Assembly: GCF_018977255.1 (NCBI RefSeq)
Contig: NW_024704743.1
Span: forward strand, 6,884,001-6,948,000
Origin: Callorhinchus milii
Taxonomy: Eukaryota
DNA: 64,000 nt
Direction of reading: 5' to 3'
Numbering within the stretch: position 1 is the first letter of the stretch; each line of letters starts with the position of its first letter. A model generated the notes under the pieces. That model searched no databases, was not told the DNA's origin, and saw nothing but the letters and a program-made list of their open reading frames with translations. Positions 1 through 64,000 of the stretch are shown one piece after another. The translations under genes were made by a program, and so were the position numbers.

Positions 1-494
1 AAAAGACCAATGCTACTTTAGAACACGAAGAAATTCACTTAGCTACAAAGTCATGTTCTCCACTTCTTGGAAAATATGTTTCAGCAATACTCTAGCAATA
101 ACCAGCATGGTTTCTGGATTTGCAAAGGAGCTGGAAGCTGATGAATTGAAAGTAATGTTCAAGTTACAGCCTTTTTCAAAAAATTTTTTTAATGAATTCT
201 CGAAAGGTATTTTATACACCAGTCACCAAACTTGTAAGAAGGAATCAAAATCAGGAAAATGTCACAAATTCATAAAGTTATGATCAAACCAAGTAATGTT
301 TCCTAAATCTATTCCCGGATTCCCATTCCTATACTATTCCCTGAATTAGATTTGATCCAATACCCCTACTGAATCCTTCAAATCAGAATTGCACTGTACT
401 TGAAAAGAGAAGGAAGTTCCTCCTAGATTACATGGTAAAATGTTTCACAAGTCTGCCCTTGGCACTGTGCTTCACGAGTCTGCACTAGAGTATC

Positions 495-598
495 AAGGGA
501 TATGAGGCTAAGGCGGGTTGAGGTATAGATTAGCCATGATCTAACAGAATGGTGGAACAGGCTCAAGGAGATGAATGGTCTACTCCTGTTCCTATGCT
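495..598 (+). mobile_element. CR1 LINE 3' UTR fragment
   Basis: GCCATGATCT..GAATGG..GAATGGTCTACTCCTGTTCCTATG is similar to the 3' end of the long CR1 at 49400-49512. Confidence 0.8.
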
Positions 599-629
599 TC
601 ACTAGTCCATAATTCATGGTACTGCGCTC

Positions 630-1275
630 CACCCTGTACCAAATTACGCACTCCCATCACCCCATTCCTTGCCAGGCTCCACTGACTTCCTATCGGGTTA
701 CTGAAACACACTCCTTGCCAGTCTCCCCAGCTCCACTATTCAAAAGATTCAGCTCATTCAGAACTTCGCCGCCCGCATACTGACCAAACTCCATACCCAC
801 ATCTCACCAGTTCTGGCCAGGCTCCACTGGCTCCCCATCATCGAACGGATCGACTTCAAGATCTTCACGCTCGTGTTCAAATCCTTTCACTCCCTGGCAC
901 CTCCCTACCTTTCCGACCTCCTCACTCTCCAATCCACCACCTGGCTCCTCCATTCAACTGGCATCGGTCTCCTGCTCATCCCTTGCACCCTCCACCCCAC
1001 CATCGGAGGTCGCGCTTTCAGCCACTATGCCCCGAAACTCTTGAACACTCTCCCTCAATCCCTCCGCCTTGCCCCCTCTCTCCCATTTTTCAAGTCCTCT
1101 TCGACCGTGCTTACGGCCATCTCCCCCCACCCTCTACCCCAGCTTGGAGTCTTCAGAAGATCTTACTCTTTAACCTTTCTCTCTCCTCAGCTCGGTGTCA
1201 CTATTAAAAGCTCCAAGATGCTAACTGTGTGAAGAGCTCTGTATAAATGCAAGTAGTAGTAGTTGTTGTTGTTGT
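630..1275 (+). mobile_element. L2 LINE 3' portion, degenerate
   Basis: Encodes L2 ORF2 C-terminal-type motifs (LHWLP, FKILT, LAPPYLSDLL, GGRAFS). Ends in TATAAATGCAAG followed by (GTT)n. Confidence 0.85.
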
Positions 1276-2219
1276 AGTCAACAGTACATAGCACTGAGCT
1301 CCAAAAGAAATGAAATTGTTATTAAGCTTAGCTCATTGACCTACATATAAAACATTCTGGACTTGAAGTGAAACACAGTCCAGTTTTTGGCTGCAAGAAG
1401 TGACAAACTTGATGCTTATGTACATTTAAACAAATGTTGCTCCAAAATAAAAACAGAACATCCCTTCATAAACAAAATCTCAACCATTCAGACCCCATTA
1501 CCCTGGAAACTCTCATTAATAATCATCGTCCATCAAGAGTCTCCTTCTCCTCTAGATCAGCTTGCATTTGGATGGGTTCCAGTCAAGAACCCAAACAGCC
1601 CATCACTTCTTGAACTGAAGTCCTTGAGTTTCAACAGTTACTGTATTTATTTGTGACTTCTGCTTTCCTAACCAATTACTGATTGGAGTTAAAGCAAGGG
1701 AACCACACAAACACCCACGTTCCTCCTGCTTGCTAGACAACCACCAGAAAAGACACATTTTTAGATTCACTACAGCATCTATCTATGTGACATTCAAGTG
1801 TTCCAGGCTTAAGTAATCAACAGCATTGTTCAAAGTCCAATATCCAAGAACTTTTGAAACTTACCACAATCAAATTCTCCAGGCTCTGAATTAACCAAAT
1901 CCTACAATATTTTCATTTGGCAATTTCCAATGAGAAGGAGCCTCAGCTAATCCTTCATGCACAGTCTACTGAGAGTCATGAGAGTTTTGTCCAGTTCACC
2001 TCCACCCTTGTATTTCAATAACGTTAGACGATTTCTCAATAAATCACTTTTTGGCTCAGCATTAATTAAAAATAATCCTTACAATTGATATATTTCAGGT
2101 CGGGAGGAAGCCTTAAAGTGCTGCACAGGATTTACTGTGAAGTAGGGCAACTATAATTTATCGGCAAACATGGCGGCCAATATTGCACACTGCAATGTCC
2201 CTCATACAGCCATAAACTA

Positions 2220-2520
2220 GGAGTCCTGTAGCTCAGTGGTTACAGTTCTCACCTCACAAGCGAGAGACCTGGGTTTGATTCCTGGCAAGGCAAAATCTTG
2301 GGCAAGTTTCCTTACTCCACACACCTGATAATAATCCTTCAAAAAAAAATTGGTCACTTCAATCCATGACTGTTTGTGGAACACTGCTGTGCGCAATTGG
2401 CTGTCATGTTTTGCCCACAAATATACAGTCTATTCACTTTACAGTCTATTCTGTGAAGCACTTTGAGACGTCTAGAAGACATGAAAAATGCTATATCAAA
2501 TGCAAGGATTATTATTGTTG
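2220..2520 (+). mobile_element. Young tRNA-headed SINE, full length
   Basis: Head GGAGTCCTGTAGCTCAGTGG with A/B-box-like motifs, shared body, hairpin tail and (ATT)n. Many similar copies occur in the window. Confidence 0.92.
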
Positions 2521-2670
2521 TTCAGTAAAAGATCCTTTTTATTTGGGGGATTATTGGGCAAGATACTCAAAGAAACTGCCTTCTCTTTTCAAGCAGTCCC
2601 ATGGGATCTCCAACAATACAGCACACTCCCAGCGAAACATCGTAGTCTCCGCCAAGACTGGATGAGTTCA
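2521..2670 (-). mobile_element. Deu-domain SINE fragment
   Basis: Reverse complement matches the GATCCCATGG..GAAAAGAGAAGG..TTTCT part of the 5849-6286 copy. Confidence 0.65.
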
Positions 2671-2676
2671 AAGACT

Positions 2677-2788
2677 TAATAATAATAATCCTTGCATTTG
2701 ATATAGCGCTTTCACGTCGGGAGGACGTCCCAAAACGCTTCACAGAACACACTGTAAAGCGAATTGACTGTATATTTGTGGGCGAACA
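2677..2788 (-). mobile_element. Young SINE 3' fragment
   Basis: (AAT)n-CCTTGCATTTGATATAGCGCTTTCACGTCGGGAGGACGTCCC tail. Confidence 0.9.
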
Positions 2789-4167
2789 AGGTTGAAGTGA
2801 ACAGACAACCTTCTGGCTCAGAGGTGACAGTGCTTGTTACAAGTAAGCCAGGTTGACACCAACTGTTTTTTTTTGGGGGGTGGGGCGGGGGGATGGGCAG
2901 TATGTAGCACACATGCAAATCTCTTGCTGTGTGCATGAACGACCAGCTGGACCAACTGAGAAATCACAGAAGCAGGTCACAGCATGAAATGTGTGAGCAT
3001 TGCCACCATCCTTCTGCCTATATCTTGTACACATATCCCTTCCCATTGAGCGATGGGTCCACCAGTTCGAGATGCAGAGCTAGAGCTGCAACTGATAACC
3101 TCACTGCGTACCAACCAAGGTGGACACCAAGCCCGAGATACTCGAGGGTGGGATAATGAACCCAGGCATCAGATAAAGCTTTAAAACAGCTGTTGTCTCA
3201 AGCCTCAGTTTCTACTTCAGCTATTCACAAGATATCTGCCTTCAGCATACGCCAGCATTGACATGAACAATTGCAGTTACCACTGGTAGATTAAATATGT
3301 TGTGATGATTTAGTAGTTTGTGGTACTAAGGCTGAGCTGTGGTTTGTCTTTATTGGTGGGAGGGGTTTAGTCCGCCTTGATGTGCCCGAAAACTACAACT
3401 CAAAGAAATCCAGATAAAGATTAATTGTAAAAAGATGGGGATTGAATAATTGGGAGGATTTCTATATCCACTGAAAATGACAGATGGATTTTTATCCACT
3501 TTGTGGCAGGAGAGAATTCTGACTCACTCCTCATACACCACCGCGGACTATATTTTTACCATAAATGTCTTTTTCTGGAATCCAGGATATTATCTCCAGA
3601 TGATATTCTTCTAGAACTCCAGTGGTCATAGGCAGCAAAACATTAAACAAACTGTGGCCTGGCCAAGAAATGGGTAATTCACTTCATTGCTGTGCACAAA
3701 TTGGCTGCTGCATTTGCCTACAAAATATAGAATCATTACAATTTTCAGCATAATAAAATACAGCATAATAATTCAGCATAATAATAAAGTATCTAGAGGA
3801 CAATAAAACAGTCTCCCATCACTGCATTGGAGAGTCAGACCCAATGTGGAGTTTGACCACACAATCTTCTGACTCAGAGGCAAGACCAAATGAGCCAGGC
3901 TGACACTTGAATTCCTCCACCATTCGATATCCTGCACAAACTAAGATTATGATATAAGACCACGTAAAACCCTTGGGTGACAAGGTTTCAGAAAGCAGAA
4001 AAAGGTTTTCAAGGCATTGTTTTCCATAACCACTTTTCTTTTCAATAAAAAGAAAGGAATTTATTCTGGGTAAACAAAAGTTTATATTCATCACATTGTG
4101 AAAAATAATAATATAGTATCTAATAATAATGCATTATAACTATTTCGAGTTGGAGAGAGAAGGTAAG

Positions 4168-5030
4168 CAACAACAACAACTTGGATTTATATAGCGCCCT
4201 CCACGCCGGACAGCGTCTCAGAGCGCTTTACAGTAACGGATCCCGGGGCCGAGCCAGGGGGAGGGGGAGGAAGGTGACTAAAGGCACAATCGAAAAGAAA
4301 GGTCTTCAGCAGAGACCTGAAAATGGGTAGGGAGGGAGCGAGGCGAAGGGAGTGAGGAAGGCAGGTGGAGTCCTGTAGCTCAGTGGTTAGAGCACTCGCT
4401 TTGCAAACGAGAGACCTGAGTTCAATTCCAGGCAGGGCGAAACCTTGAGCAAGTTTCCTTACTCCACACAGAGCCTAATAATAATCCCTCCAAAAAACAA
4501 AAACAATAATAAATTGGTCATTTTCAATCCACGACTGTTTGTGGGACACTGCTGTGCGCAATTGGCTGCTGCGGTCGCCCACAAATATACAGTCAATTCA
4601 CTTTACGGTCTATTCTGTGAAGCGCTTTGGGACGTCCTCCTGACGTGAAAAGCGCTATATCAAATCAAGGATTATTATTATTATTATGGCAGTTCCAGAG
4701 CCTCGGTGCATAGTGGCTGAAGGCACGGCCGCCGAAGGTGGAGCGGAGGACTCGGGGGACGAGGAGGAGGCCAGACCCGGAGGAACGAAGGCAACGGGTA
4801 CTGTTTTGAGGAGAGAGGTCAGAGAGGTAGGGGGGTGTAGAGGAGTGCAGGGACTTGAATACAAGGGTGAGGATCTTGAAATTGATCCGCTCTGGATTGG
4901 CAGCCAGTGCAGTCAGGCAAGGACTGGGGTGATCGGGGAGCGGAGTTTCATGCGGGTGAGAATGCGGGTGGCAGAGTTTTAAATTATTTGGATTTTATGG
5001 ATAGTAATGGATGGGAGACCGGCACAGCAT
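4168..5030 (-). mobile_element. L2 LINE 3' portion interrupted by a SINE
   Basis: (CAA)n tail and hairpin at 4168-4226. L2 homology resumes at 4688 after the SINE. Confidence 0.85.
4367..4687 (+). mobile_element. Young tRNA(Ala-like)-headed SINE, full length, nested in L2
   Basis: Complete head, body and (ATT)n tail. GGCAG is duplicated at 4360-4364 and 4688-4692, consistent with a target-site duplication (TSD). Confidence 0.95.
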
Positions 5031-5848
5031 GGATGATTAAATAGCAGAGTTTGTTCGGATACTTTGAAAATTACTTTTAACGTTTATCTTCCACATGGTC
5101 AAATGGATACCAATGCAACATCAATAAAACCAGCAGAGGGTGCTATACACCTTAAGCTTTGTGCTACTGCATATTGCACGATTGTATAATGTGTGCGCTG
5201 AACGTCACTGGAAATTGTCATCTTGCTCTGGAAGTTGAAAACTGAAAAGTAATTTTTACCACACAAAATTTGTTATAGCTGGGGACAGGTGGTATATGGA
5301 AATGTATTTTTTCCTTCATGTCTCAATACCATTTCTATACCTTTGGTTTAAAGGAAGCACATAACATTTCCAGCTCTATCAGCTGTAACTGGGTATCAAC
5401 GCTGTGCAAAGCATTGCCAAGAATCATTTATACATGCATCTTCTGTGCTTGTGTGAAACTGACTCCATTTCACACCTCCTCTTGCTGATACAATGGGCAC
5501 CAGGTCTCCTTGTGCATCAGTATGGAAATTACAAGAGCAAATTTGCATTCACGCCATCTAGTCAAACAATAGTTGGAGCTCATCCAGTTAAACACAATTT
5601 CAGACCTGAGGGTTCTGAATTCAAATCCCAGTGAAGTTACTCTGCCCTGAAATAAACTAGGGGTAGGAATTCTTTCAACTCAGCTCCTGCTAACCATGCA
5701 AGCAAATAAAGCTCAAAGAGGAAAGCTGGTACGAGCTGGACAAGCAGCTGGAAGCTTGCCGGACAATATCAATGGCAAGCGAGCCGGTTAAACTCCAGCA
5801 GTAACCCATCTCTCAGCTCATGCCAACCAATGTCCCATGTGTGTCATC

Positions 5849-6286
5849 CTGTCTCAGTGGTAGCACTCTCGTCTCGGAGTAATAAGGTTGTGGGTTCAAA
5901 CCCCATGTCGGGATTTCGAATCACAGAGTCTGAGATGACACTTCAATGCAGTGTTGCATTATCAGAGGTGGCACATTGTCAGAGGTACTGTCCTTCGGAT
6001 GAGACATTAAACCATAGTCCTGTCTGCCTGTACAGGTTGACGTTACAGATCCTTTGGCAGTATTGGAAAAGAGAAGGGAGTTTCTCCTGGTGTTCTGGTC
6101 AAAGAATCCCCCAAAATAGAATTAGTCACTCACTGCATGGCTGTTTGTGCGATATTGCTGTGTGCAAACTGGCTGCTGAGTTTCACCCACAAAATACAGT
6201 CAATCCACTTTACAGTATATCCTGTGAAGTGCTTTGTGATGTCTCAATAATGTGCTATGGTGATATATCAAATGCAAAGATTATTT
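5849..6286 (+). mobile_element. Deu-domain SINE (SacSINE1/AmnSINE1-like), near full length, old
   Basis: tRNA-like head, then GTCCTTCGGATGAGACATTAAACC..GATCC..GAAAAGAGAAGGGAGTTTCTCCTGGTG, which resembles the Deu domain as I recall it, then an L2-type tail. Confidence 0.8.
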
Positions 6287-6477
6287 AATACCCTCTATGA
6301 TTAGATAAGAAGAATGTGTGTCTCGGGAGAGAATATGCAGTCAATTTCAAACATGGGAATCTCCAAGTGTACGTGGCATACATGGAACTGTTTGGTTTGG
6401 ACAGTGTTTAGCATGGTAATGGATTTCCACATGAGTCAAGACACACGACTAACCAAAACACTTTTAAACAACAATAC

Positions 6478-6751
6478 TTAGTCCAAAATATTATAAATGG
6501 GCCTCGCTTTTCTGAAAAGTGCGGCAAAGCAAAGTCTGCGTTAAACTATGTCATGTTACAGCTTGATCACTCCTGAGTGGTGCACCAATAAGACTTCCCA
6601 AAGGTTCAATTTATTGTAAAGCCTGTGATGAGGTCCTCCCGATAGTTGTTCAAATGTACTTGAACAACAAATCTTGTTGTTGTAAAGAGTCAAGCGTTTC
6701 AAATTGGACACGTACTAGAAAATTCATCTTCCCTGGTAAACTGCATCATGA
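6478..6751 (-). other. Candidate non-coding exon of a minus-strand host gene
   Basis: Non-repetitive block with acceptor TATTTTATAG|T at 6752. Possible donors are CTA|GTACGT (6715) or TAA|GTATTG (6477). The longer form has stops in all frames. Confidence 0.2.
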
Positions 6752-7128
6752 CTATAAAATACCAATGTAACATTTTTTTAAAAAATTACAATTTCACCCA
6801 TAGTCTTATGCTTTTAAGTGTGATTTCAATAATATACTTTTGATATAATGCCTTATCATATCAAAACATCTAAAGGTGCTTCATAGTAATTACTGTTAAG
6901 TCGCATTTGGGTTAAGCGTTAACGTGCAGTCAATTTGCACAGCACCATCGAGAGGCGAATAACAAATTTAACCGAAGGGAGTTTCACTAGGACACCAGGT
7001 GAAACTCCCTTCTCTTTTCAATTCTAGTGGATTCCTATTCATTTCCATGATTTTTGTGAGCCGAGTGAATGACAAACCATTTTTTAAGGTTTTGATATGT
7101 TCTAAAGAGCAATTTGCCAGCTCTGCCA

Positions 7129-7333
7129 ATTGTAGATATCAGAACATTAATAATAATCCTTGCATTTCATATAGCGCCTTATGAAATAGTCCTTATGAAA
7201 AATCGTCCTCCCGACGAGTAAGGCGCTATACAAATGTGATCTTGTTGTTGTTCTTCTTATCACATCTTCAAGACGCCTCAAAGTGCTTCACAGAATATAC
7301 TGTAAAGTGAATTGACTGTATATTTAGTGAGCA
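7129..7333 (-). mobile_element. SINE 3' fragment with a nested antisense L2 tail (about 7204-7255)
   Basis: The SINE tail is split at CTTAT/CTTAT. The insert reads CGTCCTCCCGACG..GGCGCTATACAAATG..(TTG)n. Confidence 0.8.
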
Positions 7334-8061
7334 ATATTAAAGAGATATTGTACAGTTCAATTCAAAACAGCCTCCATGTTAAAGGAATAAAGCTTGTTGT
7401 AAATTTGTAACCCTCATAGCATACTGTATAAACTGGAGAAAATTGCATTCACTCAGAAATGTTATTGCAAAAATAACATCATAAATTTCGCAATGCCATT
7501 TGCAATACAATACAGAAACATGTGGAGTAACTGCACAAGATTAGCTCATGACTTCAGGTGACTGATTAAGGAATGTACAGGATCAGTCATTGCTCACTAC
7601 CAAGCAACAAAAAATGATCTTAAACTAAAAGAAAATCCTGTGCACACTGTTTTCTTTCTAAATAGTTGCCCAATTCCATCTTGAATTTGCTGTCCATCTC
7701 CACAGTAATGAATTCATCGTATTCACCATTCTCTGTGTGGAGCAATTAAATCTGAACTTTCATTCAACTTTACTTCCGAGTCAGTGTCCTGTGGTTGCAG
7801 AAATTTTAATCATGTTAAACATAGAAAGAGTTGCATTGTCCAGCTTCATGGGGGTGGGAACTAGTGAAAGAAAGAGGAAGATAAACAAAAAGGCATTTGT
7901 GACAACCCTGTGCTCTTTTGGTTATAGGTTTTTCTGTTCAGCTCCTTAGAACATGTTACAAAGATCGCAATTCGAAATCCACTGTCACAGTGGCTGAAGG
8001 AAACACAACTGGTACATAGAACTTGATGAGACTCAAAAAGCAATGATAAGTGTGAAAGCCA

Positions 8062-8465
8062 ATTAATGTGATCAGTATAATATTTGCATTTGTTATACCA
8101 CGTTTTCATATCGTTGAACCAAAGTGCTTTACAGGATATAATGTAAAGTGTAGCAGCTGTGTATTTGTAGGTGAACGCAGCAGCCAATTTGTGCACAGCA
8201 CAAACAGCTATGAAGTGACCAATTTCATTTGGGGCAATGTAGGTCCAACTCCCTTCTCTTTTTGATTAGTGCCATGGGATTTTTATCTTCTCCCTGAATA
8301 AGCGGTTGAGACCTGAGATTTAACCTCTCATCCAGTGGACAGCAACTTCCAACAATACAGCCCTTACCAACATTGCAGTTGAGTGTCAGCATAGCTGTGA
8401 GTTCCAAGTCCCAAAATGGGCTTGATCCCACAACCTTCTGACTCAGACGCTTCTAACTGAGAAGG
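8062..8465 (-). mobile_element. Deu-domain SINE, near full length
   Basis: Reverse-complement homology to 5849-6286 across head, Deu domain and tail. Confidence 0.8.
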
Positions 8466-8695
8466 TTGAAACCGCCTCCATAACGGGCCATTTCACAAAA
8501 ATGGAGATAACCGAAAAAGTTTACAAACCAAGAAACATCCATTTCAGTAAATAAAAAGCATGAGAGGTACTGTACCCAATGATGTAGATGCAGCAAATCG
8601 TAGAAAAATGTAAACTAATCGGGGAACAGCCTATTCTCGTCTAGAATCCCTACTGGAAAAGAGACCTAAAGCTTTTCTTGATTTCTGTTTGACAT

Positions 8696-10092
8696 GTCAT
8701 AGAATCTTACAGCACAGAAGGAGGCCATTCGGCCCATATTACCTGTGCCGGCTCTTTGGAAGAGCTACCCAATCAGACCCACTGCCCCACTTCTTCCCCA
8801 TACCCCTGCAAATTTTTCCTTTTCAAGTACCTATCTAACTCCTTTTTGAAAGTTTTATTGAATCTGTATTGAGGTTGTTTCCACCTTTTCAGGCAGTGCA
8901 TTCCAGACCGTAACAACACTCTTGTTAAAACACTTCTCCTCATCTCCCCTCTGTTCTTTTGCCAATTATCTTAAATCTATGTGTCCTGATTTCTAGCCAG
9001 TTGTAACAGTTTCAGCTGATCTACTCTATCAAAATCTCTCATAATTTTGAACATTTCTATTAAATCTCCTCTATTCTCTGCTCTAAGGAGAACAATAATA
9101 ATAATCCTTGCATTTCATATAGCGCTTTTCACGTCTTCTAGACGTCTCAAAGCGCTTCACAGAATAGACTGTAAAGTGAATTGACTGTACATTTGTGGGC
9201 AAAACACGGCATCCAATTACGCACAGCAGTGTCCCACAAACAGTCGTAGATTGAAGTGACCTATTTATTATTGTTTTTTTCTTGAGGGATTATTATCAGG
9301 CGTATCCCAGCTTCTCTTGTCTCTCCACATAACTAAAGTCCCTCATCCCTGGTACCATTCTGGTAAATCTCCTCTGAACCCTCTCCAAGGCCTTGATATC
9401 TTTCCTAAAGTGTGGTGCCCAGAGTTGGACACAATACTCCAGCTGAGGCCTAACCAATGACTCATAAAGGTTCAGCAGAACTTCCTCACTTTTGTACTCT
9501 ATGCCTCTATTTATAAAGCCAAGGATCCCATATGCTTTTTTAACAGAGCTATCAACCTGTCCTGCCACCTTCAGACCCGTGTATGTGAGCCCCCAAGTTT
9601 CTCTGCTCCTCTACCCCCTTTAAAACTGTACCATTTATTGTATATTGCCTCTCTTCATTCTTCCTCCCAAAATGCTTCATCTCAAACTTCACTGCATTAA
9701 ACTTCATCTGGCATGTGTCTGCCCATTTCACCAGTCTGTCTATGTCCTCCTACAGTCTGCTACCATCCTACTCGCTGTTTACCACGTTCCCAAGTTTTGT
9801 GTCATTTGCAAACTTTAAAATGTTGCTCTCTTTACCCAAGTCCAGGTCATTCACATATATCAAAAAGAGCAGTGCACCTAATACCAACCCATAGGGGCCA
9901 CCACTGTATACTTCCCTCCAGTCTGAAAAAAAAGATCATTACTAGCCTCTGCTTTCTGTCTCCCAACCAATTTGTATCCATGCTGCCACTGTCCCTATTA
10001 TCCCATGGGCTTCAATTTTGCTAACTAGTCTATTATATGGCACCTCATCAAATGCCTTCTGAAAGTCCATATACACTACATCAACTGCACTG
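8696..10092 (-). mobile_element. CR1 LINE, 5'-truncated and degenerate
   Basis: ORF 9296-9568 reads LVRPQLEYCVQLWAP..ALERVQRRFTRMVPG. CR1 tail GGCCGAATGGCCTCCTTCTGTGCTGTAAGATTCTATGA lies at 8696-8735. Confidence 0.93.
9094..9303 (-). mobile_element. Young SINE, 5'-truncated, nested in CR1
   Basis: SINE tail and body interrupt the CR1 sequence between AAGGAGAACA and ATCCCAGCTTCTC. Confidence 0.92.
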
Positions 10093-10347
10093 ACCTGTCA
10101 AGGAAACAGATTACAGTACTTAGCTGTTTTAGTTACCTATTGAAATGTCTGTCAATGAATACTTCTTTGTGAAACTGAAAGCAATGATCTTAACCTAACA
10201 TGTGAAAAACACGGATATATATTAGAGAGATGGGGGGGAGGAGCAGCACACTCACAACCTTACAAAAAACAATGACTTACAAGAAAAAGCCGACCTTTTG
10301 CAATCAAAATAGGTTTATTTAACTGAATATAATTAAAAAAGCTGAGA

Positions 10348-11380
10348 TCAGAACCTAGATGACCAACCAGGGTGGGAGTGATGGGGTCGCGGAGCCTGGT
10401 GCGTGAGAGTACACAAGCTGTAGAGTTTTGGATGACCTGCAGTTTGTGAAGGGAAGAGTTGGGAAGGCCGATGAGGAGGGAGTTCCCGTAATCGAGCCTT
10501 GATGTGACGAATGCGTGGGTGAGGGTTTGGGCAGCCTGAGGGAGTGGCAGGGTCTGGCAATGTTGCGGAGGTGGTGATAGGCAGTGCCGGTCATGGTGCG
10601 GATGTGGGGGAGAAAGGACAGTTCAGGGTCAAACAAGACACCCAGGTTCCTGACTGGCTTAGTGAGGTTGAGTGTGCAGCCGTGGAGGCTGATGTTGCCA
10701 GCGCTCGAGGTGCGGAGGCGCTGGCAAGAGCCAATCAGGAGGGCCTCGGTCTTGCTGACATTGAGTTGAAGAAAGTTGTCCCTTGTCCAGGACTTGATGT
10801 CAGACAGGCAGTCGGTCAGGACGCCAGTAGTCCTGGAGCTAAGGGTGGAGTCAGAGAGACAAAGTTGGGTGTCATCCACATACACGTAGAAATTTACTCC
10901 ATGTCTGTGGATGATGTCACCAAGGGGGAGCATGTGGAGGATGAAGAGGAAGGGACCGAGGACAGAGCCCTGAGGAATACTGCACGAGACGGTGCGGGGC
11001 TGGAGGAGAAGCTGTTTGCTGCGACGAATTGGAGGCGGTGTGAAAGGTAGGACCTGAACCAGTCAAGGACAGAACCTTGAAGGTTGAGTTGGGAGGAGAG
11101 GCGGTGGAGGAGGATTGAATAGTCCACGGTGTCAAAGGCAGCGGAGAGGTTGAGGAGGACGAGGAGACAGAGGGAGCCCTGGTCACACATGGTCAGGATG
11201 TCATTTGTGACTTTGACCAGAGTAGTTTCCGTGCTGTGGGCAGCACAGAAACCCGATTGGAGGTGTTCATGTAGGGAGTGGGAGGAAAGGAAAGAGCGAA
11301 GCTGGGAGGCAACAGCTCTCTCAAGGACCTTGGATAAGAAAGGGAGGTTTGAGATGGGCTGGTAGCTAGATAGCTGTGAT
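10348..11380 (-). mobile_element. L2 LINE ORF2 reverse transcriptase fragment, frameshifted
   Basis: Motifs [52 protein letters not shown] and RNLGVLFD across ORFs 10894-11472 and 10355-10933. Confidence 0.95.
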
Positions 11381-12360
11381 GGCCTTTCAAGTCGAGGGGA
11401 CATCTCAAGGCGCTGAACAATCAGTGTTTCAGATCCAAGCAGGGGGTCGGGATTGGGGAGGTTGGAGGGCAAGGGGGATGCAAGGTGATCGAGGAAGGTC
11501 TTGAGATGGGTCTTGAAGGAGGCAAGGGAGGGGTCAAGGTGGAGGGACTGCAGGTTGGAGGTCCAGAGGGTGGGGGCAGAGTGGAAGAAGGCCCGCCCGC
11601 CAATAGTGGGGCGAGCGAGGTGGGGGTCGTGAAGCAGGCCGGAACTCGCTTCGCGGAGGAAGGGAGCAGGATGGTAGGGCGTTAGGAGGGTGCAGAGGTA
11701 GGGGGAACCACGGAGGGCTTTGAAGATGAGGACCAGGATCTTGAACTGGATCCTTTGTGTGATGAGAAGCCAGTGGAGTCAGGCAAGGATATGGGTGACA
11801 AGGTCATGGAGCCTGGTGCAGGAGAGGACACAGGCTGCAGAGTTCTAGCTGATCTGCAGCCTATGGAGGGAGGAGTTGGGGAGGCCGACAAGCAAGGAGT
11901 TTGCATAGTCAAGCTCCAATGTTATGAATGCGTGTATGAGGGGTTCGGCGGCCTGCAGTGTGAGACAGTGGCGGAGCTGGGTGATGTTGCGAGGTGGTGG
12001 AAGGCAGAGCACGTCATGGCATGGATGTGTGGTAGAAAGGATATTTGAGGATCAAACAAAACGCCAAGGGTTAGTTTAACCCTCGTTTGGTTTGATCCAG
12101 ACTGGGTTAGTAAGGTGGAGTGTGCATCCATGGATGGTGATGCTGTCAGTGCCTGAGGTGTGGAGGCACTCACGGGAGCCAATCAGCAGGGCCTCCTTCT
12201 TGTTGACGTTCAACTGAAGAAAGTTAACTCTCATCCAGGACTTGATGGCTGACAGACATTCTGTCAGGACAGCAGTGGTGGAAGCAGAGAGTTGGGTGTC
12301 ATCTGCATAAATGTGGAAGTTAACCCCATGTCTGCAGATGATGTCACCAAGAGGGAGCCT
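11381..12360 (-). mobile_element. Second L2 LINE copy (RT catalytic region to 3' tail), degenerate
   Basis: Hairpin tail near 11381-11413, G-rich 3' UTR, and YADDTQL coding sequence (TATGCAGATGACACCCAACTC) near 12289-12309. Confidence 0.9.
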
Positions 12361-12361
12361 A

Positions 12362-12590
12362 TATAGCCTCTTTTCAAAGAGTGCAATTGGATCTTTACCG
12401 TCTGCCTGAACAGGCAGGTGAGATTTTGGATTGACAAATCATCCAAAGGACGGCACCTCTGACAATGCAGCACACCCTCAGCAATGCACTGGTGCAACTC
12501 GCACTGAGTTCAGAGTCCCGATGTGGGGCATGAATCCACAACCTTCTGACTCAAGAGGTGAGTGCTGCTAACTAAGCCAGGCTAACACTT
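12362..12590 (-). mobile_element. Deu-domain SINE 5' half
   Basis: Homologous to the head and Deu domain of 5849-6075. Confidence 0.8.
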
Positions 12591-12672
12591 AATGAAGCAC
12601 AGATTTGAGGATGAGGAATTTGTATTTTTATAACTCCTTTTCTCATGTCAAATTATCAAAGAGCACTTGATA

Positions 12673-13016
12673 GTAATAATAATCCTTGCATTTGATATAG
12701 TGCTTTATCTGTGCAAAACTGGCTGCCACATTTCGCCCATAAAATATAGTCATTCACTTTACAGTATATTCTGTGAAGTACTTTGAGATGTCTTGAAGAT
12801 GTAATAAAGAGTTATATCAAATGAAAGGATTGTTATTATTTTCACGTCATTGATACGCGTCAAAGTGCTTCACAGAATATACTGTAAAGTGGATTGATTT
12901 TATTTTGGGGCGAAAAGCAGCATGCACACAGCAATATCCTTTAAACAGTAGTGGATTGACTGATCAACATTTTTTTGTTGCTGTTTTGGAGGGATTATTA
13001 CCCCTGGAAAGCGAAT
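12673..13016 (-). mobile_element. SINE (long CORE-type subfamily), truncated, with a nested antisense SINE fragment (about 12708-12840)
   Basis: The tail is split at GCTTT|..|TTCACGTC. The left end on the minus strand matches the extra segment of the 60461-60806 copy. Confidence 0.75.
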
Positions 13017-13509
13017 ACTTAACAAGTGTAATGATTGCTTTTGGAAACAAATGTTACAGCCAATTTGCATTCAGCAAGTAGCCACAAACAGTCTCGCTTC
13101 AGTTCTTGCTGCAATTGGAACCCTCTTCAGACAGCTCTAACAGTAAATAATCACAGGTAAAAGGTGATTCTTCAAGAGTTAAATACAGTACTTTTGAGCC
13201 AAGATAATGAACAAAAGAACAACAATTATAATGGACCTTGAATTAGAATATTTACAATTGAGCTCAAAATAAATATAAAGCCTATGTACTATGGATGTGC
13301 AATAACAACATCAAATTACATTTGTATAGCGCCTTTCACATCAGGACAGCCCAGGGCTCTGAATCACTGAATCACCACAAACATTGATGGAAACAAATGA
13401 AGAATAATTGAAAAAAACAAAAAAGGGGAAGGGGGCATTGTATTTATATCCCAGCATGGGAAAGAGAATATTTGCATTTATTTTTTTTCCTGGACAGACA
13501 AGAAGTCAT

Positions 13510-13763
13510 TTCCCCTTTTTTTGGTCAGTCAGATGTCTGACACATGTGAAAACCCAGCACCATGCTTAAGAGTATCAAAACCAAGCTGCATCCCACCTAC
13601 ACATGGAAATATCGGAGATCGATTGTTGGAATGAAATGCACAATCTCTCCCTGGAGGGACACATCCTGCTTACCTAATTGCAGAAAGTACTATGCACGGG
13701 TTGGCAAGAGCCAAGGCTTGGGGACCCCGGAGTGTGTGTTGGGGTACTGCTGAAGTCTAACCA
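13510..13763 (+). repeat. Old unclassified interspersed repeat, copy 1
   Basis: Colinear similarity to 61437-61672 (CACATCCTGCTTA.CTAATT, GCAAGAGCCAA.GCTT, GGTACTG.TGAA..TAACCA). Confidence 0.75.
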
Positions 13764-13848
13764 GCTAAAGCCACATAGCTTGCCATTGATATTACTGTCT
13801 GGCAAGATTTCCCACTGCTTGTCCAGCTATGGCCACGTACCTGTTAGG

Positions 13849-13967
13849 GCTGGGAACACTCAGCAGGTCGGGCAGAAAGTGAGTTATTGTTCCAGGTCAA
13901 TGCCGTAGATTCTGCCTGACCTGCTGAGTGTTCCCAACGATTTCCAGCATCTGCAGTATGTTGCCTT
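13849..13967. mobile_element. Fold-back repeat with 27-bp inverted arms, possibly Penelope-like or a MITE
   Basis: Arms 13851-13877 and 13910-13936 match at 26/27 positions. A related copy lies at 53232-53351. Confidence 0.7.
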
Positions 13968-14412
13968 GTGTTACCTATAAAGGCTTTGGCTTGCAGTGTT
14001 AACAGAAGCTGAGTGGGATGACTCCCAGTCCCTAGTGACCAGTCTGCCCTTCCAGGTCCTGCCGATGAGCCAGGCTGGCTGTGGTGTCATCAACCAGGCT
14101 GGCAGTGCTGTTATTTCTCTAGTGCGATTGACTGACTCATCCGTGCAACATGTTGAACAACAAATGGAAGGGAAAATGCAGAAGTCTTAGTTCTCCAATG
14201 ATATTCAGTAATTTTCTTGTGAATTGACAAATATCTCCACTACATTTCCCCCACTTCATTGCCAGTCCAGTGCAGTATTCATGGCAAGCATAATAAAACA
14301 AAAAAAGTTAAGCTTTAGCAGCAGTGCAGGTTCACAAAGAACATAGTCAATTTAGGATTCACCATGCTAACATTAACATTCACAATAGGTCAAATTTTAC
14401 ATAACTGGCCAG

Positions 14413-14742
14413 AAAGAGTGGGGAAATGACAGAAAGCAAAGGCCAAAGAGGAAAGTCTTCAGGTGTAATTTGAAGACTGGCTAAGACACGATACGATGGA
14501 GTGATTGAGGTGGAGATTTCCAGAGATTCAGACCTTATCACTATAATTTAATATTACAAATAATAATAATTTGGTCACTCAATCCATGACTGTTTGTGGG
14601 ACGTTGCTGTGCATAATTGGCTGCTGTGTTTCACCCACAAAATAAAGTCACTCCACTTTACAGTATATCCTGTGAAGTGCTTTGATACGTCTTGGTGATG
14701 TTATTGGGCTCTATGTAAACTGCAAAGATTATTATTATTATT
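14413..14742 (+). repeat. Inverted duplicate of 25153-25491 (old L2 piece, AT-rich linker, SINE 3' half)
   Basis: Hand alignment to the reverse complement of 25153-25491. Confidence 0.9.
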
Positions 14743-17731
14743 ATAATAATCACAGGTAAAAGGAGATTCTTCTGGAGTTAAATATAGAACTTCTGGTACG
14801 AGTTTATTTCAATCCAAATTAAGAAAATTACATACATTGTATTGGTATGTCAAGATGAACATCTTTGATAAATGACCACCTGAAATCCCAGAGCCTGTGA
14901 ATTGTTCACTGCCTCAAACTTAGGACCAAAATTTAATGGTCGTGCAGAATATTTGAGAAATCGGCAATTCAGTCTCAATTTTGAAGCTCTTCAATGAACT
15001 GCAGAAACCAGCTTCCAAATTACAAACTTCTAAAATAATCTCTCTTGTTTAAGACAACAGCCTTATGGCTAAGACAGTTAGAAATTGCAGGCCTCTGTAG
15101 CTATAATAGAACACTAACCACAGCAGATAAAGAAATAAAAGTAGTATGTATGAGGAGAAAAGCACGTGAGCCGAAAAATGAAAATATTTCTCTCACACAG
15201 CACCATTTGTCTTTCGTTTGCTCATTAAAATACTACCCAGGATGTGTGCACATAGCTCTGTCCAAAGAAGAATGTTCAGTAACTCTAGAACTTCTAATTA
15301 GCCTTCTCTGAAATAACTACATGGGAGAAAGCATCTCAATGCAAAGGTTAAAAGCATATGAGGACAAGCATGCGTTTCACACATTGAGATCCAGTTTAGA
15401 TTTAGAATATGGTTCATGCAAGTGGAATTCAGAGCTGCTCAATCATTGCAACCTTTCTGTAAAGCTTCTTTCTCCACAGAGCTGGTATTTCCCATTAAAG
15501 AAAGCATCAATAACATTGGAAATTTCATTTCCAATACTGGAATTGAATCAAGTGTGCTCTGTCCCCACCGAAAGCTACAAAATAATTTAAGTATACCCAG
15601 CCAATGTTTCTGAATGTTAACTCTTCAAGGTCCAGTCACCAATTGAGCAAAGATTTATCTTGGTCAAATATAAAACAACAACGTGCATTGATATAGCGCC
15701 TTCACACGGGATGGTTTCCCGGAGTGCTTGAAAGAAAAGATATTCTTGCACAACACTGTTTACGAAGGGCAACAGAAACATACTTCACTAGTGTGGTCAA
15801 TGTAGTCAGAGAAAAAAAATCTATTCTCCACAGGGGTTAACTGCATACAGACAAAAACCTTTTGCACTCAACAACAACAAATGATATTTGTATAGCAGCT
15901 TTCACGTTGGGAGGATGTCCCAGGTGCAGCGTTTAGACTCAATGAAAGTCGACTTTTTCAATTTACTGTGCACCACAAAAAAAACACTTGTATCTATTTG
16001 TCCCACCTTACAATGTCAGTAGTTCTGCTTTGGTGTTTGCGTTTTACAATCTGCGAGTCAAAGCACAATACTTCCAAGCATCTGAACAATCTGAATTTTA
16101 CATGCTGAGCTTCCAGTGAAAAATAGATGATTCCTGTGACAAAGAAAATCACTTTTGTTTTCCACCATTAAACAATCTAATCAGGCTAAATAAAAGCATC
16201 TCCATTACAGTACAAATTGAACCCCTTACAGCATTTTCTGTAACCAAGGACATGCCTTGTGTATTCAATCACCTACCAAAGAGAGAATCCCATTGAGCAG
16301 CCGTGTACTCTTCACTAACTTACTGAAAGCACCGGGGAAAGCTGGTTGCTCTTTGTCTTCTGCCAGCACTGAACTCTCCCATCAAAGCCCCTGCCAGTTA
16401 CAGTAGTTTCAATTCATTACTGGCCAAACCCAGCAAGTCAGTTCCTACTGTACAGCACTTGTTTTGGCTGGAACCTTGCTGCCGACAAACTCAGAATATC
16501 AACTAACTGCATCACGTGCTTCCCTACATGCAAATCATGGTAAGTCAGCTGGTTCCTCAGTGCAGCATATGCTGCCACATCAATTAAAACACCGCACAAA
16601 GAAAGTAAAAGCAGTTTAAAGTAAAGCCGCTCATCTTCAGCAGCAGGAACGACAGTATGCATATGAAGTATCGGAGAGGTGTAATGAACAAGAAGCGAAA
16701 ACATCTTTATCTGCTTTTGGCAAGGTCATGTTCGTTTACTGATTCACTCTCGAGTCCCTGTAGCAAGAGATGCAGGACAATCTACACAAGTCTGTTTATT
16801 TTTCACAATACCTGTTTAAGTAATCAACTCCATTCAGCAACCATCCTATTAATTACCATTAATTACCACCCTGGCCCTGCCCGACACTGCACCAACAAAC
16901 CCTTACTCAGAGACCACCCTTAAAGACCCTTTGGTCCAGCCCACTGAAAGACTGCTGAAGACAAGTTTTACTGCATCTTACTTAAACACAGTATCAAATC
17001 AACCACAAGACCTCAACAAATTAGATGCATCAGATCTCAACCTGTACGAGTATAGGTTTTAAGTTGTAGAACATGGCAATTCAGAGGCATAAAAACTCAA
17101 AATCGACTACACTAATAAGTTGTATGTAAGCAATGCTTCAAAACAATGCCGCACACCCTTTTCATTAATCAGATAATCTTTTTAATCCATGACTAACACA
17201 CTGCATCCTCTGACTGGCCTCCTGCTCAATTGAGAGCCAATATTCCAACATGACATGGTACTTCCATAATGAAATTCAGCGCTTATGTAAAAATCACTTT
17301 CTGTAATGATCGTCAACAAGCCAGAGAATTACCATTAAGAGCGATTGTGCAGCATTATTTCCCAGAACAGTAAAGCTAGCAAGATTGCAGCTAAGCTAGA
17401 AGGCCATTTGTCATTACGAACTATATCTGTTGGCAGACAGCTGGTGTGGGAAATGAATCACACATTGCGTCTTTTATTCGGTAAAAAGGGAGAAATTTTG
17501 GTTGAAGATTGAGCAGCTGAAGGTTAAGAGGAAAGAAACACAAAGCTACTAAGCTGAACTATCCTTAATTGGACTATCTATGAATACAATATCCTCAGTC
17601 TGACTAATTAACTTCTCTTCCACTGGGAGGATTTCACAAAACTAAGAAAACAGAGATCAAAACAAATACATAAGTTAAACCGGATCAACAGTTCTTACTT
17701 TTTTAAAAAAAGTTAGTAATGGTAAACCAAC

Positions 17732-17894
17732 CTTTAAAGGTGAGACCATTGGTATATGTAGTGGTATACCAGGTATTATATGATCTGAATGTGGATAGAC
17801 ATCTACAATTATGAAATATGCCTCCTTTAGTTTGCAACAAGAATTTTTTTTGCGTGTAATTAACATTTCAGAAGAAGCCAATCCAAATGTGGCA
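17732..17894 (-). other. Candidate exon (163 nt) of a minus-strand host gene
   Basis: Acceptor CCTTTTTTCTAAAACCAG|T, donor AAG|GTTGGT, non-repetitive. One frame is open (MLITRKKNSCC..MVSPLK) but I do not recognise the peptide. Confidence 0.35.
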
Positions 17895-20409
17895 CTGGTT
17901 TTAGAAAAAAGGCAATAAAACATTCACAAACTAGAGGTGACCACAAAGCACTTTTCAAAAGGAAAACCGCAGTTTCATTTCACTCCTTCCTCTTCTTCCT
18001 TCCAGATTATAGACTGCAAGGGGATACAAAGAGCAGGCAATTTTAGGGGAAACACAAGCGTGGTTTTGTTAAACGTAGTTCAGTATTGAAGCGTTATTCC
18101 TGATAAATGGTGTGTGCAATTTTTCTGCCAAGAGTTAAATATCAAACTTGGTTGAATCCACAAACCACATAAACCTTCAAAGTACTTCACATTACATTCA
18201 CATTCTCAATGCCAGTCCTGCTGCAGACACAGAAACTGCAGCACTCAAAACTGAAATTTCTGTACTGAAACAAAAGATGCTAACTTCTTGTAAAATAATA
18301 ATGATACTGGTCATTACACAACAATGTCCCATGGAGCAAGTGACTAATTTCAAGGGGGGAGGGCTGGGTGGGGGTAGTGAAGAGAAGAATTAGCAAAGAC
18401 ACTTTCTGTTTCTGAACAGTATCATGGGATGTTTAACATTCACCTGGAAAGGAAGACAAGACTTTGGTTTAATAATAATAATTGTTGCATTTGATATTGT
18501 GTCTCATTGTGGCTGGGTCCAGCATTGGCTGATATTCCTTCTAAGAAAAAGCCAATATGCTGACAAAATTCATAACAGAGCATCATCTTTCTTCCCCCTC
18601 CCGCATAATTATGACAAAAAAAACTTCAGACCTTTGCCCTTTTAAGATGAATTAGGTCAGTCAAGAAATCTACATAATAAAACAGAGTGGCTTTCAAAAC
18701 ATTCCCACTGAATTCCTTCAATTGAGAATTGTGAAGGATAAGTGGCATAATTTCTTGTTTTGAAGGAAATTCAGCATCTGAAAATACTCAATACACTCAG
18801 CTACATCCTTTCTACTGCAGCTCCATCAGAAAAATCTAAGTGCATTCACTTCGCCCAACTACTTTCCTCCTCCCCACCATCCAGAATTAAAATCAGAACT
18901 AAATAATCCTTGTGTTGTGCCAAAAATGTTGACTGCGTTCCAAAAAAAGGAGAAAAAAAAACAGATTTAATTTAGCTTAAATTATTTAATTTAATCCCAT
19001 TCCTTGCCTTTTGCCCGTATTCCTTCACTTGTCAGTTCTCTTTTGAACATTTGTAATTGAGAGATGGGGGTCTTGTGAGAAGCCAGAACATACCTCAGCT
19101 TAACAACTGGTAGCCACATAATTGATGAATAGAATCGAACATGTCAGTAACCACGTGAAGCTGAAATCAGAGAATGAGAACAGTTGCACAAGTTCCGAGG
19201 ACAAGAGATGCCTGTCGTATCGTTTTTTTTATTTTGGGGCAGGTCCTAAATTAAACAATGCATCATCTTCACCCTGAAAGTCAACTGACTCATCTTAGTT
19301 TGCTTGTAAATGACAATGATCCAATAAAATCATGTTATGGGCAAGGAAATAGTGGATCAAATTCCTGGGAGTGCTCAGTGCCAAAACTCAATGCCTTGGT
19401 TACAACGTGGGATACTTCAGAAACAAGTTCAAATAGAATTAGTTCTTAACTACCCCGAGGCAGTGACTGCTGGGATCCTGCCAGCCAGTGTATATTGAAA
19501 TCTGAATCCAAAACAATACGGAAACAACTCATGCAGGCGTAATATCACAAGCCTTTTCTGGTCACATTCCTTCCTCCATCTCCAGGAGAAGTTTGTACCA
19601 GAACAAAGGTGAGCTGTGCTTTGCTGCTAACCTACAAGGTGGTGGAGTGTGAGGCAGAGGAGGGTGAATGGCAGCTGACAGCTCAGTTTGCTCGCAAGAA
19701 AATAAAACACCCGTCAATGAATTAAAAAGGCTGCAGGTTGGGTGTTTTGCTCTGCCCTCAGTTATTAGTTGACTCGTCGCTCACCATGAACTGGTAAATC
19801 AGCTAAATTCAGATCCGCAGAAGTCATACCCATGTTGTACAGCGATTTGATTAGGCCACACCTTATGTACAGTGCAGTTCTGGTCACTGTGACATATGGG
19901 TTCTGCCCAGGCACAGGAAAGTAATGAGCATGATCCCAGTGTTAGAAGGATGTTAGAAGGATGTGTTTGTGAGGAATGATTAAATAAGAAAGGCGTGATC
20001 CTTTTTTAAAATAATTGTCTTTGCCATTATACTCATATTTAAGATATTATACATAAGAAAAACGGAAGGACAAAGACTGGCAGATTTTTTAAAAAAATAC
20101 CACCTTCCGTTGGCTCTATGAAGTTGCATTCACACTAAGGTATGAATAAGACTAGTGTGGTTACAGAAATGCTGCTGTCAACAAAATATAATCACCTTCT
20201 CCCTCTCTGAAAAGTAAACAGCACTTTAAAATTCACGAAGTTCAAGGGATAAAGGCCTACCATCTCTGAATGGTTTGTAAAGTTCAAAGCAACACACACA
20301 CACACTCACATACAAGAGGCCGGGAATTCTGACATTGATACTGGATACAGCTGAAATTGACAGCAAGTGGCTGAAGTAAATGGGTTACAGAGGGCACTCA
20401 ATAAAACTC

Positions 20410-20830
20410 AATACAATTTACATTTAAATAGCACCTTTAACATCAGGACACCTCAAAACACTTTGCTGGCTGAGTACCTGAGCTGGGAGTTTGAAGCCGA
20501 AGGAGAAAAGATGACAAAAAAAACAACTAATTCACATGTATATAGAGCACCCCAAGGCGCTGGTGAAAGCACAATCAAAGCGGTAGGTCTTGAGATGGTC
20601 GTTGAAATGAGGAAGAGACTCAGAGATGGAGTTCCGGAGAGCAGGGCAGAATGTCTGAAAGCCTGCCTTACCCGGCCTCAAGGAGACCAGTGGTCGCTGA
20701 GCAAACTAAGTATCTGGATTGGCAGGATTGAAGGTGAGGTCACAGCAGTCGGGTGGGGTGAAGCCTTGAAGGGATTTGCAGGTGAGAACAAGAATCTTGA
20801 ATTCAATTCGTTGGAGGATAGGGAGCCAGC
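20410..20830 (-). mobile_element. Old L2 3' fragments
   Basis: Tail motifs at 20410-20462 and about 20520-20560. GTGAGAACAAGAATCTTGAATTCAAT is the reverse complement of IEFKILVLT coding sequence. Confidence 0.7.
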
Positions 20831-20844
20831 ATATCAGGTGAAAC

Positions 20845-21050
20845 GCCCTTTACTCTTTGAATAGTTCCATTGGATGCTTAACATTCACCCGACTTTGGTT
20901 TAATATTTCACCGGGAGGACGGTAATTCCAACGCAGCACCCGCCAGCACTGCACTGGGGCAACAACCTATACAATGCGAGTTCAAAGTCTCGATGTAGGG
21001 CTTGAACCCACAATTTTCTGTTTCGGAGGCGAGAGTGAGCCCTGACACCT
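20845..21050 (-). mobile_element. Deu-domain SINE 5' half, degenerate
   Basis: GCTTGAACCCACAA head and Deu-like segment. Confidence 0.65.
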
Positions 21051-21547
21051 GAAAGTTTTAGAAGTAGATAAGTGTTCCATTCTTGAGCACTCGGATCTGT
21101 CAGCTTGGAAACAAAAATGTTTTCTTTCAGGAAAAAGTAGTTATTCAAAACAAAAATGAATCCTGATGTTAACGACAGTGTTTCTTGTAACAATTCACTG
21201 CCAACTTAAAATAGCTCACGGTCAAATAATAAAACTCCAAAAGCACTCTTGGAAAAATACAAGCATTCAGAATCACACTCTACAGCTTTTGTTACTTGAC
21301 ATCTGCTAAACAATGAATGGTTCCAACCAAACCACCAGCTCTGCACCATTCATTGGTCACGAGCGTTTGCTTAGTCATTACAATTTGCATATCTTCTTCA
21401 GATCCATCACCCGTGGTGTCTCAATGTATTCTCTGAATGCATTCTTAAAATAATTAGCACTGGTTAACATAATTGAGAACGGTTACAGTGACTGACTAGT
21501 AGGCCAGTCATTTTAATTCATATTGGAATTCAGGAATAGGAGAATAT

Positions 21548-22172
21548 TAATCATGCTTGCATTTGATATGGAGTCTTATCACACCATCGCGATGCCTCAA
21601 AGCACTTCATATGATTTTACTGGGAAAGGCAGTGACTGTGTGTGTTTTCGTAGGTGAAAACGACAGTTGGTCACAATGTCCCATAAACAGCCATGAATTT
21701 TTTTTTAGCTGTGGGATTGTTCGCTAAGAGACCAGAAGAAACAACAACAACAAAATTACATTTGTATAGCGCCTTTCATATCGGGAGGACGTCCCAAGAA
21801 ACTCCTTTCTCTTTTTCGAATAATACCATGCATGGGATCTTTCACATCCACCTGAACAGGCAGACGGGGCTTTGATTTAACATCTCACCCAAAGAACAGC
21901 ACCAACCATAATAAGAATCCTGATATTTGGTATTGTGCCTTTCATGACTTTTGGCACTTCAGAAGATATACTGCAAAGTGCAGTTCTGTGTGTTTTGTGG
22001 GCAGCCAATTTTCTCATAGCAATGTCCCACAAACGGCCATGAAGTGAATGACCAATTTTATTTGGAGCATTTTGCATTGGAGTGTCAGTCCTGACAGAAT
22101 TCAAAGTTCCAACATGGGGCTTGAACCCACAACCTTCTGACTCAGGTGAGAGTGCTACCAACTGAACCAGGC
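21548..22172 (-). mobile_element. Nested Deu-domain SINE copies plus a short L2 tail (about 21742-21797)
   Basis: Two SINE tails (21548 and 21908), Deu domain 21800-21905, head 22115-22172. AGAAAC flanks the L2 tail on both sides. Confidence 0.75.
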
Positions 22173-22574
22173 TGAGAAGACAATTCAGCCCATCAAGTGC
22201 ACTCAATCCACCTTCATTGCACAGCATTGCTACACACAAAGTTCTCCTGGTGAGCTCTTTGAATGACAAGTGCTCACGATTCATCTTGTGTATAAGAAGC
22301 TGTAAAGGGTACATCTTCATTATATAAACAACAACTGGTGCATCAGCTGTCTCTCTAGGCAGTGAAATTGATATTGTTTCATCATAGTCCTTGTGTATTT
22401 TGAGTGACCCAAAGTCTTATTCAAGACCGTTTGTGGGACACTGTTTTGTTCAATTGGCTGCCACATTTCACCGACAAAATACAGACTTATTTTATAACAT
22501 ATTCTATGAAGTGCTTTGAGACGATTCAACAATGTAATAAGGCACTATATAAGGCTGACGTGCTTTGAGATATC

Positions 22575-22770
22575 TTCCCAATGAGAAAGATACTATATAA
22601 ATGTAAATTGTATCTTCTATCTGTGTGATCCGCTCAGATTTGGTTTGTCTGTGTATCATCCTAAAGTTGCTTACAGTCCTCTTCACACATAGCCATGTTC
22701 TCTATTTTAATGATATACCCCTGATACCTGAATCTAGATCATTTATATAAGTGGAGAAAACCAATGGGCC
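22575..22770 (-). mobile_element. Old CR1 RT fragment
   Basis: Translates to FGPLVFSTYINDLDSGIRGIS, compared with LGPQLFTIYINDLDEDIECNVS in the 47.9 kb CR1. Confidence 0.75.
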
Positions 22771-22832
22771 AAAAGCAAGGATTATTATTACAAAAGCAAG
22801 GATTATTATTACAAAAGCAAGGATTATTATTA
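22770..22832 (+). repeat. 3 x 21-bp tandem repeat of a SINE terminus (CAAAAGCAAGGATTATTATTA)
   Basis: Three exact units. GCAAGGATTATTATTA is the 3' end of the young SINE. Confidence 0.9.
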
Positions 22833-23047
22833 GGTAACACTGGAAGTGGAAAACAAATACAAATTGGTCCCATTCATCCTTGATGAAACAATGTACAGTA
22901 TCACAACACAAACACCACAGTATTATGTTTTACAACTTAATACAGGAATTAACACACAAATCTCAGGCTGATACAAAATACCAGTTGTAATACTGTCCTC
23001 TGGGTCCTAAGATAAATTCTAAGCAAATTCAAAACAATACTTAACAT

Positions 23048-23206
23048 ATGGTTGTCAAGTTGCTGTTGATGTCACTTCCTGCATGTTGTTTGATGCACAT
23101 GAAATCCCCGCTATCGCTTCCTTCGCAAAGTGACGTCAGTGGCGCTTCTCATGCGCAATGTGCATGAACATACTGGAAGTGACATTAATCTGAACCTGAC
23201 AACCAT
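23048..23206. mobile_element. MITE-like element with about 50-bp imperfect terminal inverted repeats
   Basis: Left arm ATGGTTGTCAAGTT..ATGTCACTTCC..ATGCACAT. Right arm ATGTGCAT..GGAAGTGACAT..AACCTGACAACCAT. Confidence 0.75.
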
Positions 23207-23241
23207 TATTAACACTAGAAGTCAGTGCCAAATACCAGGTG

Positions 23242-23552
23242 TAATAATAATAATAATCCTTGCATTTGATATAGCGCTTTTCACGTCTTCTAGACGTCTC
23301 AAAGCGCTTCACAGAATACTGTAAAGTGAATTAACCGCATATTTGTGGGCGAAACACGGCAGCCAATTGCGCACAGCAGGGTCCCACAAACAGTCGTGAT
23401 TGAAAATGACCAATTTATTATTGTTTTGTTTTGGAGGGATTATTATTAGGCGTGTGGAGTAAGGAAACTTGTCCAAGGTTTCGCCCTGCCGAATTGAACC
23501 CAGGTGTCTCGCTTGCAAGGCGAGTGCTTTAACCACTGAGCTACAGGACTCC
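23242..23552 (-). mobile_element. Young tRNA-headed SINE, full length (TAGAA-loop tail)
   Basis: Complete head, body and tail. Confidence 0.95.
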
Positions 23553-24339
23553 ATACACAATATATAGGATAACCAGCACAATATGGAGAGGCAATGCTAC
23601 AGAGGGGATGAGAACCCACGAGTGGGTTCTACAAACTCAGCTGATTCAAGATGTAATTCAGAATTAATCTTGGCCAGTCTCTGCTAAAGGTAGACATCTT
23701 TTGTAAAACTCATGGCCTGCCATTAAGTACGCAAAGCCAAAATCCAGTACTGGAACAACTGTCACAGTGCAAGAGGTGAGCAAATCAAGCAGACAAAATG
23801 GAGACATTTTGAAGCAGCTCCTCAATGTGGAGAGCCCCTGAGGCAAATTCACCCAATGTACAATTTAAAGGCATTCCTTCTGGGTCAAAAAAACACTCAA
23901 TGCACCAAAGGTCTTAATCAAGAGGAGTCAGGTCAACAGCATTCCATTGCCAAGACGTATAGCATAGCAGTACCGTCATTTATCATAGAAGACATAGTGT
24001 TTCCAGTTTCAGTGCATGCTATAAAGGCTCATTTCAGTCTCCTTCCATTCTCCAAACATCGGGACAAAAAAATGTAATACAAATGCAACAGTTCATGACT
24101 GACAGCTTTGGTTTATGAAGCACTGCATTTTTTACACTGCAGGCTCACTACAATCAGCACTTTTACACAGCTTTTCGGGATGCGAGGTTGAAAGCTTCAA
24201 TAATGAGAGGATGAGAGGTTTTTGAGGATGAGAGGTTGAAAGCTTGAATAATGGCTGCAGTTGGTGCCAATTGTGATTTACTTCATCAAGCAGTTTATCA
24301 ATTTTCCAATCATGCGCTGACTATACTTATCAGCGTTCT

Positions 24340-24802
24340 ATTGTACGCACCAGGTTCCGTGACACCATCATTCCCACCCTCGCCCAACTTCATTAGCTCC
24401 CCATCCCCCAGAGGATCGAGTTCAAGATCCTCATCCTCACCTTTAAGGCCTCCTACCTCTCTGACCTGCTGACTCCCTCCGTTCAGCGAGCTCCGACCTG
24501 CTCCATGTCTCCCGCCTGACCCGACCTACTATCGATGGCCGGGCTTTCAGCCTCTCTGCCCCCACACTCTGGAACTCTATCCCATGGTCCCTTCGCCTCG
24601 CTTCCTCCCTTGTCTCCTTCAAGACTGGTCTCAAGACCCTTCTCTTCAACCTCTTTGGTCGCCCTTCCCACCTCTCTGCCTTCCCTCAAACCTACACCAC
24701 CCCTCCCTCAGGCTCGGGCCCCGACACCTGACTGTTCAACTCTTTGGGACTTCCTCCCGACATGAAAGGTGCTCTATAAATGTTATTTTGTTATTGTTGT
24801 TT
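24340..24802 (+). mobile_element. L2 LINE 3' portion
   Basis: RIEFKIL, GRAFSLSAPTLWNS and SFKTGLKTLLF coding remnants, followed by a hairpin tail and (TTG)n. Confidence 0.88.
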
Positions 24803-25152
24803 AATATTTAATCTTAACCTGGACTTGGGACACGAGGCAAACGGTTTCTACTCGGTTGGCATGCTTTCACTTTCACTTTGTTTTAAGTGGATTCTTTTGG
24901 AAAGTTTCCTTGAGGATAATCCTCCTAATATGCTTGAATCCTTACTTTAGTCACTTCTCTGTTTGTGAAATCTGATCAGGTCAATGTATCCCCAATTAGT
25001 CAAATAAAAGCAAGAAGTGGTATCGATCGCCAGCGCACACTCACAGGATAAAAGCTGACATTGCACAATCACCAGATGCTGCATGCCAGTCCTGGTCAGA
25101 GGACATAAAAATGGAGGGACTGAAGGAAATCTTAAAAATGTTAATGCACATC

Positions 25153-25325
25153 AATAATAATAATCTTGCATTTGATATAGCACATTATCAAGTCGTTGGG
25201 ATGTCTCAAAGCACTTCACAGGATATATTGTAAAGTATAGTGACTGTGTATTTTGTGAGTGAAACATGGCAGCCAATTACTCACAGCGACATCCTACAAA
25301 CAGTCATGGATTAAGTGACCAAATT
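25153..25325 (-). mobile_element. SINE 3' half
   Basis: Tail and body homology to the other SINE copies. Confidence 0.85.
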
Positions 25326-25369
25326 ATTATTATTTGTAATATTTAAATTATAGTGATAAGGTACTCTAT

Positions 25370-25570
25370 GGTCTAAATCTCTGGAAATCTCCACCTCAAT
25401 CACTCCATCATATCCTGTCTTAGCCAGTCTTCAAATCACACCTCAAGACTTTCCTCTTTGGTCTTTGCTTTCTGTCATTTCCCCACTCTTTTCAGCTCAG
25501 CGTCATGTCACAGCATGGCCAAGCGCTCCGAGACACTACGCACGTGAAGATTTGCTTTATAAATGCACTA
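25370..25570 (+). mobile_element. Old L2 3' end
   Basis: CTCTGGAA..TTCAAATCACACCTCAAGACTTTCCTCTT..AAGCGCTCCGAGAC..TATAAATGCA. Confidence 0.7.
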
Positions 25571-26750
25571 TATAATGTGAGTGGTTGTATATTAAATATA
25601 CGGGTTTTTATGAGGACATGCAGACACATTTTCTCTCCCCACCCACACACACCATCTCCACACCATACCTGCAAAAGATACCAACTGAGTTATTTTCCCA
25701 TATTGTGAGGACATGCCAGAGTATCATTTGGCATTACTAGGTCACCAGGTCACTCTGACAGTTACTTTTTGAACCGGAAAAACAAAAGGTCTCAAGATGC
25801 AGGATGCCCGTTTTGGTTTTGACCCATATTTGTGTGCAGGACAGACTGAAACTGGGAGAATGCCAGATCTACTATAATTGTTACAAGCATCATAGCAATG
25901 TGCAATATAAGAATGCTATTTGCCTCAAAAGGGAGACATTTTCCAAGAACTGCTATTCATTAACTGAAAAAATATACGGGCATTATACTTTAGTGTAATC
26001 TTGTGAAGTAATCTTGTAACCGTGAAGTACTTTAAGACTTTCTCCTGATGTGAAAGGTGCTATATTAAATGCAAGGATTATTTATTAATTATTCAATCAC
26101 ATAAGTACAAGTCTATTCTCAGTTGTATCTCAAATCTAGGTAAATAACTGAATTGTATGCCTGTTTAATTTTAGTGCTGGACAGAGATGGCTTACGCAAA
26201 CTCAAGAAACAGCTTATTCTGTTAAATATGATGATCAATTCTATATACACCTCAAATTAGTTTTGAACTAAAAGCAAACCAAAGACTCGCAAGTGTATGT
26301 TGCACATTTACAAACATTTACCAATAATGTACAGCACAGAAACAGGCCATTCTGCCCAACCTGTGTCAATATTATGCCCAATTGTACATCTGAAAGAAAA
26401 ACTAAATAACTCCATCAAAAAACAAGGCAGCTGATACCCTATTAAACCTTGATCACAGATTGACTGAAATCTTTCTACCGAATATTCCTACAATTCTTTT
26501 TTATTAAATTTTGCTTTTGAAAGCGCACAACCATTTATTTCCACACCAAAGCGCACAACCATTTATTTCCAATGTTCTCAGTTCGGTAACAGAGGTGCCC
26601 GAGGGTGTTTTGAGAATAACAACAACTCAGATTTCCCTCCCTCTGGTGAAAAGTCTGGATTCTGCTGAGCATCTGCTGATGGGCTCCACAAACAAGAACC
26701 TGAAAGCTCATCATACAGAAATCACAACACAAGCCCACCTCCCACGAATC

Positions 26751-27049
26751 CATGCCAGTGTGCGAGTGGGCGTGCCCATGCCAGTGTGCGAGTGGGCGTG
26801 CCCAGGCCAGTGTGCGAGTGGGCGTGCCCAGGCCAGTGTGCGAGTGGGCGTGCCCAGGCCAGTGTGCGAGTGGGCGTGCCCAGGCCAGTGTGCGAGTGGG
26901 CGTGCCCATGCCAGTGTGCGAGTGGGCGTGCCCATGCCAGTGTGCGAGTGGGCGTGCCCATGCCAGTGTGCGAGTGGGCGTGCCCATGCCAGTGTGCGAG
27001 TGGGCGTGCCCAGGCCAGTGTGCGAGTGGGCGTGCCCATGCCAGTGTGC
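26751..27049. repeat. GC-rich minisatellite, 26-bp unit CA(T/G)GCCAGTGTGCGAGTGGGCGTGCC, 11.5 copies
   Basis: Direct count. Units differ only at position 3. Confidence 0.98.
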
Positions 27050-27113
27050 TAGAGCACTAAGCAGCGCTCAGCTCCTCCAACTACACTAGATAAACAAAGA
27101 CAGCTCTGAACCA

Positions 27114-27432
27114 AAACAATAATAATCCTTGCATTTGTTATAGCGCTTTTCACGTCGGGAGGACGTCCCAAAGCGCTTCACAGAACACACTGTAAAGTGA
27201 ATTGACTGTATATTTGTCGGCGAACGCGGCAGCCAATTGCGCACAGCAATGTCCCACAAACAGTCATAGATTGAAAATGACCAATTTATTATTGTTTTTG
27301 GTTTTGGAGGGATTATTATTAGGCTCTGTGTGGAGTAAGGAAACTTGCCCAAGGTTTCGCCCTCTGCCTGGAATTGAACTCAGGTCTGTCGCTTGCAAAG
27401 CGAGTGCTCTAACCACTGAGCTACAGGACTCC
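27114..27432 (-). mobile_element. Young tRNA-headed SINE, full length (CTCCC-loop tail)
   Basis: Complete head, body and tail. Confidence 0.95.
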
Positions 27433-28137
27433 AAGATTACAGCAAGGCAACTTTCTTGTACAGCAATAAACAACACAGCTTGAATGACCAAAATAAATGG
27501 GTGTACAACACTTTAAATATCAGGAGTCCAAAATGAACCAACAACTTTCACAGCAAATTAAACCGAAACTGGCAGTAATACTTTCAATAACCCAAGATTG
27601 AAAATGCACAGAAGCGAACTATGAAATATACTAAACAGGGCAGTTTTTGTTGAAATATTATTGTCAGTGCTTCAAGTTTGCTAATGCAATACATCATCCA
27701 GAAAACCATATCATTAATAAAATAAGGCATGAAAAGGAAACCACAACACTACTGGAGCACAGCATGATTTATTCAAGAGAACAAGTGGCTTACATCTACA
27801 TGTGCAGTTACTCAAGGACATGAACAGAAAACACCCCCAGCCTGGCAGCACCAAGGTCACAAACCTTGGTGTATTTGCGTTGGTGTATTTGCAAACGAGT
27901 ATTTGCGTTCCCAGACAGCACAAAAGCACCAGTGTGTAACCTCAGTGTGTTTTGACTCAACTGCCCTTGAAACCCCCTTTGCATTTCTGATACATTCAGC
28001 TTTCCCTCACCTCTGCAATATTGCCCACTCCACCACAACGTCTCTCCTCAGACTGCTGAGACCTTTAACATGCTTTCATCTTGTCCAGGCTCAACTATGC
28101 CAACTGTCTGCTCACTGGACTTCCCAACTCATCCCTC

Positions 28138-28870
28138 CGCAACAACAACTTACATTTGTATAGTGCCTTTCATGTCAAGAAGACATCCCAAGGCCCTGAA
28201 TAGTCAGGGATCCGCACCCAAGCTGGTGGTTAGGAACAGGAGGGGTGAAGTGCAGGGAAGGTAGGGGTAGGAGAGTAAGCAAAGGCACAGTTGAAGAGGA
28301 AAGTCTGGAGATGGGTCTTGAAGGAGGCAACGGAGGGGGCAATGTGGAGCGACTGTGGGATGGAATTCCAGAGGGTGGGGTCAGAGAGGCTGAAAGCCCG
28401 CCCATGGTGGGGTTAGCTAGGCGAGGAACAGCAGGGAACTTGAAGCAGGCCAGAGCCCACTGAGCAGAGGGAGTGGACAGGTGGGTGGGGGTTAGGAGGT
28501 CACAGAGGTAGGGAAGAGCAAGGCCGTGGAGGACTTTGAAGGATCTTAAACTGTATCCGAGTGATGGGGAGCCAGTGGAGTCAGGTTAGGATGGGGCTGA
28601 TAGGGTCGCGGAGCCCGATGCCGGAGAGGACACGGGCTGCAGAGTTCTAGATGATCTGCAGCCTGTGCAGTTGGGGAGACCGACAAGCAGGGAGTTTGTG
28701 TACTTGAACCTGGATGTGATGAATGCGTGGATGAGGGTCTTGGCGACCTTCGGTGAGAGAGTGGTGGAGTCAGATAATATTGCAAATGTGGGGAAAGGCG
28801 TAGTGGGTCATGACACGGATATGGGAGATGAAGGATAGTTGAGTTGAACAGGACGCTGAGGTTCCATATT
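28138..28870 (-). mobile_element. L2 LINE 3' portion
   Basis: (CAA)n tail, hairpin and ORF2 C-terminal remnants. Confidence 0.88.
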
Positions 28871-28874
28871 GGCC

Positions 28875-29551
28875 CCGCAGAACTCTGCAGCTCATATCAT
28901 CTCTTATATGAGGCTCTGTGAGCATATCACCCCATGCTTGACTGGGCTCACTGGCTCCCCATTCCCTAGAGCAGCTTGGTCCAACCTTTTGGTTGCTGAG
29001 GGCCGAACTTCCTATTTTAAGAAACGTCTACTGGCCGCATAAGCAATATTTTTTGGGTAACCCTTCCAGAAACATAAAATTTACAGGTTATGAAGAGGGC
29101 AGGTGGGCCAGATGAAATGGGAGACGATGGATGGAATCGGCTTGCGGGCCACCAGTTGGACCACGCTGCCTTTGAGGATCGAGTTCAGAATCCTTGTCAT
29201 CACTGTTAAATGCCTCCAGTTTTGCCCCTCCCTATCTCTGTAACCTTCTCTGTTACCAACCTGCCCACTTCCTCTGCTCAGCAGACACTGGCTTGCTTCA
29301 CGTCCTGATCTCCCCCCACCCACCCCCATCCCTACCCACCCAATCATCGGAGGTCAGGCTTTTAACCTATCTGCTCAGAATCCTTTCATTCGCCTCCTTC
29401 AATGTCCGTTTCAAAACCTTCCTGTTTGACTGTGCCTTTGGTCATCCTTCTAGATCCAACTCGCAGCTGGGGTGCAAACCCTCAACTGTCCAGTGCCTTC
29501 GGGTGTCCTCTTTATGTGAAAGGCGCTATATAAATGCCATTTTTTGTTGTT
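28875..29551 (+). mobile_element. L2 LINE 3' portion interrupted by a hAT MITE
   Basis: QNSAA and HWLP remnants, then the insertion, then RIEFRIL. Ends GAAAGGCGCTATATAAATG..TTGTTG. Confidence 0.8.
28972..29168. mobile_element. Non-autonomous hAT (Charlie-like) DNA transposon, 197 bp
   Basis: TIRs CAGCTTGGTCCAAC and GTTGGACCACGCTG match at 13/14. The 8-bp flanks CCCTAGAG and CCTTTGAG match at 6/8 (TSD-like). Confidence 0.85.
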
Positions 29552-29559
29552 CTGATAGG

Positions 29560-29830
29560 ACTGCATTATCAGAGGTCACTTCCAGATAAGACATTAAACT
29601 GAATTTGCCCATTCATGTGAATGTTAAAGATCAAAAAAGAGGAACGAGTTTCTCCTGGTGTCCTGGCCAACAATCCCTCAGATTAAAAAAAAGTAATTTG
29701 CTTCATGGCTGATTGTGGAACGCTGTACATAAATTCCTGCCAGATTTGCCTACAAAGTCAGTCACTGCACTTTACAAATGCAAATTGCTTTGACAAGTTT
29801 AGACATGAGGACTTGAATCAATTGCAAGTA
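29560..29830 (+). mobile_element. Deu-domain SINE, degenerate
   Basis: CAGATAAGACATTAAAC..GAGTTTCTCCTGGTGTCCTGGCCAACAATCCC. Confidence 0.7.
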
Positions 29831-30619
29831 CTATTTATTCAAAAGGTCTCTCCCACAATTTAATAAACCAAAGTATTTCAACACAAACTAGTCTATCAGA
29901 AAACTTTCTTTAAACGCTTTCTATTAGCTCATCTGAAAACATTCCTGAAGTGCCAGTTAAATTAATTAATAATCCTTTGATGGTTTTAGCAACACTTAAT
30001 CTCCAGGAATGCAGATTGCATGTGTCAGCTGTCCCAACACTCCAAACAGAATCTGTTTTACAACCAGATTTAGTTTTACAATGGAAAATGTTGTTCTTTC
30101 TTAGCATTCAGTTCCTTTGTTCAGTCGGTCCACATTCACCAAGCATGAATACTTCACAAAACTAAAATCCTGAATTTTATTTTCAATGAAAATGGTTTTA
30201 AATGTTCTGTAAGTGAAAAGAATTTGTCTGAAGCTCTTTTCTCCTCCATCATCATGAATGCTGCAATTCTCAAATAGATAACATTTAAGTAGACTTACGT
30301 TTAACCTTATAATAAACACAATCACTTCTCACTCGCTTTGAGAAGGTTAAATTTTTCCTAGTCCATACATGAATTATCCAGTTCTGCTTGCTAATTCCTT
30401 CTACTGTGTATCCAATTGGATTCCAGTAAAACAAACAGCTGAGATCTGGGAATTTCCACAGTCCATGTCAGCGAACTTCTCATCTGATCAATTTAAATTG
30501 CACAGGATATAAATGACCATGTTAAATGAATCTGCAGCATTTCACCCCATTCAAGAGTCAGAGAAGAGATTGAGAGATATGGCGACAAGACAAGATGGTG
30601 AGGCTGGGAGAGAATTTCA

Positions 30620-30780
30620 GGACATTGTTTGACTTAACACATCCAAGCAGTGTGATAGATCAATGAAAAAGGCATTGGGCTACGCTGCCAAAGCACAACG
30701 CAATTGGATGTAGATTCCCAACATTATGTTAAACTAGTATAGTGCTTTGGTTAGAAGCCATCTGGAATACTGTGTCCATC
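30620..30780 (+). mobile_element. Very old CR1 fragment
   Basis: GCTTTGGTTAGAAGCCATCTGGAATACTGTGTCC translates to ALVRSHLEYCV. Confidence 0.65.
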
Positions 30781-31892
30781 TACACAGGGAAATTTCTATT
30801 GCAGATTGCTCTGCCCTGCTCAGAAGTTTACTTGTCTCATATTTCTTCCATTCGAATAGTTACTAAAGGGAAGAAAACCCTAGCAAAATCTCCCAGCAAT
30901 GATCAAAGTTAGTTGCACTCACTGCAGTTAGACACTAGATTGGTTTAATAAACCAAAAGTGGTGCATCACAGTTCTGAGATACGTCCCTCATGCTGGTAC
31001 ACGTAGCTATTTCAAAAGGCTCCAAAACCATTTCCTCAAGAAATATGAAGCAGAAAACTAGTAGAGCAAGAATAATGGAAGGATACTTCAAAAAGGGCAC
31101 AGAAAGGATTAAAGCAGAATAAATTTACTCTTGATATTTGACTGTTAATCCTCTCAAACCTTCACATTTCAGTTAGGTGGATTAAATTCTCCCCAACACA
31201 AAGATAAACAGTTAATATGGTCGTGCCTGAACAAGTCCCTCCAAAGCATGTGCAGCTTGAGGAAGCAGTACAACACTTTCCATTTACCCCGAATTATAGA
31301 TTTTTTTTAAAATATAAAGATCACTTGCACTGAAAAACTTAAAACCTGTAAGTCACAATCTACTGACTCACAATTATCAAAATAGCTAAAGATTCAAAAC
31401 AGTCTATTAAATGGTCTCATATCATACAATACAATTTGCAATTTACATTTATATTGCGCTTTTAATGTCAGGGTAATGTCTCAAAGAATTTAAAAGTTTG
31501 TTGGATCCACAGAACTGGTTGATGCTGAAGGACAATCCTGGAAAGATTATGACCAACTAATATTCATTTTACAACCAATATTTTGGTCCATATTTATTTC
31601 AGAATTATCTGCAACTCAAACATAGCAAACATAACATTCTGACGGTGACCTCACGTGTTGCCATGATATAATCTTTCCCAACCTTTCCTCCCTCTTGTCT
31701 TGCAAATTCCAAACTGCACACAAGCCTAGATTTAAAAATTCCTCGTCTGTGGCACCACCACTACAATTTAGAACATATAAAACTTGTTGAGAATTAAATT
31801 TAAGTTATTTCCTAATTCAATATTTATTACTGCTCTTGATGAGAGATGCATATTATGGCTTCAATTTTATATTAAAATAGATTAAGACAATC

Positions 31893-32080
31893 GAACAACA
31901 ACAAATTACATTTGTATAGCGCTTTTCAAATTGGGAGAATGCACTAAGGCGCTGCACAGTCAGAGAATTGGATCCGAGCTGGGGTTGGATTAGGACGGGT
32001 GGAGGGCAGGGAGGGTAGGGATAAGAGGGTGACCGAAAGCCTGGTCGAAGAGGAAGTTCTTGAGACGGATGGTGAAGGAG
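31893..32080 (-). mobile_element. L2 3' end
   Basis: (CAA)n-ATTACATTTGTATAGCGC tail and G-rich UTR. Confidence 0.8.
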
Positions 32081-34299
32081 ATTAAAACTATATCCTTCCT
32101 ACACGTTTTCTGAGAAGAATCAGAAAGTTTGCTACGCTTCATAATACACTTGGAAGTCCAGTGAGCCAAAATTTTCGGCTAAGTGTAATAATAATGTCGG
32201 TACTGGGTTATCGTTGTTTGAATACAGCGAGCAGAAGCGAATAAGCTATTTTCTGCTCACGGGATTCAAACAATCCGAGTCAAACTCAATATCCCTGGCA
32301 ACTGTGACGGCCATCAAGGATGGTGAGGCTGATTAGTACGGCATTGGCAAGCGCCAGGAGAGTGGGCTAGTGGGAATCTCATGCGGCCTGAGGTGGGGTA
32401 CGGCAATATCGGGGAAGGATATGAATGCAAGTATGAGGGCACCTGAAACCATGGCCGTCTTAATTCAGATCACGTCACAAAGAACAGCACTGCTATTGTC
32501 TACCACTTGCATTTCTAAAGTTTAATCTGTTGCAAAACCAGCACAGACACACTCCTTTGGTGTTCCAAGTTATAGTAAAATGATCAATGATTACTTCCTT
32601 TTTTCATTTACTTTGCCATTGTGCATTAATGGCCTTCAACTGATATACCTTTCACATACACGCTCTTCAGCAGAAACGTGAAAAGTTGATTTATTTCCAC
32701 CCTCTACTGAGCAGTTTCTACATTGATGCAGTATAAACAAATTTATACTGGTACTATTTAATACAAAAGAAAAGCTAGAAAAAAGAAGCTGAAGGCCTCT
32801 TTGCGAGATCTTCAAAATCCCAAGTAAAAGTTTTTTTTCCCCAAAAGAGTTGTTCTGCTTTCACAGCAAAAATACAATTATTCTGGTGAAAAACAAATAC
32901 ACTTGCTCTCCTGAAGATTTGCACATCGCTACATTGAGTGGAAATGAGCTCTCTTCCCCAATTTTCTCCCAATGGTTTCCAGATCTCAAGTGAACCATCT
33001 GGAGGAACACTTCATCCTTCGGAAAGGTACAGTGCTCTTATCATGTCCTCATGCCTGAAAGAAAGTACAATTCAACCCTGTGCATCTCACCAGCGGTCCA
33101 GATTTGGAATGCTGAGTACACCTTCGGGCATCTACCTTTCACCCTTCCACAGGCAACAGAGAAGAAAAATGATTCCACATAACAGGGAGCTCCAAATTAT
33201 CAACAAATTATGAAGAGCTTTTTTTAAATTGGAGATACATTAAGAATGTGTATCCAGAGCTTTAAAATGTTCACAAGCATATAGATTATACCTAAGCCAT
33301 GGACTTTGAGCTCAGAACTAGAGTACACAAACTCAAAATTAACAACCTAGAAGTGAGTTGAAATTTGAATTTATTGGTCCTCACGGGGTACTGGAAAAGT
33401 GGAACAAGCTCTCAGTAAAGTTTATTATTCATTCCTTCAAATGGGAGCTAAGCAGAAGGTCATAACCAAGGTTAAGGAATAGGCAGATGCTTAAACACTC
33501 CATGCAACATTACAGTTCCAGTGCTGTTGTGCTCAAAGTGTCCCCAAGAGCGCAAGCAAGAAAGAAGAGAAAGAGAGCGACCATCTGCAATTACACATCA
33601 AGAAAAGGGAATAAACAGTGAAAGCCACTGTCAATTACAGGTTATTTTCAAACTTCAATTCTGGAACTGAAAGGAGGTGTGAATATGAATAAAAATGTTA
33701 ATATTTTGATAATATCAGAAACACAAAAATATATAAATGGAGCTTGTTTTATAGATAAATGTTTTATGGATCATTAACATCATTTTTGAACTGAAATACA
33801 AGTTCATGCCCAAAGCAATCAGCTTCAAAGAACCATTATTATCACACCAGACCAATTCAAACATAGTGTACGAATAACAAATTGCATTTACATCGCGCCT
33901 TTCATGTCGGGAGGACGTCCCAGGGCACTGAATAATAGCTCAGAGATTAGTGTTTTTAAATTCCAGTTGCCGGGTTTGAGATCCTAATGTGATACAGCAC
34001 CTCCAACTTGGTTAATGTAATGCCAAATATTGTGCAATTAAGCAAGTCATGCGAGTGAAATTTCAGTTGAAATTAATGGAGCTTTTCTGTACTGCTCGTT
34101 CTAAGAAAGATTATTAATCTGCATAATTGTATAGCTATTGTGAACAAAAGCTGAAGGATATTCAGCAGACACAAAATTAAGCGACAAAAGTGGCAAGGAT
34201 TTGTTCAGTGATCCAAACCACTTGAATGTCACAGTATCAGCTTTGTAACGCTCTGTTGATCTGTATAGCTATACATGGTTGCTTTGTGTTTGTAGTTAC

Positions 34300-34543
34300 A
34301 TAATAATAATACTTGCATTTGATATAGCGCTTTTCACGTCTTCTAGACATCTCAAAGCCCTTCACAGAATAACTTTTAAGTGAATTGACCGTATATTTGT
34401 GGGCGAACGCGGCAGCCAATTGCGCACAGCAATGTCCCACAAACAGTCATAGATTGAAACTGACCAATTTATTATTGTCTTTTGTTTTGGAGGGATTATT
34501 ATTAGGCGTGTGGAATAAGGAAACTTGCCCAAGGTTTCGCCCT
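34300..34543 (-). mobile_element. Young SINE lacking most of the tRNA head
   Basis: Tail and body are intact. Homology stops at AAGGTTTCGCCCT. Confidence 0.92.
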
Positions 34544-35365
34544 ACTTACACAACATACACAGAAAAAAGGAAGTTATACATTCGACCAGCAAACTGCCCA
34601 CATTACATTGAGAATGATTACACCGATAGAGGAACATAGCAACAGGTACTACGGACACCACCAGCACACCACTGCGGAGATTTGAAGCAATGTCAACAGG
34701 ATTTATGTCACATATTGCTCAGTATAAAAATATGAAAAACAGCTCTGTGGTGCAGACACGTAAATAACTAAATTTCAAAACTGGAGTTGGACAGTGAAGC
34801 CGCCCAAACATCCTATGTTAGCAACAATTCTTAATTTGGAAACCTGGAAAACAATACAGTTCACTCCTGCTGACTTTACTTCCATTTGTCATTACAAACA
34901 TGGTCTCATTAATACAAAACCACCTCAAAAGTAGAAAGTGAAGTAAGTCATACTGTATATGAATTTCACAGGTCTTGGGAGAATCTTTCTATTTGTCTCC
35001 AAACCATTTAGGATAAAAAGAAGTTTCAGTTTTACACACTTTTTAGGGAACTAAACTTTTAGACTTTTTATATTCGTTGGAACAGCAGCGGACAGTATCC
35101 ACGTGCAAAGGAAGTCTCTTGCTGAGGTACATAAACGGGCGCTGGGTTCAGATCCTCAGAAGACATACTCAAGCTGCATCGTGCTATGTCAAGCCCTACT
35201 TACAGAAAGTTCTCGTTACTGCCACAAATGGGGGCTGCCAAGGATATAAGGAAATGCAGAAAGAGAGCAGCGAGAATGATCCTCACTTTTTGAGGAATGA
35301 CCTATGAACTGGGCCAATAGAAAAGTGCAGCTGCACTTTTTCCACGGAATCCGCTAAAAACACCC

Positions 35366-35928
35366 TCCCCTGCTACAAACATATTTCGCCCACAAATATA
35401 CGTCAATTCACTTTACTGCCTATTCTGTGAAGCGCTTTGAGATGTCAAGAAGACGTGAAAAGCGCTATATCAAATGCAAGGATTATTATTATTATTATGT
35501 ACACAGAATGTGCTAGGCCCGACTACAAACCCTGCCCCCAACCCCCAACCCCATGCTCGGATCCTGATCCCCGACTGTTCAGCGCCTTGGGACGTCCTCC
35601 CGACGTGAAAGGTGCTTTACAAATGTAATTTTGTTGTTGTACACACAGCGTGCTAGGCCCTGCTACAAACCTGTATACAGTGTGCTAGAACCCGGGTCTC
35701 TGCATGCTGTTTGCTCAACTCTGCTACTACTCAGCTCCAGTCGTGCATGGTGCGAGGAGTGTTGGGATCGAGAAAGTGGCGCAAGGGGGAAATCAGCTTT
35801 GCCCGCTAGTGAGTGAACCACGATGGATATACCAGCTGCGTCCCACTACTGCCGTCTATTTGCTCGACACCCGACCTAACCTGAGGTCTGTGTCAAATTC
35901 TTGGTAAGTGCTGTACTATGCTAATTAA
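35366..35928. repeat. Unclassified interspersed repeat with 33-34-bp subrepeats, copy 1, with nested SINE (35381-35497) and L2 tail (35532-35638)
   Basis: Colinear with 39863-40289, including an exact GGAAATCAGCTTTGCCCGCTAGTGAGTGAACCAC. Confidence 0.85.
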
Positions 35929-36381
35929 CAGTTTTAGTATCTTAAGCATAACTACATTTTAGGAAATATATGCCTATAGTTTTAATCTGGGTCGTTTCAC
36001 AAAATGTGTCTCTCAATAACACCAATTAGACGATATCCCGCAAAATTTATCAAATGCCACTGCTATTGCCCCGCAATGTTTGGCAAATATCTCCGCAATT
36101 TTCTATTGGCAATGATTGGAAAAGCTAAGACTCTTCAGTATCAAAAGGTGACCTTTCAAATGAAACCTAATAGAGGTGTACAAGCTTTTAAATGGGAATG
36201 AAACCCAGAACAATACTTGCAGATAAACTGAGATAGTAGAATAAGAAGAAACACTTTAGAATTACAAAGGGCAATTTTAAGACAGACAGACGGATGTATT
36301 TGTTTACTTAGAGGTAAAGAACGACTGGAACAGGAAGAATGGTTGAGGCCAGGATCCTGGACATATTAAAAAAAAAGCTGA

Positions 36382-36760
36382 AAATAATAATTCTTGCATT
36401 TGATATAGTGCCTTTTGCATCGTAAGAATTCACTAAATACATATCAAAGTATTTCAAAGGATCCAATGAAAAGTGATTGACTATAATTTGCAGGCAAAAG
36501 GGACGGCAAATTTGCACACAGCTATGTCCTACAAATCGCCATGAACTGAATGACCAATTATATCAGGGGAATTGCTGGCCAGGACACCAGAAGAAACTCC
36601 CTTCACTTTTCAAATAATGTCACGGGATCTGAAACATCCACTTGAACTGGCAGACAGGACCTCATTTTTAAAGTCTCATCTGAAGGAAGCAGTACCTCCA
36701 TCAATGTAGCACTTTGTTTTGCAGCATCAGCCCAGTCTGCGAGTTCAAAATTCTGATGTG
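36382..36760 (-). mobile_element. Deu-domain SINE
   Basis: Tail, body and Deu domain (GGCCAGGACACCAG..GAAACTCCCTT..GTCTCATCTGAAGGA). Confidence 0.8.
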
Positions 36761-38971
36761 GTGTTCAATGCTGCAACTGTATTCTTTCATCCCCAACGTA
36801 AAGATTATGAAACTTTATGACATGTTTTCTCTTCTTCCCCCACTCCCCTCCTCAGCACACTAAAATCAAGTCTTATTCCCAAAAAGCAGACCCAAGATTG
36901 GGAAGTTTTTTTTAAAAAGTCAATCTATTGAAGAAGACGACCACAACAAGAAAGACAATGTCAAATGAGAGAATCTGTGCTGCTGAAGCCAGTTAGGGAG
37001 AGAACAACAACAACTACAACAAGATTCCATTTATAGAGCGCCTTTCACGTCGGGAGGACGTCCCAAGGTGCTGAGAAAAAAAATGAGAAACATTGAGGGT
37101 TTGAAGGGAGCAGATCTGTATTCAATGGAGGAGATGGAGGACTATTCTGTAGTGTCTGGTTGGGCAGATGGGGCAGCGGTGGGGGAAAGATCAGGGTATA
37201 ACTGTGTGGACAGACCATTCCCCCAGAAAATTGAAGGGGTGGGGACGAAGAAACAGTAGAATGGTAAAGCAGGTTTTGTGTCTCGTGTCAAATAAAAGGT
37301 TTCAATGGACCCAACAGCCTTCTCTTGTTATAGTGACCTTCTTATGTTGTCGAGCTTCTAGTTCACAGCAGGAAGCACTTCCACTTTAGCATATTCAAAG
37401 GACAAGCAGTCACCCACCCACGTTTCTACCAACTAGAGATTTTTTTAAAAAATAAAAGAGTTCAGGAAAATTTAAGAACCACATATTTACAGGTGCAAGT
37501 TGTAATCTGGCAAAGCACAAACTGTGTAGTACAATCAAAACTTTGAAAGAGGTTCGACCGGTATTTAATATCTTCACTATTCTTCTAAGTCACAGGAACA
37601 CAAGCTGCTGTTCCAACAACTTGCCTCCCAGGGCACAGAACCAGGAAATTAATTTAAAAAGTTGTTCACGATGACATCATTTCCATTTTGTTTGTAATCG
37701 CTCCGATCACTTTCTTCTGCATATCTAGCATAACTACTTTTGGGACTCTGTGACAGAATGAGCAACATTCTGCTTATAAAAATGCATGTTACAAGGATGC
37801 GTCAATGTAGCTGAAAATATTTCAAAACTATACAGTACTAACAGAGACTAAATTCTAAAGGTTTTAGAAATCACCCATTTCTGCGAGAGTACTCAGTTCT
37901 GCTACAACTCACGTTGGTGTCCTCACTGCAGACTCTTAGCACTGAAAAAATGCACGGCTTTTTGGTAGATTTCCAAGAGTTCAAATGAACTCATGATTTA
38001 AGACCCAACTGTTACATTGAAGTACATTCAGCATTGCAGGTTCTCATGCTCACTAGCTCTTTTTTATAGGATTTCAATGTGGAATTTTTTTTAAATGGTC
38101 CTTCACAGAATCTCAGAAATAACCTTTGTACTCTGAAATGCTTGTATAGTTACCCCATGGTGCGACTGAGTCACTCATCCATCTTTAAAAGACTGATATT
38201 TCACAATCTCAGTAAACTGAAAAGATAGCAGCAATTAGGTACACCACTCAGTATGTACTGTCGACCATCTCTTTGTGCTCATGCTTGATGAGTATGCCAA
38301 AGCAATTACAATGCAATACACCAGAAGTCTCATGTTTTGCAGAGATCTTGGACTGCACAATCCAAGGGTGTACAATTTTACGGAAAATCTCAGTGAATAA
38401 CTTGCCTCCCAGGGATCCTACATCTTGCGCAAATTCAAGACCTTAATTCCCAAGCAACAGGACTATGCTGCGCTGACATGCCTCTCTTCTGTCTGCAATC
38501 AAAAAAATCTTGGAACTAAGTAAAACCTGAGGCGCAAGCAACAGCTATGTTGTTCACCATCCATTTTTAGCAGCACAGCCACCCAAGTCACTGCAGTATT
38601 ATTTATAATTTGTGTGCAAAATATGTGTTATAATGCATAGGATTGTCAGAGTTGAAAGCAGGTAATTTGTTCAAGGCCTACAAATGCACAGTCTCACCAC
38701 ATCACAGTGAATCCTGTGTAGCTCTTTGAGATAACCTCCTAACATGAAAGCCTTACACCAAATGCAAGGCATATTATTTATTCCAGAATTAAGTAATAGA
38801 AGGTAATTTGGGGCAGAGGTTTTAGGTCTTTTTTAAAACTGCATTTTAAGGAATGGGACCAGGTAAAAGCATCTTAATTCTTGTTAAAAATAACTAGCTT
38901 ATAAATTTCTATTATTGTCCCTACAGAAATCTAATTTCCAATAGAAGTCACTTCCACCCCACAGCCAGATA

Positions 38972-39780
38972 GAACAAAAACATTACATTTGTATAGCTCC
39001 TTTCACGTTGGGAGGACGTCCCAAGGCACTGGACAGTGTACAGCATTTCAGACCCAAGCTGGGGTCAGCGAGGGAGAAGGGAGGGGAGGGGAAGGGGAGT
39101 GACCGATGGCATGGTTGAAGAGGAGGGTTTTGAGGTGGGACTTGAAGGAGGCTAAGGAGGGGGCGAGGGGGAGTGATTGGGGGATGGAGTTCCAGAGGTT
39201 GGGGGCAGAGTGGCTGAAGGCTCTCCTGCCAATGGTGGGGAGGGGGACGTGGAGCAGGCCGGAGCCGGCTGAACAGAGGGAAGGGCGGGTTGGTAGGGGG
39301 TTAGGAGGTCACAGAGGTAGGGGGGGGACGAGACCATTGAGGGCTTTGTAGGTGAGGACCAGGATTTTGAACTGGATCTTCTGAAGGATAGAGAGCCAAT
39401 GGAGTCGGGCGAGAGTGGGGGAAATGGGGTCACGGAGTTTAGTGCGGGAGAGGACACAGGCTGCAGAGTTCTGGATTATCTGCAGCCCGTGGAGGGAGGA
39501 GTTGGGAAGGCCGACAAGCAGGGGTTTGCATAGTTGAGCTTGGAGGTGATGAAAGCTCGAACAAGACCCATGTCTGCGGATGATGTCACCAAGGGGGCGC
39601 ATGTAGATATTAAAGAGAGGGCCAAGGGCAGAGCCAGACGTGACAGTGCGGGAGCTGGAGGAGCAACTGTTAGAGGCAACAAAGTGGAGATGGTGAGAGA
39701 AATAGGATTCGATCCAGGCAAGGACAGATCCGCGAAGATTAAGTAGAGAGGAGAGGCAGTGTTTGAGGATGGAGTGAACT
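38972..39780 (-). mobile_element. L2 LINE 3' portion with an internal deletion
   Basis: PLGDIIRRHG is joined directly to the RAFITSKL/QIIQNSAA/LHWL/IQFKILVLTYKAL region. The YADD-to-NLGV part is missing. Confidence 0.88.
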
Positions 39781-39862
39781 CATACAAGATACATCTGCAG
39801 ATGTAGGCTGCAATTCTTTCCTGCTGCCTTTCCTCCCCTTTGCAATTTCTTCCTCAGCCACC

Positions 39863-40289
39863 TCATTGTGTGCTAGGCCCCGCTACACATCTGTACACAC
39901 AGCGTGCTGGCCCCGCTACAAACTTGTACACACATTGTGCTAGGCCCCGGGCCTCTGCATGCTGTTTGCTCGATGCTGCCACTGTGGGCTGAGCAGCTTC
40001 AGTAGTGCGTGATGCAGGGAGTGTTGGGATTGAGAGTGTCGCAAGAGGGAAATCAGCTTTGCCCGCTAGTGAGTGAACCACAATAGAAATTTGGATAGCT
40101 CTTTTCAGATTTGGATAGCTCTTTTCAAAGAGCTGGCACAAACACAATGGGCCGAATGGCCTCCTTCTGTGCTGTATAATTCTATGAAATACCAGCTTCG
40201 TCACACTACTGCCGTCTATTTGCTTGATTCCCTGGCTAACCTCAGTTCCTACGTCAAATTCTTGTTAAGTGCTATACTATTCTAATTAA
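39863..40289. repeat. Unclassified interspersed repeat, copy 2, with a nested CR1 tail (40091-40185)
   Basis: Colinear with 35638-35928. The CR1 tail is flanked by GAAAT on both sides. Confidence 0.85.
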
Positions 40290-41153
40290 AAATTTTGAAA
40301 GACAGTCCAAAAAGGAAAAATAAACTTCCATGCCACACATTACTACATTTAAGTCACCTTGGAGATGATAAGGAATTCTTGGCAATGAGGCACCCTCGGA
40401 AAAATGCAACCATGGAAATTTTTACTTAAGTGTCAAACACTCAATCCTGTTCCAATTTTCCTACATTGACTGAATCTTGCTGAAATAGATTTTCTGCAGA
40501 ACAGTAACTTTTTTTTTACCTTGTAAAATCACTCAGGATTTCTCACACCAGGTCATGAAAATAGAAAGGCAAAGATAAACCTTCCAAACTTAGACGCCCC
40601 TTAAAAGAAATAAACTAAAATCTTCTAGCAGTACATAAAATTGTGAGTCACAATCCCATTCTTACTGGGTGTTTGCCAACAACACAAACTTTCTCTAATT
40701 TGGCACTGCAGTACATTTGAGTCTGCACTTTGGTGTGACCTTACTGTGGCTGATAAAAACATGCAGCTATCAGATCACCAAAAAATGGCAATAGTATCTA
40801 AAACCTTCTTCCTTCAGGAGTTATATTGTCCCAATAAAATTACATAGCATCTGTCAGCCTTTCTCTCTCTTGCTCTCACACCTCTCACCCCCACAATTCT
40901 CTCTCTCCGACCTATGCTAAACCTTCCCTCACTCACACCTCTCTACACAGCGCAAACCCTTCCATTGCTCTCCGATACAGTGGAAGCCTTGCTCTCTCAC
41001 TCTCTCCAATACAGTGATCTTTATGGTCACTGTGAGGATGTTTTGAAGAATTCATCCTTGACTGTAAGTTGAGGTGCTGGTTGTTACTGAACATTAGTCA
41101 CAATACCCCTAGACAACGAACAGAGGGGGGAATCTCACACCTGACTGCAATTG

Positions 41154-41468
41154 GGAGTCCTGCAGCTCAGTGGTTAGAGCACTTACTTTGCAAGCGAGAG
41201 ACCTGGGTTCAATTCCAGGCAGGGTGAAACCTTGGGCAAGTTTCCTTACTCCACACGCCTGATAATAATCCCTCAAAAAAAGCCAATCATTAATTGGTCA
41301 TTTCAATCCATGACTGTTTGTGGGACACTGCTGTGTGCAATTGGCTGCCGCATTTCACCCACAAATATACAGTCAATTCACTTTACAGTCTATTCTGTGA
41401 AATGCTTTGAGATATCTAGGAGACGTGAAAAGCGCTATATCAAATGCAAGGATTATTATTATTATTAT
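41154..41468 (+). mobile_element. Young tRNA-headed SINE, full length
   Basis: Complete head, body and tail. Confidence 0.95.
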
Positions 41469-41489
41469 AATTCTGTCATTCCTGCTGGA

Positions 41490-41645
41490 AACAACAACAA
41501 GATTTCATTTATAGAGCGCCTTTCACGTCGAAAGGACATCCCAAGGCGCTGGACAATTGGGTCAGGACCCAAGCAGTCGGGAAATGGTCAGGGTGAGTGG
41601 AGGGAAGGGAGCGAGGAAAGGGGTAGAGAGTCGAGAGGGGAGCCG
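41490..41645 (-). mobile_element. L2 3' end, young subfamily
   Basis: Reverse complement is similar to 44938-45169 and 50903-51076. Confidence 0.88.
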
Positions 41646-42496
41646 GAAAGTATCCATCAGTGCACAATTGACTAAGTTGTGACACTTATCTTTTCACTTC
41701 CCTCCCACCCACCACCGCCTTCTCTTGAATTAATAATCTGCCAACACTCAGCATATAACCTGCTAAACTTAAACAGAGAATGGACTTTTGAGTGAGGTGA
41801 GATAAGCAGTGTCTCTTTGTGAGCTTGTATGTCAGCTCGTGAGACAATGCTTTCTGAAGCAGAAGGGAAAACAAAATCTGATGAAAAACATTCCACAAAT
41901 GGGAGTTGCAAGCAACAAAACTCAACACGAGCTGGTATTTGAAGCAAAACTCCCTGCCTAGAATGTGACAATTTAAATATGAAAAGGAATTGGAATGAAT
42001 GAAAAAAATAAAGCTTTGATGCACAGCAATTGAGATTACAGTATTCAGGCTGACCAGCAGTACTCTCTGAAACCCCAAAAGCCTGGGAAATTTTAAGAAT
42101 ATGCACATTCCTTTTTTTTAAAAAAAGCTTGAAAACAGAACATTTCATTGTTCCATTAAAGTTGGATGAATACAGTTGCTGTTGCAGAGTGAAAAAGCTT
42201 AGCTTCCTGAAACACCCTCATCCTGTCAGTGATTATCATAATGAACCAGGTTCCAATCAACTTTGACAACACAGAAGGGACTGGGAATGTCAGCAGCCAC
42301 TGCTGTGCTGTTGTTTCTGTTCACATTTTACCTACACATGAAATTACCCAACTCCCATCAAAACCTTTGGTTGCCGGTCGCCGGGTAAATCAGACAAAAT
42401 TCTTTGCCCCGATGCATCTGACTAAAGTAATTCCACTGTAATCCTTACAGTCGATATAGCACCTTTCACATCGGGAGAATATACAAAATGTTTGTA

Positions 42497-42785
42497 GACA
42501 AACAGCCATGAACTAAGTGACCAACTTTATTTTGGAGGATTGTTGACAAGGGAATCTGGAGAAAATCCCTTTTTGTTTTGAATAGTGCACAGAATCTTTA
42601 ACGTCCATCTAAACAGACAGATGGAGACTTTGCTTTGTCTCATCTGAAATCCGGCACCTCTGACAACCCAGCACTGCACTGGAGTAGCAGCATAGACTAT
42701 GTGAGTTCCAGGTCCCAACGTGGTGCTTGAACCACAACCTTCTGACTTACAGGCAATAGTTCTAACAACTGAGTCAGGCTGACAC
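42497..42785 (-). mobile_element. Deu-domain SINE
   Basis: Head CTTGAACCACAACCTTCTGACT and Deu domain. Confidence 0.78.
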
Positions 42786-43287
42786 ATGCAGGCCATTGTG
42801 AACAAAGTTAGAATAATAACTCCTTCCCCACCCAAGTTTTTTTTACACCTACAGTAACTAGCTTCTCGCCCAAGCTGCTTCACTAACCTGAATCTTCTCC
42901 TGCCTTAGAAATATTTTCCCCTTTTCCTGCTCAGCCTCCCCTTGGACATGAACAGTAGCATCTGTTTTAGCCCACCTCAGTCTCACCTGAAAAAACAATA
43001 TTCTAGAAATCTTGGCTTAGATTTCCTGGTGCTCACTGGAAACAGCTGTCTGCTGCTGCAGTGCTGCAATTCAGGAGCAATTGGCAGAGGCCCAGGTCAA
43101 AGCTGGAGATTGGACTTGTGTATCTCTGCATCCTGGATTTGCAAAAAACAGGCAAACTCAGAACATCAGGGAGTAGCACTGTTAAGACACTGAGGGTACC
43201 TACATTCCTGGTCACACTCTCCAAGATTGTGGTACCTTGCAATAGAATTTCTGACTGGTATTGCCACAGCTACATAATAATATAATT

Positions 43288-43685
43288 ATATTTAGTATAG
43301 CATCTTTCATATTGGGAGTACATCTCAACGCATTTTGCAGGATATACAGTGAAGTGTAGTGACGTTTTGTGGCCTAGTTCAGCAGCCAATTTGCATCGAG
43401 CAGTGCCCCATAAACAGTGAAGTGAATGACCAATTTTATTTGAAGTATTGGCCAGGATACCGGAAGAAACTCCCTTCTCTTTTCGAATTAGTGCCATAGG
43501 ACCTTTAATGTCCACCTGAACAATCAGACGGGACCTCAGTTTAACATTGCATCCAAAGAATGGCACTCCAACAAAGCAGCACACCCCCAACTTGGACTAC
43601 GTGAGTTCTATGTCCAAACGTGATGCTTTAATCCACAACCTTCTGAATCAGAGGCGAAAGTGCTACCAATTGAGTCAAGCTGACA
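43288..43685 (-). mobile_element. Deu-domain SINE, near full length
   Basis: Head, Deu domain, body and tail. Confidence 0.82.
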
Positions 43686-43732
43686 TGTAGGTTCTGATCA
43701 GTCCTGGCAAATGGGTTTAAAGTAAAGAGAAT

Positions 43733-44060
43733 CAGCCTGGCTCAATTGATAGCACGATCACCTCCGATTCAAAAGTTATGTTTTCAAACCCTTCAACAGG
43801 AAGTCAGCCTAGGCTTGAATACTCCTAATGAGACAAACTGAGGTCCCATCTGCCTGCTTAGGTGGACATTAGAGATCCCATGGGACAGTTTCTCCCAGTA
43901 TCCTAGTCAATAATCCCCCAGAAAAAATTGGTAACTCTTTCATGGCTGTTTGTGGGACAAATCGGCTGCGTTTTCAAATACAAAATATGCAATAAATCTT
44001 GGAAAAGGCTTTGAGACGTCCTCCCAACCAGAAAGGTGGTGTATTAAATGTAAGGATTTG
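43733..44060 (+). mobile_element. Deu-domain SINE, internally deleted, head-to-head with the previous copy
   Basis: TCAGCCTGGCTCAATTGATAGCAC head, then ATGAGACAAACTGAGGTCCCATCTGCCTG, then tail. Confidence 0.78.
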
Positions 44061-44794
44061 TTCATTTATTTTAACAGCAAGAATTGAAACCATGACAAAC
44101 AAAAGTGCTGGCAAGAATATTTTTTATGGCAGGATTCTTTCCTACGACAAACCGTGAGAGAGATCTGTGAGGAAAAGATAAACAAACCTCATTTAAACAA
44201 TGGGGCCATAAGTAGCCACATCATGAGGAACAGTAAATTAGGTTTCCCATGGGGGTGCCAGTATGTTTTTACAGCGTACAATTGCACCGCTTTTCCCTTA
44301 CAGTTCCAGAGTCCTGAAAAGCGTTACAACAGAGGAGCTGGTGCTTTTCTACAAATTCCAGACTTCTAGAGATTGTCTGCAGTAAATAATGTTCCACACA
44401 TTTGTATATGTCTTTACTTAACAGGATTATGTCAAATAAGACATTGTTGTACGTGTGAATCCTCATTGGAATTTTTTGGTAACCCGCATTATCTTAACAG
44501 TAAAAGTCAGGAGATGCAACTGATTTTGTAGGTGAATGTGACAGCCAATTTGTGCACAGCAATATCAATAACAACTTACATTTATAGAGCACCCTTCATG
44601 CAAGATAGCGTCTGAGTGCTTAAAAGCAGCGGAGCTTGACACCGATCGGGGGAGTGGTGACCTTAGGCATGGTGGAAAAGGAAGGTCTTCAGGTGTGATC
44701 TGAAGACAGGCAAACACGGTGAAGGGATTGAAGTAGAAAGGAACACGGTTTCATGTTTCATCTAAATAACGGGCTAAGCATGATAATACGATCT

Positions 44795-44915
44795 ATGAAT
44801 CATAGAATTATACAACCCAGAAGGAGGCCATTCGGCCCATCGTGCCTGTGCTGGCTCTTTGAAAAGAGCTATCCAATTCAATCCCACTCACCCGCACTCT
44901 CCCCATAGCCCTGAA
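44795..44915 (-). mobile_element. CR1 3' tail
   Basis: CATAGAAT..AGAAGGAGGCCATTCGGCCCATCGTGCCTGTG, the same type as 8696-8810. Confidence 0.88.
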
Positions 44916-44937
44916 AACTATAAATATAAATAGCCCC

Positions 44938-45169
44938 CAGTGCCTTCGCCTTGCTTCCTCCCTTTCCTCCTTCAAGGCTGGTCTCAAGACCTTTCTCTTC
45001 TACCGTGCCTTCAGCTCCCCTCTCGACTCTCTACCCCCTCCTCGCTCCCTCCCTTCCCTCCCCTCACCCTGACCATTTCCCCCCTGCTCGGGTCCCGCCC
45101 CAACTGTCCAGCGCCTTGGGACGTCCTCCCCACGTGAAAGGCGCTCTATAAATGCAATCTTGTTGTTGT
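44938..45169 (+). mobile_element. L2 3' end, young subfamily
   Basis: Very similar to 50903-51076. Hairpin followed by (TTG)n. Confidence 0.9.
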
Positions 45170-46062
45170 CCTCTCCAAATAATTATCTATTTGGGTGACC
45201 AGATCTATGCTGACACTCCAGCTCAGTGCTGGGAAAGCGCTGCATTGTTGGAGACATCATCCTTCAGATGATATGTTAAACTGAGATCCTCACAACCTGT
45301 TCAGACCAACATACTCCAGATATTCATGACTATTTGTGGGGTGTTGCTGTTCAGACTGGATGCAGTCCTCAGCTACAAATATATATTCACACATTTAAGT
45401 AATTTTGAGACATTTTAGTGCAATGAGGTGCGATGTCAAATGCAAGGATTATTACTACAGGCTACAGGTATGTAGTAATGGCCGAGATACAGTGGGACAA
45501 ATTGCTGAAAAATTCTGTTTCTATTTGGCACCGAAGCTCTGCATCAATTACCTCCCAACCAGTTACCAGGGAGAGAAGAAAATTAAGAAAAAAATGAGTA
45601 ACGCAATATTGTAATTGATGGACGATGACTGTCATGGTCTGCTGATTTATAGTGTTCATACAGCACTATAAATACATCAGAGTTGATTCAGCGCAAATCC
45701 TCCATCCCTGAGGAGACGGTTTCAGTAGCACTTTGATTCATATCAAAGTAGTCATTTTTCAGGCACATTGACAGACCCTCAGGGATGTTTTAAATTTAAA
45801 AAATATTGGGCAACTCAACTGCAGGCATGCCACACACATTGTAAGGGCTTTGCAATCTATCTGGCCTACCCCAAAGTAAAAAATAAATTGTACACTGATA
45901 TTCCTCAATCCATTTGCCCATCAAGTGCAGAACTATGAAAATGGGGGTTAACAGAACACAACCAAATAGTTTAGGGGCAGCAAGTAAAATAATCAGGCTT
46001 GCCTCAAATTGTCGAAGCAGTGAGGGCATGATCACTTTGCTTCCAGCAGCACAAAGACAGAT

Positions 46063-46380
46063 CAACAACCACAACAATAATTGTATTTACATAGCGGGTT
46101 TCACTTCGGGAGGACATCCCAAGGTGCGGGACAGTCAAGGATTTGCACCCGAGCTAGGGTTTGAAATCAAGAGGGATGGAGGAAAGGGGTTGAGTTTGGG
46201 AGGATGACCAAATGCAGGGTCAAAGAGGAAGGTCTTGAGATGGGCCTTGAAGGAGGCAATGGATGGCAAAGCGACTCCAGGATGAAGTTCGAGAGAGTGG
46301 GGGCAGAAAGGCTGACAGATGACTGCCGACGGTGGGGTGGGAAGGGTTGGTACATGGAGCAGGCCACTGCCCGCCAGGTG
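46063..46380 (-). mobile_element. L2 3' end
   Basis: Tail hairpin plus GAAGGTCTTGAGATGGGCCTTGAAGGAGG. Confidence 0.85.
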
Positions 46381-47038
46381 TGTAAGATTTTAAAACATCA
46401 ATTGCAGACCGCAAAACACTCCCTTTTCAAGAGCTTCTTTTAGACATCTATTGTCAGAAAATATCGAGTTTCGCTTGGATTTTTTGATAGTGGGGCATGG
46501 AATAATAGTCCGTTGGAATCCTACAACAATGTCAAGGTTTTATCCACTTGGTAAACTGGACAAATTTAAAACCATTCTTTTACTATCAGCAATCTGTCCC
46601 TTCCTTTCCTGAAGAATTGACAATATTTTCCTCCTCTATGTTGCATTTTCAAGGACACTTCATTCATCTGGCATTGTTTCGGATACAAGTCTCACTGGAA
46701 TCATCTTCTGACTATGCAGCTGCGAGGGAAAGGGAGGGGTGGTACTGCAGCTGAGTCCAATCCTGTTGTCAGAGCTGCTATCGTTCGGCTGAGATGTTAA
46801 ACGAAGGTCATGACATGAAGTACTTTGGGATGTTTTGACCAGATATAATAATACAAATTTACATTTATATCGCTCCTTTAATGTCGGGAGGACTTCCCAA
46901 AGCATCGATAATGCAAGATATCAAATGCAAGGATTATTATTAGTAGTAGTGGTATTCGTACTGTTCATCTGACATCCTTACAGGGCTCAGCACAAACCAG
47001 GAACTGAAAATAATTCATTAAAATTATATTTGACTCAA

Positions 47039-49512
47039 GCACATAGATTGGGACAACCAAATTGGGAAAAGTATGATAGAGGAAGAGTTTATAGAATGTA
47101 TTAGGGAAAATTATCTAGATCAGTGTGCCGAGGAGCCAACCAGGGAACAGGCCATATTAGACCTTGTTTTGTGCAATGAAGCAGGGCTGATCAGCAAACT
47201 GGAAATTAAGGCTCCTCTAGGGCAAAGTGATCATAATACGATGGAATTTAGCATTAAGTTAGAGAAAGAAATAGTTAAGTCCGAAGCAAAGGTTTCAAAT
47301 TTAAGTAGAGCTAATTTTGCTGGTATGAAAGAGGAATTAACCAAAATAAACTGGGAAATTAGACTTAAGGATTTGACAGTAGACCAGCAATGGCAGACGT
47401 TTAAGGAGATAGTGCAAAATTCCCAGCGAGCACATATTCCTTTGAGGAATAAGAATGCCACGGGAAAGGTGGCCCAACCGTGGCTAACTAGAGCAGTTAG
47501 GGAAAGTATAAAGTTAAAGGAAGAAGCCTATAAAACAGCTAAGATGAGTAGTAAACCCAAGGATTGGGAGAACTTTAGGGATCAACAAAGGAGAACCAAA
47601 AAAGTGATTAAGAGGGAGAAAATGGAATATGAGGGCAAACTAGCGAAGAACATAAAGACAGACTGTAAGAGTTTTTATAAATATATAAAGAGGAAGAGGC
47701 TGTCAAAGGTAAATGTGGGTCCGCTACAGGCAGAGATGGGGGGAATTATAGTAGGGGACAAAGACATGGCAGAGTCTTTAAACAAATACTTTGCTACTGT
47801 CTTCACCTTAGAAGACACTAAAAACCTACCAAGAATAGAAGGGAACCAAGAAGAAAATGTTAGCGAGTAACTTGGAGGAATTAATATTAGTAAAGAAATG
47901 GTTTTAAGTAAATTATCAGGTCTTAAAACTGATAAATCTCCTGGACCTGATGGCCTACATCCTAGGGTTTTAAAAGAGGTGGCTACTGAGATAGTGGATG
48001 GCTTGTCTTTGATCTTCCAAAATTCTCTGGATTCTGGAACGGTTCCCATTGATTGGAAGATTGCAAACGTGACACCACTATTTAAGAAGGGTGGGAGAGA
48101 AAAGATGGGGAACTATAGACCAGTTAGTCTGACATCAGTGGTAGGGAAAATTCTTGAGTCCTTAATTAAGGATGTCGTTATGGGATTCCTGGAAGACCAT
48201 AACAAGATTAGGCAGAGTCAACATGGCTTTACAAAAGGGAAGTCATGCTTAACTAATCTTTTAGAGTTTTTTGAAGATGTATCTAGCAGGTTAGATAGGG
48301 GGGAACCAGTAGATGTAGTATATTTAGATTTTAAAAAGGCATTTGACAAAGTGCCACACAAAAGGCTATTGCACAAGGTTAAGGCCCACGGGATTAATGG
48401 GAACATATTAGCATGGATTGAAGAGTGGCTAACGGGTAGAAAACAGAGAGTAGGGATAAACGGGTCATTCTCGAATTGGCAGGATGTGACTAGTGGAGTG
48501 CCACAAGGATCAGTGCTTGGGCCTCAGCTATTTACAATTTACATCAATGATCTAGACGAGGACATTGAATGTAACGTATCTAAATTCGCGGATGACACTA
48601 AACTAGGTGGGAGAGTAAGCTCTGAGGATGATGCAAAAAGATTGCAACGGGATATAGATAGGCTAGGGGAGTGGGCGAGTAGGTGGCAGATGGAATTTAA
48701 TGTGGGGAAGTGTGAAGTTATTCACCTAGGTAGAAAAAATAGAAAAACAGATTATTTTCTAGAGGGGGAGAGATTAGATAGTGTTAGTGTTCAGAGGGAT
48801 TTGGGTGTCCTTGTACACCAGTCTCAAAAAGTTAGTTTGCAGGTGCTGCAAGCAACTAAGAAGGCGAACGGCATGTTAGCGTTCATTGCAAAAGGTTTAG
48901 AGTACAAGAGTAGGGAAGTCTTGCTGCAACTGTATAGGGCCTTGGTGAGACCGCACCTAGAGTATTGTGTGCAGTTTTGGTCTCCTTATTTAAAAAAGGA
49001 CATACTTGCCCTAGAGGGGGTGCAGCGTAGATTCACTCGGTTAGTTCCTGGGATGAGGGGACTGACCTATGAGGATAGGCTGAATAAACTAGGGCTATAT
49101 TCTCTAGAGTACAGAAGAATTAGGGGAGATCTTATTGAAACATATAAGATTCTTAAAGGGCTGGATAAAGTAGACACTGAGGGACTGTTTCCCCTGGTAG
49201 GAGAATCTATAACCAGGGGTCACAGTCTTAAAATTAAGGGTCAGCCTTTTAGAACAGAGTTGAGGAAACATTTCTTCACTCAGAGGGTAGTGAATTTATG
49301 GAATTCACTACCCAGAAGGCTGTAGATGCTCAGTCCTTGAACATCTTCAAGGCTGAGACTGATAGATTTTTAAAAAACAGAGACATTAGGGGATATGGGG
49401 ATAGGGCAGGTAATTAGAGTTAGGTCTGAAGATCAACCATGATCTTATCGAATGGCGGGGCAGACTCGAGGGGCCGAATGGCCTACTCCTGCTCCTAATT
49501 CTTATGTTCTTA
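47039..49512 (+). mobile_element. CR1 LINE, 5'-truncated within the endonuclease region, recently active family
   Basis: ORF2 homology is continuous from about 47039. The 3' UTR ends GGCCGAATGGCCTACTCCTGCTCCTAATTCTTATGTTCTTAT. Confidence 0.97.
47073..49416 (+). pseudogene. CR1 ORF2 (APE endonuclease C-terminus plus reverse transcriptase), disrupted
   Basis: Motifs [60 protein letters not shown] and KFADDTKL. In-frame TAA at 47868-47870 and an apparent 1-bp deletion near 49311. Confidence 0.95.
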
Positions 49513-49606
49513 TATGAAAGCAACCACGAATATTCACTGAAAACCCTAAGTTGCAGAGAGGTCACAATCACTGTTTCTCCCCATTCAAACAATTACAATT
49601 GCAGTA

Positions 49607-49797
49607 ATAACAACAACAACTTGGATTTATATGGTGCCCTCCACGCCTGACGGTGTCTCAGAGCGCTTTACAGTAATGGATCCCAGGACCAAGCCGGGGG
49701 GGGGCGGGGGGGGGGGCGCGGAGAAGATGACCAAAGGTGTGGTCGAAAAGAAAGGTCTTCAGCAGAGACCTGAAAATGGAAAGGGAGGGAGCAAGAC
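49607..49797 (-). mobile_element. L2 3' end, same subfamily as 4168 and 58630
   Basis: CTTGGATTTATAT..CAGAGCGCTTTACAGTAA.GGATCCC is shared among the three copies. Confidence 0.9.
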
Positions 49798-50902
49798 TAA
49801 TAATAATAACCAATGCACAAAAATGTACAGGAAAAAATGTATAGGGTTTACCCTATGAATTTAATCATTGGCTAAATGTAGAGGACAATGGACTGAGTCT
49901 ATCAAAAAGGAAGGTCAGACTAGCTGAAACGTTACAGTTTGACTTTGCAAACTTATCTACACCATTTACAATCTTTGCATCCTACTGTCAACACAGCAGA
50001 CTTCTTCAAACAGCTGCTTCACACGTCATACAAAGCTGGCCACCAGGAAAAACGATTCATCAAGTTTTTGAAAACTAGTCCAAGAAGACTGAATCCCCGT
50101 TGAGATAATCTTTTCTCCCTTCGCACATAGCTGATTCGGGACACACTCAGTTTCTAAAAACAGAAACATCTTTACAACTCAGGCTTAAAGAAAGGTTAAA
50201 AATGTGCAACACGTAATTTTAGACGGATATACAATTGGATTGTGGACGTCATAAGAACTGTACTCCAATAATAGGGTTGATCAAATTATACCAAACTACT
50301 GTACTAATTATAAAATAAAATATACAGTACCTCTTTCTGTGCATCTAGTTCCATAAGGAACAAATTTACTCATACCAATTTCTGAGAGTTTACAAACTTG
50401 TAATGGCTTGTCATAAAGTCTCCAGGATTGACAAGTTAATTATTATCTTTCAGAAAGAAACACATTGAATATGTCTCCATCATTGTTGCTAGCTATTAAT
50501 GCTGCTTAACATTTTCTCAATGACAATGTCTGGGGATGGACAATTCCAATGACTGTATTTTATAGGCGAAGGTTGAGGTAACATTAATTTAGTGAAATAA
50601 GTAAGGCACCTATTTAACTTGAACTATTTGCACAGATATCAATACATAGTGAATGAACTTATCCATTTTCCATGCGCCTTTATAACACCATATTAATTCT
50701 TCAATGTAATTAATTAGAAATATTGGAGATGTTGTTTGTGCTCTGTGATTTGATAATCATCACCAGCGACAATTCTCATTTCACCAAATGGAAATGTTTC
50801 CCTCTATGATCCTAACATCTCTCAAACTCTTCTGCCCTCTGTCATCTGGCACCATTCTAACCATTATCTGTGTCACCATATTACATACAGTACCTTGTAT
50901 AT

Positions 50903-51076
50903 TCTCTTCAACCGTGCCTTCACCTCCCCTCTCGACTCTCTACCCCCTCTTTGCTCCCTCCCTTCCCTCATCCTGACCATTTCCCCCCTGCTCAGGTCCC
51001 GACCCAACTGTCCAGCGCCTTGGGACGTCCTCCCGACGTGAAAGGCGCTCTATAAATGCAATCTTGCTGTTGTTGT
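50903..51076 (+). mobile_element. L2 3' end, young subfamily
   Basis: Intact hairpin GCGCCTT-GGG-ACGTC-CTCCC-GACGT-GA-AAGGCGC. Confidence 0.92.
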
Positions 51077-52084
51077 CTTCTCATCACACAACGGAGAGCA
51101 GCACCAAAACACTAGCTCTAACAAATACAGTAAGATGCAGTGAAAACACAATGAAAGGATTTAAGTAAAAGAAATAGCTGTCTAAGTCTGCTTGATGCTT
51201 AAAGATATGGATGACTAAACTGTTCTGCAGTTTCAATCGTGCATCAATCTTCCAGCACACTTCAATAAAGCCAAAAAAAGCTTTACAGGGCAACAGGAGG
51301 CCATTTGATGGATCATGGTTGTGCTGTAATGGCTTCCACAGTGGAGCAACGTGCTCCAACCTGATATTAGGCTGATCTATACTGTTATAAATTGCAAGGT
51401 TATTTATGTTACATCCATATGAAGCTTTAAAGTAAAACTCTTGAATGAGGCCAGTGAACCAATATAACCAACAAACAGAACAAATTACCACTGCACTTCA
51501 TCAAAGGCTGCAATTTGACCATTTAAGTGCAACCTGGAAAGAATTTCGCAAGTCCCCCAGGTGCATACCCTATTTTAACTATGCAGAACTGAATTTGAGA
51601 AGTCAGAAGTATCCCATGGATCAACTGAAGGAGTATTTTCCATGACTTATAAATAAGCCTCCCTGTTTACAAAACTGCTAACCTAACAGAAAACAAAGAA
51701 TTTGTAAAACCAAATCGAAACTTCAATGAACTTGAATAAGCATCAACAAAACAACAACTTGCATTTTGCTCACCCCTCACGCAGGCTAGGGTCCCAGAGC
51801 GGTTGTGAGAGTGAAAGTGAAACCAGATCTCTCCCAGTTCTGGCAGAATGTTCCACTGTTCACCACACCTAGCTCATCAGGAAGGTGGCAGATTCAATCT
51901 CTGGCCTGTGTGAAGTGAATCTCAAAAAAGAAAGGGATTGGGGGTTAGGGACATTGGAAAAGTGGCTTCAATATTAACAAATAGAAGAAAAAGAATCAGG
52001 CCGAATGCCCATTCAGGATCAGGCACAAATGTGAACGAGCCCCACACCTCTCCCAGCTATAACCTAATTTTTGATTAATCCGGG

Positions 52085-52870
52085 TCTCCACACTACACAA
52101 AGGATAATGGCAGCAAATAGAAAGAATACAGCATAGGTTCACTAGGATGATACCACAGCTGGAAGATTACTGCTATCAAGGTAGACTGGATAAATGAGGC
52201 CTTTTTCCGCTACAGAAAAGACATCTGAGAGGAGACCAAACAGAGGTGTTTAAGATTATGATGGGTTCAATAAGTTTGGCAAAGATAGGCTGTTTCCACT
52301 ATCGATAACCAGAGAACACAAGTAAGATCACGACTCGGGGATCCAAAGGAAAATTTTAGAGGAACTATTTTTTTGACCTGCTGATTCCCTACCAACCTGC
52401 CCACTCCCTCCATTCAGCGGCTCCGGCCTGCTCCATGTCACCCGCCTGACCCGCCCTATCATCGGTGGCCGGGCCTTCAGCCTCTCTGCCCCCACATTCT
52501 GGAACTCCATCCCACGGTCCCTTCGCCTCACTTCCTCCCTTCTCTTCGAGTGTGCCTTTGATCGCCCTGTCTGCCTTCCCTCACCCCTACACCACCCCTC
52601 CCCCATGCTCGGACCACAACACCTGACTGTTCAGCGGTTTGGGACGTTCTCCTGACATAAAAGGCACTCTATAAATGTAATTTTGTTGTTGATTTTCACG
52701 CAACGGGTATTGAGATTATGGAACTCGCTGCCTGAACCAGTGGTTGAATCAAATAGTATTCATAGCATTCAAAATCTTCACATGAGGGAGAGGGGAATAG
52801 AAGGATGTGGGAGGGAATAATGGGAGTACAAACACCGGCATGGACTGGTTTGGCTGAGTGGCCTACTCGC
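52085..52870 (+). mobile_element. Old CR1 3' portion interrupted by an L2 (about 52374-52695)
   Basis: RRLRGD..EVFKIM and RNYF remnants, then the insertion, then FTQRVLRLWNSLP. The insert carries an L2 hairpin tail. Confidence 0.82.
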
Positions 52871-52874
52871 ATTT

Positions 52875-53200
52875 TTATAATCGTAGCATTAGAAATAGTC
52901 CCTTATCACGTTGTTGAGATGCCTCAAAGTGCTTCACAGGAATGTAAAGTTTGGTCACTGGGCATTTACAGGCTAGCATTGCAGCTAATGTTCTTACAGC
53001 AAAGTCCCACAAATAGGCATGAAGTGAATGATCTGGGAGATTCTTAACCAAGACACAGAGGAAAAACTCCATTCAGTTTCCAAATTCCAAAGCATGCAGG
53101 ATCTCAGTTCAAAGTCTCATACTTTGATAGCACCTCCAACGATGAAGCATACGCTCAGTTCTTCATTGGAGTTTCAGCCTTAGACTGTGAGTTCAAATAG
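52875..53200 (-). mobile_element. Deu-domain SINE, degenerate
   Basis: Tail and body homology. Confidence 0.65.
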
Positions 53201-53231
53201 TCTTATTATACAAATATTCAATTCTAGCCAA

Positions 53232-53351
53232 AAGGCAAAATACTGCAGATGGAAATCTGAAATAAAAACTGAAGGCTGGGAACACTTTCTTCTCTCCATA
53301 GATGCTGCTTTGATCTGCTGAGTGTTCCCAGCGAATTCTGTTTTTATTTCA
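53232..53351. mobile_element. Fold-back repeat, same family as 13849-13967
   Basis: Arms TGAAATAAAAAC..GCTGGGAACACT and AGTGTTCCCAGC..GTTTTTATTTCA. Confidence 0.72.
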
Positions 53352-55244
53352 ATTCCTGCCAGTTGATGCTAACCATTCAATCATGCATGAAGAAAGACAC
53401 AAATGCATCCTTGAAATTTAACCGCAGAAAAGAATCAAGGGAGAAAAGAACAGGATGGAAATAGGCAGGCAAAGCACACAATTTCAATTAAAATTTTTAA
53501 ACTCTACAGAAAGTCAAAGGTACAGCAGTCATACTAATAATTAAAATAATTCTATACAATTTCACTAGAACCATGTATATTGAATAATTATGCAAAATGT
53601 TGCAATTCACTGCCTGCACCAAACAAGCAGAAGGTCAGGTAGTAATTTATATAAAGTGCAGCACAGCAGGCAGTCATAACCTGTGATAACACGCATTTCA
53701 CTGTCACTGGATGACAGGTGCCCTGCAGAGAACTTCACTCTTCTGCATCTCTAGACAGAATGTTGCCTTGCTGGAAAGTTTAATAATGAAGTAAAAATAA
53801 AACTTGCTTTAAGACATGAGATTTACATTAATATTTAACACTACATTTTACAATTTACAGAGAACAAAGATAAAAATGCTGTTCAATCCCAAACCTCCAA
53901 GGCTCAACACGAAGATTTATTTCTGTCCTGTATCTCTTTATAGATCCCCTGTAACTGATAAACTACTGCTACTTACAATCGCCATCCTACAAGATCGAGG
54001 GAATCTGTTCTTCAGTATTCGCTCTACTGAAATAGGGAATTGGTGTTCAAGTACCTGAGGGACTTGCTACCCTCATGAGTCTTGCAGTAAGTGTTCAAAC
54101 AACTGAGGAGGTATTTCTGAAGTGGGCGCTTTCCATAGGCTCTCAATTACAGAAAAGCAATGTTTCAAGTTATAATTTGTGGTGCTTCACTGCATTAACG
54201 TGAAAATACATTGTGGAGGAGCATTTAAGAACATGATTTAAAAGACTGATGAACATTCCTTCATTTCAATTTCAATATATTAGAAAAATGTAATGTAAAA
54301 TGTTCAAAGCAGACAACAGAACTTGTCTGTTGAATAGAACAGAATGAGTCGGGGCCAGCAGCAAATATGTCTCAGAAACTCATTAAATGTGTTGTACCTT
54401 GGTATCATTCTTCACGCGAGCTACTGCTGTTTCATAGGATAAATGTGCATCAGGGGGTCATACATACTGGGAAAGTGTTCCAACACATCAACGAGTTGGG
54501 GAGAGGAGACACAAGAAAAGCACACATCCAATGGCTCATTTGACATTGATTTGCTTTAAAATGTCACAATACCAACAGGTCTATTCTACTTTCATCACAC
54601 AATTTCAGAATCATGAATCATCTTCATCAGCCAGGCTGAAGAGCCCAGAACATAGAATAAGAGTTTCAGCGTACATTTAATCCACCATTTGACTAGAAAA
54701 CAAACAGACGTTGAATCTTTAGCTTTTCTCCAATCACACACAGCGGCTTTTGTTCAAATGAATAAGCTTGATGTTTCAGGGCTGCAATACAAGGGGAGAA
54801 ATCTGGAAAGAGCATTTCTCACAAAACATCCCAGCATGAAAACCAGCAATCCATTTCATGCTGGTCAGTACATGGTATTAGTGCCATAATGCATGCACCA
54901 GATTATTCTAAATTAAATGGATCGAGAATTATGGGTTTTATATCAAATCCAAAGTGACCTTAAAAGTCAACAGAACTCATCCTCCCAGGAGTTCAGCTGC
55001 ACATAAAAACTCACCTACAAAAATTTCTTTGCTTGCTCGAGGGCAAGACAGTTACCATTTGGAAGATAAAATCTCTGCCTGTTGGCAACTGTAGGAAATT
55101 TATCATTCACTTTTCTGAGCTTCATTTAAGCTTTATTAAATAATTGATGTATGAAATAAATTTAGAGCTAAAGAGCTATATTTAACCTTTCTGCCAATTC
55201 CATGTATTCTTCATGCTGATAGTTGGCAAGTGGAATATACTGGG

Positions 55245-56095
55245 TCTGAATGAGCGAAAACGTCTTTCAACTAAATGTTGACAAGACAGAAGCCATACTC
55301 ATTTGCTCCCATCAATGTCTTCTGCCCTGCAGCTTTAATCTCCTCAACCTCCCTGGGCTATCTCTCAGACTCACCAAACAGGTGCTTCAGGTTCGACCCA
55401 CAGCTGTCCTTCCTTCCCCACATCCGGTCCCTGATCCTGGACTGTCTTCCTCAACCTCCACATTGCCACCTCTGACCATACCTTTCCCCAGACACAGCCA
55501 AAACACTTGTCCAAGCGCTCATCACCTCCCGACTCGACTTTTTAAATACCTTCTTTGCCGGTCTCCCCAGCTCCACCATGCACAGGAACCAAACTTCGCC
55601 GCCCGCATACTCACCCATACTAATCGCTGTGCCCACATCAACAACAACAAGATTACATTTGTATAGCGCCTTTCACATCGGGAGATGTCCCAAGGCGCTG
55701 GACAGTGTACAGCATTCCATATCACACTAGTTCTTGCCAGGCTCTACTGCTCCCTGTAACTGAACAATTTCAAGATCCTCACACTTGTTTTCAAATCCCT
55801 TCATGCCCTGGCACCTCCCTACCTCCCTGACCTGCTTACCCTCCTGCTCCCTTCCACCATCAACTGCTGCGCATTCAGCCACAACTCCCCGAAATTCTGG
55901 AACACTCTTCCTCTATCCCTCCACCTTGCCCCTTCCTTCCCCATCTTCAGATCATGCTTGAAGACCTTCCTCTTCGACCGTGCCTACGGTCACCTCCCTC
56001 TCCCCACGGCTCAGCGTTGTGCTTCACCACCGTCAAGCTGTCTGGGATGCTACCCTTCATGAGGGGTGCTAGATAAATGCAAGTTATTGTTGTAC
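55245..56095 (+). mobile_element. Old L2 3' portion with a nested antisense L2 tail (about 55640-55717)
   Basis: FQLNVDKTEAIL, FDPQLSFLPHI and FKILTLVFKSLHALAPPYL remnants. Confidence 0.85.
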
Positions 56096-57049
56096 TGTAT
56101 TTAATATAGGATGAGCATTGGATGAGCAATCAGTTTCAGGGAAGCTGAGGATGAACGGAAGTCACTCAACCGACAATGTTTTTAAACTTCTTCTCAAAAC
56201 TCACCCACCCAATAACCAACCCGTGGAACACATCAAAAAAATATACTAGGGAGTTATATTTTCAATCACACAACCCATTCCTTGTGTCTCCTTTTTCATA
56301 ATTGTGTTTGTCTACATGTGGGGTAAGATTCCACCAGAGACTACATTTACTCATTTGTGTCCCAAATTTATGAAACTCCCTGCCTCAATCCCACTGCCTT
56401 GTCTCCTCTTTGAGAGTCTACAAATCGCACCTGAAGACTTTCCTCTTCGCTCGTGCCAAGGATCACCTTCCCTTTCTCTCCATATCAGTATCAAACTCCG
56501 CCATTGTTAAGACTGCCAGACACTATCCCACATAAAGAGAAATTAATGCAAATTGTTATGGTTGTGACAACTCAACAAGTGAAACTCAGCTGAAAAGCAC
56601 AACAAATAAAGCCAGCAAAGAGAAAACACTTGCATCCCATCAGTATGAGCTGCTTTTCACCTGCTTTATATATCCTACCCAATTCACCCCACCATTGCTG
56701 GGGATCTTTCAGCCATTCCTCCCCCAACCCATTCCTCTGATTCACCGCCTTCCTCCCTTCCCACTTTTAAGGCCCACTTTAAGATTTACCTCCTTGATGA
56801 TGCTTTTGGTAATTTCTCTCTATGCCCTCTTTAGCGCCCACCCCTCACTCTTCATTTTGGGTTCAAGGAAGCTCTGCAAAGCACTCAGACATCTTCCTGA
56901 CATGAATGGTGTTATGGAAATGTAAATTGTACTGTATTTGATGAGTATTTTTATTTTCAACCTGTGCATTAGAGCCATAAAGACACCCCAAAGACTGAGT
57001 CATCATAGAATCAGCCACACAACTATCTGATAATGATTCAACTAGTATC

Positions 57050-57366
57050 TAATAATAATAATAATCCTTGCATTTGATATAGCGCTTTTCACGTCGGAAG
57101 GACGTCCCAAAGCGCTTCACAGAACACACTGTAAAGTGAATTGACTGTAAATTTGTGGGCGAACGCGGCAGCCAATTGCGCACAGCAATGTCCCACAAAC
57201 AGTCGTAGATTGAAAATGCCAATTTTATTATTGCTTTTGGTTTTGGAGGGATTATTATTAGGCGTGTGGAGTAAGGAAACTTACCCAAGGTTTCGCCCTG
57301 CCTGGGATTGAACTCAGGTCTCTCGCTTGCAAAGCGAGTGCTCTAACCACTGAGCTACAGGACTCC
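57050..57366 (-). mobile_element. Young tRNA-headed SINE, full length
   Basis: Complete head (anticodon arm CTCGC-TTTGCAA-GCGAG), body and tail. Confidence 0.95.
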
Positions 57367-57483
57367 ACAAAATCAATCAAAACAATTAATATTTGCTTGA
57401 CACACCATGGACACGAGGACACTGTGTGGCATTTGTTGTCTCAATTAAGTAAACATGTTCATGTCACAACTGTTTAGATCAAC

Positions 57484-57738
57484 CTGCACTTCCACAAGGA
57501 TCAAAATACTTTGTCTGAAAGCATATTGATCCGATTCACATGCTGGATGGATTTCCAGGGAATGTACGTGCAAGTGGTACCAACACCAGGGATTCCACAA
57601 CCCCGATGACATGGATGCTACCAAACGCTTGGAAAGCATCCAAGTCAAAACGTGATAGCACTTTGCAAGTGTTTTGATAGCCACAGTGTTAACATCAAAA
57701 AACAAGCACTTGGGCAGAGATTTATTCTCCATGCATTT
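57484..57738 (-). other. Candidate exon (255 nt) of a minus-strand host gene
   Basis: Strong acceptor TTTTTTTCTTTTAG|A, weaker donor CAG|GTTGAT, non-repetitive. The peptide is not recognised. Confidence 0.3.
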
Positions 57739-58231
57739 CTAAAAGAAAAAAATGCTTGTTAAAGGAAACATTCAAACCTACTTAGTGTTTGGCACATTAT
57801 TTCTACATGGCACTCCAATTGATACATTGAATCATTCTGCAGCACAAGTGCTTTCAGTAAAAACAGAAAGATAAACATTTAGTTTTAATTATGAGGTTGT
57901 CATCAATGAATGTATCACTGCTAACAATTAGGGCCTTAAAAAAACATCAGAATAACAATTGTACAGCTGCATTGATTTCGCAAATATGTTTTACATAAGC
58001 CTTTGACCACTCAACTTTTAATTACAAGTTTTTTTAATTTCAGACGTTGAGGACTTCATTGTTTTGCCCCCTCCGCTCTTGAAAACCCTTCCTTTGTGTC
58101 GAGTTATCAGAGCTAACTTGCTATCCAACCCCACCATTGTCTCTTTTAAAGATTTAAAATTGATAACCTTTTTCCAGATAACCGACTTTTCCAGTCGTAT
58201 ACTTTCCTAAACTTTGTGCCTTTTGCTTGTC

Positions 58232-58629
58232 CACTCTAGCCTCTGAGTCAAATGGTTTATGGTTCAAGCCCCACGTTGGGACTTGGAATCACATCCTCTA
58301 AGCTGACACTGCAATGCAGTGGTGGGGGTATACTGCATCGTCAGAGGTGCGTCCTTCGGATGAGATGTTAAACCGAGGTCCCATCTGCCTGTTCAGGTGT
58401 ATGTTATACCTGGCGAACCATCCCCCATGGCTGTTTGTGGGCCATTGCTGTGCGCAATTGACTGCTGGGTTCTGTCCACAAAATAGTCACTCCACGTTAA
58501 CAGTACATTCTGTGCAGCGCTTTGAGACGTCTAGAAGACGTGAAAAGCGCTATATCAAATGCAAGGATAATTGTTATTATACCGTGAAGCACTTTGAGAC
58601 ACTGACGACTTGATAAGACGCTATATCAA
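58232..58629 (+). mobile_element. Deu-domain SINE with two successive tails
   Basis: Well-kept Deu motif GTCCTTCGGATGAGATGTTAAACCGAGGTCCCATCTGCCTGTTCAGGTG. Tails at 58510-58580 and 58583-58629. Confidence 0.82.
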
Positions 58630-58825
58630 CCACTTGGATTTATATAATGCCCGCCACGTCGGACGGCGTCTCACAGCGCTTCACAGTAACGGATCCCGGG
58701 GCCGAGCCAGGGGGAGGAGGAGGAAGGTGTCCAAAGGCGCGGTCGAAAAGGTCTTCATTTGAGACCTGAAAATAGAAAGAGAGGGGGCGAGGCGATGGGA
58801 GGGAGGAAAGGAGTTCCAGAGCCGA
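58630..58825 (-). mobile_element. L2 3' end
   Basis: Same subfamily as 4168-4360. Confidence 0.88.
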
Positions 58826-59635
58826 ATGTAAGGGTCATTATTATTATGCTTCTTGGCTTGCCTTCATGAACCAGATGACCAAGACCACTAAAGAAGTTTG
58901 ACATGATTCCACGTTCCGATCCAAGTACATAACCTTGGAAGCAGCTCAGCTTCAAGGAGGCCCCGCTTACCTTCCTCCCCACCACAAAAAAAATCAAATG
59001 CAGAATAAGAGAACTGCATTGTCAAAGGTACAGCCCTTCAGATGAGACATTAAACCAAGGTCTTGCTTTCCCATTCAGGTGGATGGTGAAGATCTCATGA
59101 TACTTTTCAAACAAAGAAGGTAGTTTCTTCCTGTCTTCTGCCCAATATTCTCCCAAATTAAAAAAGTCATTCACTTCATCGCTGTGGGACAGGCCTTGCG
59201 CAAATTGGCTGCCTCATACATGAATGTTGCAATTTGGTGCTCTTTATTATTATGTGACATGCACAGGCAGCTTGGTCACCGAACCATTTATTTTTGCTAC
59301 TCTTTATGAAATCTGTTCATCAACCCTCTGCTGAGCTTGTTGATGGTGAGCTGTTGTGGCGAACAATATCTTTAATACTTAGTGCATTTGTACAATCCTC
59401 CTGCAGTCACCACAATCAAGCCAGGCCAGGAGCGTACAGCAGAAATGAAAGGGCATCACAAAGCCAAGCCAAAAATATACCCTTTGACCAGACTTCAAAT
59501 GCCTTAAAATAATTTATTATTTTACGAGCTTCATGTATTTAGTGTATCCTACTAACAGATCATTCAAAAAATAGTAAAATACCACAAAGTGACATACATA
59601 ATTTCTGTCAATATTTGTAGCAAATTTTGGGTTTC

Positions 59636-59900
59636 ATTACAACAAAAATTACATTTATATAGCGCCTTTCAAGTTGAAAGGACATCCCAAGTTGCTGGTT
59701 ATTTAAGGGTTTGCACCTGAGCTAGGAGTTGCAATCAGAAGGGGGTTGGGGGGGGGGGGGGGGGAGAGAGAGAGGAGGTTGAAGGGGCGGTCAAAGAATA
59801 AGGTCAAAGGAGGAGGAATGGGAGAGGTGGAGGGATTTCAAGATGGAGTTCATGAAGACCTAATTGCCAATGGCGGGGCAGGCAAGGCGGGAGACACAAG
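59636..59900 (-). mobile_element. L2 3' end with a poly-G run
   Basis: ATTACATTTATATAGCGCCTTTCA tail. Confidence 0.78.
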
Positions 59901-60460
59901 CAGGCAAAACATGACAATTTGTTTTAGGAATTGAGAATTTGTAGCTGAAAAATATATAAAAACAAAACAGCAATCTACATTTTACTCTTGACTGAGACAT
60001 TTTATATAAAATGATTTTTTTTTAACCTCTTCTCCTTCCCTCCCCACCCCCATGAAGAGAATAAAGCTAAATACAGATTTGTGTTGAAAACGTTGACAAA
60101 GAAAATCTGAAGATATGTTATTCAAATATGATTTTAATCCTTGGAAAAATCCCGTTTTACTAACTACATCAATGACCTATAAGCCTATATCTAAGCAGAA
60201 TATGTACAACACATGCAATTTATTACATTAAATGTAAAGTATTTAGCTTTCCCAATGAATTAGCCATAGGTAAAGCCCTAGACTACAATGCCACAGAACA
60301 GAAGGTCACAGGTGTTGAGTTTGCAGATGTCCACCAGAATATGCTTCAATTAGAATAAACACCATTGCATTTGATACATTGGGGGAAAGAGGATGGGGGT
60401 ATAGGTTTTCTTCCAGGGTTCCTTCTTCCAAATGGAGTCCTGAAATCCCCTTTGGGAGAG

Positions 60461-60806
60461 AATAATAATAATCCTTGCATTTGATATAGTGTCTTATCAC
60501 GTCATTGAGACGTCTCAAGGCGCTTCATAGAATATACTGTAAATTGAATTGAATACTTTGTGGGCGAAACGCGGTAGCCAATTGCGCAAAGCAATGTTCC
60601 ACAAACAATCATGGATTGTTTTTGAGGGATTATTACGCCCAGAAAGCGATCCGCCAATCGACTAACAACAGGTTCCTACTTACTGCTAGGTAAACAGAGG
60701 TATATGGAGTAACAAAACTTGCCTATGGCTTTGCCCTGCCCGGGAATTAAATCCAGGTCCTCTCACTTGCGAGGTGAGTGCGCTAACCACTAGACTGCAG
60801 GACTCC
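60461..60806 (-). mobile_element. tRNA-headed SINE with a complete CORE-like domain (longer, older form of the young SINE)
   Basis: Same head and tail as the young SINE, plus about 62 extra nt (60636-60697) that continue the CORE-like motif. Confidence 0.85.
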
Positions 60807-61436
60807 ACCCGTGAGGACAAATCACAAGGGAGTGGTGATTGCAACCAGCGGGTGAGCATCACTGAGCACATACCTCTCACGCTCTCTCTCTCTCTCTGTC
60901 AAGGCCAGTAGTGATTAAAATATACAGAATAAAAATCATTTACCTGAAACACTTGGGAGTCTATGCGAGGCCAGGGAGAACAGTAACATGTGTCGTGTTT
61001 TGTCTGTTTTTATACATAAACATATTTAGAGACTTGAATCACCTGTGTGGATGAAGGGGTGGGTATGGGAGACAAGCTCAGATTCTACTGTGTTGCCTCA
61101 CAATCTAGAGGTTGCCGACACTCACAGTGGAGATTTGCACATGAACAATGGCCATTGCGGGAAAGTGTCGAGGAATGACAGCCTGAAACCTAACACCAAT
61201 AGAAGACTCAAAATCTTCAGGGAGGGGAAGGGAATTAGCAATGGCAGAATTGTAAAGTACAGTCATAGCACTTTTACAATTTATTAATATATTTAGCTCA
61301 TTCTATTTCCAAACATGAGATTCTCTCTTAGAATACTAACATATTTTAATTAAGTAGGATACATAGCCATGATATGGATTAATGTGAGATTTAACCAACC
61401 TTAAAATTGAACTTTGCAACAGAGCAATTTGCACTA

Positions 61437-61672
61437 TTCCCTTTGGCCAGCCGAGTGACACACAAGGAAACCCATCACCTGCTTAGAAGTATCCAAACCA
61501 GAAAGTTCCACATATGCACCCCACCTACAGCTTTGTCTGGAATGGAGTGCACACTCTCTCCCCAGCGCGCCACATCCTGCTTATCTAATTCTACAAAGCA
61601 GTAGGGATTTGCAAGAGCCAATGCTTTGAAGACCCCAGAGGGTGCATGTGTGGTACTGTTGAAATGTAACCA
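61437..61672 (+). repeat. Old unclassified interspersed repeat, copy 2
   Basis: Colinear similarity to 13510-13763. Confidence 0.75.
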
Positions 61673-62800
61673 CTCTACCTGGTAAGCTCTTGAGTTGCAG
61701 GGCAAACAAGAGCTGGTTTGGAAGAATCCCTGCCCCTCCAAGTCCATTATATCCGTTATTTTGCAAAACAATCCAGATTCGTTGGTGCCTTGGGTGACTG
61801 CAGCCCAAATTGGCTCAGGAAGTGGAGTACCAAGATTGTCAGGCTCAACTTGATTCCAGTATTCTGTTGCCAAGATGTCAATTTGGAGCCAGCTCATCCC
61901 CAAAGAGACCTTGCTTCAACTACCTCCCTCCCACCCAGGATAGGTACTGGTTTGTCATTCAGCATCCGACAAGAGAGGGTTTGACCAATTAAGTCTCAAC
62001 AGTGAGAAGAGGCATTTGCTGGGAAGAAGCATTTGCAGGCAGAAATAAATCTCACTTTAATGTACACAATTCAATTTACATGTATGCAGCACTTTTCACG
62101 TTAGGAGGATGTCTTAAAGTGCTCGACACTGCTGGGGGTGGGGAGGGGAAAGATACTTGAAAGTGCAGTCAAAAACGTACGACTCGAGATGGGCCTTATA
62201 TACTTTGTCCTTTTATACTCTCCCCCACCCCACCTGCCCCTCCTTGAAAGCACAACTTTCATATTTATCTTTTGTAAAATACAGGCACAGTGTGAGCAAT
62301 TCTCCAGAAAGATGAATACAACAAAGATACGCATAAACTAATTGCAAACAACGTTCAAACAATAGCTAATTAGCTTGTGTGCCCTACAGACCCCAGTAAA
62401 TTTCAGGTAGGTCCCATTTATTGATTACAAATTGGGCATGAAATTAATGTTCAACAAACAGTAATTTGGGATCGAGTCCCAGTATTAAGAATAGACCTTT
62501 TTCAATACCGGGGACTCGCTGTGTTGCACATACACTGTGTTGGTATCGCACAACACAATACCAGATTACAAAGCAACTCGAGAAGACTGTAAATTTGAGA
62601 TCAGTCCGTTTAAATCTCGGTTTTCCTTCATCCGCATTTGCCCTCGATCCTGGCTGGTTCCGTCTCCTCCCTCGAGAGACTAACTAACTAACTAACTAAC
62701 TAACCTGACCAACTCACCAACCTCTCGAGGTTTCGAAAACGACCAGGCGAGATCAGCCCATGGAGGGCGTGTGAAAAATGGGGCTTTTCGCTCTCGACTT

Positions 62801-62878
62801 AGAGAGAGAGAGAGAGAGAGAGAAAGACACACAGAAAGAGAGAGAGAGACAGAGACACAGAGAGAGAAAGACACACAC

Positions 62879-62925
<47 letters not shown>

Positions 62926-63436
62926 AAGACAGAGAGAGACAGACAGAGAGAGACAGACACACACACACACAGAAAGACAGACACACACAGAGAAAGATAC
63001 ACACACACAGAGAAAGACACACACACACAGAGAAAGACACACACACACAGAGAAAGACACACACACACAGAGAAAGACACACACACACAGAGAAAGACAC
63101 ACACACACACACACACACAGAGAAAGACACACACACACAGAGAAAGACACACACACACAGAAAGACACAAACACACACAGAGAAAGACACACACACACAC
63201 AGAGAAAGACACACACACACACACAGAGAAAGACACACACACACAGAGAAAGACACACACACACAGAGAAAGACACACACACACACAGAGAAAGACACAC
63301 ACACACACACAGAGAAAGACACACACACACACAGAGAAGGACAGAGAGAGAGAGAAAGACACACACACACAGAGAGAAAGACACAGCGAGGAGAGAGAGA
63401 GAGAAAGACACACACACACACACACACAGAGAGAGA
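62801..63436. repeat. Compound GA/CA microsatellite with a higher-order AGAGAAAG(AC)n unit of about 20 bp
   Basis: Direct reading. The + strand is almost devoid of T. Confidence 0.98.
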
Positions 63437-63985
63437 AAAAAAAGAGAAAAATCCCTAACTTCACAAAAAATATCGTTCACCAGAACAGCTCAACGTCAAC
63501 CAGGTTCGGTTCAGCACAGCCCGGAGCCAGTCAGTCAGTCAGTCAGTCAGTCCCTCCACACACCAGCAATCACCTTGGCTTCTCCCCCTCCTCCTCCTCT
63601 CCTCATCCCCTGTCAAGACACCCAAATCCTTCCTCACACATAATTAACCTCGAATTGCAGCCCGCGGGTGAAACATCGCCTTTTCGCCCCACGACAGGGA
63701 AGTGAAGTGTTATATATATATTTTTTTGGGGGGGGGGGCGGGTGTGGTGTGGGGGTGAGAGGATTTTTAAAAAAATTCAACCAAATCCGAGTCTTTTCAT
63801 TTAATTTTTTTTAAAAAAATTTAAATAAATCTAATCTTTTTTCGAGTCGAAATAAAGAGTCGGCCCGAGCGCCCCACACCGGGGGGACGGGGGGGGGGAG
63901 AGAGGAGGAAACTGCCTGCGCCTCGCTGTTAATTGTGAATTTACAGATAAGATGTATTTATATCGACCAGAAATAAGATGTAAAT

Positions 63986-64000
63986 AAATACCTGCGCTCG
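63986..64000 (-). other. Possible splice donor (CGAGCGCAG|GTATTT) ending an upstream, possibly first, exon
   Basis: GT at 63991-63990 on the minus strand at a GC-rich to AT-rich transition. Only 9 exonic nt would lie inside the window. Confidence 0.35.

What the first reader, a model, noticed from the sequence alone, without database searches (positions are those of the whole stretch)
60461..60806. CORE-Deu chimeric SINE: precursor, deletion derivative and 3' donor family all visible in one window
Seen: this copy has the same tRNA head and 3' body as the abundant young SINE (for example 4367-4687 and 57050-57366). It carries about 62 extra nt. On the minus strand it reads GGCAAGTTTTGTTACTCCATATACCT-CTGTTTACCTAGCAGTAAGTAGGAACC..CTGGGCG-TAATAATCCC, whereas young copies read GGGCAAGTTTCCTTACTCCACACGCCT-AATAATAATCCC. 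The copy ending near 13016 also reaches into this extra segment. From AATCCC onward, both forms align with the 3' part of the old Deu-domain SINE (5849-6286), which has a different head. Known: GGGCAAGT..CCTCTGTT.ACC.AGCAGTAA resembles the CORE domain of MIR-type SINEs, and CORE and Deu are normally treated as separate SINE superfamilies. Inference: a tRNA+CORE 5' module recombined with a DeuSINE 3' module at AATCCC, then lost half of CORE and amplified. CORE integrity was therefore not needed for success.
Basis: partly seen in the sequence, partly recalled or inferred. Interest (0 to 1): 0.72.

Follow-up and report, generated by a model that had tools for sequence, protein, structure and literature searches.

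The report
Chimaera SINE with lobster-like front half
This is an older, longer form of a known jumping-DNA family of chimaera fishes; its two-part origin is already published, but its front half looks unexpectedly like a lobster element, which may mean it crossed from crustaceans into fish.

Summary
The copy at 60461-60806 (-) has a 62-nt segment (60636-60697) where 8 short copies have 2 nt. It is not private: summed contig depth over it is about 10^4-10^5 times the flanks in the window's species and high in two others. The core inference, a CORE-SINE that took the 3' end of SacSINE1 by recombination, is published for elephant shark CmiSINEs (PMC5499810). The captured part begins after the conserved Deu/Nin core, so 'CORE-Deu' overstates it. 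Long-before-short is supported by two outgroups.

Not found in my searches: (1) By hand count the whole 5' module (head, CORE, linker) matches the lobster CORE-SINE Homa at 131 of 169 columns, the first 130 without a gap. The match stops at the junction. Four metagenome CORE-like controls reach 53-60%. This suggests horizontal transfer from a decapod-type SINE (about 50%). (2) The youngest short subfamily carries the tail loop of the window's LINE-type 3' ends (23 of 34 tails), a rival cause of its success. The lobster match rests on a consensus of four sequences and still needs a computed, genome-wide test.

The parts
60461..60806 (-). Long-form CmiSINE-type copy, 346 nt
60732..60806 (-). tRNA-derived head with Pol III A box (about 60782-60792) and decayed B box (about 60743-60754)
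   Evidence: Rfam tRNA 60732-60803, 27.8 bits, E 0.001, just under the gathering score of 29; box positions read from the sequence
60670..60732 (-). CORE-like domain; 5' half (60698-60732) kept in short forms, 3' half (60670-60697) lost
   Evidence: hand count 49/63 to the published CORE-SINE Homa; 43-48 matches of 64-70 columns to 4 metagenome elements, above (3) or equal to (1) the best of 200 shuffles
60632..60669 (-). Linker after CORE, like that of decapod CORE-SINEs
   Evidence: hand count 32/39 to Homa and 23/36 to crayfish Procla; at chance level (16-21 matches) in 4 of 4 metagenome controls
60636..60697 (-). 62-nt segment missing from short forms
   Evidence: high-copy in 4 of 4 runs laid
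60626..60635 (-). Junction of the CORE module and the SacSINE1-type 3' end (TAATAATCCC)
   Evidence: Homa likeness ends at 60632 (hand); SacSINE1-like likeness begins about here
60461..60635 (-). SacSINE1-derived 3' module, with a 14-28 nt gap at 60618/60619 against short copies
   Evidence: 77% to 6136-6285
60461..60525 (-). LINE-like tail: stem-loop 60488-60525 (loop TCAAT) and ATT repeats
   Evidence: aligns with 9 of 9 LINE-type 3' ends tried, over the last 50-70 nt; fold
12839..13014 (-). 5'-truncated long-type copy; same tail loop type as the long copy
4367..4687 (+). Short form, subfamily A (youngest; LINE-type tail loop)
27115..27432 (-). Short form, subfamily A
57050..57366 (-). Short form, subfamily A
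2220..2522 (+). Short form, subfamily B (keeps more long-form states)
23242..23552 (-). Short form, subfamily B
41154..41468 (+). Short form, subfamily B
34300..34543 (-). Short form, 5'-truncated, B-type tail
9091..9303 (-). Short form, 5'-truncated, B-type tail
5838..6290 (+). Old SacSINE1-like (Deu) copy, of the 3'-donor family; relatives at 8077-8447, 12368-12588, 36383-36707, 42498-42786, 43274-43685, 58232-58578
   Evidence: family name inferred from the description in PMC5499810
51013..51049 (+). Example of a LINE-type 3' stem-loop whose central 20 nt equal those of short subfamily A (also 35580 and 37037)

Best explanation
This is a decayed copy of the older, full-length subfamily of the holocephalan CmiSINE family, a Pol III-transcribed element copied by an L2-type LINE that binds its 3' stem-loop. 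History: (1) A tRNA + CORE + linker module of the type found in decapod crustacean CORE-SINEs was joined, near TAATAATCCC, to the 3' 160-175 nt of resident SacSINE1, which supplied the LINE tail. Junction shown; template switching inferred, and proposed in PMC5499810. (2) This long form became a high-copy family (shown). (3) A master copy lost 60 nt (3' half of CORE plus linker) and gave short subfamily B. Order supported by outgroups; how the deletion arose is unknown. (4) Subfamily A then took on the tail loop of the commoner LINE 3' ends. Match shown; conversion and any benefit inferred. Where the 5' module came from is open; horizontal transfer from a decapod-type SINE is my leading reading at about 50%.
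For: Published family with this anatomy: tRNA-Ala head, CORE, about 160 bp of SacSINE1-CM 3' end, L2-2_CM tail, two subfamilies 5.1% apart (PMC5499810). The window's A and B three-copy majorities are 93.1% alike. Long form is a family: summed depth 0.27-1.29 million over 60632-60703 against 9-18 on flanks in X1, and 0.09-2.25 million in X10 and X14. Order, 3' side: the long copies share tail-loop states with old SacSINE1-like copies (columns 322-325). Order, 5' side: Homa has the 60-nt segment and both 1-nt head insertions of the long form (hand). Divergence from the short majority in the 3' module: long copies 84% and 78%, short copies 89-97% (the majority is built from six of these short copies). 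Tail loop: of 34 tails without SINE body upstream, 23 are A-type, 0 B-type, 2 long-type, 9 ties. Homologues of these elements carry RT domains (RVT_1 in 3 of 5 ORFs scanned, two of them from this repeat family). L2 ORF2 reads the loop specifically (PMC4176376 abstract).
Against: No Repbase or Dfam consensus could be aligned, and Fig. 1 and the supplement of PMC5499810 were not visible. Its '58 of 65 bp of CORE' may mean the published consensuses are the long form. The 3'-module tree does not resolve long against short (long+short+58425 at 84/84, not starred; the two long copies do not form a clade). In the head, of 23 sites where long and short differ, Homa sides with long at 11, with short at 10 (8 of these are C>T or G>A in the long copy, as decay would give) and with neither at 2 (hand count). 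Contig depth is not a copy number. Only 2 long copies are in the window.
Confidence: 0.85

Rival explanations
1. Origin of the 5' module by horizontal transfer: a decapod-type CORE-SINE entered the holocephalan lineage (directly or through a shared parasite or third host) and became mobile by capturing the SacSINE1 tail.
For: Hand count against blocks: Homa 131/169 (78%) over 60799-60632, first 130 nt without a gap; head 50/67, CORE 49/63, linker 32/39. Crayfish Procla 121/168 (72%). Homa against Procla only 113/168 (67%). Four metagenome CORE-like elements give 53-60% with 15-24 gap columns and chance-level linkers; 300 shuffles of the module reach at most 97 matches. New CORE domains average 63.2% alike and crustacean ones form a supported clade (PMC5804259). 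CmiSINEs were not found in dogfish, whale shark, skate, zebrafish, fugu, coelacanth or lamprey (PMC5499810). A snow crab CR1 nests among vertebrate CR1s and is closest to a C. milii CR1, where ancient transfer was not excluded (PMC13343379 passage).
Against: Counts are by hand on one decayed copy. Homa rests on 4 sequences (5 EST accessions listed). No crustacean copy was retrieved by tool: 0 hits in 3 viral and 2 prokaryote-genome scans, collections not expected to hold them. tRNA heads and CORE are constrained, so only the spacer and linker are informative. No root, so direction is inferred only from the linker being shared among decapods. PMC5804259 finds vertical inheritance the rule.
Confidence: 0.5
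2. Deep vertical conservation: the module descends from an ancient bilaterian CORE-SINE, kept with little change in slow-evolving chimaeras and in decapods and lost or unseen elsewhere.
For: CORE is held to predate the Radiata-Bilateria split (PMC5499810). CORE divergence does not follow host age (PMC5804259). The long copy is closer to both Homa and Procla than they are to each other (hand), as a slow lineage would be. Taxon sampling is thin.
Against: It needs gap-free spacing and an 82% linker match across more than 600 My (recalled split age), and loss in the seven other fish genomes searched in PMC5499810. Non-decapod CORE-SINEs in the same supplement (Pami, Styp, Lipo, Aply, Elco) show no such linker by eye.
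Confidence: 0.35
3. The lobster match is an artefact of contamination or of a consensus built on very few reads.
For: Homa is built from 4 sequences.
Against: Homa's 3' half does not resemble the SacSINE1-type tail by eye, so it is not a chimaera copy. Procla (11 sequences) shares the linker.
Confidence: 0.07
4. Reverse order: the short form came first and the long form gained the segment by recombination with an intact CORE-SINE.
For: The tree does not fix the order. Homa sides with the short form at 10 head sites (hand).
Against: Long copies also keep the donor's tail states and are more diverged in the 3' module. A half-CORE needs an intact ancestor.
Confidence: 0.08
5. One reading: a CORE + Deu double-domain SINE, new to science.
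For: The 3' module does come from a Deu-family SINE. The 330-bp vertebrate Deu domain (PMC4824008) may reach into it.
Against: Published in 2017. The match to the 5838-6290 copy starts at its position 278-299, after the part shared with zebrafish and lamprey Deu-SINEs (SacSINE1 positions 124-258; positions carried over by inference).
Confidence: 0.05

Closest known systems
CmiSINEs (SINE2-1_CM, SINE2-1B_CM) of Callorhinchus milii; PMC5499810 (read parts 1-4 of 6, i.e. abstract to the start of the references; no figures, no supplement)
   Same: tRNA head, CORE, about 160 bp of SacSINE1 3' end, L2 tail; recombination origin; younger than SacSINE1-CM; two close subfamilies.
   Different: The text read mentions no long and short forms, no CORE deletion and no tail-loop change. 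It proposes a head switch from an undetected CORE-SINE, whereas head, CORE and linker here match decapod SINEs as one block.
Homa (Homarus americanus) and Procla (Procambarus clarkii) CORE-SINEs; PMC5804259 (passages and the whole supplement file)
   Same: Collinear tRNA head, spacer, CORE and linker: 78% and 72% by hand count.
   Different: Their 3' halves are unrelated to the SacSINE1-type module by eye. The paper's CORE tree did not include C. milii (0 mentions).
SacSINE1 / SacSINE1-CM (DeuSINE)
   Same: 3' 160-175 nt and LINE tail (68-79% to the short majority in 5 window copies).
   Different: Different head; carries the Deu/Nin core, which this element lacks.
BflSINE1 (lancelet; CORE + Deu/Nin); PMC4824008 and PMC5804259 (passages)
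   Same: Precedent for CORE and Deu-family parts in one SINE.
   Different: It holds the conserved Deu/Nin domain itself; this element holds only sequence downstream of it.

Membership tests
CORE-SINE | tRNA-derived Pol III head | tested here: met
   Rfam tRNA, full model, E 0.001, 27.8 bits against a gathering score of 29
CORE-SINE | About 65-nt CORE domain right after the head | tested here: met
   Hand comparison with printed CORE-SINE consensuses (49/63 to Homa); computed match to 4 metagenome elements. The SINEBase/MIR consensus itself was not aligned.
CORE-SINE | LINE-derived 3' tail | tested here: met
   Last 50-70 nt align with 9 of 9 LINE-type 3' ends tried
DeuSINE | Conserved Deu/Nin core (about 120 bp) | tested here: not met
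   No match to positions 1-277 of the SacSINE1-like copy; core placed at about 124-258 from PMC5499810 Table 1
DeuSINE | Any part of the 330-bp vertebrate Deu domain | not testable with these tools
   Boundaries are given only in figures (PMC4824008)
CmiSINE (SINE2-1_CM / SINE2-1B_CM) | CORE 5' part joined to about 160 bp of SacSINE1 3' end with L2 tail | tested here: met
   against the description
CmiSINE (SINE2-1_CM / SINE2-1B_CM) | Two subfamilies about 5% apart | tested here: inconclusive
   Window A and B majorities 93.1% alike, from 3 copies each; the long copy is 79-81% to both
CmiSINE (SINE2-1_CM / SINE2-1B_CM) | Identity to the Repbase consensuses | not testable with these tools
   Repbase and Dfam not available; supplement unreadable
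Decapod CORE-SINEs (Homa, Procla) | Head, spacer, CORE and linker collinear | tested here: met
   Hand counts 131/169 and 121/168; not computed
Decapod CORE-SINEs (Homa, Procla) | Their own 3' half | tested here: not met
   By eye, likeness ends at 60632

The most novel reading that the evidence does not exclude
The most abundant SINE family of chimaeras began as a CORE-SINE that crossed from decapod crustaceans (or a shared third host) into the holocephalan lineage. It became mobile by capturing the tail of the resident SacSINE1, then shed half of CORE and re-tuned its tail loop to the commoner L2. The long form at 60461-60806 preserves the immigrant module. This would be a cross-phylum transfer of a non-autonomous element with its naturalisation steps still readable.
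Probability: 0.5. Interest if true: 0.65.

Novelty: new variant of a known kind. Interest (0 to 1): 0.45.

Why it matters
The chimera as such adds little: it is published. If the decapod link holds, it matters for two reasons. Few SINE transfers are on record, because a SINE needs a compatible LINE in the new host (PMC5804259 lists a handful); here tail capture would show how that barrier was passed. It would also warn that the patchy spread of CORE across animals, read as vertical inheritance, partly reflects transfer. The series long > B > A also gives a natural test of two open questions: whether CORE helps retrotransposition, and whether matching the LINE's tail loop drives SINE bursts.

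Tried and rejected
No whole genome is held for this window, so there are no genome-wide subfamily counts or ages. Search for a second full extra segment in the window: none above shuffles. Scans for crustacean-type copies: 0 hits in 3 of 3 viral scans and 2 of 2 prokaryote-genome scans; the one metagenome scan gave 4 loci, none with the linker. No RNA holder listed; X5 is only guessed to be RNA, so nothing is claimed on expression. Flanks of this locus had almost no cover in X10 and X14; not interpreted. The 3'-module tree (17 copies; two short truncated copies and the 36707 copy were left out) did not order long and short. Folding the deleted segment gave only weak hairpins (-11.3 kcal/mol, no shuffle control), so no structural cause for the deletion is claimed; no clean microhomology at its ends by eye. 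The 14413-14739 / 25153-25491 pair was considered as a LINE donor of the 3' module and dropped: no LINE ORF was seen directly upstream. Literature: searches found no paper linking CmiSINE to decapod SINEs or describing long and short forms (56 and 63 gave 0 papers; most hits were seen as listings only; subscription journals and Repbase Reports are not covered). PMC7245038, PMC11481361, PMC3747384, PMC12952989: passages only, nothing on this point. One of the supplementary files of PMC4824008 could not be searched. Earlier findings of this scan: none.

Full report
1. Observation. The copy at 60461-60806 (-) is a 346-nt SINE with a tRNA head (Rfam tRNA 60732-60803, E 0.001, 27.8 bits, gathering score 29). 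Against short copies it has 62 nt (60636-60697) in place of 2 nt, and it lacks 14-28 nt at 60618/60619 (4 of 4 pairwise alignments). Eight short copies span the deletion point; one more long-type copy, 5'-truncated, ends near 13014. The long head is 78% like the short majority. The 3' module matches old SacSINE1-like copies such as 5838-6290 (77%).

2. Not private. The window has no second full extra segment and no genome is held. I laid contigs of 4 of the 24 listed runs on 60380-60890 at 80% likeness. In X1 (organism A, 0.90 of the words of the locus) summed depth is 9-18 on the flanks and 0.27-1.29 million over 60632-60703. X10 (organism B) and X14 (organism C) give 0.09-2.25 million there. 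The tool warns that this is no copy number; it shows only that the segment is highly repeated in three organisms. Depth falls to about 4,650 at 60618 in X1, which fits the spacer gap being rare in the family (inference).

3. What is known. PMC5499810 (parts 1-4 of 6 read; figures and supplement not visible) describes CmiSINEs of the elephant shark: tRNA-Ala head, 58 of 65 bp of CORE at about 67-68%, about 160 bp of SacSINE1-CM 3' end including the L2-2_CM tail, gained by recombination; not found in seven other fish genomes. The window fits this, so I infer a holocephalan host. The shared part begins at position 278-299 of the 5838 copy, after the stretch shared with zebrafish and lamprey Deu-SINEs (124-258; positions carried over by inference). 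So the Deu/Nin core is absent. Whether part of the 330-bp vertebrate Deu domain (PMC4824008 passages) is included I could not test. CORE+Deu hybrids and partial CORE domains are known. I cannot tell whether the two Repbase consensuses are the long or the short form. The window's short copies split into A and B, 93.1% alike on three-copy majorities, near the published 5.1% difference, while the long copy is 79-81% to both. That favours both being short, but '58 of 65 bp of CORE' could fit the long form.

4. CORE test. A 21-nt motif from the segment found 4 metagenome loci. Three have a tRNA-like head followed by the full domain by eye; the fourth has a weaker one. Over 60732-60670 they give 43-48 matches, above the best of 200 shuffles in 3 and equal in 1; heads and linkers are within the shuffle range in 4 of 4; whole-module identity is 53-60% (the motif itself was the search key, so the CORE score is biased upward). 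Printed CORE-SINE consensuses in the supplement of PMC5804259 show the same domain by eye.

5. The lobster match. In that supplement the lobster element Homa lines up with 60799-60632. Hand count against the blocks printed: 99 of 130 with no gap, then 32 of 39 with two 1-nt gaps, 131 of 169 in all (head 50/67, CORE 49/63, linker 32/39). One of the two gaps lies where about 19-28% of depth shows an extra letter (60668). The match ends at the junction. Crayfish Procla gives 121/168; Homa against Procla 113/168 (hand). Shuffles of the module reach at most 97 matches. The paper reports 63.2% mean likeness among its CORE domains, a supported crustacean clade, and no C. milii element in the analysis. 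A snow crab CR1 closest to a C. milii CR1 is a loose precedent for decapod-chimaera exchange (PMC13343379 passage; below that paper's transfer threshold). Against: hand counts, one decayed copy, a four-sequence consensus, no crustacean copy retrieved (0 hits in 5 scans), constrained heads and CORE, no root. I put transfer at 0.5, deep vertical descent at 0.35, artefact at 0.07, with the rest unassigned. Searches found no paper on this link.

6. Order of events. Homa has the 60-nt segment and both 1-nt head insertions of the long form. Of 23 differing head sites it sides with long at 11, short at 10 (8 are C>T or G>A in the long copy) and neither at 2 (hand). On the 3' side both long copies share tail-loop states with old SacSINE1-like copies and are further from the short majority (84%, 78%) than short copies are (89-97%). 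B keeps some long-form states that A has lost. A tree of 17 3' modules does not resolve the order. Long > B > A is well supported but not proven.

7. Tail loop. Of 56 tail stem-loops found (antisense duplicates dropped), 34 have no SINE body upstream: 23 A-type, 0 B-type, 2 long-type, 9 ties. The 22 with SINE body: 9 B, 5 A, 5 long, 3 ties. The central 20 nt of copy 27432 equal those at 35580, 37037 and 51013. These tails belong to a repeat family with RT remnants; the L2 label comes from PMC5499810 and from a recalled C-terminal motif. L2 ORF2 binds the stem generally and the loop specifically (PMC4176376, abstract only). So A probably took its loop from a LINE 3' end. This is a rival cause of success that does not involve CORE. 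'CORE integrity not needed' is fair as a description: 8 short to 2 long copies here. It does not show that the loss helped, and the 5' half of CORE was kept.

8. Verdict. Real feature; chimera already known; the long subfamily, the decapod-like 5' module and the tail-loop change were not found in print in my searches. New variant of a known kind. Interest 0.45; 0.65 if the transfer is confirmed.

Noticed in passing
window 14413-14739 (+) and 25153-25491 (-): Two copies, 85% alike, in which a different 5' part of about 150 nt is joined to the same SacSINE1-type 3' module: a possible third chimeric family or an old duplication.
   Followed up: partly
window 58232-58578 (+): SacSINE1-like head and Deu core with internal deletions, but a B-type CmiSINE tail loop; groups with CmiSINE copies in the tree. 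Possible exchange in the reverse direction.
   Followed up: partly
window 47034-49325 (+): CR1-like LINE remnant with a 484-aa open frame and a strong RT match (RVT_1, E 2.4e-34); CR1 label from recall.
   Followed up: no
window 10355-12358, 24347-24802, 28137-28873, 38969-39773, 52374-52694: Many decayed L2-type fragments, 65-77% alike, sharing the tail stem-loop.
   Followed up: partly
window 4169-4360, 49609-49795, 58627-58808: A second LINE-like 3' end family with another loop type.
   Followed up: no
window 12674-12958: Cluster of SINE 3' ends inserted into one another in opposite orientations.
   Followed up: no
window 26750-27052 and about 62700-63450: A 52-nt tandem repeat (96-98% alike) and a long AG/AC-rich simple repeat.
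   Followed up: no
L001, L002, L004 (around 400-535 on the - strand): tRNA-headed CORE-like SINEs of unknown animals inside metagenome contigs; L002 and L004 look like one family.
   Followed up: partly
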